46,976 nt of DNA from Macrostomum lignano (taxonomy: Eukaryota): positions 1 to 46,976 of the forward strand of contig NIVC01003544.1 of assembly GCA_002269645.1 (NCBI GenBank), read 5' to 3'. This document shows, piece by piece, positions 1 to 46,976 of this stretch. The first letter of the stretch is position 1. Each line of letters opens with the position of its first letter. A program made the position numbers and the translations under genes. Below the pieces are notes generated by a model. The model ran no database searches. It was not told the DNA's origin and was given only the letters and a program-made list of their open reading frames with translations.

Positions 1-2035
1 TGAGATAGAGATGAGATAGAGAGTGAGATAGAGAGAGTGAGATAGAGAGTGAGATAGAGAGTGAGATAGAGAGTGAGAATAGAGAGTGAGAAAGAGAGTA
101 AGATGAGAGTGAGATAGAGAGTGAGATAGAGAGTGAGAAGAGAGTGAGAAGAGAGTGAGAAGAGAGTGAGAAAGAGATAAGATAGAGAGTGAGATAGAGA
201 GTGAGATAGAGAGTGAGATAGAGAGTGAGATAGGAGTGAGAAGAGATTAAGATAGAGAGTGAGATAGAGAGTGAGATAGAGAGTGAGATAGAGAGTAAGA
301 TAGTGAGTGAATAGAGAGTGAGAAGAGAGTGAGAAAGAGATTAAGATAGAGAGTGAGATAGAGAGTAAGATAGTGAGTGAGATAGAGAGTGAGAAAGAGT
401 GAGAAAGAGATATAAGATAGAGAGTGAGATAGAGAGTGAGATAGAGAGTGAGATAGAGAGTAAGATAGAGAGTGAGATAGAGAGTGAGAAAGAGAGTGAG
501 AAAGAGAGTAAGATAGAGAGTGAGATAGAGAGTGAGATAGAGAGTGAGATAGAGAGTAAGATAGAGAGTGAGATAGAGAGTGAGATAGAGAGTGAGATAG
601 AGAGTGAGAAGAGAGTAAGATAGAGAGTGAGATAGAGAGTGAGATAGAGAGTGAGAAGAGAGTGAGAAAGAGAGTGAGAAAGAGAGTGAGATAGAGAGTA
701 AGATAGAGAGTGAGATAGAGAGTGAGATAGAGAGTGAGATAGAGAGTGAGATAAGAGAGTGAGATAGAGAGTAAGATAGAGAGTGAGATAGAGAGTGAGA
801 AAGAGAGTGAGAAAGAGATTAAGATAGAGAGTGAGATAGAGAGTGAGATACAGAGTGAGATACAGAGAAAGATAGAGAGTGAGATAGAGAGTAAGATAGA
901 GAGTGAGATAGAGAGTGAGAAAGAGAGTGAGAAAGAGATTAAGATAGAGAGTGAGATAGAGAGTGAGATAGAGAGTGAGATAGAGAGTAAGATAGAGAGT
1001 GAGATAGAGAGTGAGATAGAGAGTGAGATAGAGAGTGAGAAAGAGAGTAAGATAGAGAGTGAGATAGAGAGTGAGATGAGAGTGAGAAAGAGAGTGAGAA
1101 AGAGAGTGAGATAAGAGAGTGAGATAGAGAGTAAGATAGAGAGTGAGATAGAGAGTGAGATAGAGAGTGAGATAGTGAGTGAGATAGAGAGTGAGAAAGA
1201 GAGTGAGAAAGAGATTAAGATAGAGAGTGAGATAGAGAGTAAGATAGTGAGTGAGATAGAGAGTGAGAAAGAGAGTGAGAAAGAGATTAAGATAGAGAGT
1301 GAGATACAGAGTGAGATACAGAGTAAGATAGCTAGTGAAGTGGAGAGTGAGAAAGAGAGTGAGATAGAGAGTGAGAAAGAGAGTAAGATAGAGAGTGAGA
1401 TAGAGAGTGAGATGGAGAGTGAGAAAGAGAGTGAGAAAGAGAGTGAGAAGAGAGTGAGATAGAGAGTAAGATAGAGAGTGAGATAGAGAGTGAGATAGAG
1501 AGTGAGATAGAGAGTGAGAAAGAGAGTAAGATAGAGAGTGAGATAGAGAGTGAGATAGAGAGTGAGATAGAGAGTGAGAAGAGAGTGAGAAAGAGAGTGA
1601 GAAGAGAGTGATATGGAGAGTGAGATAGAGAGTGAGATACAGAGTGAGATACAGAGTAAGATAGCTAGTGAAGTGGAGAGTGAGAAGAGAGTGAGATAGA
1701 GAGTGAGAAAGAGAGTAAGATAGAGAGTGAGATAGAGAGTGAGATGGAGAGTGAGAAAGAGAGTGAGAAAGAGAGTGAGAAAGAGAGTGAGATAGAGAGT
1801 AAGATAGAGAGTGAGATAGAGAGTGAGATACAGAGTGAGATACAGAGAAAGATAGAGAGTGAGATAGAGAGTGAGATAGAGAGTGAGATAGAGAGTAAGA
1901 TAGAGAGTGAGATAGAGAGTGAGATAGAGAGTGAGAAAGAGAGTGAGAAAGAGAGTAAGATAGAGAGTGAGATAGAGAGTGAGATAGGTAGAGACATACA
2001 GAGTGAGATACAGAGCGAGATACAGAGTGAGATAG
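1..2035. repeat. 12-bp minisatellite (GAGTGAGATAGA)n with variants; continues beyond the window start
   Basis: Directly visible tandem unit with variants GAGTAAGATAGA, GAGTGAGAAAGA and GAGTGAGATACA. Confidence 0.97.
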
Positions 2036-2579
2036 CACAGGATTGCATTCGGAACCAAATTTAACTGACTCAGAGAATGATTATCATCTGAGTTTTATTT
2101 CTGAATTATTTTGACTAAAGCCACAGGCTTAGGGCGGCACAGTTGGTGTATTTAATAGAAACTAATGCAAGATTTGCTCTGTTCTACTTGCAAGTAGCAT
2201 TGCATGAGCATACTAGTAAAGTATTAAGCAAGCTGCATTTAGCATGCTCGAACTAGCTTAATGCCCGCTTGTTCGCATTTACAGCTAAACTTTTCATGCT
2301 CACAACTCCGGATCAGTTGCACTTAAAGTGAAAATTTTTTCGCAAGTGTGTTCAAAATTTGTTCTCTTTTAAGATGACGCAAAGCTTACAATTACAGTCT
2401 ACATTTCACTATCAAAGAATTGTCAATCCTCCAAAATCAATGAGACAATATTTCCAAACTCTTGCCCACCGGTACAACATGGACTTTAACATTCGAACTA
2501 CGAGTATTTCTTTTGCGGTAACTTCTAGTGGTCCTTGGCGTGCGACATGCATATTGATTTTTTTATGATTTGACATGAT

Positions 2580-2703
2580 ATGATTTTTTTATACAAGTTA
2601 AGCAGGACCGTCTGCGGTTAGTCTCTGAGAGGTAAATGGTGAATTAATAGATTGAGCTTTAGTTCACCTGCTTGGAAAGGATGGGACTTTTGAATTTTGA
2701 GTA
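2580..2703 (+). repeat. 124-bp direct repeat, copy 1 (copy 2 at 3576-3699)
   Basis: ATGATTTTTTTATACAAGTTAAGCAGGACCGTCTGCGG...GAATTTTGAGTA occurs essentially identically at both positions. Confidence 0.9.
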
Positions 2704-2769
2704 GTGCATTGGTACATTTCGTTTAAAAAACAAACGTGCTAAAAAGCAGCTATTATTAATTTTGATATT

Positions 2770-2951
2770 TTACATCGATTTCTGGCCAGGACAGGCACAG
2801 CTGCATGCTTGCAGGCTCTCCCCGTCATCGCTGAGGCACAAGAGGGCGCGACCTCTGGCGGGCGGTGTGGGAGGCGCAGCAGCTGTGGGCGCAGATGCCA
2901 CTGGGGCAGGCGGGGCCGAGGCCGGAGGGGGGGCGCCCTGCTCAAACTGGC
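2770..2951 (-). CDS. Possible Pro/Ala-rich terminal exon of an unknown minus-strand gene
   Basis: A GC-rich open segment (QFEQGAPPPASAPPAPVASAPTAAAPPTPP...) follows a pyrimidine-rich acceptor-like TTTTCCTTCGACTGTCAAAG on the minus strand. No homology recognised. Confidence 0.25.
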
Positions 2952-3305
2952 CTTTGACAGTCGAAGGAAAAATGACAGAAAATGTGTCTCGCTGAGTGCT
3001 GAGCCTTGAATGAATAACAACTACAGCCGAATGCACAGGATGGAGGGTGAGGCAGCTGCTACCGAGCTGAGCTGAGCACCCCATTCTTGTGAGTAGCTTG
3101 AGCACTGCTCTCTCGCCTTGCTCAACAATAGCGCTCATCTCTGACTCGCCTACACTGCTCAGGGGGGAGGGGCAGGCCAGATAAACAGGAGTTGCACCTG
3201 AGAAATGCAGATGCAGCGTGTTGCCGAGCACACAGAGAGAGACAGACCGGTCGGGCGGCCAGCCTTAGCAGACACTCGGCAGCTCTTTGCTCAATGACAG
3301 CGGCG

Positions 3306-4674
3306 ATGGACCCGGCCGGTGCGGCCCCGGGCGCCTGGGTCCTGCCGGTGAAGTGCCGGCTGGAGGAGGCCGGGCTCAGCGAGACTCGGCTGCTGCTGCT
3401 GCGCCGGGCGCACCTGGACGAGCTGCACTGCAAGCTGGGCTGGCTGTTCAACCTTCAGGGCCGCTACCAGCTGAAGTACCTCGGTGAGTGCCGCGAATCT
3501 GCTATGTTGCTGAGCAAATTAAATCTTCAGCCTGAGCGAAGCAATTTTGCCGCGACCTTGTTGATGCAGGAGTTAATGATTTTTTTATACAAGTTAAGCA
3601 GGACCGTCTGCGGTTAGTCTCTGAGAGGTAAATGGTGAATTAATAGATTGAGCTTTAGTTCACCTGCTTGGAAAGGATGGGACTTTTGAATTTTGAGTAT
3701 AAACAAGCTTGGAAACTTGTGGAAGCCAGTGGAAACAAGCTTGGAAATTTGTGGAAGCCAGTGGAAACAAGCTTGGAAACTTGTGGAAGCCAGTGGAAAC
3801 AAGTCCGAATTGAAGCATACGGTTTCCTGAGTTCCTCCAAGCTTCCGTCATCCCGGCGCTTTCAGACCGGTTCGGCGACCTCATCACGTTCTCCTCGACG
3901 AGGAGTTCCAGCTGGCTCTGAACAACTTCTCCCCTCCGGAGTTCCGCATCCTCGTCACTCCAGCTGACGACGCAGCTCTGGCAACGTCGAGGTCAGCCAG
4001 GAGGCGGTGGACCACCCGGCCGGCGCCGACCCGCGGGGCAGCCCCGGAGGAGGCTTCGAAGGCCGCCGCAGCTGCTCCAGCGGCAGCGGCTTCAGTCCTG
4101 CCAGCAGCCGCGGCACCCGCAGACCGACTGCGGCCCGTGAGCGACGGGGCTTCCAGAGTCTCGGCTGCTGAGAAGCCGTCCGTTCGTCGGATCAGAGTGA
4201 GTTCTCACCCGAGAGTTGCATAAAGAGCTTCTTTGAGGTGTCTGTGAGATCCTACAGTTGTGAGGTGTGCTGGGAGAGCTCAAACGCATTGATGCTGCAC
4301 TGCAAGTCGTCCGTCATTTTCAGGAGCTGCGCGACTCTCCACTCAAATCGTCGCCGCCGCCGAACGCTGCCGTTTTGGGCGACCGCCGCGCCGTCTTCCG
4401 CCCCGACTACCTGCGGCCGCGCACGGCCACCCAGCGCAAGTGTCCGGCCACAGCGCCGGCCGTGCAGGCATCCTTGGCCGGTTACCGGCAGGACGTGGCC
4501 GCCAAAGGCATCGACGGCTCGGACTTCGTGCACTTCGGCATCGAGTGCAGCCGCTGCGGCACCGACCCGCTGATTGGCTGGCGGTTCAAGTGCTCCCTGT
4601 GCCCGAACTACAACATGTGCGCTGCCTGCTTCCACCGCTACTCGCACGGCCACGGCTTCTACCGGCTGCCGTGA
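3306..4674 (+). CDS. PB1 + ZZ zinc-finger protein (p62/SQSTM1/NBR1-like N-terminal architecture), spliced, with at least one frameshift
   Basis: Exon 1 3306-3483 (..ETRLLLLRRAHLDELHCKLGWLFNLQGRYQLKYL, donor G|GTGAGT) and exon 2 from 3866 (TTTCAG|) give YLDRFGDLITFS. A 1-nt shift near 3895 then restores DEEFQLALNN, the acidic OPCA motif of PB1. The last exon encodes HFGIECSRCGTDPLIGWRFKCSLCPNYNMCAACF..H.H, a ZZ finger, with stop at 4672-4674. The exon 2/3 junction is not resolved. Confidence 0.8.
3576..3699 (+). repeat. 124-bp direct repeat, copy 2, inside intron 1 of the PB1-ZZ gene
   Basis: Matches 2580-2703. Confidence 0.9.
3701..3803. repeat. 32-bp tandem repeat x3 (AAACAAGCTTGGAAACTTGTGGAAGCCAGTGG), intronic
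   Basis: Units start at 3701, 3733 and 3765, with a partial unit at 3797. Confidence 0.93.
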
Positions 4675-5699
4675 GCAGGGCGGAACATTCTGGAGCGGTG
4701 CTGGCGCATGCGTATCCAACTCACTGTAGGATGCTCAACTGCTCACAGATCAGTTTACTAGATCTATTTCAAAGCTCTATTTTTCTGTACGTACGGTATT
4801 TGGTTGGCAAAGCGTTTCTAATTTAATCATCTATGAGTAGTTCAGGAACTCAACTCACAACCCGCCTCAATCAGAGCTGCAAAACTGCAGGACTCACCAC
4901 TGATCAACCAATCTCTTTGCCCTGGAAGGTGTGCATGTACAAAATCATAACTGCCCGAACATTGCGATTCCGAAACAATTGGATTTACTAGACAATATTT
5001 TAATATAGCCGTGTTAAACACAAGAGTTCTTTTGCTTTGCCATTCAACTGGGCTGATTTCTCACCGCTCTGCTGTGTCAGGCGATCGAACTGTAGAAGGA
5101 AGAAAGCCCGAGAACTGGGAGGCTGCAGGCGCTAATGGGATGAATTTTTGCGGCCCCACTTAGCCTGATGGATGCCCCTCTAAAAGCTCCCGGGGCGTCA
5201 GTTTTTGTGATTCCCGGTTTGGGATCTGACGTCTCTGAGGTGAGGGAGACTCGGGGTGAGATGGGGACTCGAACACTCGGTGATTGATCACCCCATTCAA
5301 TCAGCGATGAAGAGTCCAGTCTCTTCTCGGCCCGGACATTGTCCCGTCAGCAACTCCATTAAAGCCCGCTTCTAGAAGAGCCCTCGGGACAGCGGCAATC
5401 TCACACTCCTCCCTCTCTACCTTGTCCGCCTCTGTCAGCCTGCTGACAGTCAGTAAAATTGAAAGCGAAAGTCGGGATTTGTTTTCAATTTGATTTTATT
5501 GCTGGGGGCGGGCAAGCGCCATTGTTTAGGCAAAATATTGGGACCGTTAAGTAGAAGGCGACTTTTAAATATGGAATTGTCGCTGTGACCGCGGTATAAA
5601 CAAACTCGGGACAAACAGGGGCAGAGGTGTCTGTCAGCGAAGTTTACCGGCTTCGGGGCCCGAGACTCAGGGCAGGCAGCTGTCAAGAGAGTCAGCCAG

Positions 5700-6767
5700 T
5701 CAGCCAGCTGGGTGGCGCAGCCTCCTGCCGTAGATGAGGATCACTCGGTTGCTGTCCCCGCACAGGTAGAGGACCATCGGGAAATACGCCTGTTGCTGCT
5801 GCTGCTGCTCCTGCTGCTCCTGCTGCTCCCGGACCTGCTGCAGAAACTGCAGCTGCTGCTGCTGCTGCCCGGCCAGGCGATCCCGGAGGCCGCTGAGCGA
5901 CCTCTGCAGCTGGTCGCCGAGTTCCGCGTCCTCGACGTCAACGTTGACGCGGCTGCGCAGCTCCAGGCTGCCGGAGTTGCGCAGCACGGAGCGCACGTCC
6001 ACCGTGCCGCTCACCACACAGCAGCAGTCGCGGCTGTGGTAGGCCGCCTTCGTCACCACGAGGGCGACACCGATGCGCTGGCAGCGTCTGCGAAGGTCCT
6101 CCGCCAGCCGGTCGGCCAGATCGACGCCCTGCTGACCAGCCGACGAGGACGACGAGGAGGACAGCGAGGACAGGCCGCTGTCCCGGCTCGCCAGCTCCGC
6201 TGAGGTCGTCTGCGGCTGCTGCTGCTGCTGCTGCTGGGTCGCCGACAGAGGCGCGGTCACGTGATCCAGCTGGAAGTGCAGCTTCACGAAGTCTCGGTAG
6301 AGGATGGCATTTTTGTCGCTGTCGTCGCCGTAGTTGAGGTGCACCGACCAGCGGCTCTCGGCTGAGGGTCGCGGGCCGTCGGCACCCCCACCGGCGCTGC
6401 CATTGACGCAGAGCTCGTCACTCTCGTCGGCTCCTTCGTTGGCATCAGCGAAGCTGCAGTGGCTCAGGCCGGTCTGCTCCAGCAGCACGTGGCGCAGCAG
6501 TCGCTTCTGCTCAGAGTTGGGGAGCACCCGCTCCAGGAATTTGCTCACCCTGGCCCACTCGCGCCACGCGAAGGCGATCCGGCAGGCCTCCCCGCCGCCG
6601 TCACCGCCTCCATGATCGCCGCTGAACTCACCGCCTCCGGGGCTGCCGCCGCAGGCTCCGCAGGTCACATGACTCTCGCTTACCTGACTGTCGGTCGTGT
6701 TGAGCTCGCCGACAAGCTTCTCAATGGTGGCGAGGCAGTACGACTCGCTGCTGAGCTGCTGGCCCAT
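5700..6767 (-). CDS. Uncharacterised ~355-aa protein with Q/S tracts; possible N-myristoylation (MGQQLSS)
   Basis: Long open frame (track ORF 5700-7229) with GC3-rich codons and CAG tracts. The ATG at 6767 has a good Kozak context (CCCATGG) and an MGxxxS motif. The upstream in-frame part looks UTR-like. No domain recognised. Confidence 0.65.
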   Translation of the reverse strand: MGQQLSSESYCLATIEKLVGELNTTDSQVSESHVTCGACGGSPGGGEFSGDHGGGDGGGEACRIAFAWREWARVSKFLERVLPNSEQKRLLRHVLLEQTGLSHCSFADANEGADESDELCVNGSAGGGADGPRPSAESRWSVHLNYGDDSDKNAILYRDFVKLHFQLDHVTAPLSATQQQQQQQPQTTSAELASRDSGLSSLSSSSSSSAGQQGVDLADRLAEDLRRRCQRIGVALVVTKAAYHSRDCCCVVSGTVDVRSVLRNSGSLELRSRVNVDVEDAELGDQLQRSLSGLRDRLAGQQQQQLQFLQQVREQQEQQEQQQQQQAYFPMVLYLCGDSNRVILIYGRRLRHPAG

Positions 6768-7245
6768 GGGCTGCGAGAGTGGCAGGGCTGGCGAGGTGCA
6801 AAAGTGCGCTCCGGCTCCGGCAGCTCCGCAAGAGGCTTTTGTCTTTCTGTCTGTAGCGCAGCGGGTCGGAGGGGTGGGCAGCCTGGGGATTTGGGTGAGA
6901 GGGATCTCTGTGGGTGGGTGGGGAATAAAGGCTGTGGGCCGCGGAGGGACGGGGCGCGTGGGTTTGGGAATTCCATGAGCAGCCAGCCAGCGACTCAACC
7001 CGATTGGTGCTTCCTCTCCTAGCAACTCCAGCCTGACCGAGTCCCGGTCTCTCAGCTGTGGCATTCTGTCCACCCCCGGCCGCTTATCTGTCTTGAAATC
7101 ATTTTTTCTCCCTTTTTTACTGCACGAAACGGCGCCAGTAAAGCGGATTTTCTGGCCACCACTGCTGATCCACCGGCTTCCGATGGACTCGCCGTCCTGC
7201 AGTGCCTCCCTTCCGACTGACTGCCCCACTCAGCTGTGCGGGCTT

Positions 7246-7456
7246 CCACTGCTGTCTCAGTGCTCACTTCTCAGGGCCTCAGCTCTTCTCCACCGCTGTC
7301 TCAGTGCTCACTTCTCAGGGCCTCAGCTCTTCTCCACTGCTGTCTCAGTGCTCACTTCTCAGGGCCTCAGCTCTTCTCCACTGCTGTCTCAGTGCTCACT
7401 TCTCAGGGCCTCAGCTCTTCTCCACTGCTGTCTCAGTGCTCACTTCTCAGGGCCTC
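7246..7456. repeat. 44-bp tandem repeat, ~4.8 copies
   Basis: Unit CCACTGCTGTCTCAGTGCTCACTTCTCAGGGCCTCAGCTCTTCT. Confidence 0.93.
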
Positions 7457-7480
7457 CATTCCGTCACTTCAGTCATTCCG

Positions 7481-10400
7481 TCTTTCCCTCAGTCACTGCA
7501 TCTTTCCCTCAGTCATTGCATCTTTCCCTCAGTCACAGCATCTTTCCCTCAGTCACTGCATCTTTCCCTCAGTCACAGCATCTTTCCCTCAGTCACTGCA
7601 TCTTTCCCTCAGTCATTGCATCTTTCCCTCAGTCACTGCATCTTTCCCCCAGTCATTGCATCTTTCCCTCAGTCATTGCATCTTTCCCTCAGTCACTGCA
7701 TCTTTCCCTCAGTCACTGTATCTTTCCCTCAGTCACTGCATCTTTCCCTCAGTCACTGCATCTTTCCCTCAGTCACTGCATCTTTCCCTCAGTCACTGCA
7801 TCTTTCCCTCAGTCACTGCATCTTTCCCTCAGTCACTGCATCTTTCCCTCAGTTACTCCATTTTCCCTCAGTCACTGCATCTTTCCCTCAGTCACTGCAT
7901 CTTTCCCTCAGTCACTGCATCTTCCCTCAGTCACTGTATCTTTCCCTCAGTCACTGCATCTTTCCCTCAGTTACTCCATTTTCCCTCAGTCACTGCATCT
8001 TTCCCTCAGTCACTGCATCTTTCCCTCAGTCACTGCATCTTTCCCTCAGTCACTGCATCTTTCCCTCAGTCACTGCATCTTTCCCTCAGTCACTGCATCT
8101 TTCCCTCAGTCACTGCATCTTTCCCTCAGTCATTGCATCTTTCCCTCAGTCACTGCATCTTCCCTCAGTCACTGCATCTTTCCCTCAGTCATTGCATCTT
8201 TCCCTCAATCACTGCATCTTCCCTCAGTCACTGCATCTTTCCCTCAGTCATTGCATCTTTCCCTCAGTCACTGCATCTTCCCTCAGTCACTGCATCTTTC
8301 CCTCAGTCATTGCATCTTTCCCTCAGTCATTGCATCTTTCCCTCAGTCACTGCATCTTTCCCTCAGTCACTGCATTTTCCCTCAGTCACTGCATCTTTCC
8401 CTCAGTCAATGTCCTAGTCACTCTCTCTCTGGTTCATTCAGTCTCTCCATATTTCCCTCAGTCACTCCATCACTCGCTCTGTCACTCAAGTTTATATCTG
8501 TCCTCGAACCCGGCATCTGAGGGTAGATGTGTTGCCGTTCAACATCCTCAAGCCCCAGAATCCGCGGGCAGGTTGGCACTTCTTCTTTCTGTAAAAACTG
8601 CTCAAAGAGCCCCAATAGGGAAAATGCGCACTGAAGTTTGTTCCAAAGGCGGTTAAATAAATAATTAATAACGGCTGCCAGCCTCTTCTGTCGCCCCATT
8701 AACTGCGTCTCCCGCACCCCATCTGATTTGCTATTCAGTGCCAGTTGGTGGGCTGCAGGGTCTGCGACATAGCGACTCCTCACTCCACTACCTGGCAGAG
8801 GATGGGGCTGGAGGATGCTGGCTGCGTGTACATCTTCCCTCAGTTACTGCATCTTTCCCTCAGTCACTGCATCTTTCCCTCAGTCATTGCATCTTTCCCT
8901 CAGTCTCTGTATCTTTCCCTCAGTTACTGCATCTTTCCCTCAGTCACTCCATCTTTCCCTCAGTCTCTGTATCTTTCCCTCAGTCACTGCATCTTTCCCT
9001 CAGTCACTGCATCTTTCCCTCAGTCACTGCATCTTCCCTCAGTTACTGCATCTTTCCCTCAGTCACTGCATCTTTCCCTCAGTCACAGCATCTTTCCCTC
9101 AGTCACTGCATCTTCCCTCAGTCACAGCATCTTTCCCTCAGTCACTGCATCTTTCCCTCAGTCACTGCATTTTCCCTCAGTCACTGCATCTTTCCCTCAG
9201 TCACTGCATCTTTCCCTCAGTCACTGCATCTTTCCCTCAGTCACTGCATCTTTCCCTCAGTCTCTGTATCTTTCCCTCAGTCACTGCATCTTTCCCTCAG
9301 TCACTGCATCTTTCCCTCAATCACTGCATCTTTCCCTCAGTCACTGTATCTTTCCCTCAGTCACTGTATCTTTCCCTCAGTCACTGTATCTTTCCCTTAG
9401 TCTCTGCATCTTTCCCTTAGTCTCTGCATCTTTCCCTCAGTTACTGCATCTTTCCCTCAGTCACTGCATCTTTCCCTCAGTCACTGTATCTTTCCCTCAG
9501 TCACTGTATCTTTCCCTTAGTCTCTGCATCTTTCCCTTAGTCACTGCATCTTTCCCTCAGTCACTGTATCTTTCCCTCAGTCACTGCATCTTTCCCTCAG
9601 TCACTCCATTTTCCCTCAGTCACTGCATCTTTCCCTCAGTCTCTGTATCTTTCCCTCAGTCACTGCATCTTTCCCTCAGTCACTGCATCTTTCCCTCAAT
9701 CACTGCATCTTTCCCTCAGTCTCTGTATCTTTCCCTCAGTCACTGTATCTTTCCCTCAGTCACTGTATCTTTCCCTTAGTCTCTGCATCTTTCCCTTAGT
9801 CTCTGCATCTTTCCCTCAGTCACTGCATCTTTCCCTCAGTCACTGTATCTTTCCCTCAGTCACTGTATCTTTCCCTTAGTCTCTGCATCTTTCCCTTAGT
9901 CACTGCATCTTTCCCTCAGTCACTGTATCTTTCCCTCAGTCACTGCATCTTTCCCTCAGTCACTCCATTTTCCCTCAGTCACTGCATCTTTCCCTCAGTC
10001 TCTGTATCTTTCCCTCAGTCACTGCACCTTTCCCTCAGTCACTGTATCTTTCCCTCAGTCACTGTATCTTTCCCTTAGTCTCTGCATCTTTCCCTCAGTC
10101 ACTGCATCTTTCCCTTAGTCACTGTATCTTTCCCTCAGTCACTGTATCTTTCCCTCAGTCACTGTATCTTTCCCTCAGTCACTGCACCTTTCCCTCAGTC
10201 ACTGTATCTTTCCCTCAGTCACTGTATCTTTCCCTCAGTCTCTGTATCTTTCCCTCAGTCACTGTATCTTTCCCTCAGTCACTGTATCTTTCCCTCAGTC
10301 ACTGCATCTTTCCCTCAGTCACTCCATTTTCCCTCAGTCACTGCATCTTTCCCTCAGTCACTGTATCTTTCCCTCAATCACTGTATCTTTCCCTCAGTCA

Positions 10401-13400
10401 CTGCATCTTCCCTCAGTCACTGTATCTTTCCCTTAGTCACTGTATCTTTCCCTCAGTCACTGTATCTTTCCCTCAGTCACTGCATCTTTCCCTTAGTCAC
10501 TGTATCTTTCCCTCAGTCTCTGTATCTTTCCCTCAGTCACTGCACCTTTCCCTCAGTCACTGTATCTTTCCCTCAGTCACTGTATCTTTCCCTCAGTCAC
10601 TGCATCTTTCCCTCAGTCACTCCATTTTCCCTCAGTCACTGCATCTTTCCCTCAGTCACTGTATCTTTCCCTCAATCACTGTATCTTTCCCTCAGTCACT
10701 GCACCTTTCCCTCAGTCACTGTATCTTTCCCTTAGTCACTGTATCTTTCCCTTAGTCTCTGCATCTTTCCCTCAGTCACTGCATCTTTCCCTCAGTCACT
10801 GTATCTTTCCCTCAGTCACTGTATCTTTCCCTCAGTCACTGCATCTTCCCTCAGTTACTGCATCTTTCCCTCAGTCACTGCATCTTTCCCTCAGTCACTG
10901 CATCTTTCCCTCAGTCACTGTATCTTTCCCTCAATCACTGTATCTTTCCCTCAGTCACTGCACCTTTCCCTCAGTCACTGTATCTTTCCCTTAGTCACTG
11001 TATCTTTCCCTTAGTCTCTGCATCTTTCCCTCAGTCACTGCATCTTTCCCTTAGTCACAGTATCTTTCCCTCAGTCTCTGTATCTTTCCCTCAGTCACTG
11101 CACCTTTCCCTCAGTCACTGTATCTTTCCCTCAGTCACTGTATCTTTCCCTCAGTCACTGCATCTTTCCCTCAGTTACTGCATCTTTCCCTCAGTCACTG
11201 CATCTTTCCCTCAGTCACTGCATCTTTCCCTCAGTCACTGTATCTTTCCCTTAGTCACTGTATCTTTCCCTTAGTCTCTGCATCTTTCCCTCAGTCACTG
11301 CATCTTTCCCTTAGTCACTGTATCTTTCCCTCAGTCACTGTATCTTTCCCTCAGTCTCTGTATCTTTCCCTCAGTCACTGCACCTTTCCCTCAGTCACTG
11401 TATCTTTCCCTCAGTCACTGTATCTTTCCCTCAGTCACTGCATCTTTCCCTTAGTCTCTGCATCTTTCCCTCAGTCACTGCATCTTTCCCTCAGTCACTG
11501 CATCTTTCCCTCAGTCACTGTATCTTTCCCTCAATCACTGTATCTTTCCCTCAGTCACTGTATCTTTCCCTCAGTCACTGCATCTTTCCCTCAGTTACTG
11601 CATCTTTCCCTCAGTCACTGCATCTTTCCCTCAGTCACTGCATCTTTCCCTCAGTCACTGTATCTTTCCCTCAATCACTGTATCTTTCCCTCAGTCACTG
11701 CACCTTTCCCTCAGTCACTGTATCTTTCCCTTAGTCACTGTATCTTTCCCTTAGTCTCTGCATCTTTCCCTCAGTCACTGCATCTTTCCCTTAGTCACTG
11801 TATCTTTCCCTCAGTCTCTGTATCTTTCCCTCAGTCACTGCACCTTTCCCTCAGTCACTGTATCTTTCCCTCAATCACTGTATCTTTCCCTCAGTCACTG
11901 CACCTTTCCCTCAGTCACTGTATCTTTCCCTTAGTCACTGTATCTTTCCCTTAGTCTCTGCATCTTTCCCTCAGTCACTGCATCTTTCCCTTAGTCACTG
12001 TATCTTTCCCTCAGTCACTGTATCTTTCCCTCAGTCTCTGTATCTTTCCCTCAGTCACTGCACCTTTCCCTCAGTCACTGTATCTTTCCCTCAGTCACTG
12101 TATCTTTCCCTCAGTCACTGCATCTTTCCCTCAGTTACTGCATCTTTCCCTCAGTCACTGCATCTTTCCCTCAGTCACTGCATCTTTCCCTCAGTCACTG
12201 TATCTTTCCCTCAATCACTGTATCTTTCCCTCAGTCACTGCACCTTTCCCTCAGTCACTGTATCTTTCCCTCAGTCACTGTATCTTTCCCTCAGTCACTG
12301 CATCTTTCCCTCAGTTACTGCATCTTTCCCTCAGTCACTGCATCTTTCCCTCAGTCACTGCATCTTTCCCTCAGTCACTGCATCTTTCCCTCAGTCACTG
12401 CATCTTTCCCTCAGTCACTGCATCTTTCCCTCAGTCACTGCATCTTTCCCTCAGTCACTGCATCTTCCCTCAGTCACTGTATCTTTCCCTCAGTTACTGC
12501 ATCTTTCCCTCAGTCACTGCATCTTTCCCTCAGTCACTGCATCTTCCCTCAGTCACTGCATCTTTCCCTCAGTCACTGCATCTTCCCTCAGTCACTGCAT
12601 CTTTCCCTCAGTCACTGCATCTTTCCCTCAGTCACTGCATCTTTCCCTCAGTCACTGCATCTTTCCCTCAGTCTCTGTATCTTTCCTTCAGTCACTGTAT
12701 CTTTCCCTCAGTCACTGTATCTTTCCCTCAGTCACTGCATCTTTCCCTTAGTCTCTGCATCTTTCCCTTAGTCACTGCATCTTTCCTTCAGTCACTGTAT
12801 CTTTCCCTCAGTCACTGCATCTTTCCCTCAGTCACTGCATCTTCCCTCAGTCACTGCATCTTTCCCTCAGTCACTGCATCTTTCCCTCAGTCACTGCATC
12901 TTTCCCTCAGTCACTGTATCTTTCCCTCAGTTACTGCATCTTTCCCTCAGTCACTGCATCTTTCCCTCAGTCACTGCATCTTCCCTCAGTCACTGCATCT
13001 TTCCCTCAGTCACTGCATCTTCCCTCAGTCACTGCATCTTTCCCTCAGTCACTGCATCTTTCCCTCAGTCACTGCATCTTTCCCTCAGTCACTGCATCTT
13101 TCCCTCAGTCACTGCATCTTTCCTTCAGTCACTGTATCTTTCCCTCAGTCACTGTATCTTTCCCTCAGTCACTGCATCTTTCCCTTAGTCTCTGCATCTT
13201 TCCCTTAGTCACTGCATCTTTCCCTCAGTCACTGTATCTTTCCCTCAGTCACTGCATCTTTCCCCCAGTCACTGCATCTTCCCTCAGTCACTGCATCTTT
13301 CCCTCAGTCACTGCATCTTTCCCTCAGTCACTGTATCTTTCCCTTAGTCTCTGCATCTTTCCCTCAGTCACTGCATCTTTCCCTCAGTCACTGTATCTTT

Positions 13401-13432
13401 CCCTTAGTCTCTCCATCTTTCCCTCAGTCACT
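7481..13432. repeat. 20-bp minisatellite (CTCAGTCACTGCATCTTTCC)n, ~6 kb, interrupted by unique DNA at about 8410-8833
   Basis: Directly visible, with many recurrent variant units. Confidence 0.97.
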
Positions 13433-13850
13433 CTCACAGTCCCTCAGTCACTCTCACAGTCCCTCAGTCACTCTCACAGTCCCTCAGTCACTCTCACAGT
13501 CTCTCAGTCACTCTCACAGTCCCTCAGTCACTCTCACAGTCCCTCAGTCACTCTCACAGTCCCTCAGTCACTCTCACAGTCCCTCAGTCACTCTCACAGT
13601 CCCTCAGTCACTCTCACAGTCCCTCAGTCACTCTCACAGTCCCTCAGTCACTCTCACAGTCCCTCAGTCACTCTCACAGTCCCTCAGTCACTCTCACAGT
13701 CTCTCAGTCACTCTCACAGTCCCTCAGTCACTCTCACAGTCCCTCAGTCACTCTCACAGTCCCTCAGTCACTCTCACAGTCCCTCAGTCACTCTCACAGT
13801 CCCTCAGTCACTCTCACAGTCCCTCAGTCACTCTCACAGTCCCTCAGTCA
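13433..13850. repeat. 20-bp variant minisatellite (CTCAGTCACTCTCACAGTCC)n
   Basis: Abrupt switch of unit; about 20 nearly identical copies. Confidence 0.95.
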
Positions 13851-14409
13851 CCCAGCCATCAGTCAGCACCCTCTGTTTACTTCCGAGACGGGTGCAGCTC
13901 CTGCAGCTCATGCCACTGGCACTGCCTGCATTGCAGTGGGGTGGCGAGACGTCAGTGGCCTGATCCCGGCAGTTGTGCTACCATAACTAGTTTTCCAAGT
14001 TTGCCAGGGCTCCCTAACTGTGCCTGGCACTGCTGTTGGCTTAAAACTACTCTAATCCGCAGCCAATTTGTAGCAGCAGCTGAAATTGAAAGCAGCGAAT
14101 CGCTGGTCACTCGGTCAGCTCCCAGCTCAGAGCACTCTATATTGCAGAGTGCGTTCTCTGCCCTGCTCTCTGCAAAACTATTTTTCATTGCGCCTCGGTA
14201 ACTTCAGTGAAGAATGAGCCACTGCTCTAATTAGATATCTTCGATGACAGCCGTGCTGTGTAATTATAACCACTGTGCTGTGCCATCAACATTGAGAAAA
14301 GTATACTGAATATACAACAGCATTGAGACTCCTATGGTAGATTTTGGCTGCCACTGCTTGGACTGCGATTCATTGTTGTGCAGACTGCGGCCTCTGAGTG
14401 GCTTTGTCT

Positions 14410-14895
14410 CCTGCCCCTCCCCTCCCCTCTCTCCCTCCCCTCTGTCCCTCTCCTCTCTCCCTCTCCTCTCTCCGTCCCCTCTCTCCCTCCCCTCTGTCCC
14501 TCCCCTCTGTCCCTCTCCTCTCTCCCTCTCCTCTCTCCCTCCCCTCTCTCCCTCCCCTCTCTCCCCCTCTCCCTCCCTCTTCCCCTCTCTCCCCCTCTCC
14601 ATCTCTCTTCCCCTCTCTCCCCTCTCCATCTCTCTTCCCCTCTCTCCCCCTCTCCATCTCTCTTCCCCTCTCTCCCCTCTCCCCCTATCTCGTCCACTCT
14701 TCCTCCCCATCTCCCAACCCTCTCCCTCTTAAACCTCTGAAATCGTTCTCCACTCCTTAATCTACTCTCCCTCTTTCCCTCCCTTCTACTCTCCACTTCT
14801 CTTCTGTCTCTCCCGTTTCAGGCTCTCACTCGCCATTCTCCTATCTCCCTCTCATCGTCTATCCCTTTATCTCGCGATTCGCCTTCCCTCTGCCA
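14410..14895. repeat. CT-rich polypyrimidine low-complexity tract
   Basis: Almost exclusively C/T on the plus strand. Confidence 0.9.
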
Positions 14896-15265
14896 TCGTT
14901 GTACTTTGCTTTCACTCATTATCTGAATGCATTCCTGTTCCCATCATCTTCCAAACTCTGTTTTACCCATGTTAAACTGACTTTGAATTTTCATGAAACT
15001 CGCTTCATTCAAATTCTCACAGGGGCAGAAAAATGCAAACAAAATCAAAACTGTTCCATGAATTTTCGTCACGCTGAGTTGGTAGAGCGTAACTGGAGGG
15101 GCATCGCTACCACACCAATGTCCGTGTGCTAAATATAGCCTCTGCAACTGGATGAGCCACTTGGCTGCCAGTCAGTCTGGCTGCGATGGAGAAAACTCAG
15201 AGAACGATCGATTGCGGCAGCCCGTCTGGGTGAGCTGCACTCAATAGCTGGAATAAAGTTCCACC

Positions 15266-15273
15266 AGACAGAC

Positions 15274-15364
<91 letters not shown>
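15266..15364. repeat. (GACA)/(GATA)n microsatellite
   Basis: Directly visible. Confidence 0.97.
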
Positions 15365-15365
<1 letters not shown>

Positions 15366-16470
15366 CCAGGCGCCCTGAACTCGCCCCCACTGACCTGAAT
15401 CAGCAGCTGCTAATCTCATTGTAGCGCCAAAAGCCACTTGAACTGACTGAGTGAGAAGGGACTTATTGCGAGGACTTTCGCACCGAACCCGTCAAAGCCG
15501 GGCCTCACTCAAAGCCACTCCAGCCCTGGCCGCAGTGAATGGCTGAGGGCCCAGCTCCAGCAGCACTGAATGACTCCGCACTCATCAGCGCAGCTCAGCT
15601 ATTCTCGGACCGAGATGAGCTCTAAAAATAGCTCAAGCCTTGCTCAGGGACTGCTCAGCCGGCCTCTCAGAGCTGCCCCTGTTCGGGAAGTCGCTCCGGC
15701 TCAGCGGCTTGAGTTTGCAAATCTCCATCTTAATTTGTCATGCTCCCGCCCTGCTCACACATGTTCCCCCTTCCCCAGCTCGCCCCAAGTCTCGATTCCC
15801 AAAATCCCATTCTCATCCGCCGGACCAAATTTGGAACCTCCCCGCCCCACCCCCTCCCCCCGGTGCGATCCTGGTGGGGATTCTGCAGCCCGCGGTCCGC
15901 AGTTTTATGAAAATTTGTCTGCCCCCGCCGACCAGACCGGCTCAGCTGCCGGGATATTTGAGCTGCGGCGGTGGAGCGAAATCCCCGGAAGAAGACTTTA
16001 TTGACCAGCGGGTGGGGGGAAAAGTGCTCATGCAGCGGAGCAGACGGTCCTGAGCTTGCTCGGTTGGTAAAAGTGCTCAGGATTTCGATTGCCCCACGCA
16101 GTTGGACACTGCATGGAAACAGGCAGCAAATATGAAGGGATGAAAGCTTGATGCAGAGTGAGGTAGGTAGGCAGCGATGCTGCTTAGATAATGGCGAGCA
16201 CAAAGGCGGGCTGCTCACGCCTGGCTTGGGCGCTGCATCGCTGCTGCCCTGCAGTGCATTCGCTCTCGACTTGAAAACAACATTGAAGTGCAAACTGCTC
16301 GCTCGGATAAAAAATATCAAATAGGACGTCTTTTGTCAACGGAGTTATCCGCAGCATGATCTTCTAATGATGCGGTTCTAAATCTTTACACGGTGCATTG
16401 TAGCTACTAACAGTAGTCAGTCAAAGCCAGAGCGACTTTATCGATTGTGACACATGTAGTAGCAGTAGCC

Positions 16471-16629
16471 CAACTGACGGACCACCTGTTTGTGTGCGCG
16501 GCCACGGAGCTCCAGAGGAGGACGTGGGGGCTGATAGGGCTGAACGACCTCAGCGCGCGGCCCAAGGAAGCTCTCGAGTTCTGGGAGTGGCTAAAGAAGC
16601 ATCCACCGTCGGAAGAGTCGGGAAGATGA
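16471..16629 (+). mobile_element. 3' end of a non-LTR retrotransposon ORF2 (5'-truncated), followed by an (AAC)n tail
   Basis: TDHLFVCAATELQRRTWGLIGLNDLSARPKEALEFWEWL aligns with the C-terminus of the neighbouring LINE fragment (H...C....RR..G...L.DL...P......W). The stop is followed almost immediately by the simple-repeat tail. Confidence 0.55.
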
Positions 16630-16638
16630 AGTTAGTAT

Positions 16639-16937
16639 CAACAACAACAACAACAAAAACAACAACAACAACAACAACGACAACAAAAACAACAAAAACA
16701 ACAAAAACAACAAAAACAACAACAACAACAACAAAAAACAACAACAACAACAACAACGACAACAAAAACAACAAAAACAACAAAAACAACAAAAACAACA
16801 AAAACAACAAAAAAAACAACAACAACAACAAAAAACAACGAAAAAAACAACAACAACAAAAACAACAACAAAAACAACAAAAACAACAACAAAAACAACA
16901 AAAACAACAACAAAAACAACAGTAACAGCAACAACAA
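16639..16937. repeat. (AAC)n/(AAAAAC)n microsatellite, probable LINE tail
   Basis: Directly visible. Confidence 0.95.
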
Positions 16938-16940
16938 TGA

Positions 16941-17309
16941 AGCCATGACCGCTCCCGGGACACCTACGGAACCACCGGCCCAAACTGCCGCACGGAGTGC
17001 ATGTGGCCTGCGTATGAGAGAGCTGAGTACACCAAATTCAGAGTAGGACACAACACAGGTCTTAGAGCCTATGCTAACCGGCTGGGCCTGGACGACTCCG
17101 ATACCTGCACACTCTGTATGAGGGCACCGGAGACTAACACCCACGTGGTTCTGGAGTGCGACAAGATAGAAAAGGCTCGCCGCATCCTCGGTATCACGTG
17201 CCTCGCAGACCTGTGCAGCAGCCCCGACGCTGGTCGAAAACTCTGGGCGGAGTTTAAGGAAAGAGTTAGAGAGGTGGATGGAGCGACTTCCCAGTTTGCT
17301 AAAAACTAA
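16941..17309 (+). mobile_element. 3' end of an I/ingi-like non-LTR retrotransposon ORF2 with CCHC zinc knuckle (5'-truncated)
   Basis: KFRVGHNTGLRAYANRLGLDDSDTCTLCMRAPETNTHVVLEC matches the R.GH..L...L.R.G.....C..C....ET..H...C C-terminal motif of LINE ORF2. It is followed by an (AAAACT)/(AAC)n tail. Confidence 0.8.
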
Positions 17310-17412
17310 AACTAAACTAAAACAACAACAACAACAGCAACAACAACAACAGTAACAGCCAACAACAATAATAACAACAACAACAACAGCAGTACTAGTA
17401 TAAGTAGTAGTA
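17310..17412. repeat. (AAAACT)/(AAC)n/(TAG) simple-repeat tail
   Basis: Directly visible immediately after the LINE stop codon. Confidence 0.9.
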
Positions 17413-17512
17413 TTCATGGCTATCGTCTAATAAATGGATGGAGCCGCTACAGCAGCGACACGGATTAGCATTTTTATGGGGTCAGCCTCAGGATTGGTAT
17501 ATCCTCACCAAT

Positions 17513-17632
17513 AGTCAAAACCGCCACCCCAGACCCGTGTGCCTGAGCGAGAGCTGGAAAACCTTGCATCATTGCAGTGTAGTGAGCTGAAGTCAATCGC
17601 ACTGCCTATTCTCTGGGGTGGCGGTTTTGACT
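17513..17632. mobile_element. 120-bp MITE-like module with perfect 21-bp terminal inverted repeats
   Basis: AGTCAAAACCGCCACCCCAGA (17513-17533) and TCTGGGGTGGCGGTTTTGACT (17612-17632). No clear TSD. Confidence 0.6.
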
Positions 17633-18121
17633 GCTGCCAAGTGTGCATTTGGGGTCAGGTACGATCACCCTCAGTGAAGCTCAAGAATATCAAATTTTAA
17701 CTGCAGCCATTGAAGCATGCCAAGTGATCCACAGCGTAACAAATGCAATTTCATTGTGAACAGCGCAGCCATTTTCAATGCCAAAATGAGGAGGGGCAGG
17801 CGCTTGGCGTACGATTCAAGCCAATGAAGGCCAACCCCGAAAGTCTGGCTGTGTACATTCCTGAGAATGAGTCAGTTTATAGGGCCACTGTACACCCTGT
17901 GTGACTGCGGGTCTGCGAGTAGGTGGATGGGCATGACTGGAGAAGCAACATGATTGGTTGGGCAGGCCTCAGACAGAGTACAAGTTGAATCGAGGGTGCT
18001 GTCGTGAGTGCTTCTAAATATTGATCGCCTAAAAGTTGACACCAGCTGCAGACACTGTGGTATAATATAGCGGCAACAAGCCTGCCCGCCTGCTCTGAGC
18101 TTGGCGCCCGAGTCTCACACC

Positions 18122-21100
18122 ATGGCTGAGCAGCTCACCTGGAGAAGCGAGAGAGAGCGGCTGGAGGCCAAAATCACAGCCAGCCTGAAGGCAACGCTGC
18201 ACTGTGTGGACCCAAGGCCGGATGTGTCTAAAAAAACCTACGATAAAATTCTTCGACGTTTGAGGCGCAGCGACACTAACAACTTCATCCAGGGGGAGCG
18301 CTCGCATTTTCAGAATAGAATTGTGAGGGCAATCAACAGGACTCGATATTATCACGAAACTGATAAAGAATTGCCACAGCTTTGTCTTAGCAATTCTCTG
18401 AGCATTGTGGCCAAGTACGTGTTTCACTACATGGAACGCCGCACTGCATATCGAGACCGCTTGAGCTCGATGCCGTGCAGCACTGTTCTGATTCACCAAA
18501 ACCTATCGGACACCAGCTGCACCCACCATTTTACTGCCGAAGTCTACGGCTGCCTGGTCTACTGCACGCCCCGCATCGACAGCATCATCGGCATCTACCG
18601 CCGCGTGTCTGAAGTTCCCGAAGAGGCAGTGAGGTTCTGGTCTAGACGGTGAGTTCTTAAACAAAAGCTTTTCTTTCGTTACCCAATAAAATGTGCATTC
18701 ATGTTTTGTCCAACCAGAGGCACACAACAAGCGGGATTTCATTTGAATGCTAAACAAAAAAGGCGTTTGTGAGATTTTCATTTTTCACATTTTAGCACGA
18801 AAAATGGTAAATATTTCTCCTTCCAAGATTCCAGTACGCATATGAGACTGCTATGTGTCTGATAGGAGATTCAACCTACAAGTTCCTTTAACTTGATGAA
18901 GAAACAGGGAGATTCAGTAGAGAGCAGGCGCGTAGCCTGAAATTTTCTTGAGAGGGGAAATAGGCCGCCCCTAGGGAGAGTCGAAATTTATTTGGGGTGG
19001 ATTGGCCGCCCCTAGGGAGAGTCGAAATTTATTTGGGGTGGATTGGCCGCCCCTAGGGAGAGTCGAAATTTATTTGGGGTGGATTGGCCGCCCCTAGGGA
19101 GAGTCGAAATTTATTTGGGGTGGATTGGCCGCCCCTAGGGAGAGTCGAAATTTATTTGGGGTGGATTGGCCGCCCCTAGGGAGAGAAATTTTATACGAAG
19201 GGGGGTTGGCCATCCGTAAAAAACCTGATTTCTTAAAAACTTTTTTAGGCTGTTCGGGGGATACATCACCACATCTTCTGTTGCCTACGCCCCTTTTAGA
19301 AAAACAGGGTGACTAATAGCGAGATGGGGAGGGCATTAGAGAGACAGGGAGAGCATTAGAGAGACAAGGGTGAGCATTAGAGAGACGGGGAGAGCATTAG
19401 AGAGACAGGGAGAGCATTAGAGAGACTAAGGTGAGCATTAGAGAGACAAGGTGAGCATCAGAGAGACAGGGTGGCTATTAGCGAGACAGGGAGAGCATTA
19501 GAGAGACAGGGAGAGCATTAGACAGACAGGGTGGCTATTAGAGAGACAGGGAGAGCATTAGAGAGACAGGGAGAGCATTAGAGAGACAGGGAGAGCATTA
19601 GAGAGATAGGGAGAGCATTAGAGAGACAGGGAGAGCATTAGACAGACAGGGTGGCTATTAGAGAGACAGGGAGAGCATTAGAGAGACAGGGAGAGCATTA
19701 GAGAGACAGGGAGAGCATTAGAGAGACAGGGAGAGCATTAGAGAGACAGGGAGAGCATTAGAGAGACAGGGAGAGCATTAGAGAGACAGGGAGAGCATTA
19801 GAGAGACTGGGAGAGCATTAGACAGACAGGGTGGCTATTAGCGAGATAGGGAGAGTATTAGAGAGACAGGGAGAGCATTAGAGAGACAGGGAGAGCATTA
19901 GACAGACAGGGTGGCTATTAGAGAGACAGGGTGGCTATTAGAGAGACAGGGAGAGCATTAGAGAGATAGGGAGAGCATTAGACAGACAGGGTGGCTATTA
20001 GAGAGACAGGGAGAGCATTAGAGAGATAGGGAGAGCATTAGACAGACAGGGTGGCTATTAGAGAGACAGGGAGAGCATTAGAGAGACAGGGAGAGCATTA
20101 GAGAGACAAAGGAGAGCATTAGAGACAGGGAGAGCATTAGAAAGACAGGGAGAGCATTAGAGAGACAGGGAGAGCATTAGAGAGATAGGGAGAGTATTAG
20201 AGAGACCGGGAGAGCATTAGAGAGACAGGGAGAGCATTAGAGAGACAGGGTGGCTATTAGAGAGACAGGGAGAGCATTAGAGAGACAGGGAGAGCATTAG
20301 AGACAGGGAGAGCATTAGAAAGACAGGGAGAGCATTAGAGAGACAGGGAGAGCATTAGAGAGACAGGGAGAGCATTAGACAGACAGGGTGGCTATTAGAG
20401 AGACAGGGAGAGCATTAGCGAGATAGGGAGAGCATTAGAGAGACAGGGTGGCTTTTAGCGAGATAGGGAGAGCATTTGAGAGACAGGGAGAGCATTAGAG
20501 AGACAGGGAGAGCATTAGAGAGACAGGGAGAGCATTAGAGAGACAGGGAGAGCATTAGACAGACAGGGTGGCTATTAGCGAGACAGGGAGAGCATTAGAG
20601 AGACAGGGAGAGCATTAGAGAGACAGGGAGAGCATTAGAGAGATAGGGAGAGCATTAGACAGACAGGGTGGCTATTAGCGAGACCGGGAGAGCATTAGAG
20701 AGACAGGGAGAGCATTAGAGAGACAGGGAGAGCATTAGACAGACAGGGTGGCTATTAGCGAGATAGGGAGAGCATTAGAGAGACAGGGAGAGCATTAGAG
20801 AGACAGGGAGAGCATTAGAGAGACAGGGAGAGCATTAGAGAGACAGGGAGAGCGTTAGAGAGACAGGGAGAGCATTAGAGAGACAGGGAGAGCATTAGAG
20901 AGACAGGGAGAGCATTAGAGAGACAGGGAGAGCATTAGAGAGACAGGGAGAGCATTAGACAGACAGGGTGGCTATTAGCGAGATAGGGAGAGCATTAGAG
21001 AGACAGGGAGAGCATTAGACAGACAGGGAGAGCATTAGAGAGACAGGGAGAGCAATAGAGAGACAGGGAGAGCATTAGACAGACAGGGAGAGCATTAGAG

Positions 21101-24100
21101 AGACAGGGAGAGCATTAGACAGACAGGTAGAGCATTAGACAGACAGGGTGGCTATTAGCGAGACAGGGAGAGCATTAGAGAGACAGGGAGAGCATTAGAC
21201 AGACAGGGAGAGCATTAGACAGACAGGGAGAGCATTAGAGAGACAGGGAGAGCATTAGACAGACAGCGTTGCAATTAGCGAGACAGGAAGAGCATTAGAG
21301 AGACAGGGAGAGCATTAGAGAGACAGGGAGAGCATTAGAGAGACAGGGAGAGTATTAGAGAGACAGGGAGAGCATTAGACAGACAGGGTGGCTATTAGCG
21401 AGACAGGGAGAGCATTAGACAGACAGGGTGGCTATTAGAGAGACAGGGAGAGCATTAGACAGACAGGGTGGCTATTAGAGAGACAGGGAGAGCATTAGAG
21501 AGACAGGGAGAGCATTAGACAGACAGGGTGGCTATTAGAGAGACAGGGTGGCTATTAGAGAGACAGGGAGAGCATTAGACAGACAGGGTGGCTATTAGAG
21601 AGACAGGGTGGCTATTAGAGAGACAGGGAGGGCATTAGAGAGACAGGGAGAGCATTAGAGAGACAGGGAGAGCATTAGAGAGACAGGGAGAGCATTAGAG
21701 AGACAGGGAGAGCATTAGAGAGACAGGGAGAGCATTAGAGAGACAGGGAGAGCATTAGAGAGACAGGGAGAGCATTAGAGAGACAGGGAGAGCATTAGAC
21801 AGACAGGGTGGCTATTAGCGAGACAGGGAGAGCATTAGACAGACAGGGTGGCTATTAGCGAGATAGGGAGAGCATTAGACAGACAGGGTGACTATTAGCG
21901 AGATAGACACTGTGTTTTGTGTTTTGTTTTAGTCATGCATTAATCGTAGTGCGCACTTTTTGATGAATTGGTTTCATACGAAAATACTCTTTATGCATTA
22001 TGCTATGTTTTGAAAAGACTGTCGATTGTAACAATTCTACTGGGTAGGATGCAGTCTTCATGGCAAAATGCATTGGCCAGATTGGGAATTTTCAGGGTTT
22101 TAGTACTAAGCTCCCAATGTCTCCTCACCTAATTCCACCGTCTTGACTTTCAAAGTCAAAAAATGAAGCGAGTGTGTTTCGTTCAAATCAGCTCTAAAAT
22201 GCCCCAACAGAGACAACTGTAATTTTGCCGGAACTCGCTGGTACCATTTTATAAAAACGCATTAAATTTCTAGCTTGGAAGATGCTTTCTCGTAGGATGC
22301 AAACAGTGCTAGAGAACTAAATTAGACTATCCGGCCAATGGATAAATAATCAGCGGTCCCAGTGCGTGACAACGATTGTCTGGCGAGCGCCGCTAGGCGA
22401 GCCATAGACAAATCGTTGTCACGTGCTGCGACCGCTGATTCTTTGCATTGTTTTTCTGTTTGACGATCCTACAGATATTGCATTGTTTAGCAATTTGACG
22501 ATCATTATTCACATTTTTAATGCAGGACAATCCATTACTACAAACAATGCATTGTCTGTAGGATCGTCAAACAGAAAAACAATGCAAAGAATCAGTGGTC
22601 CAGTGCGTGACAACGATTGTCTGGCGAGCGCCGGTTATTTATCCATTGCTTGCAGTAATGGATTGTTCTGCATTAAAAATGTGAATAATGATCGTCACAT
22701 TGCTAGACAATGCATTTCCTTCTATCTCAGTTGTCTATGCAAAAAATGCAGCTTTAAGCAAAATGAAAAGTTAAATCTTTCGCAGAAAACCGGAGCAACA
22801 GGAGGCGAAACCGCGGAGGCGGATGGCAGCTGCGGGTCAGCCAGACCTGCAGAAAGGCTTCTACGAACAGCTGACCAGCGAGAATTGCACGTCGGTGGGC
22901 GTCAGCATCAGCCTTCTGCTGCCGCTTGAAGCAAAAGGCGAAGGCCGGATCTGTGTGGTGGCGCTCTTCGATGAAAATATTGACAAGCCCGATGCCATGA
23001 ATAACTGGGCTCAGCAGACGATAAACACCAGGGCCTATGCGCCATTTCTGACACTTTCTGCGGCGAGAATTTTCATGACTGTGGGCACGTCATTGCAGAA
23101 AGAAGTTGCTACTGTTTATAACACCAGAGTAATTCAGCCGCAAAAGATTGCCAAACGTCTGAGCGACGAGTCGAAACGTTCGTGGCATCCGGACAGAGCA
23201 AACAACGCAATCTGTTCAGTATTGACTGCTGTAAAGGACCTCTCTTTGCGCGCCAAGTGTCTTCCTGACTTTGCCTTCGAGCTCCATTGCATTGTTTGTG
23301 ACATAAAATCCACTCGTAAAGACATCAAGGAATTAATGAATTCCATAGAGCAAGACTGGGACCTCCTCATTCAAGGGCTGAGCAAATCTAGCAGCCAGAG
23401 CGTCATGAACATAGTTGCATCGCTGAAGGCGCTACGAACAAGATGGATCGACTACGAAACAGTAAAAGAGAAATGCAAGCTGTTTCTGACTTACGCAGAC
23501 CGAGCGAAAGCTGGTGAAGACGTCCTGGCGGCTTTTATTCAAGAACCGGAATTGGACCTGACAACTAAGGGTGAAGCCACGAGTCTAAGCATGGAGCTGA
23601 AGCCGCACGCAGATACTCTTGAGAAGATTTCGAAAACAAGCAAAGAGAGTCTCATGATTCGTCAGAAATTCCCGCCGAAAAGCAGAAGCCCGGACAGCGT
23701 TGTTCTATCCTTGACCAAAAAACTGGAGAAGTTCGTAAATGACTCAATTCCGTTGCACGAACAGCTTGGAAAGCTAAGTGATTTCCGTCATCAGACCAAG
23801 AGGCGGCGCGATCGCTCTGAGCAACTAATGCAGTACTATAATGCAATGTGCTCCAAGGAGATGAGCACGGAAATCCTAGAGTCAAAGAACATCTCAACTG
23901 CTCTACTCGAACAGGCTTACGTAGTGTTTGAGCTTTCCGACAGGTTGCCTGCAATTCCTTTGGATCCAGTTCCGAGTTCCGAGGGATCGAAATTGCTGGA
24001 AGTTGCACAGGCAGTTGGCAGAATCTCCGAGGAGCAGATGCGCCTATTTGAGCCCGGCTTTCCGTTAAGTGAGCGAGTGCCAGCTCAATGGACCGAGTGC

Positions 24101-24637
24101 GCTAGCAGTAGAACGCTCAGGTGCGTGTTAGTTGGTACACACAGCATAGTGGAATCCAAGGAGCTGCTGAGTGACCTCAAAGACAGGAGCTCAAAGAAGA
24201 GTCTGAATGAGTTTCGGGATGCGAATTTGGTGAAGGAATTACCGAACGCCCTGGAAATCAACCAGCAGCTGCTGAACCTGCGCGATGAGATAACCAAGTT
24301 GGCCGAGTCCCTGGTGGGGCCAGACAGTGCTGACAAGATACTGCGAGCTGCCTTCGCAAGGCTGCGCGGCCTAACACCGAATTTTATGAACTTGGTCGCT
24401 ACCAAACCAGTGCACAATGAATTCCGCTCGCTAATCAAGGCGTTGGATGCCTATGTGAGATACGTGTTGAATCGGACTGCAAAGATGATGCAGGACGGGA
24501 AAAATTGGGATTCGATCGAAAAGGAGCTTATCGAGCTGACAGAGTCACTGCAGGCTAACGCACTGGTGCTGTTTTGCTGCTCTGAAACTTTTAAACGACA
24601 CTGCCAGTACGATTATTACATCCGCATTGGTTTCTGA
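18122..24637 (+). CDS. Two-exon uncharacterised ~792-aa protein, paralogue A (exons 18122-18648 and 22786-24637)
   Basis: Kozak CACCATGG. The apparent stop of the short ORF lies in a donor, AGACG|GTGAGT (phase 2). Acceptor TCTTTCGCAG|A lies 37 nt before the ATG of the 604-aa ORF, so CG+A=Arg and the frame continues KPEQQEAKPRRRM. Total CDS 2379 nt. No signal peptide or TM segment seen. Confidence 0.85.
18963..19185. repeat. 41-bp tandem repeat x5.4, present only in copy A intron
   Basis: Unit GGCCGCCCCTAGGGAGAGTCGAAATTTATTTGGGGTGGATT at 18963, 19004, 19045, 19086, 19127 and 19168 (partial). Confidence 0.93.
19315..21905. repeat. 20-bp minisatellite (ATTAGAGAGACAGGGAGAGC)n in the intron of paralogue A
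   Basis: Directly visible, with variant ATTAGACAGACAGGGTGGCT. Confidence 0.97.
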
Positions 24638-25487
24638 GTGGCCTTCGCGATCACCTGCTGACTCAGTCCACAATGAGGACAAACTGTTGCATATTTTCTC
24701 GGTACGACGTTTTTCATTTCAATTTTTTACCCCTCTGCTGTACCTCCTCAGATCCTGCAGTTTTGTTCGTTCAGTTTTATCGAAATCGAAGCTGCGTCAA
24801 AATTGCTATTTGAGTTCTGAGAGAAGCTTGCGAATCCGGCGTTTAGAAGGTGTTGAATTTGAATTTGACGAACGTCTTTATTATTAAAAACGAATTATTT
24901 GTCTCTAGCATTGCTTTCTACTCGTGTTTTGATTTTAATTCATTTTGCACTGTCCGTATAGCGCCAAGAAATCAGATTTTGTGCAAAGGGCATTTTGAAG
25001 CTTCATATTAAAACTTTCACACTGAAGGAACGGGAATGGTGGTACGTTTTGATGAAATAGTTTAATACTGAACCGAATTTCGGAGTACAAGAACCATCGT
25101 TGATTATTAGTGTCGTTCAGAATTCCCTGCGCACAAATTTAATATGGGAGATTACGTTTTATGCAACGACACTACGCTCGTAATAAAGAATATACAAACA
25201 ACTCCAACAAGATTGTTTTTTATTTCCATGCGATTTTTCCTTTTTTATTCCTAAAATATTGATAACGGATAACCGATTATTAAATTGTTGCCAATTCAAT
25301 AGGCCTTCACTCAGTTGTTGTTTGCATCAAATAAACATTCGATTTTCGTTTTCGATATTCCGTAGATTTCCGTTTTAAACTTGCGCCTTTCTACATTTTT
25401 GGGCATTCTATTACAGCAGTCAAAACCAGCGATCTCAGCTCATTTAGTCAGTCCTATTGCGCCTCACTTATGGTCGCTGCAAGTCCC

Positions 25488-26038
25488 TCTGCTAAGCTGA
25501 CACCAAGACTCTCAGCCCTCTGCTAAGCTGCCACCAAGACTCTCAGCCCTCTGCTAAGCTGCCACCAAGACTCTCAGCCCTCTGCTAAGCTGCCATCAAG
25601 ACTCTCAGCCCTCTGTTAAGCTGCCACCAAGACTCTCAGCCCTCTGCTAAGCTCCCATCAAGACTCTCAGCCCTCTGCTAAGCTCCCACCAAGACTCTCA
25701 GCCCTCTGCTAAGCTCCCATCAAGACTCTCAGCCCTCTGCTAAGCTCCCATCAAGACTCTCAGCCCTCTGCTAAGCTGCCACCAAGACTCTCAGCCCTCT
25801 GCTAAGCTGCCATCAAGACTCTCAGCCCTCTGCTAAGCTCCCATCAAGACTCTCAGGCCTCTGCTAAGCTGCCACCAAGACTCTCAGCCCTCTGCTAAGC
25901 TGCCATCAAGACTCTCAGGCCTCTGCTAAGCTCCCATCAAGACTCTCAGCCCTCTGCTAAGCTTCCATCAAGACTCTCAGCCCTCTGCTAAGCTGCCATC
26001 AAGACTCTCAGCCCTCTGCTAAGCTTCCATCAAGACTC
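25488..26038. repeat. 31-bp tandem repeat (AAGACTCTCAGCCCTCTGCTAAGCTGCCACC)n; remnant resumes at 27128-27205
   Basis: Period of 31 (25505, 25536...). A related array lies at 38366-38938. Confidence 0.95.
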
Positions 26039-26039
26039 G

Positions 26040-27120
26040 TGTAATTATACTTTTACCCAGACGCAATAACAAAATATTTTGGCCATTATTCCACAGTTTT
26101 GATGTGTACCATAGACATTTGGATTGAAAAAATCCATCGCTCAGTATTTTTGTTAATAAATACAGAACAACAAGAAGTAAATGAACAAAAAGGAAAATCA
26201 TTAAAACTAAAGTACCAGCTACACGAAAAGAGTTAATAATAAATGTCACAGTTAGTGCAGTTTATCAGTTTGTAGTCAAAATTTGACAATGTGAAAATCA
26301 ATTTGTCACCCAAAAGTGAAACATACACAGTTCTCAAAGCCGCAGTTTCCAAAGATGCTCGACACTCTAGCCTGATGATTTGGCACTGCAAAAGGAGTTG
26401 GTCTATGTTGAATGTTTTCTATGAAAGAGAAATACAGGTGCTCAAGTATAGTTGCCGAACTTACCATTTGAAAGATGCACGTCTTGGTTAAGTTGGCTTG
26501 CGGCTGATGAGCTTCGTCTGATGAGCTTCTTTGGTACCGCAGTATCCAAGCTGGGATTCTTTGGGACTGCCGGCTGCTCGACTGAATCGATTGGCCGCTT
26601 TGAGGCATCGCTTATAGCCGTCGAGGCGTTGAAGACTGCATGGTCGCGTTTTCTTCCTAGGTAGCGCCGCACGGTTCGTTCAGTCGTCGACAGGAAGATT
26701 TTTTCAATTAATAAGCGCGGCTGTTTGACGAGATGCACCAGCCATGGTTGTTTGACAAGACAAATAGCTTTTTCTCGCACTACTCGCTTTCCTGATTTCT
26801 TGCAAGACGCAAGCAAAATCAGCACTCATCACAGTGTTGTCTATGGTCAAACTAAGCCACACAACTCAGTCGTCTATGGGTAAAACATCTCTTAAAACAG
26901 CCAATTGAAGCATGATAAAAAGTGTGGAATAATGACAGCGACAAAAGTGTGGAATAATGGCCGCAAAAGTGTGGAATAATGGCCGCAAAAGTGTGGAATA
27001 ATGGCCGCAAAAGTGTGGAATAATGGCCGCAAAAGTGTGGAATAATGACTGAGCGCTGAGTGAAAGTATAAATACAATGCACTTGTATAGTATGCAACTT
27101 CGTTGAATACTATACAATCT
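26040..27120 (+). mobile_element. Non-autonomous Helentron/HINE-like element inserted in the 31-bp array
   Basis: Imperfect subterminal IRs TGTAATTATACTTTTACCCAG (26040-26060) and CTGAGTGAAAGTATAAATACA (27056-27076). A 16-bp-stem hairpin lies at 27083-27117, with an internal 22-bp tandem array. The host array resumes afterwards. Confidence 0.55.
26917..27047. repeat. 22-bp tandem repeat (AAAAGTGTGGAATAATGGCCGC), ~5-6 copies
   Basis: Directly visible. Confidence 0.92.
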
Positions 27121-27265
27121 GCCATTGAGCCCTCTGCTAAGCTCCCATCAAGATTCATCAAGCCCTCTGCTAAGCTCCCATCATGACTCTCAGCCCTCTT
27201 CTAAGCCTTCATCTCTTGGGTTTAATTTTGTGGTGCTGCCCGTCGAGCTGCTGCGCCGGACCATT

Positions 27266-28290
27266 GTAGGGACTATTATAGGGATTATTATAGAGATTAT
27301 TATAGGGATTACTATGGGGATTATTATAGGGATTACTATAGGTATTATTATAGGGATTATTATAGGGATTATTATAGGGATTATTATAGGGATTACTATA
27401 GGGATTATTATAGGGATTATTATAGGGATTATTATAGGGATTATTATAGGGATTATTATAGGGATTACTATAGGGATTACTATAGGAATTACTATAGGGA
27501 TTACTATAGGGATTATTATAGGTATTGTTATAGGGATTATTATAGGGATTAATATAGGGATTATTATAGGTATTGTTATAGGGATTATTATAGGGATTAT
27601 TATAGGGATTAATATAGGGATTATTATTGGGATTATTATAGGGATTACTATAGGGATTACTATAGGAATTACTATAGGGATTACTATAGGGATTATTATA
27701 GGTATTGTTATAGGGATTATTATAGGGATTAATATAGGGATTATTATAGGTATTGTTATAGGGATTATTATAGGGATTACTATAGGGCTTATTATAGGGA
27801 TTATTAAAGGGATTATTATAGGGATTATTATAGGGATTACTATAGGGATTAATATGGGGCTTATTATAGGGATTATAATAGGGATATTATAGGGATTATT
27901 ATAGGGATTACTATAGGGATTAATATGGGGCTTATTATAGGGATTATAATAGGGATATTATAGGGATTATTATAGGGATTATTATAGGGATTATTATTGG
28001 GATTATTATAGGGATTATTATAGGGATTACTATAGGGATTACTATAGGGATTAATATAGGGCTTGTTATGGGGATTATTATAGGGATTATTATAGGGATT
28101 ACTATAGGGCTTATTATAGGGATTACTATAGGGCTTATTATAGGGATTATTATAGGGATTATTATAGGGATTATTATAGGGATTATTATAGGGATTATTA
28201 TAGGGCTTATTATAGGGATTACTATAGGGATTATTATAGGGATTATTATAGGGATTACTATAAGGATTAATAAAGGGCTTATTATAGGGA
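27266..28290. repeat. 12-bp minisatellite (ATAGGGATTATT)n
   Basis: Directly visible. It is the source of the IIGI-repeat ORFs. Confidence 0.97.
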
Positions 28291-29320
28291 TTATTATAGG
28301 GATTATTATAGTATTTGCGGTCCGGACGAGGTGCCCATCAAGGCGCTGCGCATCCAATGTGGCCACTGAGGTGGCCAGAGTGATGAATCGCGTGCTCTTC
28401 GGTGAGGAGGCACCTAAAAAGTGGACCACGGCGCACATTGTCGCAGTTCCTAGGAAGCCGGGCACCACGAGCCTTGAGGAGCATCGAGGTATCTGCCTTC
28501 AATCCTGCGCTGCGAAGTTGTTCAACCGGTTGCTGCTATCGCTGTTGCAGCCCGTGCTGGATACCTGCATCCTGAGCAGAACGGCTTCCGGCCCCATCGC
28601 GGCACTGTGACGCGGATCCTGGCTCTTCGGCGAGTCATCGAGGAAGCACGGACACGCCAGTCGATCCTGATTGTTATCTTCATAGATTTCAAGAAGGAAT
28701 TCGACTCGGTCGTCAGGTCTGTGCTCCTAAAGGTGCTCCGAGCGTAAAACGTGTCAGAGCAGCTGATTTCCGCCATCATGGCGATGTACCATGATACGAA
28801 AGCTGCTGTTTTAACACCGGATGGCCTATCGGAATTTTTTGAGACATCCTCCGGAGTGCTTCAAGGAGATACGCTTTTGCGCCGTTCCTGTTCGTCCTGG
28901 TGCTTGACTGGGTGTTTCGGACCGCTCTTCTTACCAACGACGACGGCTTTCTGTTGCGGCGACGCGTGGGTTGACGCCAACCGGAGAGGTGGCTCAGCGT
29001 GCTTGGCTACGCCGACGACCTCGCCCTACTGTCCTCAACTGTCGAGGGCGCCGAGCGACAACTGGACAAGCCAGTTGCTGTTGCGGCGACTGTCGGCCTG
29101 GTGGTCAACACGCAGAAGACCGTCGTGCTCTGCGTGCCGGGCGATATCGAGGCAGCGATTTTGTGCCGAGGCGCTGATGGACAGGCGACAGAGCTTCCGC
29201 GTAGTCAGCAGTTCGTCTACCTCGGCGGTCTGGTTCCCGGCGTCCGCGAGGATTTTCGGCGTCGCCGCGGGCTTGCCTGGGCTGCCTTTCGTTCTGTGAG
29301 GGCAGCCCTGCAGTTACCTG
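28291..29320 (+). pseudogene. Decayed RTE-type non-LTR retrotransposon reverse transcriptase fragment
   Basis: Motifs W....IVAVPRK..HRGICL, EQNGFRPHRG, FIDFKKEFDSV, GVLQGDTL(A)PFLF, LGYADDLALL, GLVVNTQKT, FVYLG. Frameshifts near 28560 and 28875; in-frame stops near 28744 and 28972. Confidence 0.92.
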
Positions 29321-29335
29321 GCCTCGGACTGCATT

Positions 29336-29433
29336 AGTAGTAGTAGACTCAGTTAGTCTACTACTTTAGCTACTACTACTACTCTACTCTACTCTACTAC
29401 TACTCTGCTACTTTACTCTCTACTACTCTACTT
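29336..29433. repeat. TAG/CTA-type low-complexity tract
   Basis: Directly visible. Confidence 0.8.
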
Positions 29434-29819
29434 CGGGTTCTCATTCAATTGTGACACATTTAGCAGCACCGATTCGGGTTCTCATTCAATTGTGACACAT
29501 TTAGCAGCACCGATTCGGGTTCTCATTCAATTGTGACACATTTAGCAGCACCGATTCGGGTTCTCATTCAATTGTGACACATTTAGCAGCACCGATTCGG
29601 GTTCTCATTCAATTGTGACACATTTAGCAGCACCGATTCGGGTTCTCATTCAATTGTGACACATTTAGCAGCACCGATTCGGGTTCTCATTCAATTGTGA
29701 CACATTTAGCAGCACCGATTCGGGTTCCCATTCAATTGTGACACATTTAGCAGCACCGATTCGGGTTCTCATTCAATTGTGACACATTTAGCAGCACCGA
29801 TTCGGGTGCCCATTCAATT
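29434..29819. repeat. 41-bp tandem repeat x~9.4 (CGGGTTCTCATTCAATTGTGACACATTTAGCAGCACCGATT), no spacers
   Basis: Units at 29434 + 41n through 29803. Confidence 0.96.
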
Positions 29820-30081
29820 CTCAAGTCTGCACACAGTGAGTCGGGGGTTAGCTGATCTTGATGGGGGACTGATTTCTTGCTATTATATCATTTAGACACA
29901 TTAGAATTGAACAGGCTGTAAATTATACGGATGGGAACAAAATCTGTATAATCATTGCAATTGCACTATCCCGGTACTTCTTAGAAATGCTTTTCGGCAT
30001 TCAAGAAATCATAAAATGCTTTTATCAGCTGCGCATGTCCATTTTACTCGCTCTGAAGCAACGCATTCACTTCAACTTCAA

Positions 30082-30700
<619 letters not shown>

Positions 30701-30732
30701 TGTCAACAATAGCTGAGAATATACTCAGCAAT

Positions 30733-30845
30733 AGTCAAAACCGCCACCCGTGTGCCTGAGCGAGAGCAGGAAAGCCTTGCGTCATTGAAGTGCAGTGTGC
30801 TGAAGTCAAACGCTCTGCCAATTCTCTGGGGTGGCGGTTTCGACT
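30733..30845. mobile_element. Copy B of the MITE-like inverted-repeat module (left IR partly deleted)
   Basis: AGTCAAAACCGCCACCC ... GGGTGGCGGTTTCGACT. Confidence 0.55.
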
Positions 30846-31170
30846 GCTGCCGAGTGTACATTTGGGGTCGGGCACCAATTAGCCATTTTCAATTCCAAAA
30901 TGAGGAGGGGCGCTTGGCGTACGATTCAAACCAATGAGGGCCAACCCCGAAAGTCTGGCTGTGTACATTCCTGAGAATGAGTAAATGAGTGAGCAACATG
31001 ATTGGTTGGGCAGGCCTCAGACAGAGTACAAGTTGAATCGAGGGTGCTGTCGTGAGTGCTTCTAAATATTGATCGAATAAAAGTTGACACCAGCTGCAGA
31101 CACTGTGGTATATTATAGCGGCAAACAGGCCTGCCCGCCTGTTCTGAGCTTGGCGCCCGAGTCTCACACC

Positions 31171-34100
31171 ATGGCTGAGCAGCGCACCTCGAGAAGTGAA
31201 AGAGAGCGGCTAGCGGCCAAAATCAGAGTCAGCCTGAAGGCAACGCTGCACTGTCTGGACCCAAGGCCGGATGTGTCTGAGGAAGCCTACGATAAAATTC
31301 TTCGACGTTTGAGGCACAGCGACACTAACAACTTCATCCAGCACGAGCGTTTGCGTCTTCAGGAGAGAGTTGGCTGGGAAATCAACAGGACTCGATATTA
31401 TCACAAAACTGATAAAGAATTGCCACAGCTTTGTCTTAGCAATTCTCTGAGCCTTGAGGCCAAGAAAGTGTTTCACTACATGGAACGCCGCACTGCATAT
31501 CGAGACCGCTTGAGCTCGATGCCGCGCTGCACGGTTCTGATTCAACAAAACAAATCAGACACCAGCTGCACCCACTATTTTACTGCCCAGGCCTACGGCT
31601 GCCTGGTCTACTGCACGCCCCGCGTCAAAAATTTCGACTACGATGTGTCTAGGTATCCCGAAGAGGCAGTGAGGTTCTGGTCTAGACGGTGAGTTCTTAA
31701 CCAAAAGCTTTTCTTTCGTTACCGAATAAAATGCGCATTCATGTTTTGTCCAACCAGAGGCACACAACAAGCGGGATTTTTTTGAAGACTAAATAAAAAA
31801 GCATTTGCAAGATTTTCATTTTTTACATTTTAGCACGAAAAATGGTCAATATTTCACCTTCCAAGATTCCAGTACGCATATGAGACTGCTATGAGTCTGA
31901 TAGGAGATTCAACCTACAAGTTCCTTTAACTTGTTGAAGAGACAAGGAGATTCAGTAGAGATCAGGCGCGTAGTCTGAAATTTTCTCGAGGGGGGGGGGT
32001 TGGCCATCCGTAAAGAAAAACCTGATTTCTCAAAAACTTTTTAGGCTGTTCGGGGGATACATCGCCACATTCTCCGCTCCTACGCCCGTGTTAGAGAATC
32101 AGGGTGACTATTATCGAGATGGGAAGAGCATTGGAGAGACAGGGAGAGCATTAGAGAGACGGGGAGAGCATTAGAGAGACAGGCTGAGCATTAGAGAGAC
32201 AAAGGTGAGCATTAGAGAGACAGGGTGGCTATTAGCGAGATAGGGAGATTATTAGAGAGACAGGGAGAGCATTAGAGAGACAAAGGTGAGCATTAGAGAG
32301 ACAGGGTGGCTATTAGCGAGATAGGGAGAGTATTAGAGAGACAGGAAGAGCATTAGAGAGACAGGGAGAGCATTAGAGAAACAGGGAGAGCATTAGACAG
32401 ACAGGGTGGCTATTAGCGAGATAGGGACAGTATTAGAGAGACAGGGAGAGCATTAGACAGACAGGGTGGCTATTAGCGAGATAGGGAGAGCATTAGAGAG
32501 ACAGGGAGAGCATTAGACAGACAGGGTGGCTATTAGAGAGACAGGGAGAGCATTAGAGAGACAGGGAGAGCATTAGAGAGACAGGGAGAGCATTAGAGAG
32601 ACGGGGAGAGCATTAGAGAGACAGGAAGAGCATTAGAGAGACAGGAAGAGCATTAGAGAGACAGGGTGGCTATTAGAGAGACAGGGAGAGCATTAGAGAG
32701 ACAGGGAGAGCATTAGAGAGACAGGGAGAGCATTAGAGAGACGGGGAGAGCATTAGAGAGACAGGGAGAGCATTAGAGAGACAGGGAGAGCATTAGAGAG
32801 GCAGGGAGAGCATTAGACAGACAGGGTGGCTATTAGAGAGACAGGGAGAGCATTAGAGAGACAGGGAGAGCATTAGAGAGACAGGGAGAGCATTAGAGAG
32901 ACAGGAAGAGCATTAGAGAGACAGGGAGAGCATTAGAGAGACAGGAAGAGCATTAGAGAGACAGGGAGAGCATTAGACAGACAGGGTGGCTATTAGCGAG
33001 ATAGGGAGAGTATTAGAGAGACGGGAGAGCATTAGAGAGACAGGGAGAGCATTAGAGAGACAGGGAGGGCATTAGAGAGACGGGGAGAGCATTAGAGAGA
33101 CAGGGAGAGCATTAGAGAGACGGGGAGAGCATTAGACAGACAGGGTGGCTATTAGAGAGACAGGGAGAGCATTAGAGAGACAGGGAGGGCATTAGAGAGA
33201 CAGGGAGAGCATTAGAGAGACAGGGAGAGCATTAGAGAGACAGGGAGAGCATTAGAGAGACAGGGAGAGCATTAGAGAGACAGGGAGAGCATTAGAGAGA
33301 CAGGGAGAGCATTAGAGAGACAGGGAGAGCATTAGAGAGACAGGGAGAGCATTAGAGAGACAGGGAGAGCATTAGAGAGACAGGGAGAGCATTAGAGAGA
33401 CAGGGAGAGCATTAGAGAGACAGGGAGAGCATTAGAGAGACAGGGAGAGCATTAGAGAGACAGGGAGAGCATTAGAGAGACAGGAAGAGCATTAGAGAGA
33501 CAGGGAGAGCATTAGAGAGACAGGGAGAGCATTAGAGAGACAGGGAGAGCATTAGAGAGACAGGGAGAGCATTAGACAGACAGGGTGACTATTAGCGAGA
33601 TAGACACTGTGTTTTGTCTTTTGTTTTAGTCATGCATTAATCGTAGTGCGCACTTTTTGATGAATCGGTTTCATACGAAAATACTCTTTATGCATTATGC
33701 TATGTTTTGAAAAGACTGTCGATTGTAACAATTCTACTGGGTAGGATGCAGGTCTTCATGGCAAAATGCATTGGCCAGATTGGGAATTTTCAGGGTTTTA
33801 GTACTAAGCTCCCAATGTCTCCTCACCTAATTCCACCGTCTTGACATTCCAAGTCAAAAAATGAAGCGAGTGTGTTTCGTTCAAATCAGCTCAAAAATGC
33901 CCCAACAAGACAACTGTAATATTGCCGGAACTCGCTGGTACCATTTTATAAAAACGCATTAAAATTGTGGCTTGGAAGATGCTTTCTCGTAGGATGCAAA
34001 CAGTGCTAGAGAACTGGAGACTTCCTATCCGGCCAATGCATTTCCTTCTATTTCAATTGTCCATGCAAAACATTAGAGACAGGGAGAGCATTAGAGAGAC

Positions 34101-37100
34101 AAAGGTGAGCATTAGAGAGACGGGGAGAGCATTAGAGAGACGGGGAGAGCATTAGAGAGACAAAGGTGAGCATTAGAGAGACGGGGAGAGCATTAGAGAG
34201 ACGGGGAGAGCATTAGAGAGACAGTGAGAGCATTAGAGAGACGGGGAGAGCATTAGACAGACAGTGAGAGCATTAGAGAGACAAAGGTGAGCATTAGAGA
34301 GACGGGGAGAGCATTAGAGAGACAAAGGTGAGCATTAGAGAGACGGGGAGAGCATTAGAGAGACGGGGAGAGCATTAGAGAGACAGGGAGAGCATTAGCG
34401 AGACGGGGAGAGCATTAGCGAGACGGGGAGAGCATTAGAGAGACAGTGAGAGCATTAGAGAGACAAAGGTGAGCATTAGAGAGACGGGGAGTGCATTAGA
34501 GAGACAAAGGTGAGCATTAGAGAGACGGGGAGAGCATTAGAGAGACGGGGAGAGCATTAGAGAGACAGGGAGAGCATTAGCGAGACGGGGAGAGCATTAG
34601 CGAGACGGGGAGAGCATTAGAGAGACAGGGAGAGCATTAGAGAGACAAAGGTGAGCATTAGAGAGACGGGGAGAGCATTAGAGAGACAATTGTGAGCATT
34701 AGAGAGACGGGGAGAGCATTAGAGAGACAAAGGTGAGCATTAGAGAGACGGGGAGAGCATTAGAGAGACAAAGGTGTGAGCATTAGAGAGACGGGGAGAG
34801 CATTAGAGAGACAAAGGTGAGCATTAGAGAGACGGGGAGAGCATTAGAGAGACGGGGAGAGCATTAGAGAGACGGGGGGAGCATTAGAGAGACAAAGGTG
34901 AGCATTAGAGAGACGGGGAGAGCATTAGAGAGACAAAGGTGAGCATTAGCGAGCCAAGGCAGAGCTGTCATTTTGCTATAGTTGATAAGTTAATTAAACC
35001 GCCCTCACATCACTGGCGGATGAAAGAAATACACTCCCGATATAGGACGAATTTTTGGCATAAAAACACGTACACCAAAATATCCAGCTACGAATGGCAT
35101 TGTCACGGGACATCAATTTATATCTTAAATACGAGTACAAGTTTGGAAAAAAAATTGTAAGTTTTCATAGCAGTAGCATGTCGCTTAAAATTAGCGAAGT
35201 TTCATGAAATCTTTGAAAGCTTAAAATTTCAGCAGGAAGTGAAGAAAAGTTGGGCGTGGCGGGGGTTCTGATAAAAGTAGGTAGGCATTATGAGATATGC
35301 TAACATACCGTTTTAACAAACACTAAGAAACAAAAAAGCTAAAAAAACATTATTAACTCCACTGGTTTTGCATTAAACTTGTGGCTTGGAAGATGCTTTC
35401 TCGTAGGATGCAAACAGTGCTAGAGAACTAAATTAGACTATCCAGCCAATGGATAAATAATCAGCGGTCCCAGTGCGTGACAACGATTGTCTGGCGAGCG
35501 CCGGTTATTTATCCATTGCTTGCAGTAATGGATTGTTCTGCATTAAAAATGTGAATAATGATCGTCAAATTGCTAGACAATGCATTTCCTTCTATCTCAG
35601 TTGTCTATGCAAAAAATGCAGCTTTAAGCAAAATGAAAAGTTAAATCTTTCGCAGAGAACCAGAGCAACAGGAGGCCCAACCGCGGAGGCGGATGGCAGC
35701 TGCGGGTCAGCCAGACCTGCAGAAAGGCTTCTACGAACAGCTGACCAGCGAGAATTGCACGTCGGTGGGCGTCAGCATCAGCCTTCTGCTGCCGCTTGAA
35801 GCAAATGGCGATGGCCGGATCTGTGTGGTGGCGCTCTTCGATGAAAATATTGACAAGCCCGATGCCATGAATAACTGGGCTCAGCAGACGATAAACACCA
35901 GGGCCTATGCGCCATTTCTGACACTTTCTGCGGCGAGAATTTTCGCAGCTGTGGGCAGGTCATTGCGGAACGAAATTGCTACTGTTTATAACATCAGAGT
36001 GAATCAGCCGCAAGAGATTGCCAAACGCCTGAGCGACGAGTCGAAACGTTCGTGGCATCCGGACAGAGCAAACAACGCAATCTGTTCAGTATTGACTGCT
36101 GTAAAGGACCTCTCTTTGCGCGCCAAGTGTCTTCCTGACTTCGCCTTCGAGCTCCATTGCATTGTTTGTGACATAAAATCCACTCGTAAAAACATCAAGG
36201 AATTAATGAATTCCATAGAGCAAGACTGGGACCTCCTCATTCAAGGGCTGAGCAAATCTAGCAGCCAGAGCGTCGTGAACATAGTTGCATCGCTGAAGGC
36301 GCTACGAACACGATGGATCGACTACGAAACAGTAAAAGAGAAATGCAAGCTGTTGCTGACTTACGCAGACCGAGCGAAAGCTGGTGAAGACGTCCTGGCG
36401 GCTTTTATTCAAGAACCGGAATTGGACCTGACAACTAAGGGTGAAGCCACGAGTCTAAGCATGGAGCTGAAGCCGCACGCAGATACTCTTGAGAAGATTT
36501 CGAAAACAAGCAAAGAGAGTCTCATAATTCGTCAAATATTCCCGCCGAAAAACAGAAGCCCGGACAGCGTTGTTCTATCCTTGACCAAAAAACTGGAGAA
36601 GTTCGTAAATGACTCAATTCCGTTGCACGAACAGCTTGGAAAGCTAAGTGATTTCCGTCATCGGACCAAGAGGCGGCGCGATCGCTCTGAGCAACTAATG
36701 CAGTACTATAATGCAATGTGCTCCAAGGAGATGAGCACGGAAATCCTAGAGTCAAAGAACATCTCAACTGCTCTACTCGAACAGGCTTACGTAGTGTTTG
36801 AGCTTTCCAACAAGTTCGCTGAAGTTCAGTTAGGTCGAGTTCCGAGTTTTCTGAGGTCGAGCTTGCTGGAAATTGCACAGGCAGTTGGCAGAATCTCCGA
36901 GGAGCAGATGCGCCTATTTGAGCCCGGCTTTCCGTTAAGTGAGCGAGTGCCAGCTCAATGGACCGAGTGCGCTAGCAGTAGAACACTCTGGTTCGTGTTA
37001 GTTGGTACACACAGCATAGTGGAATCCAAGGAGCTGCTGAGTGACCTCAAAGACAGGAGCTCAAAGAAGAGTCTGAAAATGTTTCGGAAAGCGAATTTGG

Positions 37101-37501
37101 TGAAGGAATTACCGAACGCCCTGGAAATCGACGAGCAGCTGCTGAACCTGCGCAATGAGATAACCGAGTTGGCCAAGCCCCTGGTGGGGCGAGGCCATGC
37201 AGACAAGCTACTGCGAGCTGCCTTCACAAATCTGCGCGGCCTAATGCTGGATTTAGTGAACGTGATCGCTACCAAACCAGTGCACGCTGAATTCAATTCG
37301 CTATTCAATGCGTTGGATGCCTATGCGAGAAATGTGTTGAATCAGACTGCAGAGATGGTGCAGGACGAGAAGAATTGGGATTCGATCGAAAAGGAGCTTA
37401 TCGAGCTGACAGAGTCACTGCATGCTCGCGCAGTGGAGCTGTTTTGCTACTCTGAGACTTTCAAACGACCCTGCCAGGGTTACATTCGCATTGGTTTCTG
37501 A
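31171..37501 (+). CDS. Two-exon uncharacterised ~787-aa protein, paralogue B (exons 31171-31688 and 35656-37501)
   Basis: Same Kozak ATG, same phase-2 donor AGACG|GTGAGT and same acceptor TCTTTCGCAG|A 37 nt before the ATG at 35693 (EPEQQEAQPRRRM). Total CDS 2364 nt. Confidence 0.85.
32105..33603. repeat. 20-bp minisatellite (ATTAGAGAGACAGGGAGAGC)n in the intron of paralogue B, block 1
   Basis: Same unit as 19315-21905. Confidence 0.97.
34070..34950. repeat. 20-bp minisatellite, block 2 (variants ...GACGGGGAGAGC and 21-bp ...GACAAAGGTGAGC), copy B only
   Basis: Directly visible. Confidence 0.95.
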
Positions 37502-38365
37502 GTGGCCTTCGCGATCACCTGCTGACTCAGTCCATAATGAGGACAAACTGTTGCATATTTTCTCAGTACGACGCTTTTCATTTCACTTTTTACCCTTCTG
37601 CTGCATCTCCTCAGATCCTGCAGCTTTGTTCGTTCAGTTTTATCGAAATCAAAGCTGCGTCAAAATTTCCATTTGAGTTCTGAGAGAAGCTTGCGAATCC
37701 TGCGTTTAGAAGGTGTTGAAAACTTTGGCGCAGATTTGAATTTGCTCAATTGGTTTTCAGGTGATTGGTGAATTAATGAAAAAACTAATGAATTACAATA
37801 TCTCAAGCTCCGCTTTCTACTTGTATATTCACTTTAATTCAGTTTGCACTGTCCATATAGCGCCATGAAATCAAGATTTGTGCAACGGGCATTTTGAAGC
37901 TTCTTAGAAACTTTAATTTTTGTAACAGGCGTAAAGTATCCGAATTTTTTTGAGTTCATGAGCTGTGGTCTTTGTTAAGCTATTGTCAATGTTCATATAA
38001 TTAGTGTCGTTCAGAATGCCCTGCGCAAAGTTGATATTTTATGCAACGAGACTTCGTTTTGTGCTAATTTGAGAAAAACAATAGATCGATCCCATTTTTT
38101 ATTTCCATGTGACTTTCGCGTTTTTATTCCTAAAATATTTAATTGATTTTATAACCAATTATCCAGTAGTTGCCAATTTAATAGGCTTTCAGTCAGTTAT
38201 TGTTCTAGCAAATAAACATTCGATATTCGTTGCATTTCGTAGATTTTCGTTTCAAATTTGCGGCTTTTCCCACGTTTTTTGGGCATTCTATTACAGCAGT
38301 CAAAACCAGCAATATGTCACCTCATTCAGTCAGTCCTATTTCTCCTGACTTGGTCGCTGCAAGTC

Positions 38366-38938
38366 CCTCTGCTAAGCTCCCATCAAGACTATCAGCCCTC
38401 TGCTAAGCTCCCATCAAGACTCTCAGCCCTCTGCTAAGCTCCCATCAAGACTCAGCCCTTCTGCTAAGCTCCCATCAAGACTCAATCTTCTGCTAAGCTC
38501 CCATCAAGACTCAGCCCTCTGCTAAGCTCCCATCAAGACTCAATCTTCTGCTAAGCTCCCATCAAGACTCAATCTTCTGCTAAGCTCCCATCAAGACTCA
38601 ATCTTCTGCTAAGCTCCCATCAAGACTCAATCTTCTGCTAAGCTCCCATCAAGACTCAATCTTCTGCTAAGCTCTCAATCTTCTGCTAAGCTCCAATCAA
38701 GACTCAATCTTCTGCTAAGCTCCCATCAAGACTCATCGAGCCCTCTGCTAAGCTCCCATCAAGACTCATCGAGCCCTCTGCTAAGCTCCCATCAAGACTC
38801 ATCGAGCCCTCTGCTAAGCTCCCATCAAGACTCAGCCCTCTGCTAAGCTCCCATCAAGACTCAGCCCTCTGCTAAGCTCCCATCAAGACTCAATCTTCTG
38901 CTAAGCTCCCATCAAGACTCAATCTTCTGCTAAGCTTC
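38366..38938. repeat. 29-33-bp tandem array related to 25488-26038
   Basis: Units such as AAGACTCAATCTTCTGCTAAGCTCCCATC and AAGACTCATCGAGCCCTCTGCTAAGCTCCCATC. Confidence 0.93.
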
Positions 38939-39807
38939 CATAATTTATCAATAGTTGTAGATACCTTACAGTGTAAAGTAAAACTGTGAAGCTTAAACTG
39001 CTACTCAAAACTTAGATCTTGAGTTCAGCGGTTTCTAGGGTGTAAATATATTATTTCTACATCTGCTGCATTCAAATTTGAACCAGAAGCAACAAAATTG
39101 ACAAATTGTTAATCAATTCTGACACAATAACAAAACGAATTGGATTCCCAATCAATTGTGGCAGCTTTGGCAGCACCAAAATCGGATTCCTTATCAATTT
39201 TGACTATCTTCATGTCAATAACGACAATTTGCATTAAATGTTGACGCCGTGTATTCAGTTTTGACAGAATGCCTAATACATTGCATTTTTTGTTGTCGCA
39301 AATCACAATTTCTTGTATGTACATTTGGTAATTGTTCTTTAAAAACTAAAAGCAAAGAATGTAACTGGGTTAATAAAAATTAAGTAAGGCATTCCCTTTG
39401 TCGGAAGCTCTTGTTCTGAGCAATGCTTAGCAATGCTTCAGGTGCGGAGAGCTCGCGAAGCTGCCTCTGAGCAAATAGTTGAAAGTCTGATGTCTATAGG
39501 TTTAACTAGGCGATTCAACCACAACATAGGACCAAAGACCAGCTGATAAAATCCCAGCCACCAGCATCTCACTCAACAAAGTTCAGCATCTCAGCATCAC
39601 CCCCCCCCAGACATCCCTTACACATCGTTCCCCTCAGCATCATTATCCCTGATCACTGACAGCACTACCACACAGTATCCGTGAGTCCCGCTCAATTCTA
39701 TAAATTGGTGTAAAATTATTGAATACTCTCTAGTAGCAATAGAGATTTTATTAGCCTTCAAGCAGGTAAGTAAATATAAATGTGTTTTGACGAAATGTAG
39801 TATGAAA

Positions 39808-40171
39808 TATTATTTTATTAGAGGCAGGGGCTGTGTGCACCCTGGTGCACTTTCAGCGACATTGCAATTGTCACAACCGGCGAGAGGCGCAGGCACAGAG
39901 CAGGCCCACAAGCGCGCAGATACATACGCAGTCATACGCACAGGCACACACACTCATATATACACTCGCATAGAGCGAACCCAACTTTATTCATCGTGAG
40001 GCATGTACACTTCACTGTACATTGGGGGTTGGCCCTCCATGGGGTTAATTACACGAGCAGAGCCAAGCCGAGATATCCCAATTTAGCCCCAAGTTAATGT
40101 GACTTCACTTGGAATCGAGCCTGGGCCGCTGGCACATCAGAGCGCCGCGCTGGACCACTGGGCTGCGCCCC
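39808..40171 (-). mobile_element. Candidate tRNA-derived SINE
   Basis: The minus strand begins GGGGCGCAGCCCAGTGGTCCAGCGCG (A-box-like) ... CCAGGCTCGATTCC (B-box-like). The acceptor stem does not pair. It ends in A-rich TAATAAAATAATA. Confidence 0.45.
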
Positions 40172-40259
40172 TTCGATGCCTCACAATGAATTCCAAATAA
40201 CTTTTGACGCACGTGGTGGACTCGAACCACCGCTAGTTCATTTCGATGTGTCTGGACAT

Positions 40260-40590
40260 CAAAGGGCCTGTCAACTTAATTGCTCATAAAGTGGAGCCGA
40301 GTAACCTATGTACAAAAATGATGCGTCATTCTGCTCACAGTGACACCAGGAAGCAGGATTGAACTTAAGACAACAAGCAATGGGGATAATTAGGGACTAT
40401 TTTGTCAACTTAAGCTCCTAAAGTAGAGTCCCTAATTATCCCCTTGCTTGCTCTCCCTATCCCAAGTCCAATTTTCGTCGCTTTTTACCAAACTCAGCTT
40501 CCTGGTGTCATTGTGAGCAGAATGACATATCATTTCTGTGCATAGGTTACTCGAACTCCACTTTATGAGCTTAAGCTGACAGGCCCTTTG
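40260..40590. mobile_element. 331-bp foldback MITE with ~95-bp imperfect TIRs
   Basis: CAAAGGGCCTGTCAACTTAA..CTCATAAAGTGGAG..GAGTAACCTATG..TCATTCTGCTCACAGTGACACCAGGAAGC is mirrored at 40497-40590. An inner IR reads GGGGATAATTAGGGACT / AGTCCCTAATTATCCCC. Confidence 0.8.
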
Positions 40591-40991
40591 CTAGCAGTAA
40601 ATCTCGAGTCCAATTGCCATCAAGCGACTTCCGTATTCATATGTTACGCTTGTAAAAATGTCTGTAAGTCTGTAAGGGCCAGCAACCAGACTGATTCCGC
40701 TGCCATGCCAGTCAGTTTGTCATCAGATAATTACACTCGATTATTTTTTGAGCCGGAAAGGCTCAATTTTTCGCTCTACAGTTGAAGGGCAATTTAGCTA
40801 TTTACATGCATTCAGTAGATACTCTCGTATACGTGGAATGAGTTTTGCTAACTTGGTGGGACAAGCTGCATACTATGCATGCATCTACAAAATGCGCTCA
40901 AACTCAGTATAAAGCTACAGTATAAAGTCCGGCTAAAACTGTCGAATTCTCTGAAAGATTCTCAGAAAGCCCCGGTTTGCCTGGAGAGAGC

Positions 40992-42876
40992 ATGTCTGCA
41001 AGGAAAGCGGTGGAGGACGCCATTGCTAGCAGCTCTGCTCATGGCATCAGCAGAGCAGTCGGTTCAAGGTCGCCAGTCCTGAGGGTCATGTGGACGCTTC
41101 TCTTCTTTGTATTTTTAATTCTGTGCTGCAAAAGCGCGTCGAACATGGTGGACAGGCTCATCAACATCTCCGTGGTCAAAACCTACGAGTCTGATGCGGT
41201 GTCGTTCGAGACTCCCGACCTGTACTTCTGCCCGAATCTAATATACTCAGGTAGCATTCCATACACACTGACGGAGTCCGAAGTTAAGGCAATAAATGAA
41301 GAAGTCGAGAGGCTGAGCAAGCTTTATGACGAGCTCTACTGCGCCAATAGCACCGACTTTTGTACTCGAGGAGAGGATGCCGCGTTTCGAAGAGTAGCCC
41401 GAATCCAGCTGTCCATGCCAGTGCAAATCCTCAGCAAGAACTTGCTGCAGCATGAGAACCAGTCCTTTCTTGTGTGGCCGTTCAACCTGTACCAGACCTA
41501 CTCGGAGGACATCGACTACGCCGACCGAGCTGTCTTCATACACCCGGACAACAGCATCTGCTTCAAGGTGACTGTGCCGGAAAAAAATTCAGAGAGCCTG
41601 TGCTACAAGCGAGCTGTTCTCTATTCGATGCTGTTTGTTGATCCGCACATTCCCGAGTTAGTTTATTCTGGAGCAGAGATCAGGCCAATAGTGAACCCGT
41701 GGCTCAACGAGAGAATTCCGTTTCAATTCTGGCAAGCCAACCGTCGCTACCATAGCGTGGAGAGTCTGGGATTCACTCTGCAGGTGGTTCCCAAGGGAAC
41801 GTACCCGTCCATGCTGCACGAGACCAAGCTAAGTCTGGCGGCTGGGAGATCTTATCACGTGACTATCAGCATGGAAGAGACAATTCATAGTCCGGAACTC
41901 TACGGCAAGTACTGCAATCCCAACCAGGAAGTTGCCATCTTCCAGAACCAACTTACTGGTGAAAGACAGGAGTTTAAAAGCAGCAGAGCGTCCTGCTTCT
42001 ACACAAGAATGAACAGTCTGCTGCAGAAAAAGTTCCAGTTTGTGTTTTCCCTGTACCCGAAACCTTGGAGTCTGAGGAACGTACCCAGATTCGAAAATAT
42101 GACCGAGATCGGCATAAAGAAGCTTTCAGTTGCAAATTTATCCCTGCATGAGGTTCGATATTTCATTGATAGTCACACACAGAAGGTAGTAAACGATTGC
42201 TTGAAAGAGCAACCTTGTGTATATAATGAATACACTGCGACCTCCACGTCCGTGAAGTGGCCGCGTGCTGGCCGACCGCTCGCCCAATGGTTCGTGAGAG
42301 AATATGATAAAGACATCGGACTTCGAGCACACCCGGAGTACTCTTTTTATGGCCGCCCTGCTACTAAGCAACTGGTCAAACTGTCAAAACGGATTCTGCT
42401 AGGCAAGAACCATTTATTTCCTGAATAATGTTATCTTTATCATCGAGGTTTTGCATATACAAGGAATTATCAAAGTACATATTTGAATCTTCTTTTTAGA
42501 CAACTGCACAGCTCATGAAAAGCTCCTGTTCAAGAACTTTGTTGAGGAGTCTATGATAGAGGTCAAGATTGCCGTGAAAAGTCATCAGTCAGCGAGGATT
42601 GTCATTGCCTACTCCTACTCGTGGACGGCCTTCCTTGCAGACGTCGGCGGCCTCCTCGGCCTGTACATCGGCTGTAGCCTGCTCACGGTCTGCGAGCTGC
42701 TGGAGCTGGCCTACCACTTGCTGAGCGGCATTTCTACTGCAGCTCAGACTGGCCGTCAGGGGCGGGAGTCCGACGACAAAGATCCGACAGCGGTCGCCAT
42801 TGGCGTCAGCAAAACTGAGAGCGGAGAGTGCGTAATAAATATTGATGAGATGAGTGCGCTGCCGGATGCACAATAA
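40992..42876 (+). CDS. DEG/ENaC (amiloride-sensitive channel family) subunit, ~595 aa; exons 40992-42402 and 42500-42876
   Basis: N-terminal SSAHG (HG motif), TM1 RVMWTLLFFVFLILC, post-TM1 PDLYFCPN, and C-terminal FLADVGGLLGLYIGCSLLTVCELLE (TM2 with GxS filter). The exons join in phase 1 through a GC-AG intron. Confidence 0.9.
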
Positions 42877-43332
42877 AAACCAGAGGTAGAAAAGAAAGTA
42901 CAATCCGTAATCACAGTCCTTCTACATAATGTATTGTACAGTGTACGTCTCGTTTTATCTTTAATTCAAATTCTTTTGTAGATAGATACATGTACATGTA
43001 ATTTAGCAATCTTAATATGCATTTTGGCATTGCCTATAGCTAATGTTCCTCTCTGGAGGTTAAGCTGCAACATGTACCTGCAACTGCGCTGAAGTTACAT
43101 GTATATTTTTTTACTTGTATTGTAGGAATTATACTGCTCCATATGCTTGCAGGCTCGTCCCAGGTCTGAAATTTCTTCCTAGGTTACATATTCAAGTATA
43201 TTTTCCCTTCGAGACCCGTTTTCAACTCTATATTCGTAGTAATTTCCAAGACCTGTTATATTAATCTTTATCTGTTCGATTACTTTGGCCTAGTACTTGT
43301 TCTGGGGATTTGCCTATCCTTAACATATTTAA

Positions 43333-44272
43333 CAGTAGGAATACCAAGCCATTTTTCCGCCCCTCGAACTACCAAGGGGGGGGGAATTTCCCCCCTCCCT
43401 GACAATTTTTTTGCTGCGCCGGAACGGAGCAACGCAGGCACACGAAATTCACGGGCCAACTTTTTTTGCGCACCTTCTCAAACAAGAATCAAGTCGCTAG
43501 CCCTTCGGACCGTCGAGATATTCGGCGATTCTGCCAGAAGGTCGGATTTTTCCCATAAGCGCTAGTGTATTCAGTACACCCCTGTGCGCCAATCAGCACT
43601 GCGTCTCAGCACGGCGTCGGGGTGATGGCTGAATGCTTGACTGACAGCTGAGAATGTCCAGCAGTTGATTTTTGCCCACTGTCGAGGCTTGATCAGCGAA
43701 ACTAGAGAAATTCTTATCAGGCTGTCCATAGTCATCTAGTGTAATCTGTTGAAGGAGCCGACGGCGTCGGGATGATGACGGAATGCTTGAGAGACTAGCT
43801 GAGAATGTCTGACGGTTGATTCTTGCCCACTGTCGAGGCTTGATCGGCGAAACTAGAGACATCCGCATCAGGGTGTCCATAGTCACCTGGTGCCACATCT
43901 GTTGAGGGTCCAGAAGCTCCACCTGGGTGAAGGCTAGTGACCAACGAAGTCAGAACTGATGCAGACACATGTGGTCGACGTGCTGATGAAATTTGGAGAC
44001 TTGGCAAGGCTGCACTGAGACGCAGTGCTGATTGGCGCACAGGGGTGTACTGAATACACTAGCGCTTATGGGGAAAATCCGACCTTCTTGCAGAATCGTC
44101 GAATATCTCGACGGTCCGAAGGGCTGGCGACTTGATTCTTGTTTGAGAAGGTGCGCAACAAAAATTTAGCCCGTGTTCTTGAATTTCGTGTGCCTGCGTT
44201 GCTCCGTTCCGGCGCAGCAAAAAAATTGTCAGGGGGGGGGGAATTTTCCTCCCCCCCTTGGTAGTTCTACTG
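43333..44272. mobile_element. ~940-bp non-autonomous DNA transposon with ~245-bp TIRs, flanked by TTAA
   Basis: 43366-43609 is the near-perfect reverse complement of 44015-44266. Outer termini are TTAA|CAGTAG ... CTACTG|TTAA. Internal 150-bp tandem duplication at 43611 and 43761. Confidence 0.85.
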
Positions 44273-44318
44273 TTAATATGAAGTATCAGGCATATACTAT
44301 TAGGTATATAACGTCACC

Positions 44319-44523
44319 TAGGGGCGGATTTAGGTGGAGGCGCACAGGGCGCACACCCCGGTCGAGTTTGAGTTTTGTATTTTTTATGGAAAATGCACAC
44401 ATTATCGAGTCCATAGTTGTCCTTGACATATACATGTACATGATATATATACATGACATGGTACATATATTACCTTATAGCAATCTGCGCCCCTCCAGTC
44501 AAAATTTTCTGGATCCGCACCTA
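44319..44523. mobile_element. ~205-bp MITE with GGGGCGGATxxAG-type TIRs (hAT-like termini)
   Basis: TAGGGGCGGATTTAG ... CTGGATCCGCACCTA. No 8-bp TSD recognised. Confidence 0.55.
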
Positions 44524-44537
44524 CACTAACGCTGCAG

Positions 44538-44927
44538 TACCCTAGAGGACATTCTGTTTCTCAAACTTAGCAGATCTTGTCTCTGTGCCATTCTTAGAAG
44601 ATCTTCTCAATCTGCTCGGTTCTTGCAGGATCTTCTAAGATGGGAGGTACATTTGTTTTGTTATTCATTTGGCTAAAGTGTTCTAGCTGAACAATATTTT
44701 ATTTTATGACAATATATGGCAATAAATTTAAGAAAATATGCGATTCGAAGCTATAAAAAGATATAAAAGCTAAGATATTGTACGATGTAGCAAGTCTCTC
44801 AGATCTGGTAAGTTTACCTAAGTATTATATAGCAAAGATCTTGCACTTTCTTGCAAGTACTTGCGCAGCAACCCAAGATTATAGACAAGTTCTGCTAAGA
44901 ATCAACAAGTCAATGTCTTCTAGGGTA
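44538..44927. mobile_element. ~390-bp MITE with TA|CCCTAG ... CTAGGG|TA termini
   Basis: TACCCTAGAGGACATT..CTTAGCAGATCTTGTCT pairs imperfectly with AGACAAGTTCTGCTAAG..AATGTCTTCTAGGGTA. Confidence 0.65.
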
Positions 44928-46976
44928 ATCATCGACTAACCGGCATTGAGTAGTTACATGTAGTTCAGAAATACATGTAACTACTTTTGGTGGTCGTTGC
45001 ATTGACCAAGGACCACTGTATATAACAGGACGTAAAACTCGAAGATCGTGTAAATTTTTAGGAGGTTGATTTCCTGGAAAAATACACGTGCATATAAATG
45101 TACATGTGCATAAATGTACGTAGGAGAAGTCCTTGGTACTGTTACGTGGTAGCTAATGATTACATGTTTATGTTAAGATCCGAGAGAATTACGCGCGTAA
45201 ATAGACAAAGAAGACCCTGATTTACATGCCTACGGGCTTCATGCAGGGCAGGGCCTTGGTATTGTAAACCCAAGGCATGGCTCGTTTGATTTCAATAGTG
45301 TGAATTTTGGATATCTGTTTTGAACCGGTGAGTCGGGCCAGATTTATTTAATCGTGATGAGTGAGCCAACAATACATATGCAAGTTTCTAGAGCAAAAGT
45401 GGACCGAGTGCACAAAAGTAGCTAGCAAAATACTTTTGTTAATTTTCATCGAAAATATTCGATTTTCTTAGACAGAACAGTCGGAGGCGTAGCGACTAGC
45501 GTGCACCGCACGTCCGGCGGCCTCGCCCATTTGATTAAATATGCATTAATTGTTTTTTTATTTGTCAAAGACAATGATTTTGGTATAAGAAGCTTAAGCA
45601 CCTTGTCTTTCCGTAAAAGATGGTGGACTTCACTTCATTGATCATTCATGACCCTCATGATGATCCCTTCAGCACCTTAATTTGCAGTTCTTTAAAGTAG
45701 ACTAAAATAGTAGCTGGGCCTAGGCTATCCGCTATCAGAACAATTTAGGCCTATTTCCTTTGAAATTAGGCCTACTAATAGGCCCTACCATAAAAATCGC
45801 TAGGAGTTATTTTCTTTGTTACTGAATGAAAGTAACTTGACTAGGCCTAGAAGTAGATTTTTGAAAGTTTTGTTGTTTCATTCAAATGCCATGCCCATAG
45901 TTATGATAGTTTGTATGGTGAATATTTCAAAGTATTATTTTCTTATGCTAGTGGCAGCAAAATAAAGTAAAGATACTCTAAATATAGCAGCCAGTGCATA
46001 GATATTTTAGGTCTATATAAAATAAAGATTAAGCCCTATTAATATTATACTACAAGTATATTGCATAATACTAGGCCAATACTAATAGCTATATAAGCCT
46101 AATGCAATAAGCCAACTAGGGCTGATTTCATATCAAATATATAGATATTGCCTTGCCTAAGTAAGTAGTAAAGGCCTGGAAAAAGGCCATAGTTTAGATT
46201 TAGATTAGTGTATAGTAAATGCTAGAAAAAAGTAGAATCTCATTTTGTATATATTAGGCCTATAGCTAGACCAATTGATAAAAATGTTAAAAAGTCAACT
46301 AGTACCCATGTTATATATGCTAGGATATATATTAATATATGCTAAAAAATAGCAAGCACCCTTGTTGTATGCAAGAAAATCATAGCATATATTTATATCA
46401 TTAAGTAATTTATATTTGCTTTTTTTATTTGGTAGTTTAAGCAACCTTACTAAATAGAAATTAGTACTCAATTAATGCCCATTCTGGTACAGACTGAACA
46501 AGCGGAGGCTGCTAACCAGATTTGCTTATTATTTTGCTTTCAAAGATTATGTTGGAAATGTTTTCTTTGGGCTATTGCTCTTTTATATTGGTCTTTATCT
46601 TTTATTTTTAAGGTTGTATTTGGTCAATATATTGCCATTTATATGCTATTATAAAGCTTTGGTGACCACCCCATTTGATGTTATTTTATCCTTGGGTTTC
46701 TTGTCCTTAATAGTAGAAAGACCATGGGAGTGTATTTCAAAGACACATATTTTCTTTTGTCTATATCTCTAAAAATATTCAACCAATTTCCATTAAAATC
46801 CAGAACATGGGCTAAATTTTCTGCTCTATTGATGAAGCAACTTCGAGAATCATAGAGATATTCAACAATTCTCCTTGGGGTGTCTGGTAGCAAAAACCAC
46901 CAACATTGGCAAAATTTTTCTGCTCACAAAATCTCATCATGAAACCACATTGTTCAACTATGCATATCAGTTGTGA

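Follow-up and report, generated by a model that had tools for sequence, protein, structure and literature searches.

Morpheus/NPIP of the great apes is reportedly a lineage-restricted gene family without domains that lies in segmental duplication. Its exons are said to be more divergent than the flanking introns, with Ka/Ks >1 and preserved reading frames. Cytoplasmic restriction factors, for example primate TRIM5alpha, are under positive selection patch by patch. Concerted evolution with conversion-resistant islands occurs in tandem duplicates such as RHD/RHCE, the opsins and the KIR/MHC paralogues. Toxin-antidote selfish elements act by parent-of-origin killing and rescue and usually comprise two unrelated linked genes.

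The gene pair described here is from the flatworm Macrostomum lignano. Like Morpheus/NPIP it is lineage-restricted, duplicated and without recognizable domains, its coding divergence exceeds its non-coding divergence and the frame is kept. It differs in being from a flatworm rather than a primate, in having no sequence similarity to that family and in its more modest omega excess (1.2-1.6). Morpheus/NPIP is a dispersed family whereas the flatworm gene has just two copies per haplotype. As with TRIM5alpha, the protein is intracellular (predicted here) and most of the amino acid change between close relatives is held in short discrete patches. Unlike TRIM5alpha it has no RING, B-box, coiled-coil-SPRY or other hallmark domain, and it is not known to be tied to a pathogen. 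A mosaic of near-identical and divergent sequence, apparent tracts of one paralogue in alleles of the other and lower silent divergence in the homogenized part are shared with RHD/RHCE-type pairs. The family is unrelated to RHD/RHCE, the opsins or KIR/MHC, and the direction of exchange needs an outgroup. The two flatworm genes are paralogues, unlike the genes of a toxin-antidote element. They also belong to the M. lignano-specific class of genes without homologues, in an organism in which rapidly evolving, Macrostomum-restricted genes are often reproduction-related (Brand et al. 2021, PMC8662610; Grudniewska et al. 2018, PMC5816591).

Locus organization and gene models

The window analyzed was an entire contig of 46,976 nt from the M. 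lignano Mlig_3_7 assembly. It contained a two-exon gene in two tandem copies, A and B, both on the plus strand. Self-BLAST placed the genes in a duplicon with copy A at 17499-26038 and copy B at 30719-38941. Copy A comprised the proximal 5' flank, gene A, the 3' flank and a downstream 31-nt satellite, and homology between the copies extended from 17499/30719 up to the satellite (25485-26038/38368-38941). Gene A encodes 792 aa in exon 1 (18122-18648; codons 1-175 plus 2 bases) and exon 2 (22786-24637; codons 176-792 plus the stop). Gene B encodes 787 aa in exon 1 (31171-31688) and exon 2 (35656-37501, including the stop). The gene A intron (18649-22785, GT..AG) contains a 41-nt repeat (18963-19185) and a 2.6-kb 20-nt satellite (19327-21903). 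In the gene B intron (31689-35655) the 20-nt satellite (32125-34965) is broken by a unique stretch at 33590-34041, and its second block has a 41/182-nt higher-order periodicity. In each copy the frame is intact, the ATG is set in ACCATGG, the splice donor is GTGAGT and the acceptor is CAG.

Intact ORFs and gene models were present for A on three independent contigs and for B on two. The first-pass annotation had described both copies as intact and this held, with reading frames unbroken in all well-assembled copies. The contig-end copies L004 and L005 carried 1-bp indels, probably long-read errors, and were used for substitution states only. The public 787-aa model P0002 (BOX15_Mlig030318g3), located on a different contig, has a splice identical to copy B. 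Its cluster-mate P0006 (Mlig030318g2) lies on the window contig and has the same splice. The public 604-aa protein P0001 and its cluster-mate P0004, the latter on the window contig, correspond to gene A exon 2 from Met189. Identity of P0001 to gene A was reported as 100%, yet one residue differs (D-G-K compared to D-E-K). The GenBank annotation behind the public models was RNA-seq-guided and excluded repeat-overlapping transcripts. There were no matches in Rfam. LINE reverse-transcriptase fragments adjoin both copies, outside the gene.

Protein product and homologues

The gene had been regarded as an orphan, and searches of 5.8e9 clustered sequences and, with phmmer, of 1.84e9 representatives found M. 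lignano proteins as its sole relatives. Species-specific clusters make up 35% of the protein clusters of M. lignano and 48% of the germline-enriched ones (Grudniewska et al. 2018, PMC5816591), so orphan status by itself is ordinary. Pfam-A hmmscan at E<=1 and E<=10 identified no domain in the exon 1 and exon 2 products of the window, P0005 or P0002; sub-threshold noise alone was seen (VMAP-M1, T4_UVSX_C). The UniProt name of P0003 and P0005, "DHC_N1 domain-containing protein", was rejected as hmmscan against Pfam-A gave no DHC_N1 match. A sequence search of the PDB gave no relative. The lack of a signal peptide or TM segment noted previously agreed with a charged N-terminus and a highest 19-residue Kyte-Doolittle mean of 1.21. 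The protein is predicted to be soluble, basic, mostly alpha-helical and about 790 aa in length. AlphaFold2 models were poor, with a pLDDT of 35.8 at full length and 55.5 for the C-terminal 168 aa. The best Foldseek match in the PDB (E=0.028, TM 0.30) was among generic helical bundles and nothing was usable as a fold assignment. In a helical-face test, variable C-terminal residues tended only weakly towards the polar side (p=0.11).

The hallmarks of NLR-type receptors (NB-ARC/NACHT with LRR or a repeat sensor) were absent by Pfam, and the PDB held no relative. There were no Pfam matches to the TRIM/SPRY hallmarks (RING, B-box, coiled-coil, PRY/SPRY). Those of Alr/FuHC-type allorecognition (signal peptide, Ig-like domains, TM segment) were not found. 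A protein encoded by a transposable element was rejected, the CDS having no reverse transcriptase, transposase or integrase domain and a single locus with haplotype or homeologue copies being on record. No expression or phenotype entry was found by gene ID in the full text and two supplement sets searched.

Mosaic divergence of the two copies

The coding sequences of A and B differed at 168 nucleotides. Amino acid changes affected 114 codons, a further 20 codons differing synonymously only. The amino acid changes were clustered (variance per 20 codons 9.1 compared to 2.4 when permuted, P<1e-4). All of the patches quoted in the first-pass annotation were found in the codon alignment, where GERSHFQNRIVRA/HERLRLQERVGWE, IDSIIGIYRRVSEV/VKNFDYDVSRY, MTVGTSLQKEV/AAVGRSLRNEI and the variable C-terminus were confirmed. 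Divergent islands, all on the plus strand, were given borders post hoc after inspection of the data. Exon 1 contained islands at codons 58-71 (18293-18334; B: 31342-31383) and codons 151-166 (18572-18619; B: 31621-31659), the latter with a 9-nt in-frame indel. The divergence of exon 1 was 11.8% (61/518), about twice that of the immediate flanks (29/484, p=0.0013). The island at codons 273-298 (23075-23152; B: 35945-36022) differed at 12 of 78 nt (15%) compared to 12 of 625 (1.9%) in the adjacent intron (p=1.4e-6). The difference from the same intron sequence was larger for codons 561-583 (23939-24007; B: 36809-36877) at 20/69 nt (29%, p=5e-14). This island is Pro-rich in A (4 Pro) with 1 Pro in B. 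Between 23939-24004 and 36809-36874, 14 of 22 residues were changed with a single synonymous-only codon (L568), as counted before. The ML omega was 4.3 for island 273-298 and 2.7 for island 561-583, neither being significant. The C-terminal variable region (codons 631-792; 24149-24634; B: 37019-37498), a predicted helical bundle, differed at 55 of 480 nt compared to 12 of 218 in the 3' UTR (p=0.0125). Several codons occurred in three states across haplotypes, including codon 69 (R/W/G) and codon 152 (I/V/G). Leu was scarce among the variable sites (5/88, p=0.01); this sparing may reflect fold constraint and counts for the explanation favored below.

The unique parts of the intron were 1.5-6.4% divergent between A and B, with the differences scattered. 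A unique intron stretch reported to differ at about 8 sites had approximately 7 substitutions and two one-base indels, consistent with that count. Along the duplicon, silent or non-coding divergence was 1.5-2.1% in the 3' intron, 1.64% in central exon 2 and 5.4-6.4% at the gene ends. The far 3' flank contained unalignable, indel-rich stretches. The pN was 7.4% compared to 4.1% (61/1493) for the alignable non-coding DNA of the duplicon (p=4.5e-5). A refined non-coding count gave 3.9% (56/1428), and pN was approximately 1.9x the non-coding value. The non-coding rate predicts 16.6 indels in the CDS, yet two were present, both in frame (P=1e-5). The probability of no stop after 168 random substitutions was 0.004, and none was present. 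Amino acid change between A and B has equaled or exceeded the neutral rate, with the reading frame kept.

The near-identity of the central scaffold stood up to analysis. Its description as conserved did not, as its divergence equals the rate of the adjacent intron (1.64% compared to 1.9%) and the scaffold therefore looks recently homogenized rather than constrained. Silent codon changes were 2.7x lower in the central scaffold (7/393) than in the variable regions (13/280, p=0.038). Beside island 561-583, haplotypes B_w and B_5 were identical to A in the tract at 23897-23929 (plus strand; B: 36767-36799). Haplotypes B_2 and B_4 carried 8 extra differences there (5 aa, 0 synonymous). This tract may be either a short A-to-B conversion or a newly arisen patch, the two being unpolarised without an outgroup. 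Exon 1 of haplotype B_3 differed from that of B_w at 20 sites, 8 of which were in the A state, and the second half of its island at codons 58-71 was A-like. Such A-state tracts inside B patches suggest that gene conversion probably helps to shape the mosaic. They could instead be ancestral states, an outgroup being needed to separate conversion from new mutation. Ancient islands were rejected as the sole explanation. Four-fold sites within the islands were only 4.8% divergent (6/126) and synonymous changes affected 13 of the 280 amino acid-conserved codons, so the islands are not simply ancient DNA.

Proposed selection and conversion

By NG86 the coding differences comprised 135.8 nonsynonymous and 32.2 synonymous differences, the synonymous share being 19% compared to 22.5% of sites. 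Omega for the whole CDS was 1.24 by NG86 and 1.64 by GY94-F3x4 ML (LRT p=0.014). For the C-terminal 162 codons the GY94 ML estimate was 2.77 (p=0.008). These tests rest on just two paralogues, the differences of which are multi-nucleotide and clustered, and on codon models that take no account of recombination. Neutral simulation which kept the clustering, avoided stops and used a kappa of 2.7 gave a null median omega of 0.77, with P=0.0013 for a value at least as high as the observed 1.24. With kappa=1 the P value was 0.08. Omega is just modestly above 1 and is model-dependent. Differences were spread evenly over the codon positions (65/53/50, p=0.32), a pattern also expected under neutrality. 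Another difference adjoined 58 of the 168, and standard codon models can overestimate omega where several nucleotides change in one event or where tracts have been imported. The N:S ratio was about 4:1 both within A and within B and between A and B, so that a McDonald-Kreitman-type contrast gave no excess of fixed replacements. The patches had been called almost purely nonsynonymous. This was overstated, as approximately 32 of the 168 differences were synonymous, codon positions were evenly affected and the signal was modest. The proposal of diversifying selection was borne out in part. Omega >1, a pN above non-coding divergence and the kept frame speak for it, and the modest signal, the even codon positions and the probable conversion speak against it. 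For this protein the signal of adaptive divergence is real but moderate.

The explanation favored, by a modest degree, is that A and B are functional tandem paralogues in which short-tract conversion homogenizes the center and positive selection separates the islands. Their two-exon gene is restricted to Macrostomum and is taken to be transcribed. Conversion between them would account for the divergence of about 2% across the intron's 3' half and the initial two thirds of exon 2; at the gene ends silent or non-coding divergence is about 5%. In the islands, which are the whole of exon 1, codons 273-298, codons 561-583 and roughly the last 160 codons, amino acid-changing substitutions have built up about 2-3x faster than changes at silent and flanking non-coding sites. 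The excess is far larger in the two small central islands, stops and frameshifts being excluded meanwhile. The protein would be functional, and positive selection would drive its paralogue-specific segments apart or maintain their difference, with conversion wearing away paralogue differences in some haplotypes. The nonsynonymous excess would then be adaptive and the islands would be putative partner-binding surfaces. As a best guess, the protein may act as a helical binding protein or adaptor, the two copies of which may recognize different or fast-changing partners. Its role is possibly germline or conflict related.

Selection could also have acted with conversion unimportant, through repeated adaptive substitution on interaction surfaces of an intracellular recognition protein after a young duplication (about 2-4% neutral divergence). 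The duplicon non-coding DNA is uniformly low in divergence, with scattered rather than patchy differences. Patches within the coding sequence, an exon 1 with about double the divergence of its flanks, omega >1 and the three-state codons 69 and 152 also fit this explanation. It was considered unlikely, though not negligible, because island 561-583 needs about 20 fixed substitutions in 69 nt compared to about 1.6-2% around it, which implies an extreme local omega of >10. Conversion is the simplest account of the A-state tracts in B patches and of the lower central silent divergence. Pfam gave no recognition domain, and the polar-face trend of the variable residues is weak (p=0.11). A more specific proposal is an undescribed Macrostomum-specific intracellular recognition or conflict family, of which the pair would be the founding members, with surface patches under recurrent diversifying selection and variants shuffled between the copies by conversion. 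This is distinctly doubtful; under it the protein could restrict transposons or viruses, take part in germline or sperm-egg conflict or belong to a selfish element.

Relaxed constraint, in which a young lineage-specific protein evolves at an omega of about 1 with selection against truncation only, is rather unlikely. It conflicts with a pN 1.9x the alignable non-coding divergence (p=4.5e-5) and 2-3x the silent-site divergence within the same islands, with an omega significantly above the neutral null at the observed transition bias and with the sparing of Leu positions. It is favored by the evenly affected codon positions, an NG86 omega near 1, the same N:S ratio within and between paralogues and a scaffold diverging at the intron rate. 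The indel-rich, unalignable far 3' flank could be a non-coding counterpart of the islands, and 35% of all protein clusters in M. lignano are confined to the species (PMC5816591). The patchiness would arise, with the same low probability, if conversion homogenized most of the gene, mismatches in diverged segments blocked conversion and drift followed. It was judged very improbable that gene conversion imported the islands from elsewhere in the genome, the donor being a divergent third copy such as a retrocopy, a pseudogene or a paralogue without annotation. An intronless donor is expected to give dense, multi-nucleotide, exon-confined differences as seen here, and the adjoining LINE reverse-transcriptase fragments are compatible with one. 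Two exhaustive protein searches found no third protein cluster, the DNA covered (the window and the other loci compared) contained no template, and a pseudogene donor would yield an omega of about 1 rather than >1.

If the adaptive reading is true, the locus would be a clean two-copy case of exons outpacing their own introns while conversion homogenizes the remainder. A host tractable to transgenesis and RNAi could then reveal the task of a species-specific protein and the evolution of paralogue specificity. If the divergence is not adaptive, the gene would be one among roughly ten thousand M. lignano-specific protein clusters under little constraint, of use chiefly as a warning that counts of synonymous-only codons overstate selection.

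Several other origins of the patches were rejected. Assembly error was dismissed as the same patches occurred on independent contigs. Compensated frameshifts were dismissed as the codon alignment consisted of dense substitutions, with no local indels beyond the two in-frame gaps. For templated mutation from nearby sequence, no patch had a match of at least 13 nt at another site of the window or in the other loci compared. DGR-like adenine mutagenesis did not fit a substitution matrix that was symmetric and involved all bases (A>G 36, G>A 36).

Gene models and the predicted protein

Self-alignment revealed a duplicon of about 8.5 kb in direct orientation (17499-26038 and 30719-38941, + strand), with one two-exon gene in each unit. 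Gene A lies at 18122-18648 and 22786-24637 (+ strand, 792 aa) and gene B at 31171-31688 and 35656-37501 (+ strand, 787 aa). The start context ACCATGG, the donor GTGAGT and the acceptor CAG are common to both. The introns are about 4 kb and are mostly the same 20-nt satellite, GGGAGAGCATTAGAGAGACA (19327-21903 in A, 32125-34965 in B), with length, copy number and organisation differing between the copies. In B this satellite is interrupted by a unique stretch (33590-34041) and its block at 34075-34965 contains 41/182-nt higher-order repeats. Two mutually related 31/29-nt satellites, CCCTCTGCTAAGCTGCCATCAAGACTCTCAG, lie 3' of the paralogues, one after each (25485-26038 and 38368-38941, about 83-85% identity between copies), and mark the 3' boundary of the duplicated unit. 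Exon 2 also contains antisense ORFs, 117-118 aa long, in both A (23652-24008 and 24085-24438, - strand) and B (36522-36878 and 36955-37308, - strand), one beginning inside the variable island at codons 561-583. The long sense ORF probably produces them incidentally.

By cluster look-up, the window is one complete contig (46,976 bp) of Mlig_3_7, on which copy B is annotated as BOX15_Mlig030318g2 and copy A as an unnamed 604-aa product. The GenBank model of A runs from an internal Met only, and a 792-aa entry, the length of copy A, is present in the ML2/UniProt set. The splice of P0002, a public 787-aa M. lignano model, is exactly that read for copy B. For its GenBank annotation, RNA-seq reads were assembled with guidance from the genome, and transcripts that were weakly expressed or overlapped repeats were dropped (PMC5730564). 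Together, this annotation and the identical splice are indirect evidence that at least copy B is transcribed and spliced as modelled.

The 604-aa exon-2 ORF was searched against 5.8 billion clustered sequences and matched only three protein clusters, each of them from Macrostomum lignano. An exhaustive phmmer search of the 787-aa protein against 1.84 billion representatives returned nothing beyond the same proteins, which bears out the orphan status proposed in the first-pass annotation. This status is ordinary for M. lignano, as 35% of its protein clusters and 48% of those among germline-enriched genes are species-specific (PMC5816591), and fast evolution of reproduction-related genes in the genus is described in a further report (PMC8662610). 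The gene IDs of the pair were not mentioned in searchable papers or supplements.

No Pfam family was matched by the protein and no relative was found by PDB sequence search. The Pfam search did not reproduce the UniProt label "DHC_N1 domain-containing". Membership of the NLRs, the TRIM-type restriction factors or the allorecognition receptors was rejected because their defining domains are absent. The protein is basic (net +15) with the runs PRRR and KRRRDR, and exon 1 has conserved Cys/His. It contains no hydrophobic segment or signal-like N-terminus, in agreement with the earlier description of a protein without signal peptide or transmembrane segment. With AlphaFold2 run without homologues, the whole protein reached a pLDDT of 35.8 and its last 168 residues 55.5. 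The predicted secondary structure was mostly helical, and the C-terminus was modelled, at low pLDDT, as resembling a four-helix bundle. All that Foldseek retrieved from the PDB were helical bundles of a generic kind (best E=0.028, TM 0.30).

Divergence between the paralogues

Amino-acid changes between A and B were strongly clustered (P<1e-4), and every patch quoted in the first-pass annotation was real in the codon alignment; its count of about 8 intron differences was also right. The description of the change as almost purely nonsynonymous did not hold over the whole gene. The 168 nucleotide differences were spread over the codon positions as 65/53/50 (uniform not rejected, p=0.32), 20 silent-only codons were counted alongside 114 replacement codons, and NG86 gave dN 0.078, dS 0.063 and omega 1.24. 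Nonsynonymous sites make up about 77% of the total, so replacement codons should predominate even under neutrality. On the sense strand of the CDS, A<->G differences outnumbered C<->T (72 vs 25), an asymmetry absent from non-coding DNA of the duplicon (15 vs 17; Fisher p=0.008). This could stem from purine-rich codons, with exchanges among K/E/R/D/N/G favoured, or from mutational bias on the transcript strand.

Pairwise likelihood (GY94-F3x4, likelihood ratio test against omega=1) gave kappa 3.1 and omega 1.64 for the whole CDS (p=0.014) and omega 2.77 for the C-terminal 162 codons (p=0.008). Exon 1 (omega 1.42) and the central scaffold of exon 2 without its two patches (omega 0.63) were not significant. 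Neutral simulations were run with the clustering of differences kept, the transition bias taken from non-coding DNA (32 transitions to 24 transversions) and stops forbidden. The null NG86 omega had a median of 0.77 and the observed 1.24 was reached in 0.13% of runs, or in 8% with kappa=1. Alignable non-coding DNA of the duplicon differed at 56 of 1428 sites (3.9%), scattered along its length, and nonsynonymous divergence was 7.4% (Fisher p=4.5e-5 against an initial non-coding count of 61/1493). Exon 1 differed at 61/518 sites, twice the level of its immediate flanks (29/484, p=0.0013), and the C-terminus at 55/480 against 12/218 in the 3' UTR (p=0.0125). Codons 273-298 (12/78, p=1e-6) and codons 561-583 (20/69, p=5e-14) both exceeded the adjacent intron (12/625). 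The bounds of all the islands were drawn post hoc. The reading frame is actively kept, since only 0.4% of simulations stayed stop-free after 168 random substitutions and the only two indels of the CDS preserve the frame, against 16.6 indels predicted from the non-coding rate (P=1e-5). Several independent tests agree moderately on selection.

The island at codons 561-583 has four Pro in A and one in B, so its local conformation probably differs between the copies. A helical-face test of the exposure of variable C-terminal residues gave a weak trend (p=0.11). Leucines were spared (5/88 variable vs 109/699 for other residues, p=0.01), which hints at a retained helical core.

Haplotypes, probable gene conversion and competing explanations

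The A-B tandem is also present on NIVC01003545.1 and NIVC01000578.1, and B exon 2 at the ends of NIVC01004269.1 and NIVC01002296.1, consistent with the redundancy already described for the DV1 assembly. A alleles were 0.2-0.6% apart, and the B of this contig was 0.6% from B_2, a B copy from another contig. The contig-end copies (L004 1-1876; L005 about 400-2253) carry many 1-bp indels and have partial GenBank proteins only (246 and 85 aa). The indels resemble long-read end errors, and their most likely source is consensus error at contig ends, not pseudogene decay. The B copy on the 605-kb NIVC01000578.1 (B_3) was compared by exon 1 (L003 20092-20609), its exon 2 lying beyond the fetched locus, and has no protein on record. 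This exon differed from the B of this contig by 3.9%, with 15 residue changes, vs 1.9% in the flanks (p=0.027).

Of the 20 exon 1 sites separating B_3 from the B of this contig, eight are A-like, and these take in half of the patch at codons 58-71. Over 23897-23929, B_2 and B_4 each show 8 nucleotide differences from A that affect 5 residues, while B_5 and the B of this contig are identical to A. Short-tract conversion between A and B is the simplest reading, with new mutation as the alternative in a comparison made with no outgroup. Conversion would keep the centre young and erode patches in some haplotypes. Scaffold divergence (1.64%) is at the level of the neighbouring intron (1.9%), so there is no demonstrable constraint on the "conserved scaffold". 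Local non-coding divergence falls from about 5-6% at the gene ends to about 2% in the centre. Silent changes match it, and at amino-acid-conserved codons they were 2.7-fold more frequent in variable regions (13/280) than in the scaffold (7/393, p=0.038). The neutral background is therefore itself mosaic along the pair.

The earlier proposal of diversifying selection thus stood in part. It is favoured by omega above 1, by the excess of coding over non-coding divergence and by the kept frame; the scaffold at intron rate, the mosaic background and a ratio of nonsynonymous to synonymous changes equal within and between paralogues weigh against it. We lean towards a combination of concerted evolution and faster, probably adaptive, amino-acid change in discrete islands within the coding sequence of a functional protein. 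The islands would diverge while conversion homogenises the pair. Selection alone on a young duplicate was considered rather unlikely. Relaxed constraint with conversion dynamics was thought quite unlikely. Adjacent differences, which made up 58 of the 168, are a pattern known to raise omega falsely in standard models. Age alone does not account for the islands, because their 4-fold sites are only 4.8% divergent against a dN of about 14% (arithmetic from window counts). Import of the islands from an undetected third copy was judged highly improbable; no local template for the patches was found in the window or the fetched loci.

We class the locus as a tandem duplicate that is restricted to its lineage, evolves fast and probably undergoes concerted evolution. 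The pair is tractable and well suited to further study, but the results do not show a new kind of system. By analogy, the pair may possibly work like a patch-wise selected recognition protein. In the primate morpheus/NPIP family, exons of a lineage-specific duplicated gene outpace introns in divergence; this appears to be the closest known pattern, with no homology between the two.

Repeats and other genes on the contig

Long tandem arrays dominate the contig, which also carries part of a ZZ-finger gene, a DEG/ENaC (ASC) channel gene and pieces of LINEs. At the contig end (1-2035) the 12-nt unit TGAGATAGAGAG is repeated 171 times, and a 20-nt satellite, TCAGTCACTGCATCTTTCCC, extends over 6.4 kb (7469-13851) and is unrelated to the intronic 20-mer (best match 11/20). 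Other long arrays are the 12-nt ATTATAGGGATT (27263-28311), (TAG)206 (30082-30700) and (CAA)101 (16639-16937). Two different 41-nt tandem repeats (18963-19185, 5.4 copies; 29432-29819, 9.5 copies) are very young, as their units are 98-100% identical. One sits in the intron of copy A only.

Non-LTR retrotransposon remnants precede both genes. A zf-RVT-like ORF lies upstream of A (17001-17309, Pfam E=7.8e-4, under the curated cut-off), and the ORFs upstream of B (28068-29337) have reverse-transcriptase-like blocks by eye, including a YADD box, with no Pfam RT match. The two remnants are mutually non-homologous and therefore outside the duplicon. In the UniProt set, model P0003 joins this zf-RVT ORF and gene A into one protein that lacks part of exon 2, probably through an artefact of annotation.

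Two ASC (amiloride-sensitive sodium channel) ORFs on the + strand (40977-42428, Pfam E=4e-13; 42553-42876, E=2e-11) are probably two exons of a single channel gene downstream of copy B. The shorter matches the C-terminal end of the profile and was read as a putative second transmembrane segment. A GC-rich region (about 58-62%) contains a ZZ-type zinc-finger ORF (4267-4674, + strand, Pfam E=2e-11) and, on the - strand, a Gln-rich ORF of 509 aa (5700-7229) that matched no Pfam family.
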